Shown: one piece after another, positions 1 to 64,000 of the stretch | How positions within the stretch are numbered: position 1 is the first letter of the stretch | How the letters are laid out: every line of letters begins with the position of its first letter | Assembly (NCBI GenBank): GCA_902596065.1 | Contig: CACJSL010000001.1 | Location: forward strand, 48,782 to 112,781 | DNA from: an uncultured Alphaproteobacteria bacterium | Lineage (GTDB): Bacteria; Pseudomonadota; Alphaproteobacteria; HIMB59; GCA-002718135 | Length of the DNA stretch: 64,000 nt | Direction: 5' to 3' | Translations under genes and position numbers: made by a program | Notes under the pieces: generated by a model | Database searches by the model: none | Seen by the model: the letters and a program-made list of their open reading frames with translations, nothing else | Told to the model about the DNA's origin: nothing

Positions 1-1711
1 TACATTTAAATAGAGTTATGTTTTTAATTTTTTTTGGATTAATTTTATAAATCCATCTAGGATACTTTGAATCAATCAGTTTACAATTATTTTGTGAAGA
101 AAAATGTTTCGAAGTATCAAAATCTTTTGTTAAAATTAATACATCAGATTTAATTTTTTCCTTTTTGGTTAAAGATTGCATTTCATTAATGTTATCAGAT
201 TTAAATAAGTGAACAAAAAATTCATTTTTTTGATTATTTTTTAAATTTATATTAAAATTTATATATCCATTATTATTTTCCCATAGTTTATGTTCAAGTT
301 CTACACATGTGCTTTTTTGACAAAAACTGTTTGTTATAAACATTTGTTTATTATCAACTTTTTCAAAATAAGATATTTTGTCAAATTTAAAATAATAATT
401 AGTTGTTATATTTTTAATGTTAAATGGATTTAAAGATTCATAACTCTTAACTGAATTACTAGAGTTAATATAATATATTTCACTAATTTCACTAAAATAA
501 ATTTTATTTAAAATTTTAAGTTCTGAAGTTTGGCTTGTAAAAGTAAAAAATATTAATCCAAAAAAATTTAAGACTAAAGTTATTTTAATAATAAAATTTT
601 TAATTTTTTTATTGATGTTAGTTTTATCAAGAAAATAACAAATAAAAAAAGGAGCAAATACTAAAACTGGATAAATATATCTTAGTTCCTTGTGAGGAAC
701 TAATGAGTGGATGATAAAATAAGGTAAAGTTGCCCAGACAATTATGTTTCGATAACCAAAAAACCAAGTATATAAAAGGCTTATAACCAGTAAAATGCTA
801 ATCGGTGGAAAATATTTATATAGGGTTAAATAAAAGTAACCAAAAAAAGGATGATTAGACCAATCTGAACTAGAATAAAAATCGTTACCACTTCCGTACA
901 AGAAAAATTGAATGGATGGTGTTCTATCAATTATATAATTTAAATCAAAAAAATTTATTTTAGTTATAAAATTTTTTCCTTCTATGCCCCAGAAATTAGT
1001 AAGTTGTTCTATGAATATTAATATAATAATTCCAAATATTATAAAAATCAGATTAGATATTTTTTTTCTAAGAAAATTATTTTCAAAAAATAAAATCCAA
1101 AACAATATAAAGGCTATAGATATGCCTACATTGTATCTAAACACAAATGCACAACCTAAAAGCACGCCAAAGTTTATTAGTTTTATTATATTTAATTTAT
1201 TCGTGTTTATTAAATAGTAGGATAAGGCAATTATTAAAAAAGATGTTGATAAATTTTCTGCTGAAGTTCTGGCATGTAAAAGTGGAAAAAACCAAAAAAG
1301 AAAAATAAAAATAAAATAAAATTTTTTTATATCGTTGTCTTTAATATATTTTTTTGTTGCTTGATAAAAAAAATATATTGCCCCAAATCCCAATAGAGAA
1401 CTAACTAGTTTTAGAATAAATGTGATTGAAAAGAAATTTGTTAGATTAAAAAATAATAGTATTTTTGCAATAACAAAATATATAAAGGGCTGAAACCAGG
1501 ATCTAATTATTAAGCTAGAACTATTTACAGAATCTTTATCAGTATTAAGAAAACAAGGATCTGATTGATAACCTAATTTAAAGTTAACATATTCCAAAAC
1601 ACATGACTGCTCATCTGCATTTAGCCAACCTGTACTAAAATAACTTGCCAAAATATGGGAAAAAAAAGAAATTAAAATTATTAAATTAAATTTACTTTTT
1701 ATTAAGTTCAT
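1..1711 (-). CDS. Integral-membrane GT-C glycosyltransferase, Alg9/PIG-B (GT22)-like; 3' end runs off the window
   Basis: Absent from the ORF track because it is open at the window edge. My own translation from ATG at complement 1709-1711 (MNLIKSKFNLIILISFFSHILASYF...) stays open to base 1. Many hydrophobic helices. Motif PHKELRYIYPVL resembles the HKE(E/F)RF(I/L)YP loop of GT22 mannosyltransferases. Confidence 0.6.
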   Translation of the reverse strand, partial: MNLIKSKFNLIILISFFSHILASYFSTGWLNADEQSCVLEYVNFKLGYQSDPCFLNTDKDSVNSSSLIIRSWFQPFIYFVIAKILLFFNLTNFFSITFILKLVSSLLGFGAIYFFYQATKKYIKDNDIKKFYFIFIFLFWFFPLLHARTSAENLSTSFLIIALSYYLINTNKLNIIKLINFGVLLGCAFVFRYNVGISIAFILFWILFFENNFLRKKISNLIFIIFGIIILIFIEQLTNFWGIEGKNFITKINFFDLNYIIDRTPSIQFFLYGSGNDFYSSSDWSNHPFFGYFYLTLYKYFPPISILLVISLLYTWFFGYRNIIVWATLPYFIIHSLVPHKELRYIYPVLVFAPFFICYFLDKTNINKKIKNFIIKITLVLNFFGLIFFTFTSQTSELKILNKIYFSEISEIYYINSSNSVKSYESLNPFNIKNITTNYYFKFDKISYFEKVDNKQMFITNSFCQKSTCVELEHKLWENNNGYINFNINLKNNQKNEFFVHLFKSDNINEMQSLTKKEKIKSDVLILTKDFDTSKHFSSQNNCKLIDSKYPRWIYKINPKKIKNITLFKC

Positions 1712-1742
1712 TTATCTTTAGAGTAAGTTTATAAATTTTATT

Positions 1743-2690
1743 ATGAACACTATCAAACATACGAATAAAAAAATATCTATAATTGCACCTTTTTTCAATG
1801 AAGAAGAAAGTTTGCCAATTTTTTTAGAAGAAGTTTTAAATATTGTTGGAGAGCTGGCTGAGTATAATTTTGAAATTATATTTATAGATGATGGAAGTAC
1901 TGATAATAGCCTTGTTTTTCTAAAAGAAAAGGCCAAAGAAAACAAAAATATTATTGTTCTTGAGCTATCAAGAAATTTTGGGAAAGAGGCAGCTTTAACT
2001 GCTGGGATAGATATAGCTGTTGGATCGGCAATCATTCCAATAGATGTTGATTTACAGGATCCTCCAAATTTGATTAATAAGATGATAAAAAAATGGAAGT
2101 CCGGATCAGATGTTGTTCTTGCAAAAAGAGAAAATAGACTAAATGAAAATTTTTTAAAAAGGGTATCTGCAAGTTTTTTTTATAAAATTTATAGTTTCTT
2201 TGTCGGTAATTCAAAAATCTCAAATGTGGGTGATTTTAGACTGATTGATAAAAGAGTAGTAGATAATATAAAAAATCTAAAAGAAAAAAATAGGTACATG
2301 AAGGGCTTATTAAGTTGGCCTGGATTTTCATCTGCAGAAATCCCCTATACTCGCAACAAAAGAAAAGCAGGAAAGTCAAAATTTACTTTTTTAAAATTGT
2401 TAAACCTGGGTTTTGAGGGAGTTACTTCTTTTAGTGTATTACCTTTAAAATTTTTTATGTTTATAGGTTTTATAGGTATTATTTTTTCTTTGTTTTTTGC
2501 AATTATAATTTTGTTTCAAAAAATATTTTATGAAAATTTTATTGAGGGATATGCTTTTCTGATTCTATTAATTTTATTTTTTGGAAGTTTTCAATTATTG
2601 GGTGTTGGAATTCTTGGTGAATATATAGGTAAAATATACATAGAGACTAAAAACAGACCAATATATATTATTAAAAACAGATATAATTAG
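1743..2690 (+). CDS. GT2 polyprenyl-phosphate glycosyltransferase (ArnC/GtrB/DPM1-like) with two C-terminal TM helices
   Basis: ISIIAPFFNEEESL, IFIDDGSTDNS, DVDLQDPP motifs; hydrophobic C-terminus. Confidence 0.85.
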   Translation: MNTIKHTNKKISIIAPFFNEEESLPIFLEEVLNIVGELAEYNFEIIFIDDGSTDNSLVFLKEKAKENKNIIVLELSRNFGKEAALTAGIDIAVGSAIIPIDVDLQDPPNLINKMIKKWKSGSDVVLAKRENRLNENFLKRVSASFFYKIYSFFVGNSKISNVGDFRLIDKRVVDNIKNLKEKNRYMKGLLSWPGFSSAEIPYTRNKRKAGKSKFTFLKLLNLGFEGVTSFSVLPLKFFMFIGFIGIIFSLFFAIIILFQKIFYENFIEGYAFLILLILFFGSFQLLGVGILGEYIGKIYIETKNRPIYIIKNRYN

Positions 2691-2698
2691 AGATAGTT

Positions 2699-3427
2699 TT
2701 GGATTCAGAATCTTTTTTAGAAATGTCAAGATTTGAAAAAGATCATTGGTGGTTTTGTGGACGTAGAAAAATTATTGATTTATTTTTAAAAAAAATAAAA
2801 TTAAAAAAAAATGCTAAAATTTTAGAAATTGGTTGTGGCACTGGTTCGAATATAAATATGTTAAAAAGTTATGGCTTTGTTTCTGCTATAGAGCCAAGCG
2901 ATGAAGCCATTCATTATTTAAAAAAAAAAGATCTAACTTCAGTAAATTTCAATAAAGGTAAGTGTCCAGAAGATTTGGATTTTGAAAATAAATTTGATTT
3001 AATTTGCATGTTTGATGTTTTAGAGCACATTGATAAGGATAGTGAAACTTTATCAAAAACAATTAAAGGTCTAAAAAATAATGGTAGATTATTTATAACT
3101 GTCCCAGCTTATCAATGGTTATGGAGTCAGCATGATATTAATTTAATGCATAAAAGAAGATATAACAGCAATACATTAAAAAATTTAATAAAAAATTTTG
3201 ATATTAAAATAGAGCATATAACGCACTTTAATACTATTTTATTTCCCTTAGCATTATTAGATAGGATGATTCAAAAAATTGTAAAAAATAATAGTAAAAA
3301 TAATAAATTTCCCAATTATTTTTTAAACGTTTTATTTAAAATTATCTTTAATTTTGAAAAAATATTGCTAAAGTTTTTTTATTTCCCTTTTGGTCTTTCA
3401 TTGTTGTTAATTATCAAAAAAGTTTAA
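2699..3427 (+). CDS. Class I SAM-dependent methyltransferase (TTG start)
   Basis: LEIGCGTGSN glycine-rich SAM loop; DLICMFDVLEH motif. Confidence 0.8.
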   Translation: MDSESFLEMSRFEKDHWWFCGRRKIIDLFLKKIKLKKNAKILEIGCGTGSNINMLKSYGFVSAIEPSDEAIHYLKKKDLTSVNFNKGKCPEDLDFENKFDLICMFDVLEHIDKDSETLSKTIKGLKNNGRLFITVPAYQWLWSQHDINLMHKRRYNSNTLKNLIKNFDIKIEHITHFNTILFPLALLDRMIQKIVKNNSKNNKFPNYFLNVLFKIIFNFEKILLKFFYFPFGLSLLLIIKKV

Positions 3428-3831
3428 CCTGGCGACCATTTTGGGGGTGCTAATTCAAAATCTTTATAGTCAAAAGCTGGAGAAACAGTACATCCTATTA
3501 GGGAGTATTTCCCATTACTTTTCATACTAAACCATGAACCTGCCTTAATAATCAAATGATTATTCTCATCCTTTTCAATATTGTGTCCAAGAATTTTGGT
3601 CACTGAACTTTTTCCGTCTTCTGAAATAAATACAGACAAAGTGTCTCCACTATAAAAATGCAATATTTCATTTTTAGTTAATTTATGCCAATGGGAATTT
3701 TGATCTTTTTTAAGTAAATAATAAATTAAGCTAACATTGTTATCTATGTCACGAAATGATTCTGAAAAATATCCACCTTCAGGGTGGGGAATCATTTTTA
3801 ATTTTTCAATTAATTTTTCTGGATCACTCAT
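3424..3831 (-). CDS. Cupin-fold protein, DUF985 family
   Basis: N-terminal IPHPEGGYFSESFR signature typical of DUF985/YML079w-like cupins. Confidence 0.7.
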   Translation of the reverse strand: MSDPEKLIEKLKMIPHPEGGYFSESFRDIDNNVSLIYYLLKKDQNSHWHKLTKNEILHFYSGDTLSVFISEDGKSSVTKILGHNIEKDENNHLIIKAGSWFSMKSNGKYSLIGCTVSPAFDYKDFELAPPKWSPG

Positions 3832-3849
3832 AAATAAAACTTGGTATTA

Positions 3850-4440
3850 CTATATTAAATGACCAAGTTTTTTTATTTTTGTTGATATATATTTTTCATT
3901 ATATTTATTAGTGTCTGAAGTAATAGAAACTCTTTGATTAACGACTATACCCATATTTTTTAATGCATTTATTTTTTTTGGATTATTTGTCATTAAATCT
4001 ATTTTTTTTATTCCAAGAAAATTAATCATATCTGAAATATTTTCATATTCCCTTTCATCTTCTTTAAATCCTAATTGATGATTTGCTTCTACTGTATCAA
4101 ATCCTTTATCCTGAAGATTATAAGCCCGAATTTTGTTAGATAATCCAATTCCTCTTCCTTCTTGTTGCAGATAAAAAACTACACCACGACCCTTTTCAGC
4201 AATTTGTGTCAAAGATTCTGTTAATTGATACCTGCAATCACAGCGCATACTAAAAAATGATTCTCCTGTTATACATTGAGAATGCACTCTACATAGAACA
4301 GGTTCATTAGTTAATAAGTCACCCATACTTATTGCTAAGTGATCTTTAGAATTCTCTTCATCAGTAAATGCATGAACTTTAAATTCACCTAGGTCAGTAG
4401 GCAGTTTACTTGTTTCAATAAATTTCAATTTTTTTTCCAT
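3850..4440 (-). CDS. ribA: GTP cyclohydrolase II
   Basis: CRVHSQCITGE, MRCDCRYQL zinc site, GRGIGL, FDTVEAN motifs. Confidence 0.9.
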   Translation of the reverse strand: MEKKLKFIETSKLPTDLGEFKVHAFTDEENSKDHLAISMGDLLTNEPVLCRVHSQCITGESFFSMRCDCRYQLTESLTQIAEKGRGVVFYLQQEGRGIGLSNKIRAYNLQDKGFDTVEANHQLGFKEDEREYENISDMINFLGIKKIDLMTNNPKKINALKNMGIVVNQRVSITSDTNKYNEKYISTKIKKLGHLI

Positions 4441-4481
4441 TTTTAACTATGCTTTAATCTTTTATTTATTTTTGTAAATAA

Positions 4482-4958
4482 TTATAATTTAGTAGGATTG
4501 GGTGAGTCACCATAAACATCTTTTGGATCAAAAACCTTTTCTCCTTCTTCAAATTTTAGCTTTATTTTATTAAAATTTTTATTTTCAATAGAAATACTTC
4601 TATAAAAACATGATCTATAACCTACATGGCAACTAGCCCCCCCTTTAACTTGCACTTTGAGCCAAACACTATCTTGATCATCATCAATTCGTATTTCTTT
4701 TATCTTTTGTACAAGCCCACTTGTTTTTCCTTTGTGCCAAATAGTATTTCTACTTCGAGAATAATATACAGCCTCACCAAAAGTAATTGTTTTTTTAAAA
4801 GCTTCCTCATTCATAAATCCTTGCATTAATACTTCTCCTGAATCGAAGTCAGTTGTAACAACAGGTATTAATCCATCTTTATCAAACTTGGGAGCCAGGT
4901 CAGTAGATTCTTCTACTTGCTCTATTGATTTTCTTTTTTTAAATTCAATTTCAGACAT
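4482..4958 (-). CDS. hisI: Phosphoribosyl-AMP cyclohydrolase
   Basis: GLIPVVTTD, YYSRSRNTIWHKGKTSG, DDDQDSVWLKV, CHVGYRSCFY motifs. Confidence 0.9.
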   Translation of the reverse strand: MSEIEFKKRKSIEQVEESTDLAPKFDKDGLIPVVTTDFDSGEVLMQGFMNEEAFKKTITFGEAVYYSRSRNTIWHKGKTSGLVQKIKEIRIDDDQDSVWLKVQVKGGASCHVGYRSCFYRSISIENKNFNKIKLKFEEGEKVFDPKDVYGDSPNPTKL

Positions 4959-4964
4959 AATCTT

Positions 4965-5966
4965 TTATTTCAATTTTTTTGCTATATCTTTTGCAAAATA
5001 AGTTAGTATACCATTTGCGCCAGCTCTTTTAAAAGATAAAAGACTTTCCATAATAACCTTATCGGAATCTAACCAATTTTTTTTAATAGCAGCCATTATC
5101 ATCGCATATTCTCCAGATACTTGGTACACAAACGTGGGTATGTTAAAAGTATTTTTTACTTTATGAACTATATCTAGATAAGGCATACCTGGTTTTATCA
5201 TTACCATATCTGCACCTTCTAATATATCTAACTCAACTTCTCTTATAGCTTCATCGCTGTTAGCAGGATCTAGTTGATAGGTTGATTTTGTTGCTCCTGC
5301 TAGTTTTGAGCCAATTGCATCTCTGAAAGGTCCATAAAATCCTGATGCATACTTTGCTGCATAGGATAATATTTGAGTATTAATAAATCCTGCCTCATCA
5401 AGAATTGACCGAATATGTCCTACTCTTCCATCCATCATATCAGAAGGAGCAATAATATCACATCCAGCTTGTGCTTGGATTAAGGCTTGTTGTCCTAAAA
5501 CCTTTAATGTTTCATCATTATTAACTTCATCATTTATGACTAAGCCATCATGTCCATGATCAGTAAAAGGATCTAGAGCAACATCAGTAATAATTCCTAA
5601 GTCAGGAAATTCATTTTTTACTGCTTTAATTGATCTACAAATCAAGTTATTGTTATCAATAGCATTTGATCCTTTTGAGTCTTTTAATGAAGAATCTATA
5701 TGGGGAAAAATTGCTATAGCTGGGATTTTTAATTTAACAGCTTGTTCTGCTTCTTTAATTAGTTCGTCTATAGAATTTCTATAAATTCCTGGCATTGAGG
5801 AAATTTTATCTTTAATTTTGTTTCCTTCAGTTACAAAAAGAGGCCATATTAAATCATTAGTTGTTAAAATGTTTTCTGAAATAAGTTTTCGTGAAAATGC
5901 TTTCATACGGTTGCGCCTTAAACGTGTAGAAGGAAAAGAAAAGGTATTTAAAGATTTTTTTTTCAT
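4965..5966 (-). CDS. hemB: Porphobilinogen synthase (delta-aminolevulinate dehydratase), Asp-rich (Zn-independent type) metal site
   Basis: RLRRNR, PLFV, active-site stretch DVALDPFTDHGHDG (Asp-rich instead of Cys-rich), MVMIKPG, YQVSGEYAM. Confidence 0.95.
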   Translation of the reverse strand: MKKKSLNTFSFPSTRLRRNRMKAFSRKLISENILTTNDLIWPLFVTEGNKIKDKISSMPGIYRNSIDELIKEAEQAVKLKIPAIAIFPHIDSSLKDSKGSNAIDNNNLICRSIKAVKNEFPDLGIITDVALDPFTDHGHDGLVINDEVNNDETLKVLGQQALIQAQAGCDIIAPSDMMDGRVGHIRSILDEAGFINTQILSYAAKYASGFYGPFRDAIGSKLAGATKSTYQLDPANSDEAIREVELDILEGADMVMIKPGMPYLDIVHKVKNTFNIPTFVYQVSGEYAMIMAAIKKNWLDSDKVIMESLLSFKRAGANGILTYFAKDIAKKLK

Positions 5967-5968
5967 AA

Positions 5969-7891
5969 TTAATTTTTATTTAATGTTTCCTTTTTTAATG
6001 ATTTAATAAACTCATCTAATTTATAAACCTTAGATTCTTGACTTCCTAATCGTCGAACAGAAACAGTTTGTTCTTCTGCTTCTTTTTTACCTATAGCCAA
6101 AATTGCTGGAACTTTTAAATTACTATGTTCTCTAATTTTATATCCAATCTTTTCGTTACGAGTATCTATTTCTGCGCGTATTTTTTCTGATTTCATTTTA
6201 TTTAGTACTTCGTAACCATAATCATCAGTATCAGATGTAATAGTTGCTATAACAACTTGAACTGGGGATAACCAAATTGGCAAATGACCAGCATAGTGTT
6301 CTATCAAAATGCCTGTAAACCTTTCTAAAGAGCCAAAAAGAGCTCGATGTAACATTACAGGAGTTTTTTTCTGACCATCCTCATCAACGAAAGTAGCGCC
6401 TAAACGTCCCGGTAAATTTAAATCCACTTGCAAAGTACCACATTGCCAATCTCTACCTATGGCATCTCGAAGAACAAACTCTAATTTTGGCCCATAAAAT
6501 GCACCTTCACCAGGGTTTAAAGAATATTCCAAATCAGTTGCTTCCATAGCATCTTTTAATGCTTGTTCAGACTTATCCCAAACAGCATCATCACCAACTC
6601 TTTTATCTGGCCTGTCAGAATATTTAATTCGAACATCATTAAAGCCAAAATCTTTGTATATACTTAAAATTAAGTCACAAACTTTTTTACTTTCGCTTGT
6701 GATTTGATCTTCAGTACAAAAAATATGTGCATCATCTTGAGTAAAAGCTCTAACCCTCATTAATCCATGCAGTGCACCTGAAGGTTCATATCGATGAACT
6801 TTTCCAAATTCAGACATACGAAGAGGAAGGTCACGATAACTTTTTAAGCCTTGTTTATAAATTTCTACTGCACCTGGACAATTCATGGGTTTAATAGCAA
6901 ATATTTTTTCTTCTTTGGCTTCTGTTGTAAACATATTCTCACCAAATTTCTCCCAATGTCCTGATGTTTCCCATAAAGATTTATCCATCATATCCGGGGT
7001 GTTAGTTTCAACATAATCTTCTTTGTCTTGCCTATCCCTCATATAGTTTATGAGTGATTGAAATAGTGACCATCCTTTAGGATGCCAAAAAACAGCCCCA
7101 GGCGCTTCCTCTTGAAAATGAAACAAATCCATTTCTCTACCTAATTTACGATGGTCTCTTTTTTCAGCCTCTTCAAGTTGATGCAAATAATCTTTAAGTT
7201 CTTGATCATTTCTCCATGCAGTACCATAAATTCTTGTTAACATAATATTACTTGAATCACCTCGCCAATAAGCTCCAGCAACTTTCATAAGTTTGAAACT
7301 TTTACCAATATGTTTTGTTGAAGGCATATGAGGTCCTCTGCACAAATCCAACCACTCCCCTTGTTTGTAAATTGTAATTATTTCATCTTTTGGCAAATCA
7401 TTAATAAGCTCAACTTTAAACTTCTCTCCCTTTTCTGAAAAAAAGTTAACAGCTTCATCTTTAGACCATTCTTCTCTAACAAAATTTTCATTTTTATTAA
7501 TTATTTCAACCATCTTTTTTTCAATTTTTTTAAAATCATTTGTGGTAAAAGGTTCTTTTCTCGCAAAATCATAATAAAAACCATTTTCTATAGATGGTCC
7601 AATTGTAACTTGAGTTCCTGGGAATAATGTTTGTACTGCTTCTGCCATTACATGAGCGCAGTCATGCCGGATAATATCTAGGGCTTCACTATTTTCTTTT
7701 GTTAAAATTTGAATTTCAGAGTCGTTTTCAATTGTTCTTGATAAATCTAATATTTCTCCATTAACTTTAAAAGCTATAGCTGCTTTAGATAGAGACATTG
7801 AAATTTGTTTAGCAATATCATGGCCATTTAATCCCTTCTCTATTTTGGTAGATTTTCCATCAGGAAATTTAATATTTATTAAATCAGCCAT
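5969..7891 (-). CDS. thrS: Threonyl-tRNA synthetase
   Basis: Full-length ThrS similarity (TGS, editing, class II core, anticodon domain; HRALFGSLERF). The track start at 7906 is TTG. The ATG at complement 7889-7891 follows GGAGAAG and forms a TAATG stop/start overlap with cysS, so I prefer it. Confidence 0.93.
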   Translation of the reverse strand: MADLINIKFPDGKSTKIEKGLNGHDIAKQISMSLSKAAIAFKVNGEILDLSRTIENDSEIQILTKENSEALDIIRHDCAHVMAEAVQTLFPGTQVTIGPSIENGFYYDFARKEPFTTNDFKKIEKKMVEIINKNENFVREEWSKDEAVNFFSEKGEKFKVELINDLPKDEIITIYKQGEWLDLCRGPHMPSTKHIGKSFKLMKVAGAYWRGDSSNIMLTRIYGTAWRNDQELKDYLHQLEEAEKRDHRKLGREMDLFHFQEEAPGAVFWHPKGWSLFQSLINYMRDRQDKEDYVETNTPDMMDKSLWETSGHWEKFGENMFTTEAKEEKIFAIKPMNCPGAVEIYKQGLKSYRDLPLRMSEFGKVHRYEPSGALHGLMRVRAFTQDDAHIFCTEDQITSESKKVCDLILSIYKDFGFNDVRIKYSDRPDKRVGDDAVWDKSEQALKDAMEATDLEYSLNPGEGAFYGPKLEFVLRDAIGRDWQCGTLQVDLNLPGRLGATFVDEDGQKKTPVMLHRALFGSLERFTGILIEHYAGHLPIWLSPVQVVIATITSDTDDYGYEVLNKMKSEKIRAEIDTRNEKIGYKIREHSNLKVPAILAIGKKEAEEQTVSVRRLGSQESKVYKLDEFIKSLKKETLNKN

Positions 7892-9297
7892 TATATACTT
7901 CTCCAAATAGTACCCTCAGAAGTATCTTCAATTTCAACTCCTTCTTCTTTAAGTTTTTTTCTAATTTCATCTGCCATATCAAAATTTTTGTTGCGTCTAG
8001 CTTCATTACGATCTTTTATCAACCTTTCTATAGTATCTTGATTAATATTTTTTGATTGACCATAACCAAGCCAAGTATCTGGGTTTTCTTGGAGAATTCC
8101 AAATATTTTTCCTATCTCTAAAAGATTGAACTTAATTTTTTGTTTTGTTTTTACATCAGCATTATTAATACCATTAGTTAGCATATTGAGCTCAGCAATA
8201 ACTTTAGGTGTATTGAGGTCATCATATAGCCCATTTATAATTCTTTCTTCTATTTCATTTTTTTCCGCATAGGCATCAATCTTTTCTAGATCCTTTAGGG
8301 TCCTATACAATCTATCTAACATGGTACTGTTTTGCTTAATGATATCTCTTGTCCAATTAAGAGGCTGGCGATAGTGAGCTGATAGCAGAGTTAATCTTAG
8401 CACTTCGCCTTTATATTCTTTTACCAAGTCATGAACCAATTTAATATTACCAATAGATTTGGACATTTTTTCTCCCTCTACATTTACAAACCCATTGTGA
8501 AACCAATACTTTGAAAAGGATTTTAAATCATCATTACTTTTATGTGCTGCACATGTTTGCGCAATTTCGTTTTCGTGATGAGGAAAAATTAAATCAGCTC
8601 CTCCACTGTGTATATCAAATGGTAAGCCCAAAGTTTTTTCTGACATAGCGGAACATTCTAAATGCCATCCTGGCCTTCCCAGTCCCCACGGAGATTCCCA
8701 TCCCGGTAGAGGTGAAGGACTCGGTTTCCATAACACGAAGTCTGTAGGATCTTTTTTATATGGTGCAACTTCAACTCTGCTTCCAGTAATTTGTTCATCT
8801 CTGTTTCGGCCAGATAACATGCCATAATTTTTAAATGATGGAACATGAAATAAAACATGGCCATCCTTTTCATAAGCAAAATTATTTTTAATTAATTTTT
8901 CAATAAGATTAATCATTTCTTTAATATAATCAGTTGCTTTTGGTTGTATATCTGGTTGCTTCACACCTAGAATAGACATGTCTTCATTATAAATTTTAGT
9001 ATATTTTTCAGTTAATTCTTTTATAGAAATTTTATTTTCTTGAGATGCTGTAATTATCTTATCATCAATATCTGTGATATTAGAAACATAAGTAACTTTT
9101 GGATACAAAGTTTTCAAAAAGCGAATTAACAAATCATTTACCACTGCCATTCTAGCATTTCCAATATGAGCGTAATTATAAACTGTAGGTCCACATGCAT
9201 ATACTCTAACATTTAAGGGGTCTATTGGCTTAAACTCCTCTAAATTATTACCTAAGGTATTATGAATTTTAAGTGTTTTCATAAAATTAAAACTCAC
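7891..9297 (-). CDS. cysS: Cysteinyl-tRNA synthetase
   Basis: HIGNAR (HIGH) and KMSKS class I motifs, WHLEC zinc site. Confidence 0.95.
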   Translation of the reverse strand: MSFNFMKTLKIHNTLGNNLEEFKPIDPLNVRVYACGPTVYNYAHIGNARMAVVNDLLIRFLKTLYPKVTYVSNITDIDDKIITASQENKISIKELTEKYTKIYNEDMSILGVKQPDIQPKATDYIKEMINLIEKLIKNNFAYEKDGHVLFHVPSFKNYGMLSGRNRDEQITGSRVEVAPYKKDPTDFVLWKPSPSPLPGWESPWGLGRPGWHLECSAMSEKTLGLPFDIHSGGADLIFPHHENEIAQTCAAHKSNDDLKSFSKYWFHNGFVNVEGEKMSKSIGNIKLVHDLVKEYKGEVLRLTLLSAHYRQPLNWTRDIIKQNSTMLDRLYRTLKDLEKIDAYAEKNEIEERIINGLYDDLNTPKVIAELNMLTNGINNADVKTKQKIKFNLLEIGKIFGILQENPDTWLGYGQSKNINQDTIERLIKDRNEARRNKNFDMADEIRKKLKEEGVEIEDTSEGTIWRSI

Positions 9298-9332
9298 CTT
9301 ATATTATCCACAAAGGTGTTTTAAACTTTTAT

Positions 9333-9776
9333 TTAAAAAAAAGGATTATATGCCCATTGTAGCAAAGCTTGCCGCTGTTTTTTTCTACAACTAAAATATT
9401 TTTTTGGACAGTTTTTTTTAATTCCACCAATATGTCTTGGCCCAAAAGCTTTCCATCGCATTATTTGTATTCTATCTATCTCGGGAATTCTCCTACCAAT
9501 TGAAAAGCGACAGTACCACTGAAACCACCCTCTAGGATCTTCTTTCATAATCCATCCTTTAGATTGCCACTCTTTTAAGCTTTGCCCAGACTTAATTTGA
9601 AAGTAGTTTAAATTTACATCAAATGATTTGCTGATTTTAGCTTTTTTAAACCATGACTCTGGAAATTCATTAATTGTATCTCCTAAATATGAACCGCCAA
9701 ACACTCCGTATTCTAACATTTTTTTTGGACTTAATTCTGGTTTGAATTCTAAATAAAAATCCTTTTGTTTCTTCAT
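9333..9776 (-). CDS. Conserved hypothetical protein, Trp- and Arg/Lys-rich
   Basis: 147-aa ORF with DPRGWFQWYCRF and IMRWKAFGPRH blocks; no family I can name with confidence. Confidence 0.45.
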   Translation of the reverse strand: MKKQKDFYLEFKPELSPKKMLEYGVFGGSYLGDTINEFPESWFKKAKISKSFDVNLNYFQIKSGQSLKEWQSKGWIMKEDPRGWFQWYCRFSIGRRIPEIDRIQIMRWKAFGPRHIGGIKKNCPKKYFSCRKKQRQALLQWAYNPFF

Positions 9777-9793
9777 ACAAGAAAACTAAATAA

Positions 9794-10624
9794 TTAATTA
9801 ATAAAAAAATCTTTTGGCTGTTTTGAAATTTGAATAATATTTTTCTTTAATTTTTTTAAGGCAGCTGATTCTATTTGTCTTACTCTTTCTTTGCTAATAT
9901 TTAATTTTTTTCCAATCAGATCAAGTGTTATTTTTTTATCATTTAAATTTCTTGAAAGAATTATTTCTCTTTCTCTACTATTCAATAGTTCAATAGATTT
10001 TGCTAACCATTCATTTTTTAATTTATTATCATTATTTTTTTCAACAACTTCATCAGGTGTAAGAGAATTAGCTTTTAATATAGATAATAAATCTGGACCA
10101 TCTTCGTTATCTATAGTTTTATTTAAAGATAGATCCCCTAAGGCAAGCTTGTTTTCCATATGCTGAACTTGTAAGGGTTTTACATTTAAAAAATTAGATA
10201 TTTTTTCCACTTCTTCTTGGCCCATAAAATTGTGGGAGTCAAAATTGATTTGTTTTTTTAATTTATTTAAACCAAAGAATAATGTTTTTTGTGCAGCATT
10301 ATTACCATTTTTTACAATTGACCAATTTTTTAGAATATAGTTTTGAATTGTAGCTCTTATCCACCACTGGGAATAAGTTGATAATCTAAAACCTTTTGAT
10401 AAATCAAATTTTTCTAATGCATGCATAAAACCTATTGTACCTTCTTGCATTAAATCAAAGTGACTTAATCCATAGGAAGAATATTTTTTGGCTATTGAAT
10501 TTATTAATTTATTGTAAGCTCCTATTAATCTTAATAGAGATTTTTGATCATTATCATTTTGCCATTTTGTAATTAACTCATATTCTTCTTTTTTTTCTAA
10601 TGATTTTTGATTCATAAAATTCAA
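9794..10624 (-). CDS. rpoH: RNA polymerase sigma-32 (heat-shock sigma factor)
   Basis: Sigma-70 regions 2-4. STYSQWWIRATIQNYILKNWSIVK matches the alphaproteobacterial RpoH pattern. RpoH-box-like QKTLFFGLNKLK. Confidence 0.88.
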   Translation of the reverse strand: MNFMNQKSLEKKEEYELITKWQNDNDQKSLLRLIGAYNKLINSIAKKYSSYGLSHFDLMQEGTIGFMHALEKFDLSKGFRLSTYSQWWIRATIQNYILKNWSIVKNGNNAAQKTLFFGLNKLKKQINFDSHNFMGQEEVEKISNFLNVKPLQVQHMENKLALGDLSLNKTIDNEDGPDLLSILKANSLTPDEVVEKNNDNKLKNEWLAKSIELLNSREREIILSRNLNDKKITLDLIGKKLNISKERVRQIESAALKKLKKNIIQISKQPKDFFIN

Positions 10625-10825
10625 CCTATTATTTTTTTTAATCTTTTAACTTATAATGACATTAGAATGATTCTAATGTGTTAGCCATTAAAAAGGGTCA
10701 TATGTGACAATTTGGCAATAACACCTATTATTTTAAGTAGTAATTTTAAATAATATAAATTTACATATCTTGCTATTTGTTAATTACGCCCTAATTAGAA
10801 ACCTAAACAAATTTTTATAAAACTT

Positions 10826-11545
10826 ATGGAATATTTTTTACAATCGACGGATTATGTAGGGGTATCATTTTGGCTAGTTTCTGTAGCAATGGTAGCTGCT
10901 ACTGTTTTCTTTTTATATGAAGGTATGCATGTGAAAGAATCATGGAGAGTCTCAATGCTGTTAATGGGATTAGTGACATTGATAGCAGGAATTCACTATT
11001 ACTATATGAGAGATTATTGGATAACTTCTCAAGAGTCACCCATAGTCTATCGATATATAGATTGGCTACTTACTGTGCCACTTCAAATGATTGAATTTTA
11101 CCTTATTTTGGTTGCTGCAGGCTTGGCTGCAAGATCTGGTATTTTTTGGAGATTATTAGTTGGCACTTTAGTGATGCTTCTTGGTGGATATGCAGGAGAA
11201 AATAATTGGATTCACCCAACATTAGGTTTTGTTATTGGTATGGTTGGATGGATATATATTGTTTATGAAGTATTTAGAGGAGAATCAAGTGTCATTGCGA
11301 GTAAAAAAGATTCAATTAATAAAGCATTTAAAGCTCTTGGATTAATAATTGTTTTTGGCTGGGCTATTTATCCTATTGGATATATTTTTGGTCTGTTAAG
11401 TCCAATGATAGGAATGGGCACAGTCAATATAAATTTTTTAAATGTCACATACAATCTAGCAGACTTTGTTAACAAAATATTATTTGGATTAATAATATGG
11501 GACGTGGCTAGAAAAGATTCTTCTAAAGATTTAAAAGATGTCTAA
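10826..11545 (+). CDS. Proteorhodopsin (proton-pumping, Gln at the spectral tuning position, blue-absorbing type)
   Basis: RYIDWLLTVPLQMIEFY carries the D/T/E proton acceptor-donor set. Q87 (CAA 11084-11086) aligns with L/Q105 of reference PR. Retinal Schiff-base Lys lies in YNLADFVNKILFG. His in IHYYYMR. Confidence 0.95.
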   Translation: MEYFLQSTDYVGVSFWLVSVAMVAATVFFLYEGMHVKESWRVSMLLMGLVTLIAGIHYYYMRDYWITSQESPIVYRYIDWLLTVPLQMIEFYLILVAAGLAARSGIFWRLLVGTLVMLLGGYAGENNWIHPTLGFVIGMVGWIYIVYEVFRGESSVIASKKDSINKAFKALGLIIVFGWAIYPIGYIFGLLSPMIGMGTVNINFLNVTYNLADFVNKILFGLIIWDVARKDSSKDLKDV

Positions 11546-12263
11546 AAAGAAAATAATTGTAATCGGTGGGTCAGGCTCAATAGGATCAGCTATAGCACGA
11601 GATTGTATAAATGACGGTTTTGATGTTTGTCTTATAGGCAGAAATTATGCATCATTAGAAAAAGTATCAAAAGATCTTAATTGTACTTTTGAAAAAGCAG
11701 ACGTTACTCAGAATGAAGAATTAAAAAAAGCTATTAGTAATTGTGGAGACAATATTTATGGACTGGCCTACTGTGTTGGTTCAATAAATATGAAGACTTT
11801 ATCTTCTGCTCATGAAAATGATTATATAGATAGTTTTAAAATCAATGTTCTTGGAGCTATCACTGCTATTCAACATTCTAAAGATATGATTCTAAATAAC
11901 AAGGGATCAATATTATTGTTTTCTTCGGTAGCTGCTCAACAAGGTTTTATTAATCATACCGTGATATCTACTGCAAAAGCTGCCGTTGAAGGTTTAACTG
12001 TTTCATTAGCTGCAGAATTATCTCCTAAAGTGAGAGTAAATTGTATCGCTCCAAGCTTAACAGAATCAGGCATGTCTGAATCTATTCTATCTAATGAAAA
12101 TATGAAGAATGCTATAGCTTCTTTGCATGCTATTCCAAAAATTGGCCAAGCTGATGATCACAGTAAGCTTGCATCTTTCCTGCTTGGAGAAAAGAATTCA
12201 TGGATAACTGGGCAAATATTTCACGTTGACGGAGGTCGATCTACCGTTAGAAAAAAAGGGTAG
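11538..12263 (+). CDS. SDR-fold oxidoreductase with atypical active site (catalytic Tyr replaced by Ile)
   Basis: GGSGSIGSAIA Rossmann loop, FSSVAA Ser. The YxxxK position reads ISTAK (ATA 11964-11966). ATG 11538 overlaps the proteorhodopsin stop by 8 nt. Confidence 0.8.
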   Translation: MSKKKIIVIGGSGSIGSAIARDCINDGFDVCLIGRNYASLEKVSKDLNCTFEKADVTQNEELKKAISNCGDNIYGLAYCVGSINMKTLSSAHENDYIDSFKINVLGAITAIQHSKDMILNNKGSILLFSSVAAQQGFINHTVISTAKAAVEGLTVSLAAELSPKVRVNCIAPSLTESGMSESILSNENMKNAIASLHAIPKIGQADDHSKLASFLLGEKNSWITGQIFHVDGGRSTVRKKG

Positions 12264-12266
12264 TCT

Positions 12267-12767
12267 TTAGTAATTTAGCTCAATTGTAATTGGCTCACCA
12301 TGAATAAGATTAATAGAAGCTTTAGAAAATTTTGGTGGACCTTTGGGTTGGTAGTTATTGCTAAAAGCAAAGCCTTCTTTAGGCCTCCAAAAAAGTCCAG
12401 TTTTTAGCTCATTATTTGAATCCTCATCATGATAAACTACTACTGCTATTTTTCCTTCGTGTATTTTTGTTAAGGGAATTATCGTTTGTCCTTTGACAGC
12501 TTTTTTTCTTACAGATTCAATTGCAAGATCTTCTTTTAAAAAATTTTCTTTATTATTATAAATCTTAAGGTCTATATATCCTTCATCATGTTCAACATTT
12601 GTAATAATTATTGTCCCATGGGCATATACTGTAGTAGGTAAAAAAAATATAAAGAGTATTAACAAACGCACAAAAAACCTTTTCTTATTAAATTCAAAGA
12701 TATAATACTTAACTTTGTTAAATAATAAAGAATATTTAGAACGTCTTTTTGACTCCGATAAACCCAT
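12267..12767 (-). CDS. DUF2141 family exported protein
   Basis: VVVYHDEDSNNELKTGLFWRPKEGFAFSNN is the DUF2141 pattern. A GTG at complement 12669-12671 would give a clean signal peptide (MRLLILFIFFLPTTVYA-HG) and remove the overlap with pabB, so the true start may be 12671. Confidence 0.65.
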   Translation of the reverse strand: MGLSESKRRSKYSLLFNKVKYYIFEFNKKRFFVRLLILFIFFLPTTVYAHGTIIITNVEHDEGYIDLKIYNNKENFLKEDLAIESVRKKAVKGQTIIPLTKIHEGKIAVVVYHDEDSNNELKTGLFWRPKEGFAFSNNYQPKGPPKFSKASINLIHGEPITIELNY

Positions 12768-13944
12768 AGTTATATACAGGGTTACAAACGGATTTGATGT
12801 ATATACTGATTTTTCAAAAAGAATTAAACTGACAAAAAAAAATGCAAAACAGTTTTTTGAAAAAGAGGTAAGAAAAAAAAATCCTAAAAATAAATTTTTT
12901 GATGGTTATATTGGTTTTTTAAGTTTTGAACTTCAGTGTAAGTTAATAAATGTTAATCTACCTAAACAAAAAACAAATGGTTTCAAAGACAGTATTTTTT
13001 ATAAACCAAATACACTAATTAAAATTAGAAAAAATATACAAGTTTTTAGAACTACAATTTATAGTACGATTAGTAAAGCCGAAAGAGAAAAAAAAATTTC
13101 TATTTCTAAAAAAAAATTTTTTTATGATAAAAATTTTAATGTAAATATTTCTTTAGAAAAATATACAAAATTATTTAATCATTTTTCAAAAAAAATTCGT
13201 GAAGGCAAAACATATCAAATAAAAATTTGTCAAAAATACAGAAATAAATCAAATATTGATGCGGTTCAATTTTTTTGGAAACTAATGAAAGTCAATACTT
13301 CACCGGAGTCATTTATGATTAGAGATAATAATTTTTCAATTATAAGTTGTTCCCCAGAAACACTAATTGATAAAAAGAAAAATATAATTATCACTAAACC
13401 AATTGCAGGAACTTTAAAAAAAAATAAAAATACATCACTTAGATTTGCAAAGAAATTTTTTGCTAAAAATTTAAAAGAAAGCAAAGAACACAATATGATT
13501 GTGGATATGGAAAGAAATGATTTATCAAGAATTTGTAAAGTTGGGAGTGTTAAGATCAAAGATTTAAAATCTGTTGAGGAATATAAGGATTTATACCATT
13601 ATGTGACTACTATTAAGGGAATCTTAAAAAACAAAATTTCATCATTTGATATCATAAAAGCGATGATGCCTGGTGGATCAGTTATAGGTTGTCCTAAAAT
13701 CAGTACTTTAAATTTATTAAATTTTCAGGAAAAAGATAGTCGCAATATTTATACTGGAAGTTTCGGTTATGTTAAATCTAATGGAGATATGAGATTTAAT
13801 ATCATTATTAGATCTCTTTTAAATTACAAAAATATATCAGAAATTGCTGTAGCAAGTGGAGTGATATTAGGCAGCACTGCAATTAAAGAATATAATGAAA
13901 ACTTTATAAAAGCTAAGTCCTTATTGGATATTTTTAAATCATGA
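12715..13944 (+). CDS. pabB: Aminodeoxychorismate synthase component I
   Basis: Chorismate-binding C-terminal motifs KEHNMIVDMERNDLSRI, MPGGSVIGCPK, YTGSFGY. TTG start in the track; exact start uncertain. Confidence 0.85.
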   Translation: MLNNKEYLERLFDSDKPIVIYRVTNGFDVYTDFSKRIKLTKKNAKQFFEKEVRKKNPKNKFFDGYIGFLSFELQCKLINVNLPKQKTNGFKDSIFYKPNTLIKIRKNIQVFRTTIYSTISKAEREKKISISKKKFFYDKNFNVNISLEKYTKLFNHFSKKIREGKTYQIKICQKYRNKSNIDAVQFFWKLMKVNTSPESFMIRDNNFSIISCSPETLIDKKKNIIITKPIAGTLKKNKNTSLRFAKKFFAKNLKESKEHNMIVDMERNDLSRICKVGSVKIKDLKSVEEYKDLYHYVTTIKGILKNKISSFDIIKAMMPGGSVIGCPKISTLNLLNFQEKDSRNIYTGSFGYVKSNGDMRFNIIIRSLLNYKNISEIAVASGVILGSTAIKEYNENFIKAKSLLDIFKS

Positions 13945-14498
13945 TTTATATTATAGATCACGAAGATTCATTTACATTTAATTTGGCTCATCTGCTTGGT
14001 GCTTATGATACTGTTCAAGTATCTAATTTTTATGAAATTAATAAATCACAATTAAAAAAAGCTGATATGATTGTTTTATCTCCTGGGCCTGGGGAGCCTA
14101 AAAATTATCCAACAACAACAAAAATATATCATGAATACAAAGGAAAGAAAAAAATTCTTGGAATTTGTTTAGGATTCCAACAAATATTATTTGCAGAGGG
14201 TGGTCAAATTGTACAACAAAAAAATATTTATCATGGCTACCAATCTATAATTAATGTCTTGCCAAGAAGTTATTTATATAAACATTATAAAAAATTATCA
14301 GTTGGAAGATATCATTCATTAAAATTAAAAGAACCTTTTCAATCGTCTTCAATAGATATAACAATGCGATGTCAAAAAACTAATGTAGCTATGGCCCTGG
14401 AGGATAAAAAAAATAAGATATTTGGATTTCAATTTCATCCTGATTCTTTTTTAACAAAAAATGGAAAAAGTATTATACAAAAAATCGTATCAGCTTAA
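13941..14498 (+). CDS. pabA: Aminodeoxychorismate synthase component II (glutamine amidotransferase)
   Basis: ILGICLGFQ nucleophile elbow, FQFHPDS catalytic His; ATGA overlap with pabB. Confidence 0.85.
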   Translation: MIYIIDHEDSFTFNLAHLLGAYDTVQVSNFYEINKSQLKKADMIVLSPGPGEPKNYPTTTKIYHEYKGKKKILGICLGFQQILFAEGGQIVQQKNIYHGYQSIINVLPRSYLYKHYKKLSVGRYHSLKLKEPFQSSSIDITMRCQKTNVAMALEDKKNKIFGFQFHPDSFLTKNGKSIIQKIVSA

Positions 14499-15213
14499 TT
14501 CTTTCGCACCTAAAAGATACAATGATCTTTTGGGTAAGAGGGGTATTTTTTCAACTATTAGAGTTCTAGGCAAAAAACCTAAATTCATTTTAATAGATTT
14601 TCATATAAAAAATATGAATATAGCTTTGAAAAAAATGAACATTAATTTTTATATTTCTGAAAAACTGATTTTAGATTTTTTGCAACCCGCATTTAATAAA
14701 TTGAATAATAAAGATAGTTTATTAAGAGTGGCTATTAATTCTAATACAATCTCTTTATCTTTAAGAGCTAGACCAAAATACTATAAAAATTTTATTGGTG
14801 TATTTTCTTTTTATAAACGCCCAATCCCTCATGTAAAAAATTTATATTATAAAAAGGTCATGACGCTTATCAACTCAATTTATCCTAGAAAACAAGAGAT
14901 AATTTTATGCAATAATGGCCTTATATTAGAGGGGTGTACAACAAATATTATATGTATAAAGAATAAAAAAATCTATATTCCTAAAGAACACTATTATAAA
15001 GGTTGTACTATTAGTTACCTATTAAAAAATACTAAACGCCAAATACAAAAATCAAATATTGCTATTAATAATCTAAACAAATATGAAGAAATTTTGTTAG
15101 TAGGGTCAGGAAAAGGAGTTGTTAGTTTATCTGCAATACCTGAAATAAATTGGAAATCTAAATCTACTTTAATTTACAAAGAATTTATGAATTTATATAA
15201 AAAAATATTATGA
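14461..15213 (+). CDS. pabC: Aminodeoxychorismate lyase-like (fold-type IV PLP enzyme)
   Basis: LEGCTTNIICIKNKKIYIP matches the class IV aminotransferase/ADCL pattern; position between pabA and folP. Confidence 0.6.
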   Translation: MEKVLYKKSYQLNSFAPKRYNDLLGKRGIFSTIRVLGKKPKFILIDFHIKNMNIALKKMNINFYISEKLILDFLQPAFNKLNNKDSLLRVAINSNTISLSLRARPKYYKNFIGVFSFYKRPIPHVKNLYYKKVMTLINSIYPRKQEIILCNNGLILEGCTTNIICIKNKKIYIPKEHYYKGCTISYLLKNTKRQIQKSNIAINNLNKYEEILLVGSGKGVVSLSAIPEINWKSKSTLIYKEFMNLYKKIL

Positions 15214-16040
15214 AAACCATGATTTTAAATAAAAATAAATTTAATTTTCAATCTCCTCTAATGATGGGAATATGTAATGTAACAAAAGATTCTTTTAGCG
15301 ATGGTGGAAAAAATTACAAAACCTCAGATGCATTAACAAATATAAAAAAAATGTGGAAGGATGGAGCATCTATTATAGATATTGGGGCAGAAAGCACGAG
15401 ACCAGGAAGTGAGCCCATAACATATAAAAAAGAAATTAAAAAACTAGAACCTATTTTAAAAAAACTACCTAAAAATAAATTTATTATTTCTGTAGATAGT
15501 AATAAAATAGAAACACAAGAATTTGCCTTACAGCAAGGTGCTCATATAATTAATGATATATATGGAGGAAATGAAGATTTATTTTTTTTATCAAAAAAAT
15601 ATAAAAGTGGTTTAATATTAATGCATACGCCAGCTCCCCCAAAGTCTATGCAGTTAATGACAGGAAGTTACAAAAATATAATTAATGACATTAGAAAAAT
15701 TTTCTTATCTAAATCAAAATTATTAAAAAAATATAAAATTCCTCAATCTAAAGTTTATTTTGATCCAGGAATAGGTTTTGGAAAAAATCTTAATCAAAAC
15801 TTAGATATCATAAAAAATATTAATAAGTTTAAAATTGCAAAATATGGTTTATTAGTTGGTACATCAAGGAAGAGCTGGATAAGTAAAATCGATAATTCTT
15901 TAATCAACCAAAGGCTGGGAGGTTCGATTGCATCAGTTATATATTGTCTTGAAAAAGGAGTTGATATATTTCGAGTACATGATGTTCAAGAAACAAAACA
16001 GGCAATCAATATATATAATAAAATTTTATGTTCGAAGTAG
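15210..16040 (+). CDS. folP: Dihydropteroate synthase
   Basis: MGICNVTKDSFSDGG, IIDIGAESTRPGS, DPGIGFGK, RVHDV motifs. Confidence 0.92.
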   Translation: MKTMILNKNKFNFQSPLMMGICNVTKDSFSDGGKNYKTSDALTNIKKMWKDGASIIDIGAESTRPGSEPITYKKEIKKLEPILKKLPKNKFIISVDSNKIETQEFALQQGAHIINDIYGGNEDLFFLSKKYKSGLILMHTPAPPKSMQLMTGSYKNIINDIRKIFLSKSKLLKKYKIPQSKVYFDPGIGFGKNLNQNLDIIKNINKFKIAKYGLLVGTSRKSWISKIDNSLINQRLGGSIASVIYCLEKGVDIFRVHDVQETKQAINIYNKILCSK

Positions 16041-16372
16041 AAATAAAAAACTTAAAAACTAAAGCAAAAATAGGAATTAGCTCTAAGGAGAGAAAAAAAT
16101 TTCAAACATTGATAATTACATGTCGTTTTAAATATTCAATAATTAAAAAAGAAAAAATTGATGATATTAAATATCTAAAAGATTATTCTTCTATAGTTAA
16201 GTTTTTAAAAGAATTTGTCCAAAAATCTAAATATAAAAGCATAGAACGATTAACTTTTGAATGTGCTAATATTTTAGAAAAGAAATATAAATTAAAAAAA
16301 GTATTTATAAAAGTTAACAAAGTTGAAGTAGCAAAACGATATGGATGTGAGTCAATAAGTGTCTCAAAATAA
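16028..16372 (+). CDS. folB: Dihydroneopterin aldolase
   Basis: Size, IGISSKER N-terminal block and position between folP and folK. Confidence 0.7.
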   Translation: MFEVEIKNLKTKAKIGISSKERKKFQTLIITCRFKYSIIKKEKIDDIKYLKDYSSIVKFLKEFVQKSKYKSIERLTFECANILEKKYKLKKVFIKVNKVEVAKRYGCESISVSK

Positions 16373-16871
16373 GGTTTTTCTCGCACTTGGCTCAAATGTA
16401 GGAAATTGGAAAGTTAATTTTAATTCTTGTCTAATGGAATTAAAAAAAATCTCCAAACTAAAAGCCATTGCAAATATTTATGTATCAAAACCTTATGGTT
16501 ATAAAAAACAAAATGATTTTTATAATACAGTTGTTGCAGTTAAAACACGCAACAATCCATTTCAATTAATGAACCAAATTAAAATAATTGAAAAAAAACT
16601 TCACAAAAATAAAATATTGATCAATGGACCCAGGCGAATAGATATTGATATTATCTTTTTTAATTCATTAAATATTTCTTATAAAAAATTAATTATTCCC
16701 CACCCAAGAGTTAGTGAAAGAGATTTTGTCTTATTGCCTTTGTTTGATATTGATCCTTTTTTTAAACATCCACAATCTAAAAAATCTATAAAAGCATTAA
16801 CAACTGAATTAAAAACAACTTATATCAAAAAAAGTATTAGGCAGCCGAAAGAGATGTTTGTAATTCATTAA
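16359..16871 (+). CDS. folK: 2-amino-4-hydroxy-6-hydroxymethyldihydropteridine pyrophosphokinase
   Basis: FLALGSNVGN, GPRRIDIDII, PHPRVSERDFVLLPL motifs; GTG start. Confidence 0.85.
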   Translation: MSQNKVFLALGSNVGNWKVNFNSCLMELKKISKLKAIANIYVSKPYGYKKQNDFYNTVVAVKTRNNPFQLMNQIKIIEKKLHKNKILINGPRRIDIDIIFFNSLNISYKKLIIPHPRVSERDFVLLPLFDIDPFFKHPQSKKSIKALTTELKTTYIKKSIRQPKEMFVIH

Positions 16872-17484
16872 GTTTTAATAAAGATATATCATTGTTTTCA
16901 TCTTTGAGACTTCTTGAGACATCTAATCCATTTGGTGAAGCTATCTTTACAATATTCTTAGCATTATTATTATTAATGCCACCCCCAATAAATACTGGAA
17001 TATTGAATGTCTTTAAAAATTGAATGTGATCTAAACAATCATTTAGCGGATACGTAATTATTTCGTTATCTGTATAAACATTTAAATCATAATAATAAAT
17101 ATCAGTTAATGAGTGAATATCGCTAAGATAGGTTCTATCAAATTTTTTTGGATTAATAGCAATACCTATTTTTAATTTTTTAAAAATAGATTTAAGTGAT
17201 TGCAAATCTTCTTTAGGAAAAAAATATGAACACGAAATAGTTTTAGGTTTAGTAAAATCTATTTGAGCAATTAACTCTTTAAGTGTTTGATGACGTGTTA
17301 ATAGAACTGACTCAATTTTATAATAGTCACATTCTTCAATTAAATTTTTAATTTCTTCGTCATTACATGTATTAGGACCAGGAAGGTTATTACTAGCGAA
17401 ACCCAATAATTTCACATTATTTTCTGCAGCAATTTTTATTGATGAGACAGAAGTAATGCCGCAAATTTTTAAATTAATGTTCAT
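16837..17484 (-). CDS. Phosphoribosylanthranilate isomerase-like TIM-barrel protein
   Basis: MNINLKICGIT N-terminus typical of TrpF. The track start at 17511 is TTG; I prefer ATG at complement 17482-17484. No other trp genes nearby. Confidence 0.55.
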   Translation of the reverse strand: MNINLKICGITSVSSIKIAAENNVKLLGFASNNLPGPNTCNDEEIKNLIEECDYYKIESVLLTRHQTLKELIAQIDFTKPKTISCSYFFPKEDLQSLKSIFKKLKIGIAINPKKFDRTYLSDIHSLTDIYYYDLNVYTDNEIITYPLNDCLDHIQFLKTFNIPVFIGGGINNNNAKNIVKIASPNGLDVSRSLKDENNDISLLKLNELQTSLSAA

Positions 17485-17575
17485 ACTTACTAATATAGCA
17501 GATTTTGCCAAAAATTATTCAAGATTTAAATTATTTTTCTACATTCAATGTGTATTTTGATGTTAAATAGAACTA

Positions 17576-17977
17576 ATGATTTCAGAAAATTTTAATAAGT
17601 TATTTGAGGCTGCAAAAAAAGTCCGAGAAAGTGCACACGTCCCATATTCAAATTTTAAAGTTGGTGCTGCTTTATTGGTAGAAAATGACGCTATCGTTGT
17701 TGGGTGTAATGTTGAAAATGCCGCTTATCCTCAATCACAGTGCGCTGAAGCTAGTGCTATTGGGAATTTAGTTAGTCAGGGATTTTCTAAAATTAAAGAA
17801 GTAGTTGTAATAGGTTCAGGATCTTTATTATGCTCACCTTGTGGTGGCTGTAGACAACGTTTAAGAGAATTTGCATCATTAGAAACACCAATTCATATGT
17901 GTAATAGTGACGGTCATTTAAAAACTTCTACACTTAAAGAATTATTGCCTGACTCTTTTGGTCCAGAAAATTTATAA
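17576..17977 (+). CDS. cdd: Cytidine deaminase
   Basis: CAEASAI and PCGGCRQ zinc-binding motifs. Confidence 0.9.
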   Translation: MISENFNKLFEAAKKVRESAHVPYSNFKVGAALLVENDAIVVGCNVENAAYPQSQCAEASAIGNLVSQGFSKIKEVVVIGSGSLLCSPCGGCRQRLREFASLETPIHMCNSDGHLKTSTLKELLPDSFGPENL

Positions 17978-18807
17978 TGCATAACTCCGCTAAAATATTT
18001 TTAGAAAAAACAAATAATATTAATCCAGACATAGCTGTTATTTTAGGAAGCGGTCTAACTAATTTTTTTGAAGATAAAAATATTATCAACTCAATTTCTT
18101 ATGAAGACCTTCCAGATTTTCCAAAACCTACTGTTAAAGGTCACGCTGGTAAACTCGTTATAGGAAAAATTAGTGAAATGAATATTGTTTGTATGTATGG
18201 GCGCTCTCATATTTATGAAGGTCACGAACCACAAAGTTTAGCAAAACCCATTAGGGTATTGAAAGATATTGGATGTAAGTTATTAATTGTTACAAACGCT
18301 GCAGGAAGCCTTGATCAAAATATGCCTGCTGGAAGTTTAATGGCCATTACTGATCATATTAATTGGAGTGGATTTAATCCTTTAATTGGTATTAATGCTG
18401 ATGCTTATGGACCGCGCTTTAATGATATGAGTGATGGCTATCATAAAAAGTATAGAGACCAATTAATTAAAACAGCAAACAAAATAGATCAAAAGGTATA
18501 TGAAGGAATTTACTGTATGTATTCTGGACCAAATTTTGAAACACCTGCTGAAATCAATGCTCTTAAAGTTATTGGAGGAAATGCAGTAGGAATGTCAACT
18601 ATTCCAGAAGTCTTAGTGGCTAATCATTGTGGTCTTCCAGTGATTGCGATTAGTGTAATTACAAATTTAGCAGCAGGAATGAATAAAACCAAACTAAGCC
18701 ACCAAGAAACATTAGAAAATGCTGCACTAGCAGAAAACAATATAATAAATCTTATTAAAAACTTTATTCACGATGTAAAATTAGATGATTCCTCAGGAAA
18801 TAATTAG
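17977..18807 (+). CDS. Purine nucleoside phosphorylase (trimeric PNP/PunA type)
   Basis: GRSHIYEGH, NAAGSL, GMSTIPEV motifs; TAATG overlap with cdd. Confidence 0.88.
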   Translation: MHNSAKIFLEKTNNINPDIAVILGSGLTNFFEDKNIINSISYEDLPDFPKPTVKGHAGKLVIGKISEMNIVCMYGRSHIYEGHEPQSLAKPIRVLKDIGCKLLIVTNAAGSLDQNMPAGSLMAITDHINWSGFNPLIGINADAYGPRFNDMSDGYHKKYRDQLIKTANKIDQKVYEGIYCMYSGPNFETPAEINALKVIGGNAVGMSTIPEVLVANHCGLPVIAISVITNLAAGMNKTKLSHQETLENAALAENNIINLIKNFIHDVKLDDSSGNN

Positions 18808-20098
18808 AAAAAAAAGAGAAGGCCATTCTTTAACAGAAGAAGAAATAAAATTTTTTGTTAATGGTCTAACGGACAAATCATTTTCCGATATACAGATTGC
18901 AGCTATGAGCATGGCAATCTTTTTAAATGATATGTCATCCGAAGAAACTGTATGGATGACGCATGCTATGAAAAATTCAGGCGATACTTTAGAGTGGGAA
19001 AAAATAGTAGATAGTGATTTAGTTTGTGATAAACATTCTACTGGAGGTGTTGGAGATAAAACAAGTCTTTTGTTAGCACCAATTTTAGCTGCCTGTGATT
19101 TATTTGTCCCTATGATTTCTGGAAGAGGACTTGGGCATACCGGAGGGACACTTGATAAGTTTGATGCAATACCAGGATATAATACTCAGCCAGATATTGA
19201 AACTTTTAAAAAAGTTGTCAGGGAAGTTGGGTGTGCAATTATTGGACAAACTTCCAACTTAGCTCCTGCTGATAAAAAATTATATTCTATAAGAGATGTT
19301 GTTGGGACGGTGGAGTCACTTCCACTTATCACCTCATCTATTTTGTCAAAAAAAATTGCATCCGGAGTTACATCTTTAGTTTTAGATGTAAAAGTAGGCA
19401 ATGGAGCATTTAATTCTACAATACAAATTGCAGAAAAATTAGCAAAATCCTTAGTGAATGTTGCCAAAGGTGCTGATCTAAAGTGTGAAGCTCTTATTAC
19501 TGATATGAATCAAGTTTTAGGAAAAAGTGCCGGCCACTCCTTAGAGGTTATTGAATGTATTGAATATTTAACAACAACAAAAAGAGACAAGAGACTAGAA
19601 ATTATTACCAATGATTTAGCATCTTCCCTTTTAATGATGATAAAAAATATTTCAAAAGAAGAAGCTTTAAAAAAAATAAATTCAGTTTTAGATAATGGAT
19701 TAGCTGCAGAAAAATTTGAAAAAATGGTTCATGCATTAGGGGGTAGCAATTCTTTTTTAAGCACATATGAAAAACAATTAGCCGGCAATTCTTATTCTGA
19801 AGATATTTTTTTAAATAAAAGCGGCTGGATTAAAGAAATAGATACACGAAAACTTGGCTTAACCCTTATTCAGCTTGGGGGAGGAAGAAAAAAAGTAGAT
19901 GATAAAATAAATTATCAAGTAGGTTATAATAATATTTTAGGAATAGGTGAGTATGTTGAAGAAAAAAAACCTGTATTAAAAGTTTTTGCTGATACTGAAG
20001 ACTCTTTTAAACAAATTAAAGATCAAATTATCAACTCTTTTGTTTTAACGAATCAAGAAGTAAAAAAACCTAAAAATATATATCAAGTGATAAATTAA
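18785..20098 (+). CDS. deoA: Thymidine/pyrimidine-nucleoside phosphorylase
   Basis: QEIIRKKREGHSLTEEEI N-terminus, DKHSTGGVGDK, SGRGLGHTGGTLDK. Confidence 0.9.
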   Translation: MIPQEIIRKKREGHSLTEEEIKFFVNGLTDKSFSDIQIAAMSMAIFLNDMSSEETVWMTHAMKNSGDTLEWEKIVDSDLVCDKHSTGGVGDKTSLLLAPILAACDLFVPMISGRGLGHTGGTLDKFDAIPGYNTQPDIETFKKVVREVGCAIIGQTSNLAPADKKLYSIRDVVGTVESLPLITSSILSKKIASGVTSLVLDVKVGNGAFNSTIQIAEKLAKSLVNVAKGADLKCEALITDMNQVLGKSAGHSLEVIECIEYLTTTKRDKRLEIITNDLASSLLMMIKNISKEEALKKINSVLDNGLAAEKFEKMVHALGGSNSFLSTYEKQLAGNSYSEDIFLNKSGWIKEIDTRKLGLTLIQLGGGRKKVDDKINYQVGYNNILGIGEYVEEKKPVLKVFADTEDSFKQIKDQIINSFVLTNQEVKKPKNIYQVIN

Positions 20099-20755
20099 AT
20101 GAGTACACAAATAGAAATAGATAAAAAGCTTACAAAATATTTACAAGAGATAGGATATAGATCTGATAAGATAATTGATGAATTAGTTGCTGAAACACTT
20201 GCATTAGGAAATGTTGCACGTATGCAAATTGCTCCGGAGCAAGGCCAATTTCTCGAAATCATTGTCAAAATTTCTCAAGCTAAAAATTGTTTAGAAATAG
20301 GAAGGTTTACTGGGTTAAGTTCTTTATGTATTGCAAAAGGTCTTCCTGAAAATGGGAAGTTGGTTGCCATAGATAATTCAGATGAATTTCTTTTAATGGC
20401 TGAGAAGTATTGGAAAATGGCAGAGGTAGATTCCAAAATAGAATCTATTATTGCTGATGGGGTAGAGGCAATGCAAAGTATGATTGACCGCAAGCATTTT
20501 TTTGATTTTATATTTATTGATGCTGATAAAAATAACTATCCTCACTACTATGAACTATCATTACAACTACTTAGTCCAAACGGAATTATCATTATAGATA
20601 ACATGTTATGGCATGGTGATGTAGCTGATGATAAAAAACAAGATACGCAAACCAATACAATCAGAGAACTTAATCTAAAAATACAAAAAGATGACAGAAT
20701 AAATTACTCACTTTTACCTTTATCTGACGGTCTGTCTTTTATTCAAAAAAAATAG
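20099..20755 (+). CDS. Class I SAM-dependent O-methyltransferase (family 3, caffeoyl-CoA OMT-like)
   Basis: LEIGRFTGLSSL SAM loop, FDFIFIDADKNNY motif; starts directly after the deoA stop. Confidence 0.8.
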   Translation: MSTQIEIDKKLTKYLQEIGYRSDKIIDELVAETLALGNVARMQIAPEQGQFLEIIVKISQAKNCLEIGRFTGLSSLCIAKGLPENGKLVAIDNSDEFLLMAEKYWKMAEVDSKIESIIADGVEAMQSMIDRKHFFDFIFIDADKNNYPHYYELSLQLLSPNGIIIIDNMLWHGDVADDKKQDTQTNTIRELNLKIQKDDRINYSLLPLSDGLSFIQKK

Positions 20756-20763
20756 TTCATCGT

Positions 20764-20791
20764 CTTGAAAATTATATAAAAACTCCCACAT
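20764..20791 (+). promoter_or_regulatory. Sigma-32 (RpoH)-type heat-shock promoter
   Basis: CTTGAA (20764-20769), 14-nt spacer, TCCCACAT (20784-20791), versus consensus CTTGAA-N13-15-CCCCATNT; sits upstream of hsp20. Confidence 0.55.
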
Positions 20792-20798
20792 TAGTAAT

Positions 20799-20852
20799 GT
20801 TGGTATGCCATTATGGGTGCTAACAAATTAACTTGCTTATAAAGGAGTTTTT
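20799..20852 (+). promoter_or_regulatory. ROSE-like RNA thermometer in the hsp20 5' UTR
   Basis: Hairpin 1 spans 20799-20824. Hairpin 2 spans 20830-20849: AAC-UUGCU-[UAUAA]-AGGA-GUU, the UYGCU anti-SD with a bulged G (20835) pairing the AGGAG Shine-Dalgarno. ATG at 20853. Confidence 0.55.
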
Positions 20853-21290
20853 ATGACTAGAAACCTATCCGTATGGAATTCGCTAAGACCATTTTCAGTA
20901 GGATTTGACTCTATTTTTGAAGAGTTTGATCGTATGTTAGAATCTACTGAGCGATATAATTCTAACTACCCACCTTATAACATTCGTAAAATAAATGAGA
21001 ATGATTATAAAATTGAAGTTGCTCTTGCTGGTTATAGCAAAGACGACATAGAGTTAGAATTAAAAGACAGCACATTGACTGTTCGCAATAAACAAAAAGA
21101 AAAAGTTGTTAATGATGATTCTAATGGAGTAATCCATAAAGGAATTTCCACAAGACAATTTGAGCGAGCATTTACAATATCTGAGGATATTAAAGTAAAA
21201 AATGCTGAACTACAAAATGGTCTCTTAAATATTGATTTAGAGCGTATTATTCCAGATGAAAAAAAAGCACGACTAATTAACATTAGTTAA
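20853..21290 (+). CDS. ibpA: Small heat-shock protein, Hsp20/alpha-crystallin family
   Basis: YPPYNI, alpha-crystallin domain (YKIEVALAGYSKDDIELE ... GLLNIDLER). Confidence 0.9.
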   Translation: MTRNLSVWNSLRPFSVGFDSIFEEFDRMLESTERYNSNYPPYNIRKINENDYKIEVALAGYSKDDIELELKDSTLTVRNKQKEKVVNDDSNGVIHKGISTRQFERAFTISEDIKVKNAELQNGLLNIDLERIIPDEKKARLINIS

Positions 21291-21300
21291 TTACATGGAT

Positions 21301-21327
21301 AGGGGCCTTGAAGGCCCCTTTTTTTTA
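21301..21327 (+). terminator. Rho-independent terminator
   Basis: AGGGGCC-TTGAA-GGCCCCT stem-loop followed by a run of nine T. Confidence 0.85.
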
Positions 21328-21342
21328 TTTATATAAAGTTTA

Positions 21343-22407
21343 ATGTTTTTTCGATTAATCATTATCATTTTTTTTTATTCGAGTTCTCTCTATTCATTAA
21401 CTTTAGAAAAATTTAATGTTGATCTAAGTTATCCCTGGGGAATGACGTGGGTGGATTCAACCAAGCTTTTGATTACACAAAAAAAATCTGCAGAAATAGT
21501 TTTAATTGACCTTACTAAAAACACATCAACAATTATTGATCATCAAATTCCTGTAGCGGCCTTTGGACAAGGTGGATTGCTTGATATTATAAGTGAAGGT
21601 AATGATATTTGGATTTCCTGTTCAGTTTTAAAAGAACGTCATCTGACAACAGCTATATTTAAATCTAGATTAGAAAATAATTCTTTAGTTGATTCAAAAT
21701 TAATTTTTGAAGCCGAACCATATTTTATGAATGCTAAACATTTTGGATCAAGATTAGTTCTAAAAGATGATTATCTATTTGCTAGTATTGGGGAGAGAGG
21801 TGAAGGGATGATTGCGCAAGATCCAAGCAACGCTATAGGAAGTATTATTCGTATTCACAAAGATGGAAATCCTCCAAGTGATAATCCCTATGTTGAAAAT
21901 GCCAATTGGTTACCAGAAGTGTTTCAAGTAGGAGTTCGAAATCCGCAAGGAATGAGCTTAGACCCTTTAACTAACACAGTGTATATTTCTAATCACGGTC
22001 CAAAGGGGGGAGATTTTATAGGTCCTGTTTTAAAAGGTACAAATTATGGATGGAAACGAGTTGCTTGGGGTGGAACAAATTATTCAGGAACGAAAGTTGG
22101 AGATGGTAATGCATGGGAACCGGGGTTACTTAAACCAGATTATATCTGGGTTCCTTCTATTGGTGTAGGAGGTATAAAATTTTATGAAGGTGATTTATTT
22201 CCTGAATGGCAAAACTCCTTATTAGTGGGTTCTTTAAAATTTAAATATTTATCTATTTTACACAGATCAGAAGATGGCTTTACAGAGGAAGAAATTATTT
22301 TTAAAGATAAAATTGGCCGCATAAGAGATATTGAAATTAATCAAAAAGGAGAAATATTTTTATTAGCTGATGAACCTAAAACTAGTTTATATAAACTTAC
22401 TCCTTAA
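21343..22407 (+). CDS. PQQ-dependent soluble sugar dehydrogenase (YliI/sorbosone dehydrogenase family), exported
   Basis: Signal peptide, GLLDI, RNPQGMSLDP, HGPKGGD, NYGW beta-propeller motifs. Confidence 0.82.
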   Translation: MFFRLIIIIFFYSSSLYSLTLEKFNVDLSYPWGMTWVDSTKLLITQKKSAEIVLIDLTKNTSTIIDHQIPVAAFGQGGLLDIISEGNDIWISCSVLKERHLTTAIFKSRLENNSLVDSKLIFEAEPYFMNAKHFGSRLVLKDDYLFASIGERGEGMIAQDPSNAIGSIIRIHKDGNPPSDNPYVENANWLPEVFQVGVRNPQGMSLDPLTNTVYISNHGPKGGDFIGPVLKGTNYGWKRVAWGGTNYSGTKVGDGNAWEPGLLKPDYIWVPSIGVGGIKFYEGDLFPEWQNSLLVGSLKFKYLSILHRSEDGFTEEEIIFKDKIGRIRDIEINQKGEIFLLADEPKTSLYKLTP

Positions 22408-22412
22408 ATAAA

Positions 22413-22766
22413 ATGTGGTATTTATTAATTAAAACAATACTTACAGCAGTTGTTGTAGTTCTAGTTGCTGAAATAGCTAAAAGGTCATCGCTTCTGGCAG
22501 GATTACTTGTTTCTATTCCTCTTACATCTTTCTTAGCTTTAATGTGGGTGTACTTTGATACAAAGGATAATCAAAAAATAATTGATCTATCTAACGCAAC
22601 ATTTCTAATGATTATTCCTTCTTTGGCTTTTTTTATTTTTCTACCTATTTTACTAAAGCTTAATCTACCTTTTTTTCTATCTATGGCAGCCGCAGTTTTA
22701 TTAACAGCTGGGTGTTATTGGCTTTATGTAACGATTTTAAGCAAATTGGGGCATGCTGGATTTTAG
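22413..22766 (+). CDS. Small 4-TM membrane protein (DUF3147-like)
   Basis: 117 aa, four hydrophobic segments; family assignment from recollection only. Confidence 0.45.
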   Translation: MWYLLIKTILTAVVVVLVAEIAKRSSLLAGLLVSIPLTSFLALMWVYFDTKDNQKIIDLSNATFLMIIPSLAFFIFLPILLKLNLPFFLSMAAAVLLTAGCYWLYVTILSKLGHAGF

Positions 22767-22814
22767 TATTGTTATCTATAAAAATTACTGTTAATTTTCT
22801 TCTTTAAAAGTAAC

Positions 22815-23501
22815 ATGAAACTGCTGCTATTTATTTTATTTTTATTCTGTATGCCTTTGCAGGCACACCAACCAAAGTTAATTAATTATTCTCCAACAAT
22901 TGATAATCCTCATGCTGTTATTTTTCCTGAAATATCAAAAGCTTATTACAGCAAACTAACTGGTCAGCCACATTATTATGTCATTAATAGCGAAGATGAT
23001 TTTTTATTTTATACAAGTATCTTAAGTCCAAAAATTAATGAAGAGCCCTCGAGGTTTTCTCTAGAGGTTTCAGATGGAAATCAGAATATTGTTTATAAAG
23101 TTGATGGATCAAATTTTGAATGGACAGCCTGGTATGAACCTTATGCCCGTGATTGGTATTGGAAGGGGCCCGAGATTGGTGTTGAAAGCGGGAAAGAATT
23201 TCAAACAAGTTTTACTATAGACGCTGGCACCTATTACATAAAAGTTTTTAATGAAAATAATATAGGACATTATTCACTGGCTGTTGGTGAAGCAGAATTT
23301 TTTGGATCAAATTTATGGGAACAAATATTAACATGGACACCTATTATTTTATATATCGGTCCCTATATGGATATAGTTCATTGGCAAAAATTTGATATTA
23401 GAGCATTTATCCCACATATTGCATTATTGGTTTTAATTTTTATAATTTATTTTTTAATAAAAAGAATATTTTTTAGAAAAAGAAGATACTTTGCCAAATA
23501 A
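22815..23501 (+). CDS. Exported protein with predicted N-terminal His after signal cleavage and a C-terminal TM anchor
   Basis: Signal peptide MKLLLFILFLFCMPLQA-HQPK, C-terminal hydrophobic helix then RKRRYFAK; overlaps the hupE-like gene by 11 nt. Confidence 0.5.
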   Translation: MKLLLFILFLFCMPLQAHQPKLINYSPTIDNPHAVIFPEISKAYYSKLTGQPHYYVINSEDDFLFYTSILSPKINEEPSRFSLEVSDGNQNIVYKVDGSNFEWTAWYEPYARDWYWKGPEIGVESGKEFQTSFTIDAGTYYIKVFNENNIGHYSLAVGEAEFFGSNLWEQILTWTPIILYIGPYMDIVHWQKFDIRAFIPHIALLVLIFIIYFLIKRIFFRKRRYFAK

Positions 23502-24084
23502 AATTTTTTTATTTTTAATCTTATTATCGTTTCCAGTAAACGCTCATACTTTCACTGGGATGATTGGTTTTTATGATGGACTCTCCCATCCTGTTTTAGG
23601 CATTGATCATTTTTTAGCTATGGTAAGTGTTGGTATTGTTAGTGCACAAATAGGCGGAAGAGCTATTTGGACGGTTCCTAGCACTTTTGTTGTCATGATG
23701 ATTATTGGTGGAATATTAGGGATGGTTGCAGAAATATTTTTATTAAATATTACTGAATTGTTTATTGTAATAGTTGAGATTGGAATTGTCTTATCAGTTA
23801 TTCTACTTGGATTAGCAATCGCTATTGGAAGAAAATTATCGTTAACTATAATGATGTTTTTTGTCAGCATATTTGGATTATGTCATGGGGCAGCACACGG
23901 GATGGAAATGCCATGGGCAGCTAACCCAATACTTTTTGCACTTGGTTTTTCTTCAGGTACCGCAACTCTTCATTTATTTGGTGTCATTATAGGTAGTCTT
24001 TTAATTAAAAATAATTACTCATTATTCCTATTGCGCTTTATTGGTATTGCTTCTGCTTGTTATGGAGCTTATCTTTTTATTTAG
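23491..24084 (+). CDS. HupE/UreJ family metal (Ni/Co-type) transporter
   Basis: Signal peptide ending VNA-HT, GLSHPVLGIDHFLAMVSVG, second HGxAHG motif (CHGAAHGME). Confidence 0.8.
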   Translation: MPNKIFLFLILLSFPVNAHTFTGMIGFYDGLSHPVLGIDHFLAMVSVGIVSAQIGGRAIWTVPSTFVVMMIIGGILGMVAEIFLLNITELFIVIVEIGIVLSVILLGLAIAIGRKLSLTIMMFFVSIFGLCHGAAHGMEMPWAANPILFALGFSSGTATLHLFGVIIGSLLIKNNYSLFLLRFIGIASACYGAYLFI

Positions 24085-24533
24085 ATATTTATTTTTACGT
24101 CAACTTCATCAGATAAAGAATTAGCAACAAAACAGTATCGGTGTGAACGATCTTGCATTTTTATCATTTCTTCCTTTGATACTTCAAAATTATTTGCAAA
24201 AGTGATTTGAGGATTTAATTCAATTTTAGTTACACACATCTTACCTTTTGAGCTTTTGCCAAGAAAGGCAACAGCTTTATCTTTATAATTTGTAACGGGC
24301 CACTTCATTTTAGCGGCTAGAGCTAAAAAAGTCATCATGTGACAACTGCTAATAGACGCTGCTAGTCCTTGTTCAGGATTTAAGCTATTTTTATTTCCAC
24401 CATAATCAGGAGCTGCACTAGATGGCATAGATATATCATCGTTTACAAAGATCATATGATCAGGAGAGTACTTGCCTGGCTCAAAATCTTTACCTGCTAA
24501 ATCCCAGTTTAAATTAATTGATAATTCTTCCAT
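24081..24533 (-). CDS. OsmC/Ohr family protein
   Basis: Size and ASISSCHMMTFLALAAK plus downstream Cys (MCVTKIEL) typical of OsmC-like thiol peroxidases. Confidence 0.7.
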   Translation of the reverse strand: MEELSINLNWDLAGKDFEPGKYSPDHMIFVNDDISMPSSAAPDYGGNKNSLNPEQGLAASISSCHMMTFLALAAKMKWPVTNYKDKAVAFLGKSSKGKMCVTKIELNPQITFANNFEVSKEEMIKMQDRSHRYCFVANSLSDEVDVKINI

Positions 24534-24821
24534 AAAAAAAATTCATTATTACAATTTATAAATATTGCAATAAAGATCTACAAATATTGTCATCCTTTTA
24601 ACTTAAATTTTATATTTAGAATAATTACAATAAAGACTATTTTAGTCCAGAAAATCTAGGTTTTTTTTATAAAATTTATTTTTGTTCATAATCTTGTAAA
24701 TCACATTTGTTCTTTATGAAAGAATGTGGGAAAGACATGCTTATAAGATTTAGGTCTCGTCACGACTTAACTTCCTCTTTTTGTTTTTCCCACAAATTAA
24801 AAAATATTTAAACGGGGAAAT

Positions 24822-26198
24822 ATGAAAAAATTTTTAATATCTATAATTACTTCATTATTTACTTTGGGTTTTGCTTATTCAACTTTTGCAGATGGACATA
24901 AAGTTTATGGTCCATACCCTATTACATTAAAAGGTTATGATGGAGATAAAACGAATTCAGTAAAATATACAGGTCAAATGGCAAGACAAGTTTTGCATGA
25001 CAGCTTAAAAGCTCTTGTTAAGTCAGGTGACGTAGCAAAGATGATGGCCTATTATAATGGTGAAGATAATCTAGAAATCATTGCTCCAAAATCAAAGGAT
25101 GATTTTAAAATAAAACAAACCATGGTTTCTGAAATTGGTAGTGGTAATTTATCTGGCAAAACATACAAAGGTGCTATTGCAGGATGGGGAAATCTTACAG
25201 GGCCAGAAGTATTAGAGCACATGATGAACAAAGCCGGAGAAGTTGAAGGTGGGTTCGATCCAAATACTGGTTTTGACTATACTCAATTAATTTCTAAATT
25301 TGCAATGGGGGCAGTTTTTTATAATCAAGCTGCTAACAATTATCTTGGTAAAAAAATGGAGATTGGTCAAAAACCAAATAGCGAACCATACAAAGAAGGT
25401 TCATATTATACTGGTAAAGAACATAGCTGGGACGAAGCTTTTGGATATTGGGGTTCTGCTGCGCATGCATTAACTTTGAGTGCAGAACAAAATTATAATG
25501 TTGCAAAAAGAAAAGACATGTCTTCTGCTGATTTTAATGGCGATGGAGTTGTAGATCTTTATTCTGAGTATACTTTTGCGCATGCTTATTATGCATCTAG
25601 TTATGACAAGAGTGGTAAAACTAATTATCTTGCCACTGTTAACCAAGCATTTATTGATGGAAGACAAGTAATCACAGATGCTAATGGAAGAAATTTGAAC
25701 TTTGATGAAAGAACCAAATTATTGGCTCAAAGAGATATCATTGTAGATAACTGGCAAAAAGTTATTGCTGAATCTGTTTTTAAATATGCTGGATCAACTT
25801 ATAAAGATATTGTTGCTTTAGAAATTATTATTGAGGCTAATGGTGACACATCAGATGCATTTAGAACATATGCTAAGCATTGGGGAGAACTAAAAGGATT
25901 TGCTTTAGCGCTTCAATGTGGCCCTGAAAATCTAGGCGAAACAGCTGTAAAGCTTAATCGTATGATGGGATTGGGCCCCGTTCTTTTAAATGCTTCTCAA
26001 GTTGTAGGGATAGACTCAAATGGGAACTTTATTAAAGATCAGGCTCAAGACTGGAATGAATTTAAACTTCATATGCTAAAAATTCAAAAACTTATGGTCG
26101 ATGAATTTGGAGTAGTAGCCAAAGCCAAAGATCAACTTGGCGATATGGAAGCTCTTGCTGGTAGCATGGGAAGCGCAGATTCTGCTGAAAACGACTAA
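24822..26198 (+). CDS. Abundant-type exported protein of unknown function, possibly imelysin/DUF4856-like iron-associated
   Basis: Clear signal peptide, GKEHSWDEAFGYWG block, heads an iron-uptake locus. Family assignment is tentative. Confidence 0.5.
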   Translation: MKKFLISIITSLFTLGFAYSTFADGHKVYGPYPITLKGYDGDKTNSVKYTGQMARQVLHDSLKALVKSGDVAKMMAYYNGEDNLEIIAPKSKDDFKIKQTMVSEIGSGNLSGKTYKGAIAGWGNLTGPEVLEHMMNKAGEVEGGFDPNTGFDYTQLISKFAMGAVFYNQAANNYLGKKMEIGQKPNSEPYKEGSYYTGKEHSWDEAFGYWGSAAHALTLSAEQNYNVAKRKDMSSADFNGDGVVDLYSEYTFAHAYYASSYDKSGKTNYLATVNQAFIDGRQVITDANGRNLNFDERTKLLAQRDIIVDNWQKVIAESVFKYAGSTYKDIVALEIIIEANGDTSDAFRTYAKHWGELKGFALALQCGPENLGETAVKLNRMMGLGPVLLNASQVVGIDSNGNFIKDQAQDWNEFKLHMLKIQKLMVDEFGVVAKAKDQLGDMEALAGSMGSADSAEND

Positions 26199-26211
26199 GA
26201 ATTATTGTAAA

Positions 26212-26237
26212 AGTGTGGCTTTTATTAAAGCCACACT
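26212..26237 (+). terminator. Terminator-like hairpin (attenuating, weak U tract)
   Basis: AGTGTGGCTTT-TATT-AAAGCCACACT perfect 11-bp stem, 14 nt after the stop codon. Confidence 0.6.
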
Positions 26238-26256
26238 ATAATTAATTTATCATTCT

Positions 26257-27267
26257 ATGGATTATTTTTTTGACTATACATCGCAAATAACCAATCAATT
26301 TATTGATCCTAAAAAAAGAGTATTTCTATTTTACATATTAATTTCAATATTAATTGCAACTGCTTGGTTTATGATTAATAAAAAACTTTCTCTTAAAAAA
26401 ACTCTAATTAAAATATTTGATAAAAAAATATTTTTTTCTAAATCTGCTAAGTCTGATTATAAAATTTTTTTAATAAATCAGTTAATCATGATGATCGTTT
26501 CACCTTTTTTAATTACACAACTAACAATTGCAACAGCATTGTATTTTTATTTTCATACTATTGATTGGTTAAGTGCTGGAATGTTTGTTGGAATAGCAAA
26601 AATTTATATAATTTTAAGTTTTACAATATTTCAATTTACAATTGATGATTTTAGTAAATATATAGTTCATCGATTTATGCATAAATGGCCAGTATTATGG
26701 GCTTTGCATAAAGTACATCACTCTGCAACTGTATTAACTCCTATGACAGTATTTAGAACACATCCTTTAGAAGGTATAATTTTTTCACTTAGAAGTGCTA
26801 TTACCCAAGCCATAGGAATATCTATTTTTTTCTACCTTTTTGGTAATCTTGTAAGTTTATATACCATAGTTGGTGTTAACATTTTTGTATTTGTATTTAA
26901 TATTCTTGGATCTAACTTAAGACACTCTCATATAGGAATAAGATACTGGAAATGGTTAGAATATATTTTTATTTCACCAGCTCAACATCAATTGCACCAT
27001 TCAATAGCATTTGAGCACCATGATAAAAATTTTGGGGCGGCTTTAGCTATTTGGGATTGGTTATTTGGATCACTGCACCATTCAGTAGAATTTGAAACAC
27101 TTCATTTAGGCATAAAAAAGAATCAACATGATGCAACTCATAACTTAAAAAATTTATATCTTGATCCAATTCATGAAATTAAAAAGCATATTTTTAACAA
27201 AATAAAGAAAATTAAAAATAAATTTAACAAAATAATTTTAAAAGGAAGATATATTAATGAAGTATAG
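26257..27267 (+). CDS. Fatty acid hydroxylase/sterol desaturase superfamily membrane di-iron enzyme
   Basis: Histidine boxes HRFMH, HKVHH, HQLHH plus several TM helices. Confidence 0.8.
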   Translation: MDYFFDYTSQITNQFIDPKKRVFLFYILISILIATAWFMINKKLSLKKTLIKIFDKKIFFSKSAKSDYKIFLINQLIMMIVSPFLITQLTIATALYFYFHTIDWLSAGMFVGIAKIYIILSFTIFQFTIDDFSKYIVHRFMHKWPVLWALHKVHHSATVLTPMTVFRTHPLEGIIFSLRSAITQAIGISIFFYLFGNLVSLYTIVGVNIFVFVFNILGSNLRHSHIGIRYWKWLEYIFISPAQHQLHHSIAFEHHDKNFGAALAIWDWLFGSLHHSVEFETLHLGIKKNQHDATHNLKNLYLDPIHEIKKHIFNKIKKIKNKFNKIILKGRYINEV

Positions 27268-28267
27268 CATTATAATAATCTCACTCATTATGTTATGTGC
27301 AAACAATATATTAGCAAAGGAAATTAATATTTATTCACACAGACAGCCTTTTTTAATCAATCCATTTTTAGAAGCTTTTACAAATGAAACTGGAATTAAA
27401 ACCAATGTTGTCTATTCCAAAACTGGTTTAGCTGAAAGACTTCAAGCTGAAGGTGAAAATAGTCCAGCAGATGTTATTTTGACAGTAGATATTGCAAGAC
27501 TGTATGTTTACAAAGATAAAGATTTATTAGCATCCATAGAATCTAAAAAATTAGAAAAAAATATTCCTCAACATTTGAGAAGTCCAGACAATACTTGGTT
27601 TGGTTTATCCAAAAGATCACGAGTAATAGTAGTTTCAAAAGATAGCAATGCGTTAGAAAGTATTAAAAGAATAGAAGATTTATCCGACCCTCAATGGAAG
27701 GGAAAAATTTGTTCAAGACCTGGAAGCCATGTTTACAACAGAGCATTAATGGCTTCTATTATTGCTGCCAATGGTGAGGCAAAAGCTGAAGAATGGGCAA
27801 ATGGTCTTGTTAGTAATTTGGCAAGAAGACCTCAAGGTAATGATAGGGCGCAAGTGAAAGCAATATATGAAGGACAATGTGAAATTGGCATCATTAATAA
27901 TTATTATTTTGGAAAGTTAAAATTTTCTGATGATCCAAAACAACGAGAGTGGACAAAAAATTTAAAATTGATTTTTCCTAATCAAGAAGAAGGAGATAGA
28001 GGCTCTCATGTTAATATCTCAGGTGGGGGAGTTGTTAAATTTTCAAAAAATAAAAAAGAAGCTATTGCTTTGTTAGAGTTTTTAACAAATAAAAAAGCTC
28101 AAAATCTTTATGGTGAAATTAATTTTGAATATCCAGTTAATCCAGAAATATCTCCTACAAAAGAATTATCAAGTTGGGGTACTTTTAGAGAAGATAATCT
28201 TCAAATTATAAAAATTGCTGAATTAGCACCATTAGCACAAAAAATTATTGATAGAGTTGGTTGGTAA
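27257..28267 (+). CDS. fbpA: Fe(3+) ABC transporter periplasmic binding protein
   Basis: Signal peptide, INIYSHRQP, similarity pattern of FbpA/SfuA/AfuA; SD AAAGGAAG. Confidence 0.85.
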   Translation: MKYSIIIISLIMLCANNILAKEINIYSHRQPFLINPFLEAFTNETGIKTNVVYSKTGLAERLQAEGENSPADVILTVDIARLYVYKDKDLLASIESKKLEKNIPQHLRSPDNTWFGLSKRSRVIVVSKDSNALESIKRIEDLSDPQWKGKICSRPGSHVYNRALMASIIAANGEAKAEEWANGLVSNLARRPQGNDRAQVKAIYEGQCEIGIINNYYFGKLKFSDDPKQREWTKNLKLIFPNQEEGDRGSHVNISGGGVVKFSKNKKEAIALLEFLTNKKAQNLYGEINFEYPVNPEISPTKELSSWGTFREDNLQIIKIAELAPLAQKIIDRVGW

Positions 28268-28314
28268 ATCAAATAAATATTGATAGTAAACAATGTTAAA
28301 CTATAAGATTTGTT

Positions 28315-29922
28315 GTGTTGTCTAATTGGAATACTTGGTCATCAATTGTTGCCCTTATTGCATTAATGATAATAGCACCAGTTGTGGCAATTTTTTATTC
28401 AGCCTTCTTAGGTGATACTTCTCTTTGGCCGCATTTATTTTCAACTGTACTTCCACGTTATACTTATAACACGATTGTTTTAATGTTTGGCGTTGGTTGT
28501 TTAAGTTTAGTTTTTGGTGTTACAACAGCTTGGATTGTTACACGTTATAATTTTCCTTTCAAATTAATTCTTGAATGGGCTTTATTATTACCTGCTGCTG
28601 TACCAGCTTATATTATTGCTTACACATATACCGATATATTTGAGTATGCTGGACCAGTTCAGGGAATGTTACGAGATTTATTTGGATGGAAAACTTCTCA
28701 AGATTATTGGTTTCCAGAAGTTCGTTCGATGGGAGGAGCTATTTTAGTGATGTCATCAGTTCTCTATCCATATATTTACTTATTAACTAGAGCCTCTTTT
28801 TTAACTGTTCCTGTTTCTTTTTATCAAACTAGTTCAATTTATGGTCGGAATACATTTTATTATGTTGCGCTTCCTCTAGCTAGACCAGGGATTATTGCTG
28901 GATTAGCCTTAGTTTTAATGGAAACTATATCAGATTTTGGAACAGTTGATTATTTTGCCTTAGAAACATTAACCCTAGGAGTCTTTAATGTTTGGATGGG
29001 AATGAATAGCTTATCTGGAGCCTCACAAATTTCTTCAGTTTTATTTATTTTTATTGTTGTGCTTTTAACAGTTGAATACCTTGCTAGAAGAAGACAACGA
29101 TTTCATGAAAAAAGCAGCGGACAAGATACTGTTCAATCTGAAGAGATTTCTAATTTTAAAAAGATTGTATGTTTAATTGTATGTTTAATACCCATCCTTT
29201 TAGGTTTTATCATACCGACATTTGTTTTATTAAATTTTGTTTTAAGTGGTTTTTCTATAATTAATTTTACTGAAATTTTAGAAATAGCTTTTTCAAGTAT
29301 AGCTATTGCTGCCGTTAGTGCCTTGGTAGTAATGATAATATCTTTGTTGATGATAGTTGTTGCTAATTACAAATCAAATTCTATTCAAAGAATTTTAATT
29401 TTTCTTGCTTCTTGTGGTTATGCTTTTCCTGGTACTATCTTAGCTGTAGGAATAGTAGTTTTTGTAGGTTGGTTAAATGATTTAATTTATTTTCATTTAA
29501 GTTATTTCGTTGGAGGTTTTATTATTTTAATATTTGCCTATACCACACGCTTTTTAGCAGTTGGTAATGGAGCAATAAATTCAGGTATATTAAGAATTCA
29601 TCCTAATTTATTTGATGCTTCTAGAATAATGGGAATAAGTTTTTTTCAAAGTATAAGAAAAGTTATACTGCCATTAGTTTATGCTAATTTACTAGCTGGA
29701 GGTATATTAGTATTTGTAGATATATTGAAAGAATTACCAATAACACTATTATTAAGACCATTTAATTTTGAAACTTTAGCAACTTATGTATATCAATATG
29801 CATCAGATGAATTGCTAGAAGAATCTTCCTTTGCAGCATTAATTATTATTATTGTAGGGTTAGGACCTGTTATTTTTTTAAGTAATACTATTAAAAATAT
29901 AACTAACAAAAAACAAAGTTAA
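28315..29922 (+). CDS. fbpB: Fe(3+) ABC transporter permease (fused two-domain)
   Basis: 535 aa, 12 TM-type hydrophobic profile, duplicated permease domains; GTG start. Confidence 0.85.
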   Translation: MLSNWNTWSSIVALIALMIIAPVVAIFYSAFLGDTSLWPHLFSTVLPRYTYNTIVLMFGVGCLSLVFGVTTAWIVTRYNFPFKLILEWALLLPAAVPAYIIAYTYTDIFEYAGPVQGMLRDLFGWKTSQDYWFPEVRSMGGAILVMSSVLYPYIYLLTRASFLTVPVSFYQTSSIYGRNTFYYVALPLARPGIIAGLALVLMETISDFGTVDYFALETLTLGVFNVWMGMNSLSGASQISSVLFIFIVVLLTVEYLARRRQRFHEKSSGQDTVQSEEISNFKKIVCLIVCLIPILLGFIIPTFVLLNFVLSGFSIINFTEILEIAFSSIAIAAVSALVVMIISLLMIVVANYKSNSIQRILIFLASCGYAFPGTILAVGIVVFVGWLNDLIYFHLSYFVGGFIILIFAYTTRFLAVGNGAINSGILRIHPNLFDASRIMGISFFQSIRKVILPLVYANLLAGGILVFVDILKELPITLLLRPFNFETLATYVYQYASDELLEESSFAALIIIIVGLGPVIFLSNTIKNITNKKQS

Positions 29923-29936
29923 CAAGAAAAATTCAA

Positions 29937-30989
29937 TTAACTAATTGGGAAAACAAAAGCTTGAGATTTATCAATTTCAATACCTACAGCACTTGACTGG
30001 TTGGGGCTGAAGGTTGGAGGCATATGACTATGAACATGAATGATCTCTTTTTTTTCATTTAAGACAGATAAATGAACAAAGCTATATTCACCCATTAATC
30101 TAGAAGCCATTACCGTACCTTTTATTCCATTAACAGGTGTTGATTCCTCACTTAATTTAATAGCTTGAGGCCTAACATGAATTTCAACTTTTTTAGATTC
30201 TAGTTCTTTTGGAGCCTTTATTACCCCTATTGGAGTTTTTACTTCAGAATTAATAACTGTGCCACTAAATTTATTTGTCTCACCAAAAAAACCTGCAACA
30301 TATGAGTTAAAAGGATTATTGTATAATTCTTGAGGAGATCCAGATTGTATTATTTTACCTCCTTTTTCCATAATATATATTTTGTTTGAAATAAACATCG
30401 CTTCAAAAGGATCATGCGTTACGATTAAAACTGATATATTTGATTTTTGTAATAAGTGAAGCGTATCATCTCTAACTTCTTCTCTTAAATTTAAATCCAA
30501 GCTAGAAAAAGGCTCATCTAAAAGTAATAAATCTGGTTTTGCTATAATTGATCTAGCAAGTGCAACACGTTGTTGTTCTCCTCCACTTAATTCATGAGGA
30601 TATTTATGAAGTGATTTTGGAAGCTTAATTATTTCTATAATTTCATCAATATTATTTGATAAGTCTTTATGATTTTGAATAGCAAAGTTTAGATTTTCTT
30701 TTACAGTTAGGTGAGGAAAAAGAGCATAGTCTTGAAAAAGAAACCCAATTTTTCTTTTTTCTGTTTTTATGTGTTTATTGATTGAACTTACAAGATTATC
30801 ATGAAGATAAATTTCACCAGACTGTACCTTGTCTAAACCTGCAATAAGCTTTAACATCGTTGTTTTGCCACATCCTGAGGGTCCTAGTACACAGGCTATT
30901 TTGTCTTGTTCAAGTTCCAAGCTAACATTTTGTAAAATATCATTATTATTTATTTGGTAGCTTAGGTTGTTAATTTTTACTGCAAGCAT
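29937..30989 (-). CDS. fbpC: Fe(3+)-type ABC transporter ATP-binding protein
   Basis: Walker A GPSGCGKTT, LSGGEQQRVALAR, LLLDEP; C-terminal TOBE-like domain. Confidence 0.82.
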   Translation of the reverse strand: MLAVKINNLSYQINNNDILQNVSLELEQDKIACVLGPSGCGKTTMLKLIAGLDKVQSGEIYLHDNLVSSINKHIKTEKRKIGFLFQDYALFPHLTVKENLNFAIQNHKDLSNNIDEIIEIIKLPKSLHKYPHELSGGEQQRVALARSIIAKPDLLLLDEPFSSLDLNLREEVRDDTLHLLQKSNISVLIVTHDPFEAMFISNKIYIMEKGGKIIQSGSPQELYNNPFNSYVAGFFGETNKFSGTVINSEVKTPIGVIKAPKELESKKVEIHVRPQAIKLSEESTPVNGIKGTVMASRLMGEYSFVHLSVLNEKKEIIHVHSHMPPTFSPNQSSAVGIEIDKSQAFVFPIS

Positions 30990-30995
30990 TTAAAT

Positions 30996-31817
30996 TTATC
31001 CTATAACAGGATATTGTTTTGAAACAATTGGTATCCACTCTTTTAATTTTTTTATTCTATTATCAGGTGATGGGTGAGTACTAAAAAATTCTGAAGGTCC
31101 AGACCCTCCCATATCTTCTTTCATTCTTTCCCAAACTTTATATGACTCATTAATATCATAACCAGCTAAACTTGAAAAAATTAAACCTAAGTAGTCTGCT
31201 TCGGACTCTTGTCTTCTATTAAAGGGTAGATCTAATCCAAATTGTCTTACATATCCAGCAGCCTGTGGTAGTCTCTGTCCTAACACTAATTGTTCTAATG
31301 CCATAATTCCAAGATCAGTTACCATGGCAGTGCTTGCTCTTTCTGCAGAATGTCTTGCTACAGCATGAGCTATTTCATGTCCCATAACAGATGCTATTCC
31401 ATCTTGGTTTTTTAGAATTGGTAATATACCTGAATAAAATGCAATTTTACCACCAGGCATACACCATGCGTTTTTTGTTTGATCATCATCAACAAGAATA
31501 AATTCCCATTGAAAATTAGAAGTAGGATTTTTTTGTGAATTAGTTTCATAATAAACATTAATAGCATCACGAGTTTTAAAACCAATATCAACAATTTGAT
31601 TGTATTCGGAAGTACCAGTTATAAGTTTGGATTGTGATTTAAAATTATTATAGGCAGGAAAGGTTCTTGAATATAAAAAATCATCTGACATAATATTTAA
31701 TTGTTTTCGTTCTGAAAGTGCAACTTCAGTACATGAAGATAACAATAGTGACGCTCCGCACATGCAGCCCCCACCAATAATAAATTTTCTTCTGGATAAA
31801 TTATTTATTTGTGTCAT
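30996..31817 (-). CDS. M48 family zinc metallopeptidase, Tat-signal lipoprotein
   Basis: SRRKFIIGG twin-Arg motif, lipobox LLSSC, HEIAHAVARH zinc site. Confidence 0.85.
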   Translation of the reverse strand: MTQINNLSRRKFIIGGGCMCGASLLLSSCTEVALSERKQLNIMSDDFLYSRTFPAYNNFKSQSKLITGTSEYNQIVDIGFKTRDAINVYYETNSQKNPTSNFQWEFILVDDDQTKNAWCMPGGKIAFYSGILPILKNQDGIASVMGHEIAHAVARHSAERASTAMVTDLGIMALEQLVLGQRLPQAAGYVRQFGLDLPFNRRQESEADYLGLIFSSLAGYDINESYKVWERMKEDMGGSGPSEFFSTHPSPDNRIKKLKEWIPIVSKQYPVIG

Positions 31818-31844
31818 TTAATATATAAATATAAAAAAAATCAC

Positions 31845-32825
31845 ATGAACTCAACAGAACAAATATTTAAATCTGAAATACACGTTCATTTAGAGGCGAC
31901 AATTACCCCAGATTTGTGTCGTAAATTTGCTAAGCGAAATAATGTCAACTTATCAGAGGATCTTTTTGGTACAAAATATGCTTATGAATGGGATGATTTT
32001 TATGATTTTATTAAAAAATATGATTTGATCACCTCTGTTATTCATACACCAGAAGACTACAGAGAATTAACATATCAATACTTAAAAGATTGTGCTGCTA
32101 GTGACACAATCTATGTTGAAGCAATGGTCTCTTCTACCCATGCTAAGAAAAAGGGTATGACTTATCACTCCTTTTTAGATGGTGTCCATGAAGCTTCTTT
32201 ACAGGCTGAAAAAGATTTTGGAATAGTTTCTAGATTTATAATGAATGGCATAAGGCACTTAGGTCCTGAATCTGTTCAAGATACTGCCTATGAAGTTTTG
32301 AAAAATCCTCACCCTTGTCTTGTTGGGTTTGGTTTAGCAGGAGATGAATTGCATTTCCCACCCAATCTATTTGTTAAAACATTTGATATGCTTAAAGAAG
32401 CAAATTTTCCTATTACTGTTCATGCAGGAGAATGGGATGGTCCAGAAAATATTAGAAATGCTATAAAGCTATTACATCCCACAAGATTAGGACATGGAGT
32501 TCGGTCTATTGAAGATGCAAATTTAGTTCAAGAAATTATTGAACAAGAAATTATTTTAGAAACTTGTCCAACAAGCAATATTGCTACAAAAATTTATGAT
32601 AGTTATGAAAATCATCCTGTTAAAAAATTATATGACGCCGGTGTTAAAATAACAGTTAATTCGGATGACCCCCCTTTTTTTAATGCAACAATTCAAGGTG
32701 AATACGACGTAATGTCTAAGTTAGGATTATCGAATGATGAGTTAAGATCTTTAACGTTTAATGCAATACAATCATCTTTTTGCGAAGATCAAATAAAAGA
32801 AAAATTATTAATTAAATTAAGCTAG
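31845..32825 (+). CDS. add: Adenosine deaminase
   Basis: HVHLEAT, VHAGE, NSDDPPFF motifs. The track start at 31809 is TTG; ATG at 31845 gives MNSTEQIF. Confidence 0.88.
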   Translation: MNSTEQIFKSEIHVHLEATITPDLCRKFAKRNNVNLSEDLFGTKYAYEWDDFYDFIKKYDLITSVIHTPEDYRELTYQYLKDCAASDTIYVEAMVSSTHAKKKGMTYHSFLDGVHEASLQAEKDFGIVSRFIMNGIRHLGPESVQDTAYEVLKNPHPCLVGFGLAGDELHFPPNLFVKTFDMLKEANFPITVHAGEWDGPENIRNAIKLLHPTRLGHGVRSIEDANLVQEIIEQEIILETCPTSNIATKIYDSYENHPVKKLYDAGVKITVNSDDPPFFNATIQGEYDVMSKLGLSNDELRSLTFNAIQSSFCEDQIKEKLLIKLS

Positions 32826-33786
32826 ATAATTTTACCAAAGGTCTGGCACCATAATGTGATATTACTTCTGCTGAAGCAACAGATGCTAAATGACCACATT
32901 CTTTAAGTTCTTTTTTTCTCGACATACCAAATAAAAATCCTGAAGCAAAAAGATCGCCTGCTCCTGTTGTATCTACTACTTTATCAACTTTTATAGGTTC
33001 TATTTCTATAACATCATTATTATTGACAATTACTGATCCTTTATCACCAAGAGTAATTGCACAAATAATTTTTAATGATTTAGCATATTCTATCCCTTCT
33101 TCGATAGTTGAAGATTGAGACATAGAACAAATCTCATCACTATTGCCAAATAGAATATCAATGTCATTATGAATTAATTCTGAAAAAGAATCACGATGGC
33201 GATCAACACAAAATAAGTCTGACAAAGTAAATGCAACTTTCTGATCATCTGCCTTACATATATCTACCATTTTTTTCATTGCCTTTTTTGCGTTTTCATT
33301 ATCCCATAGATAGCCTTCTAAATAAGCCATTTTATGATTAACAATTTGATCCTCTTTTATATCTTCAGGACTAATTAAAGTTCCTGCCCCAAGAAATGTG
33401 CACATTGTTCTTGTGCCATCTTCTTCCACAAAAATAGTACAACAACCAGTAGAAATATCAGGAGAAGTAAAGCCTAGAGGAAATTGCAAACCCTCACGTA
33501 TCATATCTTTTTGTAAAAAATCTCCAATATTATCATCTTTAATTTTGCCAATAAAACTTCCATTACCTCCAAAAGAAGTAATGCCAAACATTGAATTTCC
33601 TAAGGATCCGCCCCCAATCATTTCTTTGATTTTATATTCTTGATGTAGATTATTTTTTAAATCTTCATCAATTAGATTCATGGAATCGCGATTAATATTA
33701 TGTTTTTCAATCTCATTTTGATTTGAAGGAATGATTGCATCAACCATTGCATTTCCTATACCTACGACGTCTAATCTTTCACTCAT
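32812..33786 (-). CDS. PfkB-family kinase, adenosine kinase-like
   Basis: GGS di-Gly lid region, DTTGAGDLFASGFLFG ATP/anion-hole motif; adjacent to add. Confidence 0.72.
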   Translation of the reverse strand: MSERLDVVGIGNAMVDAIIPSNQNEIEKHNINRDSMNLIDEDLKNNLHQEYKIKEMIGGGSLGNSMFGITSFGGNGSFIGKIKDDNIGDFLQKDMIREGLQFPLGFTSPDISTGCCTIFVEEDGTRTMCTFLGAGTLISPEDIKEDQIVNHKMAYLEGYLWDNENAKKAMKKMVDICKADDQKVAFTLSDLFCVDRHRDSFSELIHNDIDILFGNSDEICSMSQSSTIEEGIEYAKSLKIICAITLGDKGSVIVNNNDVIEIEPIKVDKVVDTTGAGDLFASGFLFGMSRKKELKECGHLASVASAEVISHYGARPLVKLSSLI

Positions 33787-33787
33787 C

Positions 33788-34672
33788 TTATTTTTTATTT
33801 GTATAAATTGGAATTAGCTGCACTATAATCACTCCTATAAAAATTGCAATACAACCGAGTATTTTATTTGTATCTAAAACCTGGTTTATTAAAATCCATC
33901 CTGCTATTGTTCCAAATACTGACTCCATTGATAAAATAATAGCAGCAGGAGCAGGACTAGCTTTGCTTTGAGCAATGATTTGAAGTGTGTATCCTATCCC
34001 AGCAGAAGCTACGCCTGTATAAATAAGCTCAAACCATTCTAATTTTATATTTGCTAGTGTAGGAGTTTCAAATGAGAAGGCTAAAATCGTAGAACACAAA
34101 AAAACAACTGCATACTGTATAAATCCAAACGTAAAAGGACTATAAAATTGTTTCATAAATACATCGATCAAAATTATATGAATTGCAAAACATACTGCTG
34201 CGATAAACAATAAACTATCAGACCTTTGTATTTCTAGTGCTTGATTAGAAGATAGCAAATAGGAACCATAGATACATAACAAAACAGCTATCCAAACAAT
34301 CCAATGCAATCTGGATTTAAAAATAAACCGTGAAATTAAACTTACTATTGGCACATAAAGAGTACTTAAAAATGAAGCATTAGCAATTTGAGATTTTAGC
34401 AATGCATATTGCTGCAGTCCCATTCCACCAAACAAAGCAAGGCCAGCAAATAAACTTAAATAAATAAAATTTTTATTTTTAAAAAAAATTTCAAAATTCT
34501 GTTTTTCAAAATACAAAGCCAAAGGCAAAACAGTTAAAGCTGCCAAAAAAAAACGTGCAAAACTAAATGTGAAGGGTCCAATAAAACCCATACCAGTTGT
34601 TTGACTAACAAAGGCCGTTCCCCATATTAAGGAAGCGATTAACATTAAAAAATTTGCCTTCATGTGGCTCAT
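33788..34672 (-). CDS. DMT superfamily (EamA) transporter
   Basis: 10-TM profile, duplicated EamA halves. Confidence 0.8.
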   Translation of the reverse strand: MSHMKANFLMLIASLIWGTAFVSQTTGMGFIGPFTFSFARFFLAALTVLPLALYFEKQNFEIFFKNKNFIYLSLFAGLALFGGMGLQQYALLKSQIANASFLSTLYVPIVSLISRFIFKSRLHWIVWIAVLLCIYGSYLLSSNQALEIQRSDSLLFIAAVCFAIHIILIDVFMKQFYSPFTFGFIQYAVVFLCSTILAFSFETPTLANIKLEWFELIYTGVASAGIGYTLQIIAQSKASPAPAAIILSMESVFGTIAGWILINQVLDTNKILGCIAIFIGVIIVQLIPIYTNKK

Positions 34673-34690
34673 ATAAATAATCCTTATTTG

Positions 34691-36496
34691 TTATCTTTGA
34701 AGTTTTGAGGCTTTTTCTGAATTAGCCCACCATGACTCTATAACTAAGCCATACAAGGGAATCTCATCCGGAAATTCCAAAAAATTCCAATAGGCTATAC
34801 GGTCTGTATTACTATGATACAAGGGAATAACATAGTGCCCCCATAATAAAACTCTGTCTAATGCATGGATAGCCGTTGTTAATTCTTCTCTAGTTTTTGC
34901 TCCTATCAAAGTTTCAATTAAACTATCCACTACTGGACTATTAACCCCAGCATAATTTTTACTTCCATCTTTTTTACCAACTTCAGATCCCCAATAAAAT
35001 TGTTGCTCATTTCCTGGACTCAAGCTTACATTCCAAGAAGCTTTAATCATATCAAAATCATAATTTAGCATTCTTGCTTGATATTGAGAAGAATCTACAG
35101 TTCGCACGGACATAGTAATACCTAAAACCTCCAAAGTTTTTTGAAAAGCCAATGCTATTTTTTCTACAGAAGGACTTACGATTAAAAATTCAAAGGCAAA
35201 TTCTTTTCCATCTTTCATTAATTTTCCATCTTCAACAAACCAACCTTCACCTTCAAGAATTTTTTTTGCTATACGCAAATTATCACGAGGCATACCTGAT
35301 CCATCAGAAACAGGCGGTTGATAGGTTTGATTAAATATTTCTTTAGGTAATTGATTCTTCCAAGGATTAAGAAGTTTTAATTCATTTTCAGATGGTAGTC
35401 CTGAGGATGCCAGCGGAGAATTATCAAAATAACTATCTGTACGAGTATAAGCATTATTATATAAAGCTTTATTGATCCATTCATGATCATAGGCATAGCT
35501 TAATGCAAGCCTTACCTGAGGGTTGTTGAAAATTTCTTTTCTTGAGTTCATAACAAGAGCATTCATTCCAGTTGGTCGATCATTTTTCATTTCCTGTAAA
35601 ATGACATCCCCTCTATCTACTGCATCAAAAGCATAATTACTTTGCCATCGTTTAGCATTGTACTCTCTTCTATAATCATATTCCCCAACCTTAAATGCTT
35701 CTAGTAGTACATTCGAGTCTTTGTAGTAATCATAAATTAACGTATCAAAATTATATTGTCCCTTATTTGCTAATAAATCTTTTGCCCAATAATCTTTGAC
35801 TCTTTGATATTTAATTTGTCTGCCAGGCTCTAAACTTTCTATAGTATACGGACCACTGCCGAGAGGAATATCAAGAAAAGTTTTAGTTACATCAATATTT
35901 TCATAATATTTTTTTGGAACAATTGGCAGGAAGCCAGCTATGATTAATGGCAATTCTTTATCTTCATTGTTAACAAAGATCATTTTAATTCCATTTTGAT
36001 CTACGAGTTCTGTGTTAATAACTTTGCCGTATGTTTTCTTTTGATTAGGCGTTCCCTTATTTTGAAAAGTTTCAAGGCTAAACAAAACATCTTCTCTAGT
36101 AATAGGAGAGCCATCATGAAATTTAGCTTTAGGATTTATATAAAATGTTATGGAAGAGCGGTCTTCTGGCATTTCTGCATATTCTGCTATTAAACCATAT
36201 AATGAAAAAGCCTCATCCCATACTCTTCGCATTAAGGTGTCATTTATATAGCCCAACCCTGCTGCTCTCGATCCTTTGAAAGCTATACGATTTAAATTAT
36301 CAAAAGAACCATAAACACCTAAGCGTAAAACACCTCCTTTGGGTGCATCTGGATTGACATAAGGAAGATGCTTTTCATCCGAACTATGCATTGGTAACCC
36401 ATGCATAGCGATCCCATGCATTTTATTTGCTAGACCAGACTGAGAAAATAAAAAAACAAATAAAAGTATAATAAATTTATGACATATAAATTTCAT
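34691..36496 (-). CDS. ABC transporter substrate-binding protein, family 5 (YejA/peptide-opine type)
   Basis: 601 aa, signal peptide, family 5 SBP similarity throughout. Confidence 0.8.
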   Translation of the reverse strand: MKFICHKFIILLFVFLFSQSGLANKMHGIAMHGLPMHSSDEKHLPYVNPDAPKGGVLRLGVYGSFDNLNRIAFKGSRAAGLGYINDTLMRRVWDEAFSLYGLIAEYAEMPEDRSSITFYINPKAKFHDGSPITREDVLFSLETFQNKGTPNQKKTYGKVINTELVDQNGIKMIFVNNEDKELPLIIAGFLPIVPKKYYENIDVTKTFLDIPLGSGPYTIESLEPGRQIKYQRVKDYWAKDLLANKGQYNFDTLIYDYYKDSNVLLEAFKVGEYDYRREYNAKRWQSNYAFDAVDRGDVILQEMKNDRPTGMNALVMNSRKEIFNNPQVRLALSYAYDHEWINKALYNNAYTRTDSYFDNSPLASSGLPSENELKLLNPWKNQLPKEIFNQTYQPPVSDGSGMPRDNLRIAKKILEGEGWFVEDGKLMKDGKEFAFEFLIVSPSVEKIALAFQKTLEVLGITMSVRTVDSSQYQARMLNYDFDMIKASWNVSLSPGNEQQFYWGSEVGKKDGSKNYAGVNSPVVDSLIETLIGAKTREELTTAIHALDRVLLWGHYVIPLYHSNTDRIAYWNFLEFPDEIPLYGLVIESWWANSEKASKLQR

Positions 36497-36586
36497 ATTT
36501 GTTATCTTATCAATAGTTACTATATAAATGAAGTAACTTTATGATAATTTATCAAAGTTAATATTTTAGTATATAGTTTTATTTTA

Positions 36587-37507
36587 ATGAAAAAAATTTT
36601 ACCTTCAGAAATTACCCCATATTCAACATATTTGAATAGAAGAAAATTTGTCAAAACTGCAAGCGCCTTTTCTATAGCTGCATCGCTATCTCTTTCGGCA
36701 AAAGCTTTACATAATAACGATTCATCTAAATACATTTCAAAATTAGATGAAAATGATGAGTTGAATACATATGAAGAAATAACAACCTATAATAATTTTT
36801 ATGAATTTGGGATGGGTAAATCTGATCCGTCAAATAACTCAAGCTTGTTTAATCCTAAACCGTGGACTATTAAAATTGAAGGCTTAGTAGAAAAACCATT
36901 AGAGATAAATTTAGAAGATCTGTTAAAAAAAATTGAGATTGAAGATCGTATATATAGACTTAGATGTGTCGAAGCGTGGTCAATGGTCATTCCTTGGCAA
37001 GGTTTTCCTTTATCAGAGTTAATTAAAATTGCTTCTCCTCTCAGTAACGCAAAGTATATTCAATTTGTCACCATCTTTCGACCTGAAGAAATGCCAGGAC
37101 AAAAAAGACGCCTATTGCCATGGCCTTATGTTGAAGGTCTAAGAATGGATGAGGCAATGAACCCACTAACAATTTTATCAACTGGTTTATACGGCCATGA
37201 TTTATTAAATCAAAATGGCGCTCCCCTTAGACTTGTAGTGCCGTGGAAATATGGTTTTAAATCAATTAAATCCATTGAAACTATTCGTTTTGTTGAAAAT
37301 CAACCAAGCGCAACTTGGTCAATGGTAGCTCCAAATGAGTATGGCTTTTATTCAAATGTAAATAATACTGTAGACCATCCAAGATGGAGTCAAGCAACTG
37401 AAAGAAGAATTGGTGAATTTATGCGCCGTCCTACTCTCATGTTTAACGGATATGAAGAAGAAGTTGCTCATTTGTATAAAGATATGGATCTTCAAACATA
37501 TTATTAA
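36587..37507 (+). CDS. msrP: Protein-methionine-sulfoxide reductase catalytic (molybdopterin) subunit
   Basis: Tat signal [13 protein letters not shown]; [39 protein letters not shown] motifs of YedY. Confidence 0.9.
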
Positions 37508-37510
37508 AAT

Positions 37511-38107
37511 ATGCTTTCGACCAACAGGGTTAAAAAAACAAAACCCCCGATTATAATATTGTTATTTCTTCCAAGTTTTTATTGGATTTATTTATTATTG
37601 ATAGGAAATTTAGGAGTAAATCCTATTGAAAAATTAATGGATAATTTAGGTGAGATGGCTTTAAGATTAATTATTCTAACACTTATTATTTCTTCTCTTT
37701 CCGATTTAAAATTTTTTCGATCCTTAGTTACGCTGCGTCGTACAATTGGTTTATTTGCTTTTTATTATGTATGTTTACATTTTTCGACTTATATTTTTTT
37801 AGATCATTTTTTTAATTTTCAGTTCATCATCAAGGATATTATTAAAAGACCATTTATTACTTTTGGATTTATTAGTTTTTTGTGTTTAATACCTATGGCC
37901 ATCACTTCATTTGATGGCATGATAAAAAAATTAGGTTTTAATTTATGGAAAAAAATTCATTACTTAATTTACCCAGCTGCTATTCTTTCAAGTTTTCATT
38001 TTTTTATGTTGGTTAGGGCTAATAAAACAGAGCCTATAATTTATATAGGTATAATTTTTTTATTATTAAGTTATCGTTTCTATAAAAAAATATTTATTCG
38101 TCGATAG
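37511..38107 (+). CDS. msrQ: Protein-methionine-sulfoxide reductase heme-binding subunit
   Basis: YedZ-type 6-TM ferric-reductase-like protein directly after msrP. Confidence 0.85.
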   Translation: MLSTNRVKKTKPPIIILLFLPSFYWIYLLLIGNLGVNPIEKLMDNLGEMALRLIILTLIISSLSDLKFFRSLVTLRRTIGLFAFYYVCLHFSTYIFLDHFFNFQFIIKDIIKRPFITFGFISFLCLIPMAITSFDGMIKKLGFNLWKKIHYLIYPAAILSSFHFFMLVRANKTEPIIYIGIIFLLLSYRFYKKIFIRR

Positions 38108-39329
38108 GATCAGTAACAGGATTTAATTCCATACCAGCAGCAGTGATATTGCGAGGCAATGGTGTATATTGTGATTCCAAATCTAGTGGCTTTGCTCTTT
38201 TTGCCATTCTGTATAATCCAAAAAGACCAAGCATTGCATGCCCTATTAATAAATAAATAAAAAACCCATTAGCTCCAATCAAACTCATAAAACTAGAAAC
38301 CAATATTGGTCCCATTACCGCTCCTATTCCAACAAGAATAGCAAAAGAAGAACTTGCTGCAACTATTTCATCAGGTTTTAAAAAATCATTCACATGTGCT
38401 ACCGCCAGGGAATACATTGGTAAACAAACAGCTGAATAAAAAGCGACAAAAATAAAAAACATAATTAATGAAAGATAAGAGGAGCCTACAATAAGTAAGC
38501 ATAATCCAGAGGCTATAAAAGTAGTCCCTATTAATATGATTCTTCGGTCAATTCTGTCAGACAAATATCCAATAGGCCACTGGGAAAGTGCCCCAAAAGA
38601 ACTAATTATGACCATAAACATTGAAATTTCAAATAGCCCCAGTTCTTTAGAAGCGGCATACACAGCTCCATATCCAAAAACGGCACTATGAATTAGTCCT
38701 GTAAACAAAGCGCCAATAAATCCAAGTGGTGATATGATATAAAACTCTTTTAAGGATAAAGATTTTGGGTTTGAAAAATTTGGTTGCTCTGTAGTTGATA
38801 ATAATATTGGTAAAAGCGCAAAAGATAATAATACTGAAACTAATATAAATAAATCTACTTTAGCAGGATCACTAATGTTTAAAAGAAATTGACCACATCC
38901 AAGAAATGCAAAAGTTATAATCATATAAACTGATAAAAGTTGGCCACGTGTTTCATTTGTTGATTTGTCATTTAACCAACTTTCCATAATAACAAAAATG
39001 CCCGACAAACTTATTCCAGTTAATATTCTAATACAAAACCAAGAATAAGGATCTAATAAAACTGAGTGAAGAAGAATTGCAATTGATGCCAAAGAAGCCA
39101 AAGCAGCAAATACACGTATATGACCTACTCGCCTTAATAGTATCGGAATTAATAATGATCCTGATAAATAACCAACATAGTATCCTGCCACTATGACACC
39201 TGTAGAAAAAAAACCAAAACCTTCTATTACAGATCTGACTCCTATTAATGTTCCTTGCAGTCCATGTGCTAGACAAATTATTGCAAAGCCAAAAAAAAGG
39301 GCCCACGTTTTAGATAGTATAGTAGTCAT
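38094..39329 (-). CDS. MFS transporter
   Basis: 411 aa, 12-TM profile, LRRVGH loop motif. Confidence 0.8.
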   Translation of the reverse strand: MTTILSKTWALFFGFAIICLAHGLQGTLIGVRSVIEGFGFFSTGVIVAGYYVGYLSGSLLIPILLRRVGHIRVFAALASLASIAILLHSVLLDPYSWFCIRILTGISLSGIFVIMESWLNDKSTNETRGQLLSVYMIITFAFLGCGQFLLNISDPAKVDLFILVSVLLSFALLPILLSTTEQPNFSNPKSLSLKEFYIISPLGFIGALFTGLIHSAVFGYGAVYAASKELGLFEISMFMVIISSFGALSQWPIGYLSDRIDRRIILIGTTFIASGLCLLIVGSSYLSLIMFFIFVAFYSAVCLPMYSLAVAHVNDFLKPDEIVAASSSFAILVGIGAVMGPILVSSFMSLIGANGFFIYLLIGHAMLGLFGLYRMAKRAKPLDLESQYTPLPRNITAAGMELNPVTDPIDE

Positions 39330-39371
39330 ATAAATGAATGTAATTATTTAATAGTTGGTGTTTTATTTAAT

Positions 39372-39728
39372 CTAGTATTCTTCTTCGCCTTCTTCTGTTG
39401 GTTTAATACCAACGTCAACAGCTGGATCGACATCTGTTTCATCTTCAAGAAGTACTGTATCATCTTCTACTTGATCTTCAGTATTATCTAAATCCAAATT
39501 CTCTATGTCTAGATCGTCTTCTTTTTCTTTTGGTTTAGGAGGTATTGGGTTTGTTAAAGGTGCAGCATTTGTTGTGCCAGGTTTACGACCTCTTCGTGGA
39601 CGAGACATTGTTGTAACTTCAATTTCTTTTCCACACTCAGGACATTCCAATTCAGTCCTTCCTAAATCGTAGTATTGTTTGCTACACATAGGACAAATTC
39701 TTTTTAAACCCCAGGATTCTTTGTACAT
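39372..39728 (-). CDS. TIGR02300/FYDLN_acid family zinc-ribbon protein with acidic tail
   Basis: KRICPMCSKQYYDLGRTELECPECG, then an acidic C-terminus. The track start at 39794 is a TTG extension that overlaps the upstream small gene; ATG at complement 39726-39728 is preferred. Confidence 0.72.
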   Translation of the reverse strand: MYKESWGLKRICPMCSKQYYDLGRTELECPECGKEIEVTTMSRPRRGRKPGTTNAAPLTNPIPPKPKEKEDDLDIENLDLDNTEDQVEDDTVLLEDETDVDPAVDVGIKPTEEGEEEY

Positions 39729-39729
39729 A

Positions 39730-39891
39730 TTATTCTTGATCTCTCTCGTATATTTTTCCGCAGTAACTACAAACAATTTTATTTGTTGAACCAAATGTAT
39801 AGTAAACTGCGGGATGTCCTAAACCATCTTGTCCCCCATCGCAACAAATAGTTTCAATATCTGCAGGAACTTTTGTCACTTCTTCATCCAT
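39730..39891 (-). CDS. Small zinc-finger protein, zf-CHCC (NDUFS6-like) family, 53 aa
   Basis: Not in the ORF track. My translation: MDEEVTKVPADIETICCDGGQDGLGHPAVYYTFGSTNKIVCSYCGKIYERDQE. The CDGG..LGHP...C.YCG pattern is the zf-CHCC signature. Confidence 0.7.
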   Translation of the reverse strand: MDEEVTKVPADIETICCDGGQDGLGHPAVYYTFGSTNKIVCSYCGKIYERDQE

Positions 39892-39962
39892 ATGAAAATG
39901 CTATAGAAAAAAAAATTAATAATGTCTACGATAATTGTATAGAATGGATAAATCTAAAACTT

Positions 39963-40802
39963 CTATAACTGGAAATAAACAATACTAATTCCCATGACTA
40001 TTAATATGGAAGGGATAATTCTCTTTTTTGCCTCTTTTTCAGCTAAAAATAATAACCCAATAATTGTTGCAATAACTATACTTATTTCTCTAATACTAGA
40101 CACATAGGCAATTTCAATAAACTGCATTCCCCACACAACCAACGCATAACTACTCGTTGCAAAAAATCCAGCTGCAATTCCAGATTTAATGGTATATGAA
40201 TTCCTATCTCTAAGACCTTTTTTTGAAAAAATTGAAATGATTAAAAGAGGTACTCCGTTCAAGGCAAATAACCAGAATATATAAGTAAAACCATTTTCAG
40301 CTTTTCTTACTCCAATACCATCCACTAAAGTATATAGTGTGATTAATACTGCTGTAGATAATGCTAAAAAAAAAGCGGCTCTATTAAATTTTATTTTTGA
40401 TGAAAATGAAATCAAAAATAAACCTAGGCAAACTATTATTATGCCTCCAAAACCGTATGTATTAATAGAGGTTGATAAAAATATAATACTAAAGAGAGCA
40501 ATTAAAAGTGAAGAGCCTCCTCTAGCTATAGGATAAACAAATGATAAATCTCCATATTTATAAGAATAAATAACATTCAATCTATAGAGTACGTGAATGA
40601 TTACTGTTGCTAATAAAAAAAACCAAATTTCTAAAGTAGGAAAAGGAACATAAAAAGTGAGAGGAATAAAAATTATAATTTCCATCAAAGAAGTTATGCC
40701 CATTAAAGATAAAGGATTAGAACTTGATTTTATAATAGCACTCCATGTTGCATGAAATAGAGCTGATAAAAGAATTAATAAGAAAATAAAATTAATTGTC
40801 AA
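39963..40802 (-). CDS. DMT superfamily (EamA) transporter, paralogue of 53597-54472
   Basis: 10-TM profile. Shares YPIARG, YTLVDGIGVRKAENGFTYIFW and IAYVSSIREISI blocks with the other copy. Confidence 0.8.
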   Translation of the reverse strand: MTINFIFLLILLSALFHATWSAIIKSSSNPLSLMGITSLMEIIIFIPLTFYVPFPTLEIWFFLLATVIIHVLYRLNVIYSYKYGDLSFVYPIARGGSSLLIALFSIIFLSTSINTYGFGGIIIVCLGLFLISFSSKIKFNRAAFFLALSTAVLITLYTLVDGIGVRKAENGFTYIFWLFALNGVPLLIISIFSKKGLRDRNSYTIKSGIAAGFFATSSYALVVWGMQFIEIAYVSSIREISIVIATIIGLLFLAEKEAKKRIIPSILIVMGISIVYFQL

Positions 40803-40830
40803 AATGTTGCTTTCATCAATTAAGTATTTA

Positions 40831-41724
40831 TTACTTCATTCCAGTCAGAGTAATTCCTTCGATAAATCTTTTTTGTGCTATTATGAAAGCAACAATTAAG
40901 GGAACCGTGACAGTAACAATTGATGCCATCATTGGTCCAAATTCATCACTATCTATTCCTCCTCTAAATTCTCTAATTCCAAGAGGGGGAGTAAATAGAT
41001 CTCTATTTCCAGTTATAACCATTCTTGGCCAGAAATAATCATTCCAGTGTGCTACAACTGAGAATATTGCAAATGCAAGTAAAGCAGGTATTGCAGTTGG
41101 TAGCATGACTTTCCACACAATAGAATATTCTCCCATTCCATCCATTCTGGCGGCATCAATTAATTCATCTGGAACTGTCATAAAAAATTGTCGCATAAGA
41201 AAAATTCCAAATACAGATATTGTCCAGGGGAGTATTAAGGCGGAATAGGTATCAACTAGCCCGGCCTGGGCCAGCATTACATAAAGAGGAAGTGCAATGC
41301 CGTGCACTGGTATTAGAAGACAAAACAATACCATTGAAAATACAAATTCCCGTCCATAAAACCGGAGTTTTGCAAGCGCATAAGCACAAGGTAAGGCAAC
41401 AAGAACTTGAATTATAAAAATTGATAAAGTTACTATAACTCCATTCATTAAGTATCTAGGAATTGGAGCTTTCTCAAAAGCAAACCAGTAATTATAAATA
41501 TAAGGTTTTGTCGTACATGTTTCTTCGGAATAACCCGTTTTTACACAAACCGGAAATGTTTGAACTTCTTGTGCACCAATTAGCCCACCAGAAATCGATT
41601 GAATTTCTTGTTGAGATTTTAGTGACATTGAAACCATCATATAAAATGGCAGTAAAACAAGGATTGCACCAATTATTAAAATGCCGTGTTTCCAACTCTC
41701 ACCTATATACTGTTTAGCTTGCAT
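40831..41724 (-). CDS. CUT1-type ABC transporter permease (UgpE-like)
   Basis: EAA loop DELIDAARMDGMGEYSIVWKVMLP. Confidence 0.85.
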   Translation of the reverse strand: MQAKQYIGESWKHGILIIGAILVLLPFYMMVSMSLKSQQEIQSISGGLIGAQEVQTFPVCVKTGYSEETCTTKPYIYNYWFAFEKAPIPRYLMNGVIVTLSIFIIQVLVALPCAYALAKLRFYGREFVFSMVLFCLLIPVHGIALPLYVMLAQAGLVDTYSALILPWTISVFGIFLMRQFFMTVPDELIDAARMDGMGEYSIVWKVMLPTAIPALLAFAIFSVVAHWNDYFWPRMVITGNRDLFTPPLGIREFRGGIDSDEFGPMMASIVTVTVPLIVAFIIAQKRFIEGITLTGMK

Positions 41725-42680
41725 TAATAGTGAACCCTCTTCTCAATGATATACCTCTGAAAAAAAGTTAATATCAATATAAAGCCAATAAAAACAACAG
41801 TAATAGCTGCTCCAATACTCGTTAAGTTTTGTTGGATAGCTTTTTCAAAAATTGCATACATCATAACGTAGGTAGTTTTAGAGGGGCCGCCTTTAGTAAG
41901 TATTTCAATTGTATCAAAAACTTGAAATGTTCTGATTGTTGTAATTGTTACTACAAACAAAGTTGTGGGTCCAAGCATTGGCCAAGTTACAAGTTTAAAT
42001 TGCTCCCATGTTGATTTAGCGCCATCCATTTCTGCTGCTTGATATAGTTCACGAGGTATCCCTGTTAGGCCTGCTAAATACAAAACCATATTAAAACCAA
42101 ATGCTTGCCAAATTCCTATAAAACATATCGTCCAAATTGCTGTATTTTTTTGCTTTAGCCAATAAGGAAAATCCATATTATTTGCACATGCTACATGATA
42201 CCAGCTTTGTTGTGAATCTACCCATGGTAACCAATGAAAACCAAAAATAAACTCTCTTGCGCCTCCACAACCATTAGCTAAAAAACTATTCACTATACCG
42301 AGTGTTGGATGAAGAGTGAATTCCCATGCAATAGCCATAGCAAGAAGGGTCGCCATAACAGGAAGAAAGAAAATTGTTTTATAAATATCAGCTCCAAATC
42401 TAAGTGAATTTAAGAGCATTGCTGCACACAAACCAAGTACAACTGAAATAGGTACAACAACTATTACATAGGTTGCTGTGGCCCAAATCATTTTCACATA
42501 TGTTTTTCTTGAAAACATTTTTTCATAATTTTCAAGCCCTATCCATTCAAGAGATTTATTACCTAAATTATAATCAGTAAAAGAAATTCCCCCAGCAAGA
42601 AACAATGGAAAAATTAATATAATAATCATTAGTATTATTGCAGGTGCAATAAACCAAATATGTGCTTTGGAATTATGCAT
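41724..42680 (-). CDS. CUT1-type ABC transporter permease (UgpA-like)
   Basis: EAA loop ELYQAAEMDGAKSTWEQFKLVTWP. Confidence 0.85.
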   Translation of the reverse strand: MHNSKAHIWFIAPAIILMIIILIFPLFLAGGISFTDYNLGNKSLEWIGLENYEKMFSRKTYVKMIWATATYVIVVVPISVVLGLCAAMLLNSLRFGADIYKTIFFLPVMATLLAMAIAWEFTLHPTLGIVNSFLANGCGGAREFIFGFHWLPWVDSQQSWYHVACANNMDFPYWLKQKNTAIWTICFIGIWQAFGFNMVLYLAGLTGIPRELYQAAEMDGAKSTWEQFKLVTWPMLGPTTLFVVTITTIRTFQVFDTIEILTKGGPSKTTYVMMYAIFEKAIQQNLTSIGAAITVVFIGFILILTFFQRYIIEKRVHY

Positions 42681-43806
42681 TATTAAATTGAACCCTTTTA
42701 CCTTCTTGGTTAAACAATAGTGCTTTATTAGGAGCTCTTTTAATGTTTACTGTTGAACCATTAGAAATTTCATGTGTTAATTGAGGTATGCCTCTAACAA
42801 TAATTCTATTCATCCCATCTTCCGTATTTACATGAAAAAAAATATCTGATCCTAAATTTTCTCTGTAAGAAACTTTTGCACTAAAAGTATCTTCATCACT
42901 TTGATTGGAAATTTCTAAATGTTCAGGTCTAATACCAATATTTAACTCTAGATTTGTTTCTGAACTTTTTCTTTTTAAGTTTAGATTTAGTAAGTTTACA
43001 GTTCCGCTTGAATCTGATGAACCTTTAAAAATATTAATTTTAGGACTTCCAACGAATTGAGCCACACTTAGTGAGGAAGGATTATCATATACTTCTTGAG
43101 GAGTATCAAGTTGTAATAAATTTCCATCAATCATAACAGCCATACGAGAAGACATCGTTAATGCCTCCGCCTGATCATGAGTAACGTATACAAAAGTAGT
43201 TTTAAGTGAACTATGAAGTTCAGATAATTCGGAGCGCATATGAACTCTAAGCGCTGCATCTAAATTTGATAACGGTTCATCCATCAAAAAAGCAACAGGC
43301 TCTCTTACCATTGCCCTACCAAGAGCCACTCTTTGTCTTTGACCACCAGATAGTTGACCTGGTTTTCTATCAAGTAGTTCAGAGATTTTAAGTGTTTCAG
43401 AAGTTTTACTAACCAATTGATTTATAGATTCTGTTTTTTGTTTTTTATTCGGAGATAAATTTCCAATTAAAGGCAATCTTTCAAATGAATTGTAATCTCT
43501 AAGCCTTAAAGGAGTTTCTAAATTTCTTCTTACTGAAAGATGAGGATAGAGAGCGTAAGACTGAAACACCATTGCCAAGTCTCTTTCACTAGCTCTAATT
43601 TTATTTACGTTTTTATTATCAATTAAAACATCACCAGAAGTTTGTTGTTCAAGACCGGCTATAATTCGAAGTAAGGTAGATTTGCCACAACCAGATGGGC
43701 CAACTAATGTTAAAAATTCACCGTCTTTTATATCTACACTTAAATCTTTTAATACCTCTGTGGATCCAAATGATTTTGAAATATTTTTAAGTGATATTGT
43801 GCCCAC
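42673..43806 (-). CDS. ABC transporter ATP-binding protein (UgpC/MalK-like)
   Basis: GPSGCGKST, LSGGQRQRVALGRA, FLMDEP, C-terminal regulatory/TOBE domain. Confidence 0.9.
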   Translation of the reverse strand: MGTISLKNISKSFGSTEVLKDLSVDIKDGEFLTLVGPSGCGKSTLLRIIAGLEQQTSGDVLIDNKNVNKIRASERDLAMVFQSYALYPHLSVRRNLETPLRLRDYNSFERLPLIGNLSPNKKQKTESINQLVSKTSETLKISELLDRKPGQLSGGQRQRVALGRAMVREPVAFLMDEPLSNLDAALRVHMRSELSELHSSLKTTFVYVTHDQAEALTMSSRMAVMIDGNLLQLDTPQEVYDNPSSLSVAQFVGSPKINIFKGSSDSSGTVNLLNLNLKRKSSETNLELNIGIRPEHLEISNQSDEDTFSAKVSYRENLGSDIFFHVNTEDGMNRIIVRGIPQLTHEISNGSTVNIKRAPNKALLFNQEGKRVQFNNA

Positions 43807-43969
43807 AGAACCTCTCTTTTTTTTAATATATACTTTTTATAAAATTTTATGATTTTTTAAATGCATTTATTTCATTTTTATCTAAATTTTATGGACAAAT
43901 ATTCAAATTACTATTGAGTTTAAATAACATATAACTATAAATTCAATTTTTTAACTATATATAATCATT

Positions 43970-45211
43970 GTGACTGAAAATTTATTAATTAACAATAGAG
44001 AATATCCAAGTATATTTTCAAAGACAGCTATAGTTATTTGTCTTGATGGAAGCCAAAAAGAATATCTTGAAGAGGCATCAAAATCAAATCTGACACCTAA
44101 TCTTGACTCATTAATTGCAAGTGGTCAAAATTTATTAGTTCACAGTGCTATACCTAGCTTCACAAATCCAAATAATATTTCAATTGTGACAGGGCAGCCT
44201 AGTTCTGTTCACGGAATATGTGGTAACTTTTTTTACACTCCTGAAACGGGTGAAGAAGTAATGATGAATGATCCAAAATATATGCGTGCTCCAACAATTT
44301 TTGAAAAATTTTATAATTCTGGCTCAAAAATCGCTCTTGTTACTGCAAAAGATAAACTTAGAACCCTTTTGGGAAATGGTTTAAGTTTTGATAATAATCG
44401 AGCAATATGTTTTTCTGCAGAAAAATCTGATCAGGCAACAAAAGAACTTAATGGTATAGAAAATGTTAATGACTGGTTAGGTATGCCGGTGCCAGAAGTG
44501 TACTCCGAAGGTCTTTCTGAGTTTGTCATGGCCGCTGGAGTAAAACTACTAAAGGAATTTAAACCAGACATTATGTATTTATCTACGACTGACTATATTC
44601 AACACAAGTATGCACCTGGAAATGAAATAGCAAATAAGTTCTATGCAATGTTTGATAAATATATTGGCCTTTTAAATAAAGAAGACGTATCAATGATAGT
44701 AACAGCTGATCATGGAATGAAATCTAAATCAAAAGAAGACGGTTCACCTAACGCGATATTTTTACAAGATTATCTTGATAAAAAATTTGAACCGAACTTA
44801 ACAAAAGTCATCTTACCAATCACAGATCCGTATGTAGTTCATCATGGATCATTAGGTTCATTTGCTACAATTTATCTTGAAGATAAAACTAAAGTCAACG
44901 ATGTTATTGAATCAATTAAAGCAATTAAAGATATAGAAGTAGTCTTAACTAAAGACGAAGGTTGCTCAACATATAATCTTCCTCCAGATAGAATGGGAGA
45001 TATAATATGCATGTCTTCTGAATTTATGACAATTGGATCCTCTTTAGATAAACATAATCTTTCTGGATTAAATGAGCCTTTGCGTTCCCATGGTGGTTTA
45101 CATGAGCGAGAAGTACCTTTTATTTCAAATTTAAAAATACAAAATTTAAATAATGAAAAACAGTTATATAATTATGATGCATTCTATTATGCAATCAATG
45201 GAGCTTTATGA
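43970..45211 (+). CDS. phnA: Phosphonoacetate hydrolase (alkaline phosphatase superfamily)
   Basis: [35 protein letters not shown] (Thr nucleophile region), [44 protein letters not shown]. These closely match what I recall of Pseudomonas fluorescens PhnA. GTG start. Confidence 0.9.
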
Positions 45212-46650
45212 TGGAAAAGAAAATTATTAATGAAGCTATGCGCATTGCTGGCAAAAAAGTAAATTTTGAAAAAACAATTGATGTTGAATATCCATTTACA
45301 GGAGAAGTAATTGGTACAGTTCCTGCAGGAAATGCTGAGCATGCAAAACAAGCTCTTGAAATTGCTGCAAACTATCAACCTAAGTTGACACGATATGAAA
45401 GACAAAAAATACTTCAAACCGCAGCTGAGGTACTTGTAAAAAGAAAAGAAGAGATTTCTGACATCATTACCTTAGAACTTGGAATTTCAAAACAAGACTC
45501 ATTGTATGAAGTAGGCAGAGCATTTGATGTTTTTTCTTTAACCGCACAACTTTGTATTCATGATGACGGAGAAATTTTTTCTTGTGATTTAACTCCACAC
45601 GGAAAAGCGAGAAAAATATTTACAATAAGAGAACCATTAACAGCAATTTCGGCAATTACACCATTTAATCACCCTTTAAATATGGTGGCACATAAAATTG
45701 CACCTTCAATTGCAACGAATAATTGTACTGTTTGTAAGCAGACTGAGTTAACTCCATTAACAGCAATGGTTCTTGCTGATGTTTTGTATGAAGCTGGTTT
45801 GCCGCCAGAAATGTTTTCTGTTGTTACAGGATGGCCGCAAGATATCGGCTCTGAAATGATAAAGAATCCAAATATTGATCTTATTACTTTTACTGGAAGT
45901 GTTGGTGTTGGAAAACTAATTGCTGAACAAGCAGGATACAAAAGAACTGTCCTTGAACTTGGTGGAAATGATCCTTTAATAGTTTTAAATGATTTAGATC
46001 CAGATGATTTAAAGAAAGCAGTTGAATTAGCAGTTACTGGAGCAACAAAAAATTCAGGACAACGATGTACAGCTGTTAAAAGAATACTTTTGCAAGAAAA
46101 AATTGCTGATCAGTTTGTTGAAATGGCTTTGGAAAGAGCAAAAAAAATTAAATTTGGTGATCCAATGAGTATGGAAACTGACTTAGGCACTGTTGTTAAT
46201 GCTCAAGCAGCGGAATTATTTGATAAAAGAGTTTCAATGGCAGAGGCAGATGGTGCAAAAATCTTATATCACCCTGGAAGAAAAGGTGCGTTATTGCCTC
46301 CTATAGTAATTGATAATGTTGATCCAAAAAGTGAACTTGTTCTTGAAGAAACATTTGGCCCAGTTATCCCTATTATTAGGGTTCCCAATGATGATGAATC
46401 GGTAATCAAGATTTCAAACTCAACTGCTTTTGGATTATCTTCAGGTGTATGCACCAATAATTTTATGAGAGCTAAAAAATATATTCAAGGTCTTAATGTT
46501 GGAACTGTAAATATCTGGGAAGTACCTGGTTACAGAATTGAAATGTCCCCTTTTGGAGGAATTAAAGATTCTGGCTTAGGCTACAAAGAAGGCGTAATAG
46601 AAGCGATGAAGAGCTTTACTAATGTAAAAACATTCTCACTTCCTTGGTAG
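45208..46650 (+). CDS. phnY: Phosphonoacetaldehyde dehydrogenase (ALDH superfamily)
   Basis: ELGGNDP catalytic Glu, GQRCTAVKR catalytic Cys; ATGA overlap with phnA. Confidence 0.8.
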
Positions 46651-46819
46651 TTTCCTAGAAAAGAAGAGTATTTACTATTAAATAATAATAAATACATATA
46701 AAAAATATAATCAAATTTTACTTTCAAAATGACTTTACTGTTTGTATCCTTTTTAAGACTATTATATCATTAATTAGTTAAACGAAGTTTTAAGGTTTAA
46801 TTATACAGTGGAGGATTAA

Positions 46820-48073
46820 ATGAGAAAATTAATTACAGGATTAGCAGCCGTATTAGCTTTTGGTTTCTATGGTTCTGTTAATTCAGCGAAGTCTATAGAA
46901 ATAGAAGTAGCTTATCCTTATTCAGGTTTATTTGATGTTACCTATCAAGCTATTATGCCTGAGTTTGAAAAAGCTCATCCAGATATTCAAGTAAAATTTA
47001 GAGCAACTTATGAAAACTATGAAGATGCTACTGCTACAATTTTAAGAGAAGCAACTTCTGGTAATCTACCAGATGTTACAATGCAGGGTCTTAACAGACA
47101 AGCTCCTCTAGTAGACAAAGGTATTGCAAAATCTTTAGAGCCATTTATTGCAAAAGAAGCTGATTTTGAAAAAGATGGTTATCATGCTGCAATGTTAAGT
47201 CTTTCAACATTTGGAGGAGAGGTTTATGGTTTGCCATTCTCTGTATCAACTCCTGTTGGATATTATAACATGGATTTATTAGCTGAAGCTGGCATAGACA
47301 GCATCCCAACTAACTGGGATGAAGTTATTGATGCTTGTGGAAAATTAGAGGCAGCTGGAAAAGGTACTTTATATTTTGGTTGGAACATTACAGGTAACTG
47401 GTTCCACCAAGCATTAATGCATACTCAAAATGTAAAAATTGTTGAAGATGGAAAAGTAAACTTAGGTGGAGACGCTGGTTTAGCAACATTACAACAAATG
47501 CACGATATTATGAGTGGATGTAACATGCCTAACTATTCAATTGCTGATGGTCAAGCTGCATTTAATGCAGGCACGATCGGTATGATGTTCTGGTCAACTT
47601 CAAGCTTAGGTTCAGTAAATGCTGCAAAAGCAGATTTCGTACTTAAGACAGCTCCATTCCCTGGAATGGCAGGTGTTAATAATGGAACCCCAGCAAGATT
47701 ACCAGCAGGTGGAAATGCAGCAATGTTAACTTCTACTTCTGATGATCCAGCAAGAGTAGACGCAGCATGGACATTCTTGAAGTTCATTACTTCTGGTATT
47801 GGAGCAGCATTAGTTGCTGAGACTACTGGTTATGTTCCACCAAACAAAGCAGCTAACGATTTATTAGGTGATTTCTATAGTGCAAATCCAAATAAACTTA
47901 CTGCGGTAGAACAGCTTCCACTCTTAGCAGACTGGTTTGCATATCCTGGTGAAAACGGACTAGCAATCACTCAAGTAATTTATGATTACACTGAAGAAAT
48001 TGCCACAGGAAGTGCTGATGATATGGCAGATCTTCAAGAAGAAATGATGGAAGAAATCAACGATCTTTTATAA
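46820..48073 (+). CDS. ABC transporter substrate-binding protein, family 1 (UgpB-like)
   Basis: Signal peptide, family 1 SBP architecture, strong SD GGAGGA. Likely partner of the permeases at 40831-43806. Confidence 0.85.
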   Translation: MRKLITGLAAVLAFGFYGSVNSAKSIEIEVAYPYSGLFDVTYQAIMPEFEKAHPDIQVKFRATYENYEDATATILREATSGNLPDVTMQGLNRQAPLVDKGIAKSLEPFIAKEADFEKDGYHAAMLSLSTFGGEVYGLPFSVSTPVGYYNMDLLAEAGIDSIPTNWDEVIDACGKLEAAGKGTLYFGWNITGNWFHQALMHTQNVKIVEDGKVNLGGDAGLATLQQMHDIMSGCNMPNYSIADGQAAFNAGTIGMMFWSTSSLGSVNAAKADFVLKTAPFPGMAGVNNGTPARLPAGGNAAMLTSTSDDPARVDAAWTFLKFITSGIGAALVAETTGYVPPNKAANDLLGDFYSANPNKLTAVEQLPLLADWFAYPGENGLAITQVIYDYTEEIATGSADDMADLQEEMMEEINDLL

Positions 48074-48103
48074 TAAAGAATACTTTATTATTAACTTTTT
48101 ATT

Positions 48104-48135
48104 ACAGCGGCTTTATAAAAGCCGCTGTTTTATTT
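48104..48135 (+). terminator. Rho-independent terminator
   Basis: ACAGCGGCTTT-ATA-AAAGCCGCTGT 11-bp stem followed by TTTATTT. Confidence 0.8.
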
Positions 48136-48157
48136 CAAATAAAAGGGAGAATAAATA

Positions 48158-49237
48158 ATGCCTCTAACTACAACTACAATAGGTGCTTATCCAAAACCTA
48201 AACAAACTCCAATTCAAGATTGGTTTTTAGGCACTAAATCTGAAGAAGAAAGAAAAGCTTCAAAAGGATTATTATCAAACTGGTCACCCGGTGCATATGA
48301 AAAAGCATTAGAGTCTGCTGGAGAAGAAGCGGAGAAATTATTTTTAGAAGCAATTAAAGAAGTTATTACTGATCAAGTAAATTCAGGCATTGATGTTCCA
48401 ACTGATGGAGAAGTACGAAGAGAAAGTTATGTTTTATATCAATGTCGTTTTTTAAATGGTGTAAGCTTTAAGGAAGTAACACATAGGTCAGTTAGACAAG
48501 GCGCGTTTGAAGCAGATCTTCCAACAATAGTAGCGCCTATTTCAAGTAAAGAAATTCGCTTGCATTTAGATTGGAAAAGCGCGCAACAATTTACAAAAAA
48601 TCCTGTAAAAATTACTCTACCAGGACCTATGACAATTACAGATTCAATTGCTAATAACTATTATGATGACATGAAAAAACTAGGTTTTGATCTAGCACTT
48701 GCTTTAAACAAAGAAGTGAAAGCGCTTGTAGATGCTGGGTGTAAATACATTCAAATTGATGAACCTGTATTTGCAAGAAAACCTGAAGAAGCAAATTCTT
48801 ATGGTATGGAAAATTTAGAAAGAATGATGCACGGGATTCCAAAAGAGGTACAAAGAGTGTGCCATATTTGTTGCGGCTATCCAAACTCTCTTGACTCCGA
48901 GGGTTACAAAAAAGCAGACTTAGATGCTTATGATAGGATTGCTACTTTAGTAGATGATTCTACGATTGATGAAGTGTCATTAGAAGACTCACATAGACAC
49001 AATGATTTAAATCTTTTAGAAAAATTTACTAAAACAAAAGTTATTTTTGGATTTATTGATATTGCCAAAAGCAGAATGGAGTCAGTAGAAGAAGTAAGAA
49101 GTCGTATGAAAGACTCTTTAGAACATATTGACGAACATAGATTGATAGCTGCTCCAGATTGTGGTTTAGGTTTCTTTACAAGAGAACAAGCTATTGAAAA
49201 AATGTCAATATTATCTAAGGCTGCAAAATCAATTTAG
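48158..49237 (+). CDS. Single-domain cobalamin-independent methionine synthase (MetE C-terminal)-like Zn enzyme
   Basis: TDGEVRRE, IQIDEP, H236-I-C238, E276 (SLEDSHR), C335 (APDCGLGF); SD AGGGAGA. Confidence 0.8.
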   Translation: MPLTTTTIGAYPKPKQTPIQDWFLGTKSEEERKASKGLLSNWSPGAYEKALESAGEEAEKLFLEAIKEVITDQVNSGIDVPTDGEVRRESYVLYQCRFLNGVSFKEVTHRSVRQGAFEADLPTIVAPISSKEIRLHLDWKSAQQFTKNPVKITLPGPMTITDSIANNYYDDMKKLGFDLALALNKEVKALVDAGCKYIQIDEPVFARKPEEANSYGMENLERMMHGIPKEVQRVCHICCGYPNSLDSEGYKKADLDAYDRIATLVDDSTIDEVSLEDSHRHNDLNLLEKFTKTKVIFGFIDIAKSRMESVEEVRSRMKDSLEHIDEHRLIAAPDCGLGFFTREQAIEKMSILSKAAKSI

Positions 49238-49241
49238 TAGA

Positions 49242-50354
49242 ATGTGGAATTATTATAATCCTGTTGATGTTGTTTTTGGTGAAAATAAATTTTCAGAGAT
49301 ACACAAAATATTAGAAAATAAAAAATACGTCGTTGTTACCCATCCTGAAGAAATTTTTAAAAAATATACTGATCAATTAAATACATCATCTAATCCTCCC
49401 CTTATGGTTATGACAGAAGTACAACCTAATCCAGATTATTTAGATATTCTTACTCTATTAAAAAATTTTGCTTCTATAGCAAAAGAAGTTGATCATGTAG
49501 TTGCTATAGGAGGTGGATCTGTTACCGATACAGCAAAAGCTTTAGCAGCATTTAAAGGCAATGAAAATCTTTTAACAGATTTTGTTCGCAATAAAAAAAC
49601 TCCTTATGTGGATGACCCTATAAGTATTATTGCTGTGCCTACAACTTCTGGAACATCAAGTGAATTAACTTGTTGGGCTACGATTTGGGATAAAGAAAAA
49701 AATGGAAAGCTATCTTTAGCACACAAGAGCCTTTATCCTTTAAAGGCAATTATAGATCCAGTTATCATGTTAGATAAACCCAAAGGATTAACAATTTCAA
49801 CAGGTCTTGATGCCCTTTCTCATTCAATGGAAAGTATTTGGAATATTAATGCAAACCCAGTTTCTGCTATGCATGGAATAGTGGGCTCTCAATTAATTAT
49901 TGAAAACCTTCCTTTATTAGCTAATGATTTAAAAAACATCACATTAAGAAGTAATGTTGCTCGCGCTTGCGTTCATGCGGGTTTAGCTTTTTCTAATACT
50001 AAGACAGCCATTGCACATAATATTTCTTATCCCATTACTCTTAATTATGGTATTCAACATGGAATTGCGTGTTCTTTTAGCTTGCCTATGATTTTAAGAA
50101 GTATGCTTGATATTAATGATGAAGCTGAAAATCGTTTAAAAATGATTTTTAATGATGATTTAATTAGTTCAGCAACAAAACTTGAATCAATTTTACGACA
50201 ATTAAATATTCCTCTTAATCTTAATGAATTAAAAATCAATAAAGACGAGTGGAATAAAATTGTTGGTGATGCATTTATGGGCGAAAGAGGTAAAAATTTT
50301 TTAGGTAATAAAAATGCTTTTGATAAAGCAGTTGATGAATCAAATTTTTTTTAA
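49242..50354 (+). CDS. Group III iron-containing alcohol dehydrogenase (phosphonoacetaldehyde reductase-like)
   Basis: GGGSVTDTAKA, DALSHSMES, AHNISYP motifs. ATG at 49242 lies 5 nt after the upstream stop; the track start at 49194 is TTG inside the upstream gene. Confidence 0.82.
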   Translation: MWNYYNPVDVVFGENKFSEIHKILENKKYVVVTHPEEIFKKYTDQLNTSSNPPLMVMTEVQPNPDYLDILTLLKNFASIAKEVDHVVAIGGGSVTDTAKALAAFKGNENLLTDFVRNKKTPYVDDPISIIAVPTTSGTSSELTCWATIWDKEKNGKLSLAHKSLYPLKAIIDPVIMLDKPKGLTISTGLDALSHSMESIWNINANPVSAMHGIVGSQLIIENLPLLANDLKNITLRSNVARACVHAGLAFSNTKTAIAHNISYPITLNYGIQHGIACSFSLPMILRSMLDINDEAENRLKMIFNDDLISSATKLESILRQLNIPLNLNELKINKDEWNKIVGDAFMGERGKNFLGNKNAFDKAVDESNFF

Positions 50355-50355
50355 A

Positions 50356-51168
50356 TTAAAATTTTTTAGTTGTCTCAAACCAATTGATATTATCTTTTAA
50401 AAAATCTTCAGTATGGACTACTAGTGAGTTTTTATTAATTAATATTACATTATAATTTGGATCAGTATTGGCCGTTCCCAATCTATAGTTTTTTGAAAAA
50501 TTGGGCACCAATGGAGACCAAGTACTTCTCGGCGCACTAAAAGGTATGTTTAAATAATTTCCTGATACTGTAATATGCTGATGACCAAAAAAAATATGTT
50601 GAATAATTTTTTTAAATTTAATTAATATATCTTTAAACTCATCTCCTTGTTGTAAACCAATATAATCACTAGTGGGCTCTCCTAGGGGTAAAGGATTATG
50701 ATGCATAAAAAGATAAACTTGTTTATTATTATCTGAAGCATTTTCTAGAGTATTTATAAGCCAACTTTGTCTGTTGTTGCAAAAATGCCCTTGATGGGTA
50801 TTTGATAAATTTGTATCTAAAAAAATAAAACGTTTATCTTCAATGTCTTCAAAGTATTGAATAAAACCATTTTCATCTAAAGGTATTTTTGTAAATATTT
50901 GTTTAAACTGTTCTCTATCATCATGATTGCCCATAAGCAATTTTGGAAACAAATGTTTTGGTATTTTGGAATTTAATAATATTTCATTTAATTTATTATA
51001 AGATTCACTATCCCCGTCATGCGTTAAATCTCCTGATATAACAAATAGCTTTGAGTCTAAATGATTGTTGCAAATATGTTGAAGTGCTAGTGAAAATCTC
51101 TCTTTAGCATCATGTTCAAAAAGTTTATCTGGAGAAATATGAGGATCTGATAAGTGGATTATTTTCAT
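50356..51168 (-). CDS. Class III metallophosphodiesterase (GpdQ/CpdA family)
   Basis: HLSDPH, SGDLTHDG, GNHDD, FMHHNPLPLG, FGHQH. These five metallophosphoesterase blocks are spaced as in GpdQ. Confidence 0.85.
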   Translation of the reverse strand: MKIIHLSDPHISPDKLFEHDAKERFSLALQHICNNHLDSKLFVISGDLTHDGDSESYNKLNEILLNSKIPKHLFPKLLMGNHDDREQFKQIFTKIPLDENGFIQYFEDIEDKRFIFLDTNLSNTHQGHFCNNRQSWLINTLENASDNNKQVYLFMHHNPLPLGEPTSDYIGLQQGDEFKDILIKFKKIIQHIFFGHQHITVSGNYLNIPFSAPRSTWSPLVPNFSKNYRLGTANTDPNYNVILINKNSLVVHTEDFLKDNINWFETTKKF

Positions 51169-51194
51169 ATTTAAAAAATATTTTAAATGAATAA

Positions 51195-51824
51195 TTAAAG
51201 TTTTGTTTTAAAAAAAAGATACTTATTAAATTCTTTTTTTAAATCGATGCTAACACGGGCATGTACTTTCCCTTGTTTGCCCATAAAAGAACTTTTCTTT
51301 TGAACAGGGAAAACACCCTCATGCCAAATATTGGGATGAATATATAAACCTTTTGATCCATCAAAATAAAATGCCTTAAAATCTTCTGCTTGAATATCAT
51401 CGCCAGGTAACGCAAGAGGTGAAATAAATGGACCTCTTTCAGAGGGAAAAAATAACTGCCCTCCATCTGGGTGGTAATTAACATGCCATATATAAATCTC
51501 TTCTGGCTCACTATATTCTGTATTGTTTTCAATATTTTCTGGAGGGGCAGAATAGCCTAAAATATATTTTCCATCTATTTCATACTCACTATTATGTTGC
51601 ACAGCATTATTTTGCCCATAAAGAGTTGAGCCTTCCCACCAAGTATCAAACGCACCTTTGGTATAGCCCGCTTCATTACCTGTTCCTTCATCAATTTCTC
51701 GCCAACCTTGTTTTGGCCAAGTTACAATTTCAACATCACTGTTTTCAAATGAGTCTATTAAATAACCATATCCTTTAAGAGTTTCATTTGTAGCTTTGAC
51801 TAAGGGGATTTCAATGGCCTGCAT
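51195..51824 (-). CDS. Ureidoglycolate lyase (AllA) family-like cupin, extended form
   Basis: N-terminal LKGYGYLID, central YHPDGGQLFFP and C-terminal GLYIHPNIWHEGVFP align with blocks I recall from AllA (FSAYGDVIE, RHPLGTQAFIP, VNYHRNVWHHPLF). Confidence 0.55.
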   Translation of the reverse strand: MQAIEIPLVKATNETLKGYGYLIDSFENSDVEIVTWPKQGWREIDEGTGNEAGYTKGAFDTWWEGSTLYGQNNAVQHNSEYEIDGKYILGYSAPPENIENNTEYSEPEEIYIWHVNYHPDGGQLFFPSERGPFISPLALPGDDIQAEDFKAFYFDGSKGLYIHPNIWHEGVFPVQKKSSFMGKQGKVHARVSIDLKKEFNKYLFFKTKL

Positions 51825-51835
51825 AAATATTACTT

Positions 51836-52936
51836 TTAATTAATTTTAATTTGTAATTCATTTACAACTTCTTTTATGGCCTTAATGGTATCATGCATAT
51901 CATTGTCATCTAAATTTCCAATACATCCAATACGAAAAGTATCAGCAACAGTAAGCTTGCCTGGATAAATCAAAAAATCTTTATTACTCAAAGCATCATA
52001 AAATTCTTCAAAATTAAAATTTGAATTTTGAGGCTGCATAAATGTTATAATTATTGGCGCTTGTAATTCATTTGACAGTAATTGTTTAAAACCTATTTCT
52101 TTCATACCATCACAAATTATTTTGCAATTATTTGAATACCTTTTATGCCTTCCTTCAACCCCCCCTTCTTTTGAATGTTCATTTATAGCTTGTTGAAAGG
52201 CAGCTAAAACATGTGTGGGAGGAGTAAAACGCCACTGTTTATTTTTTTCCATCGCCTGCCACTGGTCATATAGATCTAAACTTAAAGAATGTGCATTTCC
52301 TTTTGCTTTTTCGATAATATTATTTTTAACTAAAATAAAGCCTACTCCTGGAACTCCTTCTAAACATTTATTGGAAGAAGCAGCAACAGCATCAAATGCA
52401 ATTGTTTTACTACTAAGAGGAAGAGCGCCAAAAGCACTCATAGCATCAATAAATAATGATAAATTTTTTTTTGCTACTAAGTCAGATATTTTTTGAATAG
52501 GATTTAATATTCCTGAGGTTGTTTCGCAGTAAACAGCAAACACATGAGTTAAATCAGTATTTGAATCTATGATGTTTTCAATTTCATCTAAATCATGTTG
52601 TTCATGTTCCGCAACTTCATAAGCAATACATTCTCTACCAACATAGTCACACATTTTTTTCATACGGTGACCATATGCTCCATTAATTAATATTAATATT
52701 TTTGCATCTTTAGATGTGAGAGAGCCAACCATTGATTCTACTGCAAATGTTCCGCTACCTTGCATTGGAACACATTGGTAATTATTTTCACCATCAATAA
52801 GTTTTACAAGAGACTCACGAATAGAATGGTTCAGATCAATAAATTTTTGATCTCGCGAACCCCAATCATGAAGCATGGCTTCTTTGGTTGTCATGGAGGT
52901 AGTAAGTGGTCCAGGTGTAAGAAGTTTTTTATCCAT
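51836..52936 (-). CDS. phnW: 2-aminoethylphosphonate:pyruvate aminotransferase
   Basis: LLTPGPLTTS N-terminus, class V aminotransferase fold, PLP Lys in SSNKCLEGVPGVGF. Confidence 0.9.
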   Translation of the reverse strand: MDKKLLTPGPLTTSMTTKEAMLHDWGSRDQKFIDLNHSIRESLVKLIDGENNYQCVPMQGSGTFAVESMVGSLTSKDAKILILINGAYGHRMKKMCDYVGRECIAYEVAEHEQHDLDEIENIIDSNTDLTHVFAVYCETTSGILNPIQKISDLVAKKNLSLFIDAMSAFGALPLSSKTIAFDAVAASSNKCLEGVPGVGFILVKNNIIEKAKGNAHSLSLDLYDQWQAMEKNKQWRFTPPTHVLAAFQQAINEHSKEGGVEGRHKRYSNNCKIICDGMKEIGFKQLLSNELQAPIIITFMQPQNSNFNFEEFYDALSNKDFLIYPGKLTVADTFRIGCIGNLDDNDMHDTIKAIKEVVNELQIKIN

Positions 52937-53034
52937 ATTCTTAATTGAGTTAACTATTTAATTCTTAATTAGCTCACTAGCAATTAAATAAAAAATTGAT
53001 TTGCAATTTTTCTTGAAAGTTGTATTTTTTCTAA

Positions 53035-53607
53035 ATGGAAAATATTGTAGATCAACTTCTAAATCTTTTAGTTACAAAGGGGGGAGATATACAATATGGA
53101 AATGAAGATGTTACTCAATTAGAGCATGCCTTACAGTGCGCAGAATTAGCTGAACAACACAATTTACCAGGCCCAACAATAGCAGCTGCTTTATTACATG
53201 ATATTGGCCATCTTTTATATGAAGACAAGGATCCAATTCATGAAGGGAAAGATGGACGTCATGAAAACTTAGGAGCTGATTATTTATCGCAATACTTTGA
53301 TACTGATGTGACACAGCCTATTCGAGCTCATGTAGATTCCAAAAGATATTTAGCAACAGTTGAAGAAGGTTATTATGATCTTCTCTCAGAGGCCTCCAAA
53401 CTTTCACTCGCTGTTCAGGGCGGTCCATTTACCAAAGAGGAGGCAAAAAAATTTATAGATAAACCATTTATGAAGGAAGCTGTAGAAATGAGGCGTTTCG
53501 ATGATATGGCAAAAATTTTAAATAAAAAAACCCCTGATATAAATTATTTTAGACCATATGTAGAAAAAGCACAAAATTCATTTAATTTAAAAAACATTAA
53601 GAATTAA
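53035..53607 (+). CDS. phnZ: PhnZ-type HD-domain di-iron oxygenase (phosphonate-degradation-associated HD protein)
   Basis: LEHALQC, AALLHDIGH, RHENLGADYL, RAHVDSKRYL, RRFDDMAK give the H/HD/H/H/D ligand pattern of the PhnZ/MIOX-like family. Confidence 0.75.
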   Translation: MENIVDQLLNLLVTKGGDIQYGNEDVTQLEHALQCAELAEQHNLPGPTIAAALLHDIGHLLYEDKDPIHEGKDGRHENLGADYLSQYFDTDVTQPIRAHVDSKRYLATVEEGYYDLLSEASKLSLAVQGGPFTKEEAKKFIDKPFMKEAVEMRRFDDMAKILNKKTPDINYFRPYVEKAQNSFNLKNIKN

Positions 53608-54472
53608 ATATAAAATATACTCCAATAAAAAATATTACAGCTGATAAAATTCTTATAAATTTTATTTTTTCACCTAAAAATATAAAGCTGATTAATGAAG
53701 TCATAATGATACTAGACTCTCTTATAGAAGATACATAAGCAATTGGTTGATGATTCATGCTCCATACAATTATTCCGTAAGCAATAAATGACATAAAAGA
53801 TGCAACTGTGATTAATACCAGTTGTTTTGTTCTTATTTTAAATAGGTCATTTTTTTGTGTTAAATAAACATAACTAATAGTTATCCATCCACCTAAAAAG
53901 AAATTCCATACAATAAAAGTAAATTCATTTTTAGCACTTCTTACACCTGCACCATCAGAAAAAGTATATAAAGCTATAAGTATAGAAACAAATATAGAAA
54001 TAATTAATAATTTTAAATTTAATTTATTTTTATAATTTTCTTTGGCTAATAATAATAAGCCAAACACGACAATGCTTATACCAACGTAACCTTTAAAAGT
54101 TATATAATCGTTTAAAAATGTAACTGAGAAGATTGTAACGAAAACAGGAGCAAGTCCTCTAAATACAGGATAGGTTATTGTTATATCGCCACGATTATAA
54201 ATATTTCCTAGAATTAGAAAGTATGAACTATGAAGAAGCAGTGATAAAATCAAAAAAATCCATGTTATTCCTTCTGGCAGAGGAACAAAAAATAATACAG
54301 GAAAAAAAATTATGCTTTGAATTAACATTTGTAAAGCTATTGCAACTTGAGAATTGTTAATTGATTTAATAATAATATTCCAGCTTGCATGAAGAAATGC
54401 AGCAAAAAGTATTAGTAAAAATATTGAAATATTACTCATAGGCAAAAAAAATGGGGATGAAATCATCCCCAT
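53597..54472 (-). CDS. DMT superfamily (EamA) transporter, paralogue of 39963-40802
   Basis: 10-TM profile and shared sequence blocks with the other copy. The true start may be the internal MSNISIF. Confidence 0.78.
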   Translation of the reverse strand: MGMISSPFFLPMSNISIFLLILFAAFLHASWNIIIKSINNSQVAIALQMLIQSIIFFPVLFFVPLPEGITWIFLILSLLLHSSYFLILGNIYNRGDITITYPVFRGLAPVFVTIFSVTFLNDYITFKGYVGISIVVFGLLLLAKENYKNKLNLKLLIISIFVSILIALYTFSDGAGVRSAKNEFTFIVWNFFLGGWITISYVYLTQKNDLFKIRTKQLVLITVASFMSFIAYGIIVWSMNHQPIAYVSSIRESSIIMTSLISFIFLGEKIKFIRILSAVIFFIGVYFIFNS

Positions 54473-54493
54473 AATTTATAATAAATTTGTTAT

Positions 54494-55537
54494 TTAGTTT
54501 TTTGGCTCAGTTTTGCCATCATATCTTTTTTTCCATTCAGCAACTATACGATCTTTGTTTGCCGCTGCCCAAACAAAATCATTATCAATTAATTTTGCTT
54601 GCACTTCGTCATAAAAATCAGGAAGTTCTGGATCTTTAGTTACTTTAGAAGGATCAGCAATAATTGATTGTCTTTGCCCGAATAATTTCATTCCTTCTCC
54701 CAAAGTCCAATCCATTAATGTTTTTGCATCTTCAAGATTATCTGTTCCTTCCATTATAGCCACTACTTGCATTTCCCAACCAATTCCTTCTTCAGGAATA
54801 ATCATATCAATTGGAGCACCAGCTTTAATAACTTTAATTGCTCTACCAGGCCATGAGATACCAATTGCAAATTCACCAGCCCCTGCTTGCTTACAAGGTT
54901 TAGAACCAGAGTGAGTATACACACCTATATTTTCATGTAGTGCATCCATATACTCCCACGCTTTATCTTCACCCCATATTTGCATCCAACTAGATGCATC
55001 CAAGAAACCAGTTCCAGAGGAAGCTGGATTTGGCATAGAAATATGACCTTTATAAATTGGATCAGTTAACTCTGCCCAAGTTGTTGGTTTAGGTAAACCA
55101 AGTTTTTCTGCCTCAATGCGGTTCCAGCAAATACAACCTGCCCAGCCATAATTTCCAACCCAAGTTACAGGTGCAGATTTATCAACATATCGTTGATCAA
55201 TCGCATCCATACCTTTTGGAGTATATTCAACAAACATACCTTCTGCTTCCATATTTAAAGCAACAGTTGCAGCCATCTCAAATAAGAAATCAGCTTGTGG
55301 GTTATCTTTTTCTGCCATCATTTTTGCTGCCATTGTTCCAGTTGATTCACGAACAACGTTAACTTTTATATCGGGATGATCTTTTTGAAATTCATCCATG
55401 TAATATTTAAGATTATCTGCATCAGTACTAGAATATACTAAAAGCTCACCAGCATTAGCTAGATAGCTAAATGTAGATAAAGATATAAAAATTAAAACAG
55501 CACTTAGTGTGTTTAAAATTTTTTTTATTAAAAACAT
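54494..55537 (-). CDS. Putative 2-aminoethylphosphonate ABC transporter substrate-binding protein (PhnS2/AepX-like)
   Basis: Signal peptide, Fe3+/2-AEP-type SBP fold; divergent from the ATPase/permease genes. Confidence 0.78.
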   Translation of the reverse strand: MFLIKKILNTLSAVLIFISLSTFSYLANAGELLVYSSTDADNLKYYMDEFQKDHPDIKVNVVRESTGTMAAKMMAEKDNPQADFLFEMAATVALNMEAEGMFVEYTPKGMDAIDQRYVDKSAPVTWVGNYGWAGCICWNRIEAEKLGLPKPTTWAELTDPIYKGHISMPNPASSGTGFLDASSWMQIWGEDKAWEYMDALHENIGVYTHSGSKPCKQAGAGEFAIGISWPGRAIKVIKAGAPIDMIIPEEGIGWEMQVVAIMEGTDNLEDAKTLMDWTLGEGMKLFGQRQSIIADPSKVTKDPELPDFYDEVQAKLIDNDFVWAAANKDRIVAEWKKRYDGKTEPKN

Positions 55538-55736
55538 AAAATTACCTCCAAATTTAAATGTTATCTTTTATTTAAAAAATGTGATTAAATTTAAACATAT
55601 ATATGACCTATTTGTTAACAATTAATTACAAATTTTGATATTATTTTGAGTATAAGAAGATATAGTATTTTTCAATTTGGCCAAAAACTAATATATTTTA
55701 CTAATACATTTGATTAACTAAAATTTATAAAATTTT

Positions 55737-56816
55737 ATGACTGAACAAAAAAACAATACTTATCTTGCAGTTAATAATTTATCTAAATCTTTTGGTAATT
55801 TTGAAGCCATTAAAAATATAGGAATAGATATAAAAGAAGGTGAGTTTGTTTGTTTTCTTGGACCTTCTGGTTGCGGTAAAACAACTTTACTGCGATGTAT
55901 AGCAGGATTGGAAACACAAACTTCTGGATCTGTTATTCAAAAAGATATTGATATTTCACATGAACCTCCATCCAATAGAGATTTTGGAATTGTCTTTCAG
56001 TCTTATGCATTATTTCCAAACCTTTCTGTTTTTTCTAACATTTCATATGGATTAATAAATAATAAATGGAAAAAAGATGACATCAAAAAAAGAGTAGATG
56101 AATTGCTTGATCTGGTTAATCTTACAGAGCATGCATCAAAGTATCCAAGTCAATTATCTGGTGGGGAACAACAACGAGTAGCTTTAGCTAGAGCTCTTGC
56201 TACATCACCTGGATTATTATTGCTTGATGAGCCTCTTTCCGCACTAGATGCAAAAGTAAGAGTTTTTCTAAGAAAACAAATAAGAGATTTGCAAAGAAAA
56301 CTTGGAGTAACTACTATTATGGTTACTCATGACCAAGAGGAAGCCCAAACAATGGCGGATAGAATATTTGTTATGAATGAGGGTGAAATTATTCAGTCTG
56401 GAACACCTAGTGAAATTTATACAAAAGCTAATTCACCTTTTATTGCTTCTTTTATTGGAAGTATGAATTTTATACCTGCAACAATTGATAGTTCTAAAAA
56501 AGTGAAGTGTAACAATATTGAAATAAATTGTGATACAAGCTCTTTTACAGAAAATGATTCTGTGCAATTAGCTGTAAGACCTGAAGAAATTTATTTTAAA
56601 CAAGAAAACCAAGATGATAATGTTATATCTGCTACAATAAAAGAAATAGAATTTTTGGGTTCTTTTCAACGAGTCTATTTTGAAGCAAAGAGTTTTAGTA
56701 ATGAGTTGATCATAGTAGATGTCCCAAGTGCAAACGCTAGAAAAATTAAATTAATTATTGACGAAGAAATAAATTTGTATTTTTCCAAACAAGATGCACG
56801 AATTTATTCAACTTAA
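55737..56816 (+). CDS. Putative 2-aminoethylphosphonate ABC transporter ATP-binding protein
   Basis: GPSGCGKTT, LSGGEQQRVALARA, LLLDEP, TOBE-like C-terminus. Confidence 0.85.
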   Translation: MTEQKNNTYLAVNNLSKSFGNFEAIKNIGIDIKEGEFVCFLGPSGCGKTTLLRCIAGLETQTSGSVIQKDIDISHEPPSNRDFGIVFQSYALFPNLSVFSNISYGLINNKWKKDDIKKRVDELLDLVNLTEHASKYPSQLSGGEQQRVALARALATSPGLLLLDEPLSALDAKVRVFLRKQIRDLQRKLGVTTIMVTHDQEEAQTMADRIFVMNEGEIIQSGTPSEIYTKANSPFIASFIGSMNFIPATIDSSKKVKCNNIEINCDTSSFTENDSVQLAVRPEEIYFKQENQDDNVISATIKEIEFLGSFQRVYFEAKSFSNELIIVDVPSANARKIKLIIDEEINLYFSKQDARIYST

Positions 56817-56819
56817 ATT

Positions 56820-58523
56820 ATGAATTTATTAAAGTTTGGCAATATTCGTAGAGGAAAAGACTCAAGTGATAGAGTTGGGCAATTTATGCTCATATCATAT
56901 ATCATTCTTTTTTTAATATTCTTAGTTTTACCCTTAGTAGCATTAATTTCAAAAAGTTTACAAAATAAAGAGGGTGAATTTATAGGTTTGGCAAACTATA
57001 ATTTATATCTTCAAGAACCAGCATTATTTCAATCACTTTTTAATAGTTTGTTTGTTGCTATTAGCTCTACAATTATAGTTGTTATATTAGCCTTTTTATT
57101 TTCATATGCGCTTACGCGTACATGTATGCCTTTTAAGGGATTTTTTAAATTAATAGCTTTAATACCTTTATTAAGTCCTTCTATTCTAGCGGCTATTGCA
57201 CTTGTGTATTGGTTTGGAAATCAAGGAGTTTTAAAAGAAGTTCTACTAGGGAAATCCATATATGGCCCAATTGGTATTATTATGGCTTCAGTCTATTGGA
57301 CTTTTCCGCATGCTCTTATAATTTTAACCACTTCTTTATCCTTATCAGACTCGCGATTATATGAGGCAGCTGAAGTATTAAAAACTTCTAAACTTAGAGC
57401 ATTTTTTACTATTACAATTCCTGGAGCAAGATATGGAATTATTAGTACTGCTTTTGTAATTTTTACCCAAGTGTTTACAGACTTTGGTGTTCCCAAAGTT
57501 ATTGGAGGAAATTACAATGTGCTTGCTACAGATATTTATAAAGAAGTTGTTGGTATGCAGAATTTTCAAATGGGAGCTGTAATCTCAATGGTTTTATTAG
57601 TTCCTGCCATGATCGCTTTTTTTATTGATCGTTATTCAAGAAAAAAACAAATTTCTTTGCTTACTGCCAGGTCAGTTGTTTTTAAGCCAAAAAAACATTT
57701 TAAAGTTGATATGATTATGCTCGCCTTTTGTTCGGCGCTAGCATTAATCATTATATTGATGATTGGGATGGCACAATATGGTGCAATAGTAAAATTTTGG
57801 CCTTACAATTTAAATCTTACTTTAAAAAATTATAATTTTGAAGTTGCTGGACTTGGGTGGGATTCTTTTTATAATTCAGTCCGATTAGCTTTTTATGCAG
57901 CAGTATTTGGGACCATTATTATTTTTGTAGGCGCTTATTTAATTGAAAAATTAAGAATTAATGAAGGGACAAGAAATGTAGTACAATTTTTTGCTCTAAT
58001 GCCCATGGCTGTACCTGGATTAGTATTAGGTCTAGCTTACATTTTTTTCTTTAACGCAAAAGACAATCCATTAAACTTTATTTATGCAACTATGATTATT
58101 TTAGTAGTTAATACTATTGTTCATTTTTATACAGTATCCCACTTAACAGCTGTAACAGCTTTAAAACAAATGGATAAAGAATTTGAATCTGTTTCCTTAT
58201 CTTTAAAAATACCTATTTATAAAATGTTTTGGCGTGTTACCTTGCCCGTTTGTTTGCCTCCTATCTTTGATGTTTCTATTTATTTATTTGTTAATGCTAT
58301 GACAACAGTTTCGGGTGTAATCTTTCTTTACTCTTATGATACTACCTTAGCGTCAGTCTCAGCTATTCATTTGGATGAACAGGGTGAAGTTGCTAAAGCG
58401 GCAGCTATGGCCATGTTAATCGTATATGTTTCTATTGCTGTGCGATTAACGCATACAATTATTACAAAAAAAATATTGAGAAAAACTCAGGCCTGGCGCT
58501 ATAATATTATTGATACAAGTTAA
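56820..58523 (+). CDS. Putative 2-aminoethylphosphonate ABC transporter permease (fused two-domain)
   Basis: 567 aa with duplicated permease domains, as in single-permease PhnU2/AepW-type systems. Confidence 0.85.
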   Translation: MNLLKFGNIRRGKDSSDRVGQFMLISYIILFLIFLVLPLVALISKSLQNKEGEFIGLANYNLYLQEPALFQSLFNSLFVAISSTIIVVILAFLFSYALTRTCMPFKGFFKLIALIPLLSPSILAAIALVYWFGNQGVLKEVLLGKSIYGPIGIIMASVYWTFPHALIILTTSLSLSDSRLYEAAEVLKTSKLRAFFTITIPGARYGIISTAFVIFTQVFTDFGVPKVIGGNYNVLATDIYKEVVGMQNFQMGAVISMVLLVPAMIAFFIDRYSRKKQISLLTARSVVFKPKKHFKVDMIMLAFCSALALIIILMIGMAQYGAIVKFWPYNLNLTLKNYNFEVAGLGWDSFYNSVRLAFYAAVFGTIIIFVGAYLIEKLRINEGTRNVVQFFALMPMAVPGLVLGLAYIFFFNAKDNPLNFIYATMIILVVNTIVHFYTVSHLTAVTALKQMDKEFESVSLSLKIPIYKMFWRVTLPVCLPPIFDVSIYLFVNAMTTVSGVIFLYSYDTTLASVSAIHLDEQGEVAKAAAMAMLIVYVSIAVRLTHTIITKKILRKTQAWRYNIIDTS

Positions 58524-58547
58524 TAGGTAAAATGGAATAATCCAATC

Positions 58548-59075
58548 ATGGCAATGCAATTAATTGATTATGTTCAACCAAAAGATGTAAAAGGAAAAAT
58601 ATTTTTAACCTGTTTTCCAGGAAGAAATGGAGAAAAAATTTCTTTTGAGGAAAATATTTTTTTAAAAGAACTAAATAATTTTTCCTCTCTAAATTCTAAT
58701 ACGGTCGTAACTTTGGTAGAGGATAATGAAATTGAAAAACTTTGTGATAAAAAGTTTTTTGTTCGAAAAATTTATTCTCATAATTTTAAATGGATACATA
58801 TGCCAATTGTAGATTTAAAATCCCCTGATCATAAATTTATGGATAAATGGCAAACAACAAAAGTATTATTAAAAAATGATTTAATAGAAGGAAAGAATAT
58901 TATTTTGCATTGTATGGGAGGCAAAGGACGTACAGGTACAATTGCCGCTATTCTCTTAATTGAGTTTGGGGAAAAACATGAAGAGGCTATAAAAATTGTT
59001 AGAGAAAAAAGAAAAGGCGCTATTGAAACAAAAGAACAAGAAGATTTTATTTTTTCTTATAGGCCTGTAGCTTAG
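58548..59075 (+). CDS. Cys-based phosphatase, dual-specificity/PTP-like (CX5R)
   Basis: HCMGGKGRTGT P-loop (HCX5R[ST]); 24 nt after the permease stop. Confidence 0.75.
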   Translation: MAMQLIDYVQPKDVKGKIFLTCFPGRNGEKISFEENIFLKELNNFSSLNSNTVVTLVEDNEIEKLCDKKFFVRKIYSHNFKWIHMPIVDLKSPDHKFMDKWQTTKVLLKNDLIEGKNIILHCMGGKGRTGTIAAILLIEFGEKHEEAIKIVREKRKGAIETKEQEDFIFSYRPVA

Positions 59076-60124
59076 TAATTTACGGTTAAATTAAAAATAT
59101 TTTGTAACACAAATAAAATTATAAAAGATATTAATGCTGCAAGGATTGGCAACAAAACCCAACCCATAGAAATTTTCCTTGCAATTGTCCATTGTACTTC
59201 TTTTCCACCTTTTAATAATCCTATACCAATTACACCACCCACGACTGCTTGAGAGCTTGATACCGGAACAAGAGGAATTGAGGGTAAATTAATTGACTGA
59301 AGAAAATTACTAATACCTTGAGAGGCAAATAGAAATAAAACGATAGAATGAGCTAGTACAACGATAAAAGCGGCTACAGGTGACATCTTTAACAAATCAT
59401 TTCCAACAGTAAACATTACTTTTTTAGAATAAGTAAAAACACCAACTGCTATAGCAATACCACCTAATAGAAAAAGTTGCTCTTTGGACGAGAAATTAAA
59501 ATCATTTAAAATATTAATATCAGTAAAAGGTGAGATAGGGACAAAAACCCCCATTACATTAGCAATGTTATTAGCTCCTAGACTGTACGCTCCAAAAGCA
59601 CCGGCTAATAAAAGAGCTGCTCTCGTATATGCGTCTAATCGCAGAATATGTAATTTTGCTTTTTGTAGAAAATTTTTTGTTATTACAAAAAAAAGCATTG
59701 AAAGCAAACCAGCAATAATAGGACATAAAACCCAAGTCCCTAAAATTGTAATTAAAACTTGAATATTGGTTGAAGATCCAGTGTACAAGTTCCATCCTAT
59801 AATAGCGCCAACAATTGCCTGCGTTGTTGAAACAGGAAGACCAGATTTTGTCATTATATATACTGAGAGTCCCGCAGCAACACATGCAGCAAAAGCTCCA
59901 GGCAATGCATTGATTGATCCGAGCTTGCCCAGTGTTTCGGTTGTTCCAGATCCACTAATAATAGCTCCTAAGATTACAAATATACTACAAACAATTGCAG
60001 CAGTTTTAAATTGTACCATGCGCGTGCCAACCGCAGTTCCAAAAACATTAGCTGCATCATTGGCTCCTAAAGACCATCCTAGAAATAATCCTCCTAAGAG
60101 AAAAATAATAATTGTTAATTCCAT
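59072..60124 (-). CDS. pit: Inorganic phosphate transporter, PiT family
   Basis: GANDAANVFGTAVGT and GANNIANVMG repeats, GLPVSTTQAIVGAIIG. Confidence 0.9.
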   Translation of the reverse strand: MELTIIIFLLGGLFLGWSLGANDAANVFGTAVGTRMVQFKTAAIVCSIFVILGAIISGSGTTETLGKLGSINALPGAFAACVAAGLSVYIMTKSGLPVSTTQAIVGAIIGWNLYTGSSTNIQVLITILGTWVLCPIIAGLLSMLFFVITKNFLQKAKLHILRLDAYTRAALLLAGAFGAYSLGANNIANVMGVFVPISPFTDINILNDFNFSSKEQLFLLGGIAIAVGVFTYSKKVMFTVGNDLLKMSPVAAFIVVLAHSIVLFLFASQGISNFLQSINLPSIPLVPVSSSQAVVGGVIGIGLLKGGKEVQWTIARKISMGWVLLPILAALISFIILFVLQNIFNLTVNY

Positions 60125-60131
60125 AAATTAA

Positions 60132-60794
60132 TTAAACTGATCTTTTGATAGCGTAGATCTGAATTTCATCTGAAATATCTTCTGCTTGATCACAAATACG
60201 ATCAATTTTTTCAACAAAATAACGTAGATGCATTTTTTGATCCAAAGAAAGATTAGAATCAAAAATTTTTCTCGCCAAAGAACTAAATTTTATATCAGAT
60301 TCTTTTTCATAAAATGTCACTTTGTGTGCATTGTCTCTAACAGATTTAATATCTCTAAAAAACGATCTTACTGTTAAACATAGTGCCTCTACACAATTTA
60401 CTACAGTCTCTGTTAAATCAATTAAATCGTCATGAAACTCTTTTGGAAAATTTGGTTTTTGAATAGAGAAATGATAACAATTACCTTGATACATTCCAAT
60501 AACTTCATCAAGATGTTCAAGAACTCTTAATACATCACTTCGAGCATCGGGAATTAATGTTTCTTCATATAAGGTGTGTTCCACTTCTTTGGTTATTTTA
60601 TCAGCCTTACTTTCCATTAATTTAACTTGTTCGACCATTTCATCGAATTTGCCATTGGCAGAACTAGATAAATATGTTGGAATAATAGACTTAAATACCA
60701 AGCCTACTTCAGAGAGAATATCAACAAATTCGTCTATTTCTCTCTCTAATTTTTTGGTTTCACCAAATAAAGATGTACTTTTTAATCCAAACAT
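60132..60794 (-). CDS. DUF47/PhoU-like phosphate transport regulator (PiT accessory)
   Basis: All-helical 220-aa protein immediately upstream of pit in the typical pairing. Confidence 0.78.
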   Translation of the reverse strand: MFGLKSTSLFGETKKLEREIDEFVDILSEVGLVFKSIIPTYLSSSANGKFDEMVEQVKLMESKADKITKEVEHTLYEETLIPDARSDVLRVLEHLDEVIGMYQGNCYHFSIQKPNFPKEFHDDLIDLTETVVNCVEALCLTVRSFFRDIKSVRDNAHKVTFYEKESDIKFSSLARKIFDSNLSLDQKMHLRYFVEKIDRICDQAEDISDEIQIYAIKRSV

Positions 60795-60921
60795 TTGGTG
60801 CTTATAGAACTTTTATTAAAAAAATAAAGCTATGTTACATTTTTGTTACAAACTCGTAGTTTTTCAAATTTTAGCAATGTATAAAATATAAAGTTTTATC
60901 ACTTTATATTAGGGAGAAAAA

Positions 60922-61152
60922 ATGAGTTCTATGTCGTTAAATCAGCTAAAGTGGTTTAGCACTGTCTTAGTTTTATTTGGTATTTTATTAACGAATTTAA
61001 ATTATTATCCTTTAAATATATTTAGTCATGGCCTTGGAGCAGTAGGATGGTGCATGGCTGGATTTATAGCAAAGGACAAGGCACTGCTAACAAATTTTGG
61101 ATTACAAATTCCTCTTTTTATAATTGGGTATTTTAACTATTTTCTTATTTAA
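60922..61152 (+). CDS. Small membrane protein (2-3 TM), unknown function
   Basis: Good SD (AGGGAGA) 7 nt upstream, hydrophobic profile. Confidence 0.45.
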   Translation: MSSMSLNQLKWFSTVLVLFGILLTNLNYYPLNIFSHGLGAVGWCMAGFIAKDKALLTNFGLQIPLFIIGYFNYFLI

Positions 61153-61210
61153 TATTTAAATAGTCATAATAAAACAATTTGTATAAAAGAGCTTTATCTA
61201 AGAAATTTCT

Positions 61211-61699
61211 ATGGAAAAATTGTGGTATAAAAAAAAATCTCGCCTACATGGATCAGGATTATTTGCTCTCAGTAATATTAAAAAAGGTGAACAAGTAATT
61301 GAATATATAGGTGACAAAGTAACTAAAAAAGAAGGCGATAAAAGAGCTGATAAACAAATAAAAAAAGCTGAAAAAAATAAAAAAAATGGAATGGTCTATG
61401 TTTTTGAGCTCAATAAAAAATATGACATTGATGGAGGAGTACCTCGAAATTATGCACGTTTTATCAATCACTCTTGTGATCCAAATTGTGAAGTAGAAAT
61501 AACCAATAATCATATTTGGATATCATCAATTAAAAGAATTAAAAAAGACGCAGAATTAACATATAATTATGGCTATCCCTTTGATAGTGATTTTGAAGAT
61601 CATATTTGTAAATGTGGATCTAAAAAATGTGTAGGGTATATTTTGAGTGATGATGACTGGCCTAAATTAAAAAAAGAATTAAAAAAGAAAAAAAAATAA
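61211..61699 (+). CDS. SET-domain protein (putative lysine methyltransferase) with post-SET Cys cluster
   Basis: SRLHGSGLFA, RFINHSCDPNC, ELTYNYGY, CKCGSKKCVGY. Confidence 0.85.
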   Translation: MEKLWYKKKSRLHGSGLFALSNIKKGEQVIEYIGDKVTKKEGDKRADKQIKKAEKNKKNGMVYVFELNKKYDIDGGVPRNYARFINHSCDPNCEVEITNNHIWISSIKRIKKDAELTYNYGYPFDSDFEDHICKCGSKKCVGYILSDDDWPKLKKELKKKKK

Positions 61700-61703
61700 T
61701 TTT

Positions 61704-62666
61704 TTAAAATCCATTTGGAATGAAAATGTAATGAATGGATAAAACAATTCCAACCGATACAGATAATCCAAAAATCATTTTTAAAAAATCTTTTCCAATT
61801 AATGGAAAAACATAACGAAGTTTATAATTTTTATTCATGGTCGCTATTGCTAATTCTCTACCGCACAGTAATCCAACAAAAACCCAAGTAGTTGACATCG
61901 GAATGTCATTATACTGTTTAAAATAGAGAAGTATTATTGCATATATAAAATCAATAATAGTTGCAGACCTAGTATATCGGGTTCCTGTTTTTGAGTAGAC
62001 TATTTTTTGAATACGCCCCCCTCTATCCCAAAAAATATAAAACAGAAGTACACTCAATAAAATAATGCAGACGATTAATAAATTTACAGGTAATTGACGT
62101 GGAAGAAAAACAGCAATATTAGCAACATCATGACTAAGCCATGTGTACCATAGAAATCCAGTTGTACACCACTGTCCAATCACCCAAGCTCTTCGGTGAT
62201 TATCTTTTACTTTATCAAATTTTTCATTAATAAAATAACTAACTGCTAACCAAACAATATAAGCAACCATAGCAGCTAAACCATAGCCAACAACTGATTT
62301 CATTAAAACTTTTTCAAGAACAACAGTTGAGGCAAAAGCAGATAGGACTAGAAAAGTTGTGGAGACAGGAATTCCAACTCTTGTAAGTATAACAAGTATT
62401 AATGGAGCAGCAGCATGGTACCATTGAATTGTTTGAAAAGGAATTTTATTGAGACGTCCAAAAGTAATATCACCATCATTAACACTCCACCCATAAATTA
62501 AGGTAAAGGCAAGTACTGTAGAGGCTGCGGTAGCTAACCAATACCATTTGAAGCGTTGGTTGGAAGCCATAAATGTACCAAGTGTTTGTACTGAGTCATT
62601 TGCAATAACTGAATATGCCGCTAGACTAAAGCCAATAATGGTATAAATTAATGTGAGGTCCATCAT
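61704..62666 (-). CDS. Divergent PiT-superfamily-like membrane protein
   Basis: Two-repeat pattern: IANDSVQTLGTF plus GIPVSTTF, then SHDVANIAVF plus DIPMSTTW. This echoes the GANDxAN and PVSTT signatures of PiT. Confidence 0.55.
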   Translation of the reverse strand: MMDLTLIYTIIGFSLAAYSVIANDSVQTLGTFMASNQRFKWYWLATAASTVLAFTLIYGWSVNDGDITFGRLNKIPFQTIQWYHAAAPLILVILTRVGIPVSTTFLVLSAFASTVVLEKVLMKSVVGYGLAAMVAYIVWLAVSYFINEKFDKVKDNHRRAWVIGQWCTTGFLWYTWLSHDVANIAVFLPRQLPVNLLIVCIILLSVLLFYIFWDRGGRIQKIVYSKTGTRYTRSATIIDFIYAIILLYFKQYNDIPMSTTWVFVGLLCGRELAIATMNKNYKLRYVFPLIGKDFLKMIFGLSVSVGIVLSIHYIFIPNGF

Positions 62667-62781
62667 TTATCTAATAATCGTGAACTAATTGAATAAAAAT
62701 AGATTCGTCTATTATTTTTTTGCATAATTAAGCCCTAAAATACATTTATACAAATCACTTATCACAATGTAAAATTGTCTT

Positions 62782-64000
62782 ATGCAGGGATTTTTCAGAT
62801 CTTTTTTTACTGTTAGTTTTTATACTTTTCTAAGTCGTATATTGGGTTTTGTCAGAGACATATTAATAGCGAGATTCCTTGGATCCACCGTAACATCTGA
62901 TGCCTTCTTTGTTGCCTTTAGAATTCCCAATTTCTTTAGACGTGTTTTAGCAGAAGGTGCCTATAGCGCCGCACTAATCCCAGTTTTTTCAGGCGTTGTT
63001 ATTGATTCCAAAAATGATCATGAAGCTGCAGACTTTGTGGAAAATACAATGTCATTGTTACTATTTGTTACGGTAATTTTAACCTTCATTTTCTTTTTTG
63101 GCATGCCGTATATTATTCAAGTTTTAGCTCCTGGATTTTCGGCAAACAAAGAAGCATTTGATTTAGCTGTTCATTTTGGAAAAATTATTTTTCCGTATTT
63201 AATTTTTATTTCCCTCGTTGCCCATTTTGCCTCTATTAATAATGTTCACGGAAAATTTGTAGCAGGTGCTTTTGCTCCCGCTATTTTAAATATTAGTCTT
63301 ATTCTTTCTCTTTTTATTTTAACTCCTCAACTCTCTACAGCTGGTCATGCTTTATCATATGGTGTTTTGATTGGAGGGTTATTCCAATTTATTTATTTAT
63401 ATAAAGCGGTATTAAAATTTTATCGTCCTCGTATTCGTATCCCGCACTTTGATAAAAAATTAAAAAAATTTTTACGTTTATTTTTTCCAGGATTAATTGG
63501 TTCAGGTGTCATACAATTAAATATTGTTATTGGAACAATTATAGCATCCTTTCTTCCAATAGGAGCCATTAGTCATATTTATTATGCAGACCGGTTAAAT
63601 CAATTACCACTAGCCATTTTTGGTATTGCCATGGGCATTGTTCTTTTACCAAGTTTATCAAAGGCGATTAAACAAAATAACAAAGAGGAAATTACTACAA
63701 CACAAAATAGATCCTTAGAATTTTGTTTGTTAATAGCCTTACCTTCAGCAGCTGGATTATATATTTTATCTTCTCCTATTATTTATATTTTATTTGAGCG
63801 AGGTGCTTTTTTGCCAGAGGATACTTTTTATACTGCTAAGGTGCTATCGATATTTGCCCTTGGGCTGCCTGCTTATATTTTAATTAAAGTGTTAGTTACT
63901 TGTTTTTTTGCAAGAGAAGACACCAAAACGCCTCTTTATATTTCAGTGATCAGTGTCATAATTAATATTGTTTTATCTCTCTTATTAATAGGAACAATGC
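62782..64000 (+). CDS. murJ: Lipid II flippase MurJ (MviN), 3' end beyond the window
   Basis: My translation from ATG 62782: MQGFFRSFFTVSFYTFLSRILGFVRDILIARFLGSTVTSDAFFVAFRIPNFFRRVLAEGA. Open to the window end, so absent from the ORF track. Confidence 0.9.
   Translation, partial: MQGFFRSFFTVSFYTFLSRILGFVRDILIARFLGSTVTSDAFFVAFRIPNFFRRVLAEGAYSAALIPVFSGVVIDSKNDHEAADFVENTMSLLLFVTVILTFIFFFGMPYIIQVLAPGFSANKEAFDLAVHFGKIIFPYLIFISLVAHFASINNVHGKFVAGAFAPAILNISLILSLFILTPQLSTAGHALSYGVLIGGLFQFIYLYKAVLKFYRPRIRIPHFDKKLKKFLRLFFPGLIGSGVIQLNIVIGTIIASFLPIGAISHIYYADRLNQLPLAIFGIAMGIVLLPSLSKAIKQNNKEEITTTQNRSLEFCLLIALPSAAGLYILSSPIIYILFERGAFLPEDTFYTAKVLSIFALGLPAYILIKVLVTCFFAREDTKTPLYISVISVIINIVLSLLLIGTM

What the first reader, a model, noticed from the sequence alone, without database searches (positions are those of the whole stretch)
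48158..50354. MetE-like Zn enzyme plus iron alcohol dehydrogenase bicistron embedded among phosphonate genes
The MetE-like protein (48158-49237) is a 359-aa single-domain homologue of the catalytic half of cobalamin-independent methionine synthase.
- It keeps the substrate blocks TDGEVRRE and IQIDEP.
- It keeps the full Zn ligand set: H236 (CAT 48863-48865), C238 (TGT 48869-48871), E276 in SLEDSHR, and C335 in APDCGLGF.

Five nt after its stop (TAG 49235-49237, ATG 49242) begins a group III iron ADH (GGGSVTDTAKA). Its family and size match the phosphonoacetaldehyde reductases of phosphonate biosynthesis (PhpC/FomC type). The pair follows a terminator and has a strong SD.

Inference: run in reverse, the ADH would oxidise 2-hydroxyethylphosphonate to phosphonoacetaldehyde and feed PhnY/PhnA. 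I do not know that catabolic entry point to be described. The MetE-like partner could act on a methylated or thiol-linked phosphonate. It could equally be a folate-independent core methionine synthase.
Basis: partly seen in the sequence, partly recalled or inferred. Interest (0 to 1): 0.85.

Follow-up and report, generated by a model that had tools for sequence, protein, structure and literature searches.

The report
SAR11 methionine-synthase-like enzyme in phosphonate operon
In an ocean bacterium (SAR11), a gene for a small zinc enzyme resembling methionine synthase lies four bases from a gene for an alcohol dehydrogenase that feeds 2-hydroxyethylphosphonate into a known phosphorus-releasing pathway; the dehydrogenase step was published in 2026, but what the methionine-synthase-like partner uses as its substrate is still unknown.

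Summary
Both ORFs, all quoted motifs, the four Zn-ligand codons, the 4-nt gap, the upstream terminator and the SD are as described.

**ADH (49242-50354).** It is a PhpC-type (TIGR03405-like) dehydrogenase in a PhnA-PhnY operon.

**MetE-like protein (48158-49237).**
- It is a folate-domain-less "core" MetE, closest to MesD (PDB 3RPD, TM 0.82-0.86).
- It keeps MesD's homocysteine/methionine-contact residues E85, D201 and Y241.
- It fails the MesD tests: the score is half the cut-off and no MesX is nearby.
- It belongs to a distinct clade, usually the last gene of a LysR-flanked UgpB-type ABC importer operon.
- That clade recurs beside two unrelated classes of phosphonate-associated ADH, PhnA/PhnY and a GpdQ-like phosphodiesterase.

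**Best reading (inference).** It is a homocysteine S-methyltransferase. Its methyl donor would be an imported methylated organophosphonate, which it unmasks to HEP while making methionine. SAR11 is reported to lack MetE and MetH. The donor is unknown.

The parts
40831..43806 (-). UgpE-, UgpA- and UgpC-like ABC permeases and ATPase (40831-41724, 41724-42680, 42673-43806), transcribed divergently from phnA
   Evidence: NCBIfam best hits are UgpE, UgpA and UgpC, all below their cut-offs. The genes are conserved next to the module in all SAR11 loci with enough flank, and orthologs (57-93% identical to the L085 reference proteins) flank the MetE-like gene in other lineages.
43970..45211 (+). PhnA, phosphonoacetate hydrolase
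   Evidence: TIGR02335 at 467 bits, above the 407.55 cut-off.
45208..46650 (+). PhnY, phosphonoacetaldehyde dehydrogenase
   Evidence: TIGR03250 at 788 bits, above the 635.65 cut-off.
46820..48073 (+). UgpB-like periplasmic substrate-binding protein (SBP_bac_1), ligand unknown
   Evidence: PF01547 and PF13416. UgpB model at 63 bits, far below its cut-off. PDB relatives are sugar and G3P binders at 67 bits or less. It lies directly upstream of the MetE-like gene in most clade A loci.
48104..48128 (+). Intrinsic-terminator-like hairpin between the SBP gene and the MetE-like gene, probably a partial terminator
   Evidence: 11-bp stem with 6 G-C pairs, followed by TTTATTT. The GCGGC..GCCGC core is present in 59 of 75 related loci.
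48158..49237 (+). MetE-like single-domain Zn enzyme (core MetE, MesD-related clade A). Zn ligands H236, C238, E276, C335. Homocysteine-contact residues E85, D201, Y241
   Evidence: PF01717 at 121 bits. 3RPD at 156 bits. AF2 model with pLDDT 82, TM 0.82-0.86 to 3RPD. Family alignments.
49242..50354 (+). PhpC-type group III alcohol dehydrogenase, probable 2-hydroxyethylphosphonate dehydrogenase. GGGS at residue 90; metal ligands D190, H194, H245, H259
   Evidence: PF00465 and PF25137. TIGR03405 at 377 bits over 354 of 355 model positions, against a 423.7 cut-off. Motif positions. It follows the MetE-like gene after 4-5 nt in 72 of 73 genomes.
50356..51168 (-). SpdA/GpdQ-like metallophosphoesterase (phosphodiesterase or phosphonate-monoesterase candidate), convergent with the ADH
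   Evidence: PF00149. SpdA model at 183 bits, below the 400 cut-off. The closest PDB entries are the 'phosphohydrolase' structures 2ZO9/2DXL/3D03 at 62 bits; from my own knowledge these are Enterobacter aerogenes GpdQ. Homologs recur beside clade A MetE-like genes and beside the orthologous transporter.
51195..53607 (.). Neighbouring AEP branch that joins the same pathway at phosphonoacetaldehyde: ureidoglycolate-lyase-like cupin (51195-51824, -), PhnW (51836-52936, -), and a PhnZ/TmpB-like HD oxygenase (53035-53607, +)
   Evidence: NCBIfam results. The genes are conserved in the SAR11 Ia-type loci.

Best explanation
The bicistron is an accessory module of a phosphonate-scavenging island in SAR11.

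Step 1 (family and context shown; activity inferred from a characterised homolog). The ADH is a PhpC-type 2-hydroxyethylphosphonate (HEP) dehydrogenase. It oxidises HEP to phosphonoacetaldehyde. PhnY oxidises that to phosphonoacetate, and PhnA cleaves it to acetate and phosphate.

Step 2 (fold, Zn site and contact residues shown; reaction inferred). The MetE-like protein is a folate-independent, single-barrel, Zn-dependent thiol alkyltransferase related to MesD. It binds homocysteine as MetE and MesD do and converts it to methionine.

Step 3 (inferred from gene context only). Its methyl donor is not a folate, a corrinoid protein or a MesX product. It is a methylated organophosphorus solute brought in by the linked UgpB-type ABC importer. 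On chemical grounds the simplest candidate is a methyl ester of HEP, because a phosphonate oxygen is a workable leaving group for SN2 attack by a Zn-thiolate. Demethylation would unmask HEP for the ADH and save the methyl group as methionine. The GpdQ-like phosphoesterase would be a hydrolytic alternative for other esters.
For: ADH:
- TIGR03405 at 377 bits, with the next family at 151 bits.
- All four metal ligands and the GGGS motif are present.
- PhnA and PhnY lie upstream in 66 of 66 genomes with enough flank.
- A PhpC of this family oxidises HEP and yields Pi when coupled to PhnX (PMC13576164).

MetE-like protein, structure and residues:
- PF01717. Best solved relative is MesD 3RPD by sequence and by fold.
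- The Zn tetrad plus E85, D201 and Y241 correspond to 3RPD E73, D188 and Y226, which contact selenomethionine. They are invariant across the family.
- R97, R207, H279, R280 and R342 are conserved in this family but are E, V, N, S and H in MesD. This is compatible with an anionic donor.

MetE-like protein, context:
- It is the terminal gene of LysR-flanked UgpC-A-E-SBP operons in at least 8 unrelated lineages with GC 0.37-0.70.
- It lies next to a TIGR03405-type Fe-ADH in SAR11 and about 6 kb from one in L081.
- It lies next to a TIGR03366-type Zn-ADH ('phosphonate catabolism associated') in L083/84, L086 and L104, and in the same cluster in L098 and L087. This is displacement between non-homologous ADHs.
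- PhnA and/or PhnY lie within 10 kb in four separate arrangements: two SAR11-type clades, L094 and L104.
- In orthologous transporter operons the terminal gene is the GpdQ-like phosphoesterase alone, the phosphoesterase plus the MetE-like gene, or the MetE-like gene alone.

No corrinoid-protein gene or DUF1852 was recorded within 10 kb in the Pfam-annotated loci.
Against: - No donor has been identified, and no O-methyl-HEP pool is documented in the papers I could read.
- Three lineages (Magnetovibrio-like L063, L088-90, L102/103) carry a 72-73% identical clade A gene beside gabD and glutathione reductase, with no transporter or phosphonate gene.
- SBP orthologs at 64-69% identity occur without any MetE-like gene and with unrelated enzymes. 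The importer is therefore not specific to this enzyme.
- Characterised HEP clusters work without a MetE-like gene; it is not mentioned in PMC13576164.
- Both ADH types beside MetE-like genes score just under their curated cut-offs (377 vs 423.7 and 295 vs 328), so a shifted substrate is possible.
- The terminator between the SBP gene and the MetE-like gene leaves the transcriptional link untested.
- A10 replaces the Ser that contacts the homocysteine carboxylate in MetE and MesD.
Confidence: 0.4

Rival explanations
1. The MetE-like protein is simply a stand-alone core methionine synthase, a MesD-like back-up route using a generic intracellular methyl donor. Its position in the island reflects co-regulation or hitch-hiking, not shared chemistry.
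For: - The homocysteine and Zn residues are intact.
- SAR11 is reported to lack MetE, MetH and MtgBCDE (PMC12478193), so any methionine synthase would be useful.
- Clade A genes sit in housekeeping contexts in Magnetovibrio-like genomes.
Against: - The terminal position in a specific importer operon recurs across distant lineages, as does pairing with two unrelated phosphonate-type ADHs and with PhnA/PhnY.
- MesX, which MesD requires, is absent from every annotated neighbourhood.
- Mausz et al. report a core-MetE homolog in Phaeobacter inhibens that does not rescue methionine auxotrophy. Whether that homolog belongs to this clade was not tested.
Confidence: 0.2
2. The donor is an N-methylated compound, in betaine-homocysteine-methyltransferase-like chemistry. 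Candidates are N-methyl-, N,N-dimethyl- or N,N,N-trimethyl-2-aminoethylphosphonate, or phosphocholine, glycerophosphocholine or choline released by the GpdQ-like diesterase.
For: - UgpB-type binding proteins and GpdQ-type diesterases handle glycerophosphodiesters (established knowledge).
- PhnW and a PhnZ/TmpB-like oxygenase are in the island.
- The sister clade B sits in PotD-type amine-importer operons with aminotransferases. Once it lies beside an MttB-like methyltransferase and a TmpB-like oxygenase, and once beside PhnW.
Against: - Demethylating these donors gives no alcohol, so the tight and repeated link to an ADH is unexplained.
- The GC 0.34 clade, L094/98 and L104 have ADH and/or PhnY/PhnA, but no PhnW was detected in the available flanks.
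- PhnA and PhnY pass phosphonate-specific cut-offs, which argues against a choline-to-dimethylglycine route.
Confidence: 0.2
3. It is not a methyltransferase. It is a thiol-dependent alkyl or epoxide transferase, in the manner of epoxyalkane:CoM transferase (another MetE-fold Zn enzyme). It would open or displace a reactive phosphonate such as an epoxy- or halo-alkylphosphonate, and the ADH would then oxidise the resulting hydroxy-thioether.
For: - The Zn-thiolate MetE fold is shared.
- In the epoxyalkane pathway a dehydrogenase follows the transferase (established knowledge).
Against: - The alpha-amino- and carboxylate-contact residues of homocysteine/methionine are invariant.
- The pyridine-nucleotide-disulfide oxidoreductase next to the gene in Magnetovibrio-like loci is an ordinary glutathione reductase (668 > 606 bits), not a 2-ketopropyl-CoM carboxylase analogue.
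- The downstream enzymes are PhnY and PhnA, which need phosphonoacetaldehyde.
Confidence: 0.05

Closest known systems
MesD/MesX core methionine synthase (Price et al. 2021; PDB 3RPD)
   Same: - Single (beta-alpha)8 barrel with no folate-binding N-terminal domain.
- The Zn tetrad, plus the Glu, Asp and MesD-specific Tyr that contact (seleno)methionine.
- Found in aerobic bacteria.
- Physiological methyl donor unknown.
- Best sequence match (156 bits) and best fold match (TM 0.82-0.86).
   Different: - Only 29% identity.
- Scores 195 bits against the NF006589 cut-off of 392.
- No MesX (DUF1852) neighbour.
- Has a roughly 20-residue N-terminal insertion (G37-L38-L39..W42).
- R97, R207, H279, R280 and R342 stand where MesD has E, V, N, S and H.
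- Encoded in importer and phosphonate operons rather than with MesX.
Canonical MetE (5-methyltetrahydropteroyltriglutamate-homocysteine methyltransferase)
   Same: Catalytic C-terminal barrel, Zn ligands, and homocysteine-contact Glu and Asp.
   Different: Lacks the N-terminal barrel that holds the folate tail. It scores 92 bits against the TIGR01371 cut-off of 930. The database label 'MetE' is therefore an over-annotation.
Degradative PhpC (Paraburkholderia fungorum) and PbfG HEP dehydrogenases (Piazza et al. 2026)
   Same: The window ADH is of the PhpC/TIGR03405 type and is clustered with phnY-phnA, as in the published HEP-degradation clusters. PbfG is a pf00107 enzyme, and TIGR03366-like Zn-ADHs, which also hit pf00107, replace the Fe-ADH beside MetE-like genes in other lineages.
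   Different: - The published clusters are not reported to contain a MetE-like gene.
- The SAR11 ADH scores under the TIGR03405 trusted cut-off.
- No SAR11 enzyme has been assayed.
Betaine-homocysteine S-methyltransferase (BHMT) and MmuM
   Same: Zn-activated homocysteine is methylated directly by a small methylated metabolite, coupling catabolism of that metabolite to methionine synthesis.
   Different: Unrelated Pfam family (PF02574, from my own knowledge); no such hit here. The donor here is unknown and probably anionic.
Ancillary 'phosphonate breakdown factors' PbfA-D (Peracchi group)
   Same: The concept: an extra enzyme in a hydrolytic phosphonate cluster that converts a decorated phosphonate into a core pathway intermediate.
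   Different: Those are PLP or FAD enzymes acting on AEP derivatives. This would be a Zn alkyltransferase feeding the HEP branch.

Membership tests
PF01717 / MetE-UROD-fold Zn thiol alkyltransferases | Profile match above the gathering score, and a (beta-alpha)8 barrel | tested here: met
   PF01717 at 121 bits against a cut-off of 21. AF2 model with pLDDT 82. The top 32 Foldseek hits are all MetE-family methionine-synthase entries (one of them listed only as a methyltransferase), followed by UROD.
PF01717 / MetE-UROD-fold Zn thiol alkyltransferases | Zn ligand tetrad His-x-Cys ... Glu ... Cys | tested here: met
   H236, C238, E276 and C335 align to the 3RPD ligands. They are invariant in 12 of 12 aligned homologs, and at least 95% conserved in each of the 24 clade A and 52 clade B sequences.
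Canonical MetE | N-terminal folate-binding barrel (PF08267) and the TIGR01371 equivalog score | tested here: not met
   359 aa with a single domain. No PF08267 hit. TIGR01371 at 92 bits against 929.95.
MesD core methionine synthase | Sequence score at family level (NF006589 cut-off; Price et al. used at least 390 bits to ACIAD3523) | tested here: not met
   NF006589 at 194.8 bits against 392. 29% identity to 3RPD. That NF006589 is the MesD-type model is my assumption.
MesD core methionine synthase | Adjacent MesX (DUF1852, PF08908), required for activity | tested here: not met
   The neighbours are the SBP and the ADH. No PF08908 was recorded within 10 kb in the annotated loci L081-L092. The rest of the genome was not searched.
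MesD core methionine synthase | Homocysteine/methionine-contact residues (3RPD Ser22, Glu73, Asp188, Tyr226) | tested here: met
   E85, D201 and Y241 are conserved. The Ser position is A10; I assume the backbone contact would be retained, which was not tested.
PhpC-type HEP dehydrogenase / phosphonoacetaldehyde reductase (EC 1.1.1.309; TIGR03405) | Group III ADH fold with NAD motif and four metal ligands | tested here: met
   PF00465 and PF25137. GGGS at residue 90; D190, H194, H245, H259.
PhpC-type HEP dehydrogenase / phosphonoacetaldehyde reductase (EC 1.1.1.309; TIGR03405) | Score at or above the curated TIGR03405 cut-off | tested here: inconclusive
   377.2 bits against 423.7, full-length, and more than 220 bits above the next family. 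The shortfall could reflect SAR11 sequence divergence, but a shifted specificity is not excluded.
PhpC-type HEP dehydrogenase / phosphonoacetaldehyde reductase (EC 1.1.1.309; TIGR03405) | Degradative context: clustered with phnX or phnY-phnA | tested here: met
   PhnA-PhnY-SBP-MetE-like-ADH in 66 of 66 genomes with enough flank. No pepM or aepY was seen among the genes annotated in window 24.8-60.1 kb.
PhpC-type HEP dehydrogenase / phosphonoacetaldehyde reductase (EC 1.1.1.309; TIGR03405) | NAD-dependent oxidation of HEP to phosphonoacetaldehyde | not testable with these tools
   Needs an enzyme assay. Shown only for the P. fungorum homolog.

The most novel reading that the evidence does not exclude
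The MetE-like enzyme is a phosph(on)ate methyl-ester:homocysteine S-methyltransferase. That would be a previously unknown way to de-esterify organophosphorus compounds: C-O cleavage by a Zn-thiolate, which keeps the methyl group as methionine. It would imply three things. O-methylated phosphonates (for example methyl-HEP) are a real, bioavailable pool of marine dissolved organic phosphorus. Some SAR11, thought to have no MetE or MetH, gain a methionine synthase linked to phosphorus scavenging. The sister clade in amine-importer operons does the same for other imported methylated solutes.
Probability: 0.2. Interest if true: 0.85.

Novelty: new variant of a known kind. Interest (0 to 1): 0.6.

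Why it matters
SAR11 is the most abundant heterotroph in the surface ocean. This exact protein sequence is recorded on 417 contigs.

**The ADH half.** It places SAR11 among the organisms that can mineralise 2-HEP by the hydrolytic route. 2-HEP, with methylphosphonate, accounts for up to about 20% of the phosphorus in high-molecular-weight marine DOM (PMC9381506). This extends the 2026 biochemical finding to a globally important lineage, but it is not new in kind.

**The MetE-like half.** This is the open question.
- Core-MetE homologs in aerobic marine bacteria are explicitly flagged as of unknown function (PMC12478193).
- The donor of the related MesD is also unknown.
- The context found here (importer, two ADH classes, PhnA/PhnY) gives a short list of candidate donors that can be tested at the bench.
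- If the donor is a methylated organophosphonate, the enzyme would link the marine phosphorus, sulfur and one-carbon cycles and reveal an unrecognised class of DOP.

Tried and rejected
- **Pho-box search.** TGTCAT-N5-TGTCA with up to 2 mismatches gave 21 hits against 21.7 expected, none in the relevant intergenic regions. No regulatory inference was drawn.
- **Sigma-70 promoter scan.** Fewer hits than in shuffles, and nothing between the terminator and ATG 48158. I cannot say whether the pair has its own promoter.
- **First clade split.** Splitting the clades at 58% identity misplaced Ugp-linked members. I replaced it with presence or absence of the G37-L38-L39..W42 insertion.
- **Epoxyalkane-pathway analogy.** Suggested by a disulfide oxidoreductase next to the gene in Magnetovibrio-like loci. 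Rejected: that gene is glutathione reductase and its neighbour is succinate-semialdehyde dehydrogenase.
- **L092 ADHs.** Both are generic (AdhP-like; TIGR03405 only 170 bits), so that locus is not counted as phosphonate-type ADH evidence.
- **Importer specificity.** I hoped the importer would be specific to the MetE-like substrate. SBP orthologs occur with a phosphoesterase alone, or with an aminotransferase, ADH and isomerase.
- **Supplements.** The supplementary tables of Piazza et al. are not held, so I could not compare with PbfG or PhpC accessions.
- **DhpI paper.** The DhpI (phosphonate O-methyltransferase) paper is not held. My recollection that DhpI homologs are common in marine metagenomes is unverified and is not used as evidence.
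- **Literature searches.** No paper linking a MetE-like enzyme to phosphonates was found.
Full report
**1. Observation**

The window has 30% GC. Related loci identify it as SAR11/Pelagibacterales.

- The two ORFs are at 48158-49237 (359 aa) and 49242-50354 (370 aa).
- Four intergenic bases separate the stop from ATG 49242.
- An 11-bp terminator-like hairpin lies at 48104-48128. An AGGGAG Shine-Dalgarno sequence lies 8 nt before ATG 48158.
- The ADH has no Shine-Dalgarno sequence of its own, which suggests translational coupling.

The surrounding genes are as follows.

| Coordinates | Strand | Gene |
|---|---|---|
| 40831-43806 | - | UgpE/A/C-like ABC genes |
| 43970-45211 | + | PhnA |
| 45208-46650 | + | PhnY |
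| 46820-48073 | + | UgpB-like binding protein |
| 48158-50354 | + | the MetE-like/ADH pair |
| 50356-51168 | - | SpdA/GpdQ-like metallophosphoesterase |
| 51195-51824 | - | ureidoglycolate-lyase-like cupin |
| 51836-52936 | - | PhnW |
| 53035-53607 | + | PhnZ/TmpB-like HD oxygenase |
| 54494-58523 | both | PhnS2T2U2 AEP-type transporter |

PhnA, PhnY and PhnW pass their curated equivalog cut-offs.

**2. The ADH**

- Its best model is TIGR03405, the phosphonate-associated Fe-ADH now labelled PsrA. It scores 377 bits over 354 of 355 positions. The cut-off is 423.7, and the next family scores 151 bits.
- The NAD motif (GGGS at residue 90) and metal ligands D190, H194, H245 and H259 are present.
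- Piazza et al. 2026 (PMC13576164) showed that a PhpC-type enzyme from Paraburkholderia fungorum oxidises HEP to phosphonoacetaldehyde. It yields phosphate when coupled to PhnX. According to that paper, the B. cenocepacia homolog PsrA is highly similar to this enzyme.
- They showed the same for an unrelated pf00107 enzyme, PbfG. Such genes sit with phnX or phnY-phnA, often without phnW.
- Lockwood et al. 2022 had already found about half of phpC genes unlinked to biosynthesis genes. Piazza et al. credit them with suggesting a catabolic role.

The SAR11 gene is a new, unassayed member of the family.

**3. The MetE-like protein: what it is**

- Pfam PF01717 scores 121 bits.
- All NCBIfam methionine-synthase models score far below their cut-offs. 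The best are NF003317 and NF006589 at 195 bits against 406 and 392. Canonical MetE (TIGR01371) scores 92 bits against 930.
- The best solved relative is 3RPD at 156 bits. Price et al. 2021 identify 3RPD as MesD from Shewanella with bound selenomethionine.
- An AlphaFold model (pLDDT 82) matches 3RPD with TM 0.82-0.86 at 29% identity. MetE catalytic domains come next, then UROD.
- The Zn tetrad aligns with that of 3RPD. So do E85, D201 and Y241, which correspond to 3RPD E73, D188 and Y226. [quoted passage not shown]
- The Ser position is A10.

The protein is not MesD. Its score is half the cut-off. MesX (DUF1852), which MesD needs, is neither adjacent here nor recorded within 10 kb in nine Pfam-annotated neighbourhoods.

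**4. Family structure**

The 110 full-length homologs from genomes and metagenomes split into two clades.

- Clade A carries an N-terminal insertion (G37-L38-L39..W42). It is 53-100% identical to the window protein.
- Clade B lacks the insertion and is 47-57% identical.
- Both clades share the catalytic residues.
- Both also share R97, R207, H279, R280 and R342, where MesD has E, V, N, S and H.
- The few clade-A-specific positions include Q95 (H in clade B) and S163 (T in clade B).

**5. Context of clade A**

*SAR11-type genomes.*
- 73 of the 80 species-level genomes retrieved carry MetE-like followed by the Fe-ADH. The gap is 4 nt in 59, 5 nt in 13 and 12 nt in 1.
- PhnA and PhnY lie upstream in 66 of 66 genomes with enough flank.
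- This holds in two clades, at 81-96% and 72% identity to the window protein.

*Other lineages.*
- The commonest arrangement is LysR, then a divergent UgpC-UgpA-UgpE-SBP-MetE-like operon. It occurs in L085, L086, L087, L091, L093-098 and L105, spanning GC 0.37-0.70.
- Hyphomicrobiales and Methyloligellaceae insert a phosphoesterase before the MetE-like gene (L064, L069, L080, L101).
- A TIGR03366-like Zn-ADH ('putative phosphonate catabolism associated alcohol dehydrogenase', 295 bits against 328) is adjacent in L083/84, L086 and L104. It lies in the same cluster in L098 and L087.
- PhnY and PhnA lie convergent to the MetE-like gene in L094. PhnA lies beside it in L104.
- A TRAP transporter replaces the ABC system in L065/81/82 and L092. 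L081 also has a TIGR03405 ADH (421 bits) with a PhnD-type transporter about 6 kb away.
- Pi-transport genes (PHO4/PhoU, Na/Pi-PhoU) flank L085 and L087.

*Exceptions.*
- Magnetovibrio-like genomes carry the gene next to succinate-semialdehyde dehydrogenase and glutathione reductase.

The signal is therefore this: one MetE-like clade is repeatedly joined to an organic-anion importer, and in several independent arrangements to the HEP-to-phosphonoacetate enzymes. Two non-homologous ADH classes fill the same slot.

**6. Context of clade B and of the importer**

- Clade B genes end PotD-type ABC operons. These have MocR-type regulators, class III aminotransferases, alanine dehydrogenase, an arginase-family enzyme and an aldehyde dehydrogenase.
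- One clade B gene is next to PhnW (L134).
- Another is followed by an MttB-like methyltransferase and faces a TmpB-like oxygenase plus the same cupin family seen in the window (L118).
- The wider family therefore looks like transporter-linked homocysteine alkyltransferases.
- Orthologs of the window's binding protein (64-69% identity) in Phaeobacter and other Paracoccaceae sit in the same LysR|UgpCAE-SBP cassette.
- There the cassette is followed by the SpdA/GpdQ-like phosphoesterase alone (L173/174, L179). Alternatively it is followed by a GABA-transaminase-like enzyme, a class-III-like ADH and a hydroxypyruvate-isomerase-like enzyme (L175-178).
- The cassette thus carries a variable terminal enzyme. 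This weakens any claim that the importer is specific to the MetE-like substrate.
- It does fit the phosphoesterase and the MetE-like enzyme being alternative ways to unmask an imported ester.

**7. Mechanism**

*Shown.* The fold, the Zn site, the conserved methionine/homocysteine contacts, and the absence of a folate domain.

*Not observed.* No MesX or corrinoid-protein gene was recorded in the annotated neighbourhoods.

*Inferred.* The enzyme methylates homocysteine with a methyl group from the imported solute. Where the ADH, PhnY and PhnA are present without PhnW, the demethylated product should be HEP or a close analogue.
- A phosphonate methyl ester is the chemically simplest donor. A phosphonate oxygen is a reasonable leaving group for thiolate SN2 attack, and the conserved extra Arg and His residues could hold the anion.
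- I found no documentation of such esters in seawater, so this specific donor is a guess (about 0.2).
- The broader statement, a homocysteine S-alkyltransferase functionally tied to organophosphonate uptake and catabolism, I hold at about 0.6-0.7.
- The full three-step model I hold at 0.4.

**8. Rivals**

- A plain back-up methionine synthase (0.2).
- An N-methyl donor such as N-methylated AEPs or choline derivatives (0.2). This leaves the ADH link unexplained.
- An epoxide or alkyl transferase like EaCoMT (0.05).

**9. Novelty and score**

- The ADH half is already known in kind.
- The MetE-like half is a distinct, abundant and uncharacterised clade of core MetE with a new, testable context.
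- Mausz et al. 2025 state that SAR11 lack MetE, MetH and MtgBCDE. They also state that core-MetE homologs in aerobic marine bacteria are of questionable function.
- Overall: a new variant of a known kind, interest 0.6.

Noticed in passing
window 51195-51824 (-) and 53035-53607 (+); L118 4843-5451 and 4192-4815: A ureidoglycolate-lyase-like cupin (PF04115, far below all curated cut-offs) accompanies the PhnZ/TmpB-like HD oxygenase in the SAR11 loci. A 50%-identical homolog lies directly upstream of a TmpB-like HD oxygenase in an unrelated metagenome contig. No PhnY*/TmpA-type 2OG dioxygenase was seen beside the HD enzyme in the window. The cupin may therefore be its missing partner.
   Followed up: partly
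L111-L172, e.g. L146 3507-11056, L166 2098-17855, L151 3216-16343: A sister clade of the MetE-like family (no N-terminal insertion, same catalytic and basic residues) is the last gene of PotD-type ABC importer operons. These carry MocR-type regulators, class III aminotransferases, alanine dehydrogenase and an arginase-family enzyme. This suggests a second, amine-linked substrate class for the same chemistry.
   Followed up: partly
L118 1436-4108: A clade B MetE-like gene is followed after 15 nt by an MttB-superfamily (trimethylamine-methyltransferase-like) gene of 514 aa. No corrinoid-protein gene is visible on the 5.5-kb contig.
   Followed up: no
L173 6821-12136, L179 4798-10204, L175 6876-14559: The LysR|UgpC-A-E-SBP cassette orthologous to the window's importer (SBP 64-69% identical) is widespread in Paracoccaceae, including Phaeobacter italicus. 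Its terminal enzymes vary: a SpdA/GpdQ-like phosphoesterase, or an aminotransferase plus a Zn-ADH plus an isomerase-like TIM barrel. The ligand is unknown.
   Followed up: partly
window 58548-59075 (+): A 175-aa ORF carries a Cys-based phosphatase signature (HCMGGKGRTG). It has no NCBIfam hit at E <= 1e-10. It is conserved (55-58% identity) at the edge of the phosphonate island in the SAR11 loci, next to a PiT-type permease (best NCBIfam hit is the sulfate permease CysP at 85 bits, well below its cut-off).
   Followed up: no
window 48104-48128: The strong hairpin terminator after the binding-protein gene keeps its GCGGC..GCCGC core in 59 of 75 related loci. This pattern would let the binding-protein message exceed that of the downstream enzymes, but read-through has not been tested.
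   Followed up: partly
window 24822-30989: A DUF4856 protein, a fatty-acid-hydroxylase-family protein, and a second SBP_bac_6-type ABC system (binding protein, fused permease, ATPase) lie upstream of the island. Their function was not examined.
   Followed up: no

Follow-up and report, generated by a model that had tools for sequence, protein, structure and literature searches.

A class III metallophosphoesterase of the SAR11 phnW operon as a candidate for freeing phosphonates from esters

In a 64,000-nucleotide stretch of alphaproteobacterial DNA, hereafter the window, a metallophosphoesterase gene (the esterase) lies in one operon with phnW, which raises the question of what such an enzyme may contribute to phosphonate breakdown. 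Much of the dissolved organic phosphorus in the sea consists of phosphonates, most of which are bound as esters to lipids, glycans and polysaccharides. To our knowledge, all known C-P-cleaving pathways require the free acid. The enzyme releasing phosphonates from ester-linked marine organic matter has been recorded as not known, and Sosa et al. (2017) suggested PhoD-type or alkaline-phosphatase-superfamily enzymes (PMH/PEH) for this release (PMC5649143). An earlier note on the window had proposed a GpdQ-type diesterase that frees 2-aminoethylphosphonate (AEP) from esters such as glycero-AEP, a deacylated phosphonolipid, imported by a Ugp-like system. Here we describe the esterase as a candidate for the enzyme that frees phosphonates from esters.

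Gene neighbourhood in the window

The genes considered here are as follows.

40831..43806, minus strand: Ugp-like ABC importer, with the ATPase at 42673-43806 and the permeases at 41724-42680 and 40831-41724 (ABC_tran/TOBE_2, BPD_transp_1)
43970..45211, plus strand: phnA, phosphonoacetate hydrolase (TIGR02335, score 467.2, cutoff 407.55)
45208..46650, plus strand: phnY, phosphonoacetaldehyde dehydrogenase (TIGR03250, score 788.2, cutoff 635.65)
46820..48073, plus strand: SBP1, CUT1-family periplasmic binding protein of the Ugp-like importer (PF01547, PF13416)
48158..49237, plus strand: MetE-like protein with the cobalamin-independent methionine-synthase catalytic domain, part of a variable cassette (PF01717, 121 bits)
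49242..50354, plus strand: PhpC-type iron-containing alcohol dehydrogenase, probable 2-hydroxyethylphosphonate (HEP) dehydrogenase (TIGR03405, score 377, slightly below the cutoff of 423.7)
50356..51168, minus strand: esterase, class III (GpdQ/SpdA-like) binuclear metallophosphoesterase of 270 aa, predicted to be cytoplasmic (PF00149, motifs and fold)
51195..51824, minus strand: AllA-like protein (ureidoglycolate-lyase fold), middle gene of the operon (PF04115, 39 bits, residues 112-181 only)
51836..52936, minus strand: phnW, 2-aminoethylphosphonate:pyruvate transaminase, first gene of the operon (NF010006, score 523.6, cutoff 296; TIGR02326, score 475, cutoff 400.8)
53035..53607, plus strand: PhnZ-like HD-domain phosphonate oxygenase, divergent from phnW (TIGR03276, score 197, slightly below the cutoff of 214.6)
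54494..58523: AepX/AepS-type ABC importer (PF13343), with the binding protein at 54494-55537 (minus strand), the ATPase at 55737-56816 (plus strand) and a fused permease at 56820-58523 (plus strand)

On the minus strand, phnW, the AllA-like gene and the esterase gene follow one another in this order with gaps of 11 and 26 nt, and the esterase is the third and last gene of this operon in SAR11. The shared orientation of the three genes agrees with the earlier note, as does the convergence with the alcohol dehydrogenase gene across a gap of 1 nt: the stop codons occupy 50352-50354 and 50356-50358, and the single base 50355 lies between them. For the alcohol dehydrogenase, whose HEP dehydrogenase function is taken from PMC13576164, the ORF program had placed the start at a TTG (49194), and the ATG at 49242 matches the length of 370-aa homologues. 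A scan of 49000-53200 found no terminators between the operon genes, and the 16 promoter-like sites in the same region, against 22.3 expected in shuffles, represented no enrichment. The phnW/phnZ intergenic region holds the 10-nt direct repeat ATTCTTAATT twice with 24-nt spacing, indistinguishable from chance in such AT-rich DNA.

The middle gene was harder to assign. All NCBIfam AllA models scored far under their cutoffs on its product, and Foldseek gave AllA as the best match (TM 0.5-0.63, 15% identity). A sugar-epimerase cupin fold, which would have been a clue to an alcohol moiety, was discarded at a TM of about 0.27, which is not meaningful. No phnW was found near a Paraburkholderia homologue that is 50% identical to the AllA-like protein.

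The genes phnW, phnY and phnA, which the earlier note had named as neighbours, are all present, each above its curated cutoff, and make up a hydrolytic cluster for AEP. Since the PEP-mutase motif EDKx5NS is absent from every frame of the window, the PhnW/PhnY/PhnA cluster is catabolic, and a biosynthetic phosphonate cluster was rejected. The window contains no C-P lyase genes. Other phosphorus-acquisition genes lie in the same island, namely a PiT phosphate transporter, a PhoU-like protein and a phosphatase. A link with anti-phage defence was also considered and rejected, the sole PADLOC match reaching 15.8 bits.

Two ABC importers flank these genes. The Ugp-like system postulated by the earlier note is present as a CUT1 importer with a UgpB-like binding protein, within 7 kb of the esterase and in separate transcription units; its genes at 40831..43806 are divergent from phnA. 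The UgpB model scored only 63 on SBP1 against a cutoff of 411, and the best matches of SBP1 to solved structures, sugar- and G3P-binding proteins, were weak (E ~1e-17) and uninformative on the ligand. The second importer carries PF13343, the domain of the AEP-binding proteins AepX and AepS (PMC8316502), and is, from its sequence, probably the route for free AEP. Because of this separate importer for free AEP, the CUT1 system plausibly carries something larger.

Fold, motifs and family of the esterase

The open reading frame at 50356..51168 (minus strand) starts with ATG and encodes 270 aa. All five metallophosphoesterase blocks quoted in the earlier note were recovered at their residues, as listed here (minus strand).

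51139..51156, minus strand: motif I, HLSDPH, residues 5-10 (metal ligands D8 and H10)
51013..51033, minus strand: motif II, GDLTHDG, residues 46-52 (bridging ligand D47)
50917..50931, minus strand: motif III, GNHDD, residues 80-84 (N81 and H82; checked base by base)
50692..50706, minus strand: motif IV, MHHNP, residues 155-159
50575..50586, minus strand: motif V, GHQH, residues 195-198 (checked base by base)

The five blocks satisfy the motif order of metallophosphoesterases (D-x-H, GD, GNH[D/E], H, GHxH). The Pfam Metallophos profile PF00149 matched the protein with 52.9 bits against a cutoff of 21.5, over profile positions 1-190 of 191, far above chance. Residues D8, H10, D47, N81, H82, H156, H157, H196 and H198 are invariant in the esterase and 12 homologues down to 44% identity. 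In the AF2 model (pLDDT 86.4), strand beta-1 covers residues 2-7. Neither the translation nor the model contains a signal peptide, since motif I begins at residue 5 and beta-1 at residue 2; this was a check that the earlier note had called for. Being cytoplasmic, the enzyme must act on a substrate that has been imported.

Compared with the PDB by Foldseek, the model found GpdQ as the best match (TM 0.81), followed by Rv0805 (TM 0.73-0.79), both with a probability of 1.00. The esterase shares with GpdQ of Enterobacter aerogenes (PDB 2dxl, 2zo9, 3d03) the full-length fold including the C-terminal cap, the five motifs, the metal ligands and the cytoplasmic location. The identity in the structural alignment was 23%, and phmmer aligned only residues 40-207. 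In the C-terminal part of the SAR11 protein, the alignment with GpdQ is also poor over a conserved segment (SAPRST...PNF...NYNV...H-x-x-DF...W). Given the 23% identity and the position of GpdQ as by far the most divergent sequence in our tree set, the esterase is, judged by sequence, not a GpdQ orthologue.

The SpdA model NF050112 gave 183.1 bits over the full length against an equivalog cutoff of 400; with the same model, importer-linked relatives of the esterase scored 188-248 bits and GpdQ 113 bits. The CpdA/Icc model NF008359 gave 62.6 bits against a cutoff of 225. The esterase falls below every curated family cutoff, and SpdA is the closest curated model. SpdA of Sinorhizobium meliloti, a 2',3'-cyclic nucleotide phosphodiesterase, is likewise a cytoplasmic class III enzyme of similar size; its gene sits at an adenylate-cyclase/clr locus (PMC4222275), whereas the SAR11 esterase gene sits in a phosphonate operon. 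We conclude that the esterase is a soluble, cytoplasmic, two-metal phosphodiesterase of the class III (GpdQ/SpdA/Rv0805) type. The label "GpdQ-type" in the earlier note therefore stood as regards fold and did not stand as regards orthology or the closest curated model.

Two other known systems bear comparison. E. coli ugpBAEC-ugpQ follows the same logic, in which a CUT1 importer and a cytoplasmic diesterase together yield a usable phosphorus compound, but UgpQ has a GDPD fold (PF03009) unrelated to that of the esterase, and some SAR11 genomes carry a GDPD operon and the esterase side by side. The phosphonate monoester hydrolases PMH/PEH of Rhizobium leguminosarum and Burkholderia caryophylli, members of the alkaline-phosphatase superfamily, catalyse the reaction that we propose below for the esterase; their fold and mechanism, with a formylglycine nucleophile, are unrelated to it and there is no sequence relationship. 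Surveys of phnW clusters (PMC10590968, PMC12366243, PMC13576164) and a wider full-text search of incomplete coverage yielded no description of a metallophosphoesterase in such clusters.

Conservation in SAR11 and importer-linked relatives

The window itself belongs to SAR11. The comparison with related SAR11 loci drew on the best 80 of 333 matches, of which 73 loci had enough upstream sequence and 67 served for cassette counts. Within this set of the best 80 of 333 matches, the AllA-like gene lay upstream of the esterase on the same strand in all 73 loci and phnW did so in 72 of the 73. In 62 loci, 19-37 nt (usually 23 nt) separate the esterase from the gene upstream, and one further locus has a gap of 118 nt. 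Downstream of the esterase the gene content varies among the loci, and the PhnZ-like gene is kept. The esterase is a fixed member of the phnW operon in SAR11; in one SAR11-like contig (L086), phnW and the AllA-like gene occur together without it. The SAR11 locus as a whole is a variable island of phosphorus-acquisition genes, and in three loci (L003, L005, L006) a complete ugpBAEC-GDPD operon is inserted beside the esterase.

The CUT1 cassette behaved differently. Again among the best 80 of 333 matches, it was missing in 15 of the 67 SAR11 loci, two of which have a 99%-identical esterase, and the MetE-like gene and SBP1 were present together in 52 of the 67. The esterase is hence independent of the Ugp-like importer. 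The presence of the cassette follows that of the PhpC-type HEP dehydrogenase and the MetE-like gene and not that of phnW, which makes HEP esters no less likely than AEP esters as the cargo. These counts modify two proposals of the earlier note. Coupling to a Ugp-like system is supported by an importer type shared with the operons of related diesterases and weakened by the 15 loci without the cassette. AEP as the released product fits an esterase fixed in the phnW operon, but the cassette tracks the HEP dehydrogenase.

Outside SAR11, the importer connection was close. All eight plasmid relatives sampled (32-40% identity) lay in or beside an ABC importer operon, and importer-coupled diesterases from Phaeobacter, Tistrella, Cupriavidus and plasmid pAKD18 were 35-40% identical to the window esterase. 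These uncharacterised enzymes share the CUT1 importer type with the window. Identities between the window importer and the Phaeobacter diesterase operon, in which an SBP1-type binding protein gene precedes the diesterase, were 66% for SBP1, 63% for UgpE, 61% for UgpA and 51% for UgpC, and SBP1 was 62-66% identical to binding proteins in 28 marine contigs. In a neighbour-joining tree rooted on GpdQ, chosen as outgroup because it was by far the most divergent sequence, the diesterases encoded directly after an SBP1-type binding protein were sister to the clade that holds the SAR11 proteins and those of 44-46% identity. In Alpha- and Betaproteobacteria, the importer operon ends with the importer-coupled diesterase, often as a tandem pair, while in SAR11 the diesterase is single and lies in the phnW operon; the importer-coupled type of diesterase has moved into the phnW operon in SAR11. 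The GpdQ gene differs in the same way, lying inside a homologous CUT1 importer operon: the gene of a Klebsiella protein 94.5% identical to a 164-residue GpdQ query fragment is inside a CUT1 ABC operon, which bears out the link between GpdQ and a Ugp-like transporter drawn by the earlier note.

Several of these modules adjoin C-P lyase genes. In one contig (L134), ugpC-A-E, SBP1, two consecutive esterase genes and phnF-G-H-I-J-K-L-M are co-directional and tightly spaced. In three others (L157, L161, L162) the importer-esterase module lies directly upstream of phnCDE, with phnFGHI also present in L157 and L161. In two contigs (L077, L106), whose esterases at 40-46% identity to that of the window are among its nearest relatives outside SAR11, the gene abuts phnG or phnF. 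Thus, in independent marine lineages the importer-diesterase module abuts or runs into C-P lyase operons. The association is partial: of the ten importer-esterase contigs that have 4 kb or more of downstream sequence, six lack clear phn genes in that stretch, where L146 has only a PhnM-like amidohydrolase match, and the Phaeobacter and Tistrella plasmid diesterase loci likewise show no clear phn genes.

Neighbourhoods in the clade of 40-46% identity (L088, L096, L097, L110, L115 and others) were mixed and included a chemotaxis receptor, a DAO-family oxidase, an aldehyde dehydrogenase and SelO. "PhnM" matches near members of this clade are probably generic amidohydrolases and were left uncounted as phosphonate context. 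The alkaline-phosphatase-family genes beside relatives in S. meliloti and Pelagibacterium were considered as PhnA and found not to be PhnA-like. A methyltransferase seemed to recur beside the diesterase in SAR11, Phaeobacter and pAKD18; the three are not mutually homologous, the SAR11 one is missing from the window, and this lead was dropped.

Proposed function and competing readings

Our preferred reading, to which we give somewhat less than an even chance, is that the esterase cleaves imported phosphonate monoesters to free AEP or HEP. A small hydrophilic monoester, in which AEP or HEP is esterified to glycerol, a sugar or a similar alcohol, would derive from phosphonolipid head groups, phosphonoglycans or dissolved organic matter, and would enter through the CUT1 (Ugp-like) ABC system where present and otherwise through another carrier. 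The binuclear centre predicted from fold and ligands (D8, H10, D47, N81, H157, H196 and H198, by homology to GpdQ) would activate a water molecule for attack on phosphorus, and cleavage of the single P-O-C ester bond would give the free phosphonate and an alcohol. Free AEP would then be transaminated by PhnW, or free HEP oxidised by the PhpC-type dehydrogenase, to phosphonoacetaldehyde, which PhnY would convert to phosphonoacetate and PhnA to acetate and phosphate. The downstream steps are based on enzyme identities from curated models; the substrate is what we infer.

GpdQ hydrolyses phosphonate monoesters as well as diesters in vitro. PhnW-type and C-P lyase pathways have in common the need for free phosphonate, and the occurrence of the same module in both supports the release of phosphonates from esters. 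On the other side, the specificity of class III diesterases is not readable from sequence (PMC4222275), which counts against any substrate assignment. Co-location in a phosphorus island could mirror shared phosphorus-stress regulation and not a shared pathway; beside C-P lyase, the esterase could replace PhnP, the cyclic phosphodiesterase of that pathway; and the place of the AllA-like gene in the model is unexplained.

The objection from shared regulation leads to a general scavenger of phosphate diesters, which would turn imported glycerophosphodiesters, nucleotide-derived diesters or others into monoesters and have phosphonate neighbours through shared island regulation. The best structural match, GpdQ, is a glycerophosphodiesterase, and relatives occur in Ugp-like operons, the Cupriavidus one with a GlpR/DeoR regulator and a HAD hydrolase, or beside PhoX or alkaline-phosphatase-family genes in Alloyangia, Pelagibacterium and S. 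meliloti. The PiT, PhoU-like and phosphatase genes of the SAR11 island, and the ugpBAEC-GDPD operons beside the esterase in the three loci named above, point the same way. However, the esterase stays fixed beside phnW and the AllA-like gene while cassettes vary, genomes with a true GDPD retain it too, which argues for a different substrate, no monoesterase is fixed in the operon to complete the hydrolysis, and the module in L134 is co-directional with phnF through phnM. We consider such a scavenger rather unlikely, though a serious contender. A cyclic-phosphate diesterase, acting on 2',3'-cNMPs from RNA breakdown like SpdA and Rv0805 or opening 5-phosphoribosyl 1,2-cyclic phosphate as a PhnP analogue, would suit the rank of SpdA as best curated model (183 bits over the full length versus 63 for CpdA), that of Rv0805 as second-best structural match and, for a PhnP-like role, the adjacency to phnG and phnF in L077 and L106. 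We regard it as improbable: the SpdA score is less than half of the cutoff of 400 and importer-linked diesterases that are not SpdA reach 188-248 bits, the PhnW/PhnY/PhnA route forms no cyclic phosphate and the window is without C-P lyase, and one would not expect a housekeeping enzyme of RNA turnover to be tied so firmly to phnW, or to ABC importers in all eight relatives sampled.

A signalling role in hydrolysing 3',5'-cAMP or cGMP, as in CpdA/Icc, which the earlier note had named as the case that would refute its reading, appears very improbable. Some sources label homologues CpdA or Icc and the CpdA model does match weakly, but its 62.6 lies far from the cutoff of 225, the window holds no cyclase or CRP-type gene nearby, and the operon and importer context is metabolic. 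PlcP is a manganese metallophosphoesterase that strips head groups from SAR11's own phospholipids when phosphorus is scarce. As PlcP occurs in SAR11 and is induced when phosphorus runs short (PMC8231724), a PlcP-like phospholipase C for lipid remodelling had also to be weighed, and we find it scarcely credible here. The operon description sets the two apart, plcP being in an operon with the glycolipid glycosyltransferase gene agt (PMC8231724): the esterase has no adjacent glycosyltransferase in the window, and there is none among the Pfam-scanned SAR11 neighbour genes. Moreover, both sequence and fold place the esterase nearest to soluble class III diesterases.

Beyond the single enzyme, and with more doubt than we attach to ester cleavage itself, the esterase and its importer-linked relatives may be a family dedicated to hydrolysing phosphonate monoesters and paired with a specific CUT1 importer. 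Such a family would supply the missing first step by which both the substrate-specific PhnW/PhnY/PhnA pathway and the broad C-P lyase pathway use ester-bound phosphonates in SAR11 and roseobacters. The candidate lends itself to direct testing, since the enzyme is small and soluble and its partner binding protein is defined. Should it be a general diester scavenger instead, it would be an ordinary phosphorus-stress gene. If phosphonate release is its function, the phosphonate pathways of SAR11 and roseobacters, which no other heterotrophs of the surface ocean exceed in abundance, would gain an entry step. The gene would then also serve as a metagenomic marker for the use of esterified phosphonates, and there would be consequences for how methane and ethylene arise aerobically from esters of methylphosphonate and HEP.

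The esterase gene and its surroundings

The esterase, a class III metallophosphoesterase of 270 aa with an ATG start, matches the Pfam Metallophos model end to end with 52.9 bits (cutoff 21.5). The five metallophosphoesterase blocks described in the earlier note were all found in this ORF, letter for letter: HLSDPH (residues 5-10), GDLTHDG (46-52), GNHDD (80-84), MHHNP (155-159) and GHQH (195-198). The presumed metal ligands are invariant in 12 homologues, with identity down to 44%. No signal peptide was found, as motif I starts at residue 5 and the first strand of the predicted structure covers residues 2-7; the enzyme is therefore cytoplasmic.

Genes of the locus (strand where recorded)
40831-43806, CUT1 ATPase and two permeases of the Ugp-like system
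43970-45211, phnA, above the curated-model cutoff
45208-46650, phnY, above the curated-model cutoff
46820-48073, SBP1, CUT1 binding protein of the Ugp-like system
48158-49237 (+), MetE-like gene, with a MetE-like catalytic domain
49242-50354 (+), alcohol dehydrogenase of PhpC type (TIGR03405, 377 bits, just below the 423.7 cutoff)
50356-51168 (-), esterase
51195-51824 (-), AllA-like gene (ureidoglycolate-lyase fold)
51836-52936 (-), phnW, above the curated-model cutoff
53035-53607 (+), PhnZ-like HD oxygenase, just below the curated-model cutoff
54494-58523, second import system, binding protein with a PF13343 domain

On the minus strand, phnW is followed after 11 nt by the AllA-like gene and this after 26 nt by the esterase, and one base separates the esterase stop codon (50356-50358) from that of the convergent dehydrogenase (50352-50354); both the co-orientation and the 1-nt convergent gap reported earlier are borne out. 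With the TTG start at 49194 given by the ORF tool, the dehydrogenase would share 44 nt with the MetE-like gene; the ATG at 49242 yields 370 aa, a length as in homologues. The cluster is catabolic, as no PEP-mutase motif was found anywhere in the window. The host organism is SAR11: G+C of the window is about 30%, the locus proteins are 99-100% identical to single-cell genomes of uncultured Alphaproteobacteria, and the related loci include named Pelagibacterales.

The PF13343 domain also occurs in the 2-aminoethylphosphonate (AEP)-binding proteins AepX and AepS (PMC8316502). In most related SAR11 loci, the PhnZ-like gene adjoins a PiT/PhoU-like pair and a small gene of dual-specificity-phosphatase type; in the window (58548-59075 (+), 59072-60794 (-)), this AepX/AepS-type importer separates them from it. 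The PhnZ-like oxygenase lacks a nearby partner of the PhnY*-type 2-oxoglutarate dioxygenases. The 98-nt divergent phnW/phnZ promoter region contains a 10-nt direct repeat, ATTCTTAATT, in two copies 24 nt apart (52937-52970); a regulator may bind there, or the repeat may have arisen by chance, the DNA being AT-rich.

Placement within the metallophosphoesterases

The earlier note had called the enzyme a GpdQ-type diesterase. GpdQ was indeed the best match among solved structures by sequence (E = 4e-16, residues 40-207) and, for the predicted model (pLDDT 86), by fold (TM 0.81 over the full length), with Rv0805 second in both searches. An orthologue of GpdQ is ruled out, since GpdQ is so divergent from every sequence gathered that it was taken as the outgroup of our neighbour-joining tree.

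Among curated sequence models, SpdA, a 2',3'-cyclic nucleotide diesterase, scored highest (183 bits, cutoff 400), and CpdA reached 63 bits (cutoff 225). The SpdA score is unspecific, because plainly importer-coupled diesterases reach 188-248 bits on this model and GpdQ itself 113; the SpdA authors stated that the specificity of class III diesterases is not predictable from sequence (PMC4222275). Clustering of a library at 50% identity put the SAR11 proteins under a single representative; only four full-length clusters lay at 40-46% identity, and 109 clusters had E <= 1e-30. By these comparisons, the SAR11 esterases are a compact, distinct and new subfamily of a well-known enzyme class.

Related loci within and outside SAR11

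A genome scan gave 333 loci, the best 80 of which were analysed, 76 being SAR11-type; ORFs were called and labelled by BLAST against the window proteins, with a limited number of Pfam scans. Among these 80, sequence is sufficient in 73 loci; the AllA-like gene precedes the esterase on the same strand in all of them, and phnW does so in 72. Between AllA-like gene and esterase, 62 loci have a gap of 19-37 nt and one further locus has 118 nt, and ten loci carry a transporter cassette of 3.2-6.3 kb in this place, making the short spacer an insertion hot spot. The insertions of L003, L005 and L006 (about 3737-9739) are a complete ugpBAEC-like operon ending in a true GDPD-fold glycerophosphodiesterase, a 481-aa double-GDPD protein. 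In the seven others (L064, L066-L072, about 6841-9853), a different CUT1 binding protein and two permeases are read divergently from the esterase.

The 3' side of the esterase is variable: dehydrogenase, MetE-like gene, SBP1, PhnY and PhnA in 52 of 67 loci; dehydrogenase, PhnY and PhnA in four; and PhnY and PhnA only in 11, including L001 and L002, two single-cell genomes whose esterases are 99% identical to that of the window. Given the constant phnW/AllA-like side and this variable downstream content, the esterase is a constant member of the phnW unit and the Ugp-like system a cassette that may be present or lacking. The previously proposed pathway is thereby corrected, as the esterase cannot depend on the Ugp-like importer. 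The cassette goes with the dehydrogenase for 2-hydroxyethylphosphonate (HEP), not with phnW. PhpC-type enzymes were recently shown to oxidise HEP to phosphonoacetaldehyde and are rarely found in AEP clusters (PMC13576164); since one lies within the phnW cluster in 56 of the 67 loci, SAR11 apparently brings the catabolism of HEP and AEP together in a single locus.

Methyl-transfer-type genes also go with the CUT1 cassette. Besides the MetE-like gene of the window, L003 has a homocysteine S-methyltransferase (10820-11725), and most other SAR11 loci (e.g. L066, 10793-11899) have between esterase and dehydrogenase a gene, absent from the window, for a protein of 368 aa that matches methyltransferases weakly. 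Compared with L001 and L002, positions 38094-60124 are a mosaic: identity is 98-100% for MFS and EamA on one side and for phnW, AllA-like gene, esterase and PiT on the other, and only 90% and 81% for PhnY and PhnA in the middle, where the whole cassette of SBP1, MetE-like gene, dehydrogenase and UgpCAE is additional. This pattern suggests a cassette swap through recombination between SAR11 lineages.

The pairing of phnW with the AllA-like gene is still more constant than that with the esterase. The protein search gave 5072 homologues of the AllA-like protein, nearly all from marine metagenomes. Its fold is that of AllA, with 15% identity to the solved structures, and none of the curated AllA models comes anywhere near its cutoff. 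In the SAR11-like contig L086, the AllA-like gene (7733-8371) accompanies phnW without esterase, PhnY or PhnA, near a HAD-family hydrolase and GlpABC-like genes. A complete operon model must account for this protein.

Outside SAR11, all eight plasmid-borne relatives sampled (32-40% identity; Tistrella, Phaeobacter, Cupriavidus, plasmid pAKD18, Phyllobacterium, Alloyangia, Pelagibacterium and S. meliloti) lie in or beside an ABC importer operon, usually ordered ATPase, permease, permease, binding protein, diesterase. The Phaeobacter importer resembles that of the window (SBP1 66, UgpE 63, UgpA 61 and UgpC 51% identical), and the two are of the same kind. The link of GpdQ to a Ugp-like transporter was confirmed in Klebsiella, where a homologue (94.5% identity over the 164-residue fragment used as query) sits within a CUT1 operon. 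On the whole, the earlier observation stands, and its interpretation is partly supported.

With the closest relatives from outside SAR11 as seeds, a metagenome scan (best 80 of 111 matches analysed) revealed 28 contigs of about 57% G+C, each with ugpC-A-E, a binding protein 62-66% identical to SBP1 and one or two tandem esterases. Four of the ten with at least 4 kb downstream run on into phosphonate genes; clear phn genes were not found in this flank of the other six, "PhnM" matches, probably generic amidohydrolases, not being counted. In L134 (3515-16034), ugpCAE, SBP1, two esterases and phnF-G-H-I-J-K-L-M are co-directional and tightly packed. In L161 and L157, phnC, phnD, phnE, phnE and then phnF and phnGHI come after the module. 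The tandem paralogues after the SBP1-type gene in roseobacter-like marine contigs (L134, L146, L138 and others, about 57% G+C) fall in separate clades of the family. L077 (46% identity) and L106 (40%), which are among the closest non-SAR11 relatives, adjoin phnG or phnF. In the tree, esterases directly after an SBP1-type gene are sister to the clade of SAR11 and 44-46% proteins.

Proposed role and alternatives

Natural phosphonates are mostly ester-bound. PMC5649143 acknowledges that the enzyme which releases them from marine organic matter has yet to be identified. The most economical reading of the gene context, which we favour tentatively, is phosphonate-monoester hydrolysis feeding PhnW, the PhpC-type dehydrogenase, PhnY and PhnA. 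The esterase would cut imported phosphonate monoesters at their single P-O-C bond; freed AEP would pass to PhnW and freed HEP to the PhpC-type dehydrogenase, both routes meeting at phosphonoacetaldehyde before PhnY and PhnA. Glycerol-AEP from phosphonolipids is one possible substrate among several, and sugar esters of AEP, HEP or methylphosphonate fit the CUT1 binding protein equally well; the solved structures nearest to SBP1, weakly related to it, are sugar- and G3P-binding proteins.

A general phosphate-diester scavenger would suit a locus that is a variable phosphorus-acquisition island (PiT, PhoU-like gene, phosphatase, Ugp/GDPD insertions) and relatives that adjoin GlpR, HAD, PhoX and alkaline-phosphatase genes, but the esterase holds its position beside phnW and is kept even where a true GDPD is present, and we consider this role less likely. 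Lower still we place a cyclic-phosphate diesterase, SpdA-like or a PhnP analogue beside C-P lyase: it would account for L077 and L106, yet the phnW pathway makes no cyclic phosphate, leaving the lock to phnW, like the importer coupling, unexplained. A cAMP diesterase is very improbable, and no more credible is a PlcP-like lipid-remodelling enzyme, for which no glycosyltransferase partner was found.

The fixed place of the esterase in an AEP-degradation operon is new, and so is the joining, in parallel, of related importer-esterase modules to operons for C-P lyase; no description of either was found in the accessible literature, of which our coverage was incomplete. The same diesterase family, in one case with the same importer type, has been recruited by two chemically unrelated phosphonate pathways, the hydrolytic PhnW/PhnY/PhnA route in SAR11 and C-P lyase in roseobacter-like bacteria, which have in common the need for free phosphonate.

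What the first reader, a model, noticed from the sequence alone, without database searches (positions are those of the whole stretch)
51195..51824. AllA-like (ureidoglycolate lyase family) cupin co-transcribed with phnW
This 209-aa protein lies 11 nt downstream of phnW on the same strand, followed by the GpdQ-like gene. Its N-terminal, central (YHPDGGQLFFP) and C-terminal (IHPNIWHEGVFP) blocks match what I recall of AllA. It is about 50 aa longer than AllA and carries an insertion rich in acidic residues.

Ureide catabolism makes no sense in this context, since no other allantoin genes are present. AllA chemistry cleaves a C-N bond next to a hydroxylated carbon. A related reaction on a hydroxy- or N-substituted aminophosphonate is conceivable, and so is a hydroxylase role supplying PhnZ. 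The central block reads H-P-D where I recall H-P-L in E. coli AllA, which could contribute to a metal site.
Basis: partly seen in the sequence, partly recalled or inferred. Interest (0 to 1): 0.6.

Follow-up and report, generated by a model that had tools for sequence, protein, structure and literature searches.

The report
AllA-like cupin in phosphonate operons
A small metal-binding enzyme that databases label "ureidoglycolate lyase" is really a separate, unstudied family that travels with genes for breaking down natural aminophosphonates in abundant ocean bacteria and several unrelated groups, so it is probably a missing helper enzyme of marine phosphorus recycling whose reaction is still unknown.

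Summary
ORF 51195-51824 (-) encodes 209 aa. It starts 11 nt after phnW and ends 26 nt before a GpdQ/SpdA-like esterase. It is a divergent AllA-fold protein: PF04115 at 39 bits, all AllA equivalog models far below cut-off, and Foldseek top hits are AllA structures.

It is not a ureidoglycolate lyase by context.
- In its own family of streamlined marine Alphaproteobacteria it is gained and lost with phnW (96 both, 16 neither, 4 contig-edge cases).
- Elsewhere the same clade sits directly beside PhnX (soil bacteria), beside PbfA (a Phycisphaeraceae genome with no PhnW), behind a Stc2/GbcA/CntA-type Rieske oxygenase, and as an unreported third gene overlapping tmpB in a tmpA-tmpB operon.
- Among 301 Alphaproteobacteria it occurs in 10/20 genomes with both PhnW and a PhnZ/TmpB-type oxygenase, 1/36 with PhnW only, 2/33 with PhnZ only and 0/212 with neither.

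Best reading (about 0.4): a metal-dependent, redox-neutral lyase acting on 1-hydroxy-2-amino(alkyl)ethylphosphonates or on their aldehyde, 1-hydroxy-phosphonoacetaldehyde. The aldehyde is a published dead-end product of PhnW.

The "hydroxylase for PhnZ" idea is weakened, because TmpA-type hydroxylases coexist with the protein, once in the same operon. No paper describing this role was found. The reaction is untested.

The parts
51195..51824 (-). AllA-fold cupin ('X'), 209 aa: the finding itself
   Evidence: ORF. PF04115 at 39.1 bits over residues 112-181. AllA equivalogs at most 32 bits against cut-offs of 160-315. AF2 pLDDT 88.6 and Foldseek top hits AllA.
51456..51479 (-). Motif N116-Y-H118-P-D120-G-G-Q123 (cupin motif-1 position; presumed metal and substrate ligands)
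   Evidence: Invariant in 41 diverse clade members. Aligns with AllA E-R-H-P-L-G-T-Q.
51321..51338 (-). H163-P-N-I-W167-H168 (cupin motif-2 position; W167 and H168 invariant)
   Evidence: Aligns with AllA H-R-N-V-W-H.
51699..51719 (-). Clade-specific N-terminal motif W36-P37-x-x-G-W41-R42 (invariant Arg; candidate anion binder)
   Evidence: W36, P37 and R42 are invariant and W41 is at least 90% conserved in 41 sequences. The segment lies outside the part that aligns with AllA.
51261..51275 (-). Q184-G-K/R-V-H188 motif (Q184, G185, V187, H188 invariant)
51836..52936 (-). phnW, 2-aminoethylphosphonate:pyruvate transaminase, 11 nt upstream of X
   Evidence: NF010006 at 523.6 bits (cut-off 296) and TIGR02326 at 475 bits (cut-off 401). 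Directly upstream of X in all 20 SAR11-like loci that have flank.
50356..51168 (-). GpdQ/SpdA-like metallophosphoesterase, 26 nt downstream of X; a variable third gene
   Evidence: PF00149; NF050112 at 183 bits, below cut-off. Present after X in about half of the related loci.
53035..53607 (+). PhnZ/TmpB-type HD-domain oxygenase, divergent from phnW
   Evidence: TIGR03276 at 197 bits (cut-off 215), with TmpB and PhnZ1 models next. The same arrangement occurs in at least 11 related loci.
43970..46650 (+). phnA (phosphonoacetate hydrolase) and phnY (phosphonoacetaldehyde dehydrogenase): the sink for phosphonoacetaldehyde in this island
   Evidence: TIGR02335 at 467 bits and TIGR03250 at 788 bits, both above cut-off.
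49194..50354 (+). Fe-alcohol dehydrogenase of the phosphonate-associated PhpC/PsrA type (context only)
   Evidence: TIGR03405 at 377 bits, below the 424 cut-off. The family role is described in PMC13576164.

Best explanation
Shown:
- The ORF encodes a divergent member of the AllA (ureidoglycolate lyase, PF04115) cupin fold.
- It keeps a metal-site-like signature (N116-x-H118-x-D120-GG-Q123 ... W167-H168) and adds a conserved N-terminal WPxxGWR element.
- It forms a distinct clade that is tied by gene order and by phylogenetic profile to aminophosphonate catabolism, not to ureide catabolism.

Inferred:
- It is a metal-dependent, redox-neutral lyase. Its substrate is an alpha-hydroxyphosphonate of the 1-hydroxy-2-amino(alkyl)ethylphosphonate family (R-HAEP, or the hydroxylated trimethyl-AEP made by TmpA), or the aldehyde derived from these, 1-hydroxy-phosphonoacetaldehyde.
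- The metal would chelate the 1-hydroxy-phosphonate in the way AllA's Ni2+ is thought to hold the alpha-hydroxy-carboxylate of ureidoglycolate. The enzyme would then carry out an elimination that feeds compounds PhnW/PhnX cannot finish into phosphate release.

Two versions of the reaction:
- (i) Amine elimination giving phosphonoacetaldehyde (PAA) for PhnY-PhnA or PhnX. This would be a PLP-independent counterpart of PbfA that tolerates N-methylation. About 0.22.
- (ii) C-P cleavage of 1-hydroxy-PAA to glycolaldehyde plus phosphate. About 0.15.

I put about 0.85 on 'accessory enzyme of aminophosphonate catabolism, not an ureidoglycolate lyase'.
For: Homology and fold. The same 26 residues are invariant in 41 members drawn from all context types.

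Own family (116 species genomes):
- X is in 100 and PhnW in 96.
- All 16 genomes without X also lack PhnW.
- The 4 genomes with X but no PhnW all have X at or near a contig edge.
- PhnW lies directly upstream in 20/20 loci.

Independent contexts:
- PhnX (TIGR01422 above cut-off) directly upstream of X in soil loci L044, L061, L098 and L115.
- PhnW-X-PhnX in a Pelagibacteraceae MAG, L022.
- X-PbfA (NF049939 at 581 bits against 525) inside a full island (FAD oxidoreductase, PhnX, PhnCDE) in a Phycisphaeraceae genome with no PhnW.
- A Stc2/GbcA/CntA-type Rieske oxygenase directly upstream of X in L077, L084 and L103. L077 also carries TmpB-like, MFS, FAD-oxidoreductase and PhnX genes.
- tmpA (814 bits to TmpA, PDB 6npb)-tmpB-X, with an ATGA overlap between tmpB and X.

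Profile in 301 Alphaproteobacteria:
- PhnW in 11/13 carriers against 45/288 non-carriers.
- PhnZ-like in 12/13 against 41/288.
- PhnA in 10/13 against 16/288. All three have p below 1e-6.
- X occurs in 10/20 genomes with both PhnW and PhnZ-like, 1/36 with PhnW only, 2/33 with PhnZ-like only and 0/212 with neither.
- 11/13 carriers have a PAA sink.

Tree: phosphonate contexts are scattered over both major clades.

Literature:
- AllA is a Ni2+-dependent lyase that expels urea from a carbinol carbon (PMC3793230).
- PhnW converts R-HAEP into a putative 1-hydroxy-PAA. PhnX cannot use it, and it only slowly decays to phosphate plus glycolaldehyde (PMC8154272).
Against: - No biochemical datum exists for any member, and the substrate is inferred from neighbours only.
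- I could not read model coordinates, so the pocket and metal geometry are unchecked.
- Most soil-clade loci and all cyanobacterial loci show no phosphonate neighbour.
- The five Okeania-type cyanobacterial genomes that are not fragmentary have PhnZ but no PhnW, PhnX or Ppd.
- Carriers G330 and G362 have no detected PAA sink and no PhnW.
- Version (i) needs chemistry without enzymatic precedent: non-PLP, non-radical amine elimination with transposition of the carbonyl.
- Version (ii) does not explain the tmpA-tmpB-X operon, because the TmpA product cannot be transaminated. It also does not explain the Phycisphaeraceae genome that lacks PhnW.
- PhnX is not enriched at genome level (1/13 against 25/288).
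Confidence: 0.4

Rival explanations
1. O2-dependent non-haem-iron cupin: a hydroxylase, or another oxygenase, that makes the 1-hydroxyphosphonate substrate for partnerless PhnZ-type oxygenases or for PbfA.
For: - An H118-x-D120 ... H168 pattern is invariant. It resembles the 2-His-1-carboxylate triad, whereas AllA has H-P-L.
- PhnZ-like genes co-occur in 12/13 alphaproteobacterial carriers and in 5 cyanobacterial genomes.
- The HD oxygenase has no adjacent hydroxylase in this island or in Okeania.
- X-PbfA in a genome without PhnW would give an AEP to HAEP to PAA route.
Against: - X is the third gene of an operon that already encodes TmpA.
- G158/G320, G362 and Njordibacter carry X and also have a TmpA/TauD-type hydroxylase beside their HD oxygenase.
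- The Phycisphaeraceae and Planctomycetota carriers have no PhnZ.
- The PhnW-X-PhnX and PhnX-X modules contain no consumer of a 1-hydroxy product.
- The nearest characterised relative is a lyase. The Asp can be read as a relocated copy of AllA's Glu (E-x-H becomes N-x-H-x-D), so no new carboxylate is gained.
- No 2-oxoglutarate-binding motif was identified.
Confidence: 0.1
2. Helper at the phosphonoacetaldehyde node. It would speed breakdown of tetrahedral C2 adducts of PAA (gem-diol hydrate, carbinolamine or imine left by PbfA, FAD amine oxidoreductases or Rieske oxygenases) to free aldehyde. That is the closest copy of AllA chemistry, and it parallels the role proposed for DUF4867 cupins.
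For: - The direct neighbours PhnW, PbfA and PhnX share only PAA.
- X lies between PhnW and PhnX in L022.
- FAD oxidoreductases (TIGR03364, TIGR03329) recur nearby.
- AllA cleaves a carbinolamide to aldehyde plus urea (PMC3793230).
- DUF4867 is a similarly enigmatic accessory cupin, suggested to open hemiketals (PMC11968277).
Against: - It does not explain tmpA-tmpB-X or the strong skew towards genomes that also have PhnZ-type oxygenases (1/36 PhnW-only genomes).
- Simple carbinolamines and hydrates break down fast without an enzyme (general chemistry).
- The PhnW-PhnX pathway works without such a helper in well-studied bacteria.
Confidence: 0.1
3. Racemase or epimerase that turns S-configured 1-hydroxy-aminophosphonates into the R form needed by PhnZ, TmpB and PbfA. 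This would be a cofactor-free analogue of the NAD-dependent PbfF.
For: - An R-specific consumer (PhnZ, TmpB or PbfA) is present in 20 of the 24 carrier genomes examined.
- Adjacency to tmpB and to pbfA mirrors the pbfF-pbfA pairing (PMC12366243).
- Cupin-fold epimerases appear among the weak fold matches.
Against: - It predicts no dependence on PhnW or PhnA, yet PhnZ-only genomes rarely carry X (2/33).
- The PhnX-X and PhnW-X-PhnX modules lack an R-specific consumer.
- Deprotonating C1 of a hydroxyphosphonate without redox help is chemically hard.
Confidence: 0.08
4. Ordinary ureidoglycolate lyase, or an enzyme unrelated to phosphonates, that merely sits in a tightly packed genome.
For: - The Pfam match exceeds the gathering score, and several sources annotate relatives as ureidoglycolate lyase.
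- Many soil and cyanobacterial members have unrelated neighbours.
Against: - All eight AllA NCBIfam models that matched score 21-32 bits, against cut-offs of 160-315.
- No allantoin genes were seen in any annotated neighbourhood.
- There is strict co-loss with phnW.
- Five different phosphonate enzymes are direct partners in distant lineages.
- X occurs in 0/212 genomes lacking both PhnW and PhnZ-like genes.
Confidence: 0.05

Closest known systems
AllA / DAL3 (S)-ureidoglycolate urea-lyase, EC 4.3.2.3 (Pfam PF04115; PDB 1xsq, 1xsr, 1yqc, 2bdr)
   Same: - Same cupin fold (Foldseek E 2e-9 to 1e-7).
- The alignable core of about 70 residues carries the H...Q...WH positions.
- A divalent metal requirement is likely, since AllA needs Ni2+.
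   Different: - Only about 15-17% identity over the structure, and far below every AllA equivalog cut-off.
- About 40-50 residues longer, with a conserved WPxxGWR/GTGNEGG N-terminal elaboration.
- E-x-H-P-L is replaced by N-x-H-P-D.
- Never seen with allantoin genes here; always seen in genomes with PhnW and/or PhnZ-type genes.
[quoted passage not shown] 2021, PMC8154272)
   Same: - A recurrent accessory gene of AEP-degradation clusters that widens their substrate range.
- My favoured reaction, version (i), would give the same product, phosphonoacetaldehyde, from a 1-hydroxy-aminophosphonate.
   Different: - Unrelated fold and cofactor.
- X sits next to PbfA in one genome, so the two are not simple substitutes.
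- X is linked to PhnZ/TmpB-containing clusters, where the 2021 survey found PbfA to be absent.
DUF4867 cupins SftX/SqvB of sulfoquinovose pathways (PDB 9gyy; PMC11968277)
   Same: - An AllA-related metal-binding cupin.
- It recurs in catabolic clusters whose main steps are all already assigned.
- Its function is still enigmatic.
   Different: - Different family (Foldseek E about 1e-3).
- 2-His-2-Glu metal site.
- Sugar-sulfonate context rather than phosphonates.
PhnY*/TmpA Fe(II)/2-oxoglutarate hydroxylases that partner PhnZ/TmpB
   Same: Found beside HD-domain C-P oxygenases; has an H-x-D...H pattern.
   Different: - No sequence relationship.
- X coexists with TmpA in one operon rather than replacing it.

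Membership tests
AllA ureidoglycolate lyase (PF04115 / NCBIfam PRK03606, PRK13395) | Match to the Pfam family model above the gathering score | tested here: met
   39.1 bits against 23, but only profile positions 70-139 of 162 are matched.
AllA ureidoglycolate lyase (PF04115 / NCBIfam PRK03606, PRK13395) | Score above the curated cut-off of an AllA equivalog or subfamily model | tested here: not met
   Best score is 31.9 bits, against cut-offs of 160-315.
AllA ureidoglycolate lyase (PF04115 / NCBIfam PRK03606, PRK13395) | AllA-type cupin fold | tested here: met
   AF2 pLDDT 88.6. Foldseek ranks 1-5 are 2bdr, 1xsr, 1xsq (two chains) and 1yqc, with TM 0.63-0.70 on the target.
AllA ureidoglycolate lyase (PF04115 / NCBIfam PRK03606, PRK13395) | Conserved E-x-H-P-L-G-x-Q ... 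W-H core residues | tested here: inconclusive
   H118, Q123, W167 and H168 are retained. E is replaced by N116 and L by D120, both invariant in the clade. Which residues bind Ni2+ in AllA I know only by the cupin-motif analogy.
AllA ureidoglycolate lyase (PF04115 / NCBIfam PRK03606, PRK13395) | Genomic association with allantoin/purine catabolism | tested here: not met
   Neighbours are PhnW, PhnZ, PhnA/Y, PhnX, PbfA and TmpA/B. No allantoin gene was seen in the annotated neighbourhoods, but there was no genome-wide search for them.
AllA ureidoglycolate lyase (PF04115 / NCBIfam PRK03606, PRK13395) | Urea release from (S)-ureidoglycolate | not testable with these tools
   Needs an enzyme assay.
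Accessory 'phosphonate breakdown factor' of AEP-type clusters (operational sense of Zangelmi et al.) | Recurrent physical association with phnW, phnX or phnA-Y clusters in unrelated taxa | tested here: met
   Genome-level enrichment p below 1e-6.
Accessory 'phosphonate breakdown factor' of AEP-type clusters (operational sense of Zangelmi et al.) | Demonstrated conversion of a phosphonate into a pathway intermediate | not testable with these tools
No paper on it was found.
Hydroxylase partner of PhnZ/TmpB (functional replacement of PhnY*/TmpA) | 2-His-1-carboxylate-like motif | tested here: met
   H118-x-D120 ... H168 is invariant. Geometry is unchecked because the model coordinates were not readable.
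Hydroxylase partner of PhnZ/TmpB (functional replacement of PhnY*/TmpA) | Complementary distribution with PhnY*/TmpA (present where they are absent) | tested here: not met
   The tmpA-tmpB-X operon. TmpA-type genes lie beside the HD gene in G158, G362 and Njordibacter, all of which carry X.

The most novel reading that the evidence does not exclude
X catalyses an O2-independent cleavage or rearrangement of the C-P bond of 1-hydroxy-phosphonoacetaldehyde. This aldehyde is what PhnW, or a CntA-like Rieske oxygenase, would make from 1-hydroxy-aminophosphonates.

The reaction could be a direct hydrolysis to glycolaldehyde plus phosphate through a metal-bound enediolate. Alternatively, it could be a phosphonate-to-phosphate (phospha-Brook-type) shift giving glycolaldehyde phosphate, which the operon's metallophosphoesterase would then hydrolyse.

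PhnW-X(-esterase) would then be a new hydrolytic phosphonate pathway. It would be a fourth 'phosphonatase' type beside PhnX, PhnA and PalA, and it would operate in very abundant ocean bacteria.
Probability: 0.15. Interest if true: 0.9.

Novelty: new variant of a known kind. Interest (0 to 1): 0.72.

Why it matters
- Aminophosphonates are a major pool of dissolved organic phosphorus in the sea, and phnW-type pathways are the dominant route for using them.
- This protein family has more than 5,000 90%-identity clusters, mostly from marine metagenomes.
- It is present in essentially every phnW-carrying genome of a streamlined SAR11-like family.
- It is also the overlooked third gene of the tmpA-tmpB operon, which the 2023 review still calls a two-gene operon.
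- Its reaction is unknown, and public annotation ("ureidoglycolate lyase") is misleading.
- Identifying the reaction would fill a gap in how 1-hydroxylated and N-methylated aminophosphonates are mineralised, and it could reveal new C-N or C-P bond chemistry on a cupin scaffold.
- The candidate substrates are few and synthetically available, so the question can be tested directly.

Tried and rejected
- Promoter and terminator scan of 50200-53200: fewer promoter-like sites than in shuffles, and no terminator between phnW and X, so it was uninformative.
- Pocket inspection: model coordinates are not exposed to the Python box, so metal geometry could not be checked.
- Phosphonopyruvate decarboxylase as a PAA source in cyanobacterial carriers: absent.
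- PhnX as a genome-level correlate: not enriched (1/13 against 25/288).
- 'X replaces PhnY*/TmpA': rejected as a general rule by tmpA-tmpB-X and three other lineages.
- I first read G213 as an orphan PhnZ-X pair. That came from my crude ORF caller choosing a spurious opposite-strand ORF. Re-reading showed tmpA upstream.
- G186 was taken as a canonical AllA outgroup, but it turned out to be a truncated clade member, so the tree is unrooted.
- De novo clustering of neighbours in 80 soil-metagenome loci found no dominant partner; PhnX and Rieske partners are minorities.
- Literature searches for ureidoglycolate/cupin together with phosphonate, PhnZ, PbfE and DUF4867 found no description of this role.
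Full report
**1. Observation**

- It starts 11 nt after the stop of phnW (51836-52936; NF010006 at 524 bits, cut-off 296).
- It ends 26 nt before a GpdQ/SpdA-like metallophosphoesterase (50356-51168).
- A PhnZ/TmpB-type HD oxygenase lies divergently upstream of phnW.
- phnA, phnY and a PhpC/PsrA-type Fe-alcohol dehydrogenase lie within 8 kb.

The AllA resemblance is real but partial.
- PF04115 scores 39.1 bits (gathering 23) over residues 112-181 only.
- All eight AllA NCBIfam models that matched score 21-32 bits, against cut-offs of 160-315.
- PDB AllA chains match at E about 6e-7 with the single sequence and 5e-13 with a clade profile.
- The alignment confirms NYHPDGGQ against AllA ERHPLGTQ, and IHPNIWHE against YHRNVWHH.
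- An AlphaFold2 model built on 40 homologues (pLDDT 88.6, pTM 0.87) finds the four AllA entries as its five best PDB matches. Next come CA_C3497, DUF4867 and generic cupins.
- The extra 40-50 residues lie in the N-terminal half. Part is a conserved WPxxGWR...GTGNEGG segment. Part is a variable Glu-rich stretch, together with a 10-residue insert restricted to the SAR11-like and Njordibacter sequences.

**2. How big and how coherent the family is**

- A word-indexed search found more than 5,000 90%-identity clusters, mostly marine.
- An exhaustive search of 50%-identity representatives found 367 at E ≤ 1e-10 and only 703 at E ≤ 1e-3. The clade is therefore well separated from canonical AllA.
- A second search, seeded with a planctomycete member, revealed a broad clade of about 225 aa proteins in soil and freshwater bacteria.
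- In an alignment of 41 members drawn from every context type, 26 functionally plausible positions are invariant: W36, P37, R42, G49, G53, F59, N72, N116, Y117, H118, P119, D120, Q123, F125, P127, G141, D142, D143, W167, H168, Q184, G185, V187, H188, E198, F199.
- The same active-site signature in all contexts argues for one chemistry across the clade.
- Relative to AllA, the carboxylate two residues before the His (E-x-H) is replaced by Asn, and a new invariant Asp appears two residues after it (H-x-D). Gln123 and His168 keep their places.
- AllA itself is Ni2+-dependent (PMC3793230).

**3. Link to phnW in the window's own lineage**

- Among the 116 species genomes of the window's family (streamlined 1.0-1.6 Mb marine Alphaproteobacteria; record titles Pelagibacterales / MarineAlpha5), the gene is in 100 and phnW in 96.
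- All 16 genomes lacking the gene also lack phnW.
- The four with the gene but no phnW all have it at or near a contig end.
- In every pair I checked the two genes are on the same contig, 11-35 nt apart. One exception is G096, where a phnW fragment lies on another contig's edge.
- In 20 of 20 fetched loci with flank, phnW is the gene directly upstream. The GpdQ-like gene follows in only about half.
- The pair therefore behaves as one unit of gain and loss.
- The own genome has a single PF04115 match.

**4. Independent contexts elsewhere**

This is the key evidence, because synteny within one family could be inherited by descent.

- (a) Soil-metagenome relatives. PhnX (phosphonoacetaldehyde hydrolase, TIGR01422 above cut-off) is the gene directly upstream in L044, L061, L098 and L115. 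In L115 the two genes overlap. In L061 a TIGR03364 FAD oxidoreductase precedes PhnX.
- (b) A Pelagibacteraceae MAG has PhnW-X-PhnX-phn_DUF6.
- (c) A Phycisphaeraceae MAG has X followed 68 nt later by PbfA (NF049939 at 581 bits, cut-off 525). The pair sits within an island holding a TIGR03364 FAD oxidoreductase, PhnX, an AraC regulator, PhnCDE and a PhnX-like hydrolase. That genome has no PhnW and no PhnZ.
- (d) Three soil loci place a Rieske oxygenase directly upstream of X. Its best solved relatives are the quaternary-amine enzymes Stc2 and CntA. In L077 the divergent operon carries an MFS transporter, a TmpB-like HD oxygenase, an FAD oxidoreductase and PhnX.
- (e) In genome G213 the order is tmpA-tmpB-X.
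  - tmpA scores 814 bits, E 1.5e-244, to the crystallised TmpA of Leisingera caerulea.
  - The tmpB stop and the X start overlap (ATGA).
  - G330 has TmpB-like followed by X on a short contig.
  - The 2023 review still describes tmpAB as a two-gene operon (PMC10574752).
- (f) Other members have unrelated neighbours. These include most soil loci, Okeania cyanobacteria, and Njordibacter, whose copy is nested inside the SAR11-like clade and is probably a transfer.
- On a maximum-likelihood tree, the phosphonate contexts are scattered over both major clades.

**5. Phylogenetic profile**

In an even sample of 301 Alphaproteobacteria (254 genera), 13 genomes from 11 families carry the clade.

| Partner gene | Carriers (of 13) | Non-carriers (of 288) |
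|---|---|---|
| PhnW | 11 | 45 |
| PhnZ/TmpB-type HD oxygenase | 12 | 41 |
| PhnA | 10 | 16 |
| PhnX | 1 | 25 |

Fisher p is 2e-7 for PhnW, 3e-9 for PhnZ-type, 9e-10 for PhnA and 0.7 for PhnX. The first three remain ≤ 5e-6 without the window's own family.

Split by partner combination, the gene occurs as follows:

| Genome class | Genomes carrying X |
|---|---|
| PhnW and PhnZ-type | 10 of 20 |
| PhnW only | 1 of 36 |
| PhnZ-type only | 2 of 33 |
| Neither | 0 of 212 |

- Eleven of 13 carriers have a phosphonoacetaldehyde sink (PhnA or PhnX).
- In the nine non-family carriers that have PhnW, the two genes are not adjacent, so this signal is independent of gene order.
- Outside the class:
  - Njordibacter has PhnW plus TmpA-TmpB.
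  - The two planctomycete-phylum genomes have PhnX.
  - Five cyanobacterial genomes have an above-cut-off PhnZ but no PhnW, PhnX or Ppd. In Okeania the PhnZ gene sits beside phnM of a C-P lyase cluster.

**6. What it most likely does**

The protein needs two things in the cell. One is a sign that 1-hydroxylated aminophosphonates are met or made (PhnZ, TmpA/B, PbfA). The other is the phosphonoacetaldehyde branch (PhnW with PhnA/Y or PhnX). Its direct partners either use (R)-1-hydroxy-2-amino(alkyl)ethylphosphonates or make or consume phosphonoacetaldehyde.

AllA's substrate is an alpha-hydroxy-carboxylate with a leaving group. The phosphonate counterpart is an alpha-hydroxy-phosphonate.

I therefore favour a metal-dependent, redox-neutral lyase acting on this compound family (about 0.4 overall). 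There are two versions.

- Version (i), about 0.22. It eliminates the amine, including trimethylamine, which PLP chemistry cannot handle. The product is phosphonoacetaldehyde for PhnY-PhnA or PhnX.
  - It fits tmpA-tmpB-X, PhnX-X, FAD-oxidoreductase-PhnX-X, PhnW-X-PhnX, X-PbfA and Rieske-X.
  - It also fits the 'both pathways' skew.
  - It requires chemistry with no enzymatic precedent.
- Version (ii), about 0.15. It rests on a published orphan.
  - Zangelmi et al. showed that PhnW slowly transaminates R-HAEP to a putative 1-hydroxy-phosphonoacetaldehyde. PhnX cannot use that product, and it decays only slowly to phosphate plus glycolaldehyde (PMC8154272).
  - An enzyme for that step is exactly what one would expect to find encoded behind phnW.
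  - A CntA-type Rieske oxygenase acting on hydroxylated trimethyl-AEP, a carnitine analogue, would give the same aldehyde.
  - It does not explain tmpA-tmpB-X or the PhnW-less Phycisphaeraceae.

All of this is inference from context and analogy. Nothing about the reaction has been shown.

**7. Rivals**

- Hydroxylase supplying PhnZ (about 0.1). The H-x-D...H pattern and the partnerless HD oxygenases in this lineage and in Okeania speak for it. Coexistence with TmpA-type hydroxylases speaks against it. Coexistence was seen in the same operon in G213, and beside the HD gene in G158/G320, G362 and Njordibacter. Carriers without any PhnZ also speak against it.
- Helper that frees phosphonoacetaldehyde from hydrates or carbinolamines (about 0.1). 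This is the closest copy of AllA chemistry and parallels the proposal for DUF4867 (PMC11968277). It does not explain the tmpAB link or the 1/36 frequency in PhnW-only genomes.
- HAEP racemase (about 0.08).
- True ureidoglycolate lyase, or no link to phosphonates (about 0.05).
- The remainder is 'some other phosphonate-related reaction'.

**8. Comparison with what is known, and novelty**

- By fold it is an AllA relative. By every family-membership test other than the permissive Pfam threshold and the fold, it is not an AllA.
- By behaviour it resembles the 'phosphonate breakdown factors' (PbfA-G) that were found by genomic context. No paper in the library connects PF04115, cupins or ureidoglycolate lyase with phosphonate clusters.
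- Earlier AI notes of this scan on other genomes reached the same general view and flagged the tmpAB link. I treated them as leads and re-derived the tmpA-tmpB-X operon myself.
- I rate it a new variant of a known kind: a known fold, with a new and probably new-reaction subfamily.

**9. Limits**

- The class-level profile has only 13 positives.
- My ORF calling in GC-rich loci is crude and misled me once.
- The own genome is 68% complete.

Noticed in passing
L003:5618-6724 (-) and 13 other SAR11-like loci; own genome C6:1573-2661: A conserved protein of about 368 aa with no NCBIfam match lies on the opposite strand just downstream of X or the esterase in 14 related loci. In the window's genome its 66%-identical homologue sits on another contig rather than in the island.
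   Followed up: partly
own genome C31:2492-3571 and C2:79031-80116 (outside the window): Two full-length TmpA/gamma-butyrobetaine-hydroxylase-family 2OG dioxygenase homologues (34% and 28% identity to Leisingera-type TmpA) exist far from the island. The island's 'partnerless' PhnZ-type oxygenase may therefore have a distant hydroxylase.
   Followed up: no
L016 and L023 (Candidatus Njordibacter, Gammaproteobacteria), 7992-8633: The Njordibacter copy is 73-75% identical to the window protein. It shares the lineage-specific insert and nests inside the SAR11-like clade in the tree. This looks like a recent alpha-to-gamma transfer, and the gene now sits away from phnW between a polysaccharide-lyase-like gene and Sel1-repeat genes.
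   Followed up: partly
L008:5412-6821 and 7 other SAR11-like loci: A TIGR03329 'aminophosphonate oxidoreductase' (PbfD-like, 602 bits, just below cut-off) lies directly upstream of phnW in eight related loci. It is absent from the window and from the rest of its 68%-complete genome.
   Followed up: partly
P0352 (342 aa): One relative is a fusion of DUF952 (PF06108) with the AllA-like domain.
   Followed up: no
L140 (G186:C1:1330300-1331900): A 159-aa open frame matches only the C-terminal third of the clade profile and groups with the tmpB-linked members. It is probably a truncated remnant, in a genome without PhnW, PhnZ or PhnA.
   Followed up: no
L134:7170-8222 (G324): In the one PhnW-only carrier, a membrane fatty-acid-hydroxylase-family (OlsE-like) gene lies 36 nt upstream of X on the same strand, and a class-III aminotransferase lies 1.7 kb downstream.
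   Followed up: no
L137:5511-7664 (Okeania sp.): An above-cut-off PhnZ gene follows phnM of a C-P lyase cluster and has no 2OG hydroxylase nearby. This is another partnerless arrangement, in a cyanobacterium that also carries X elsewhere.
   Followed up: partly
window 51239-51532 (-): A 97-aa TTG ORF lies wholly inside the X gene in another frame. It is almost certainly spurious.
   Followed up: no
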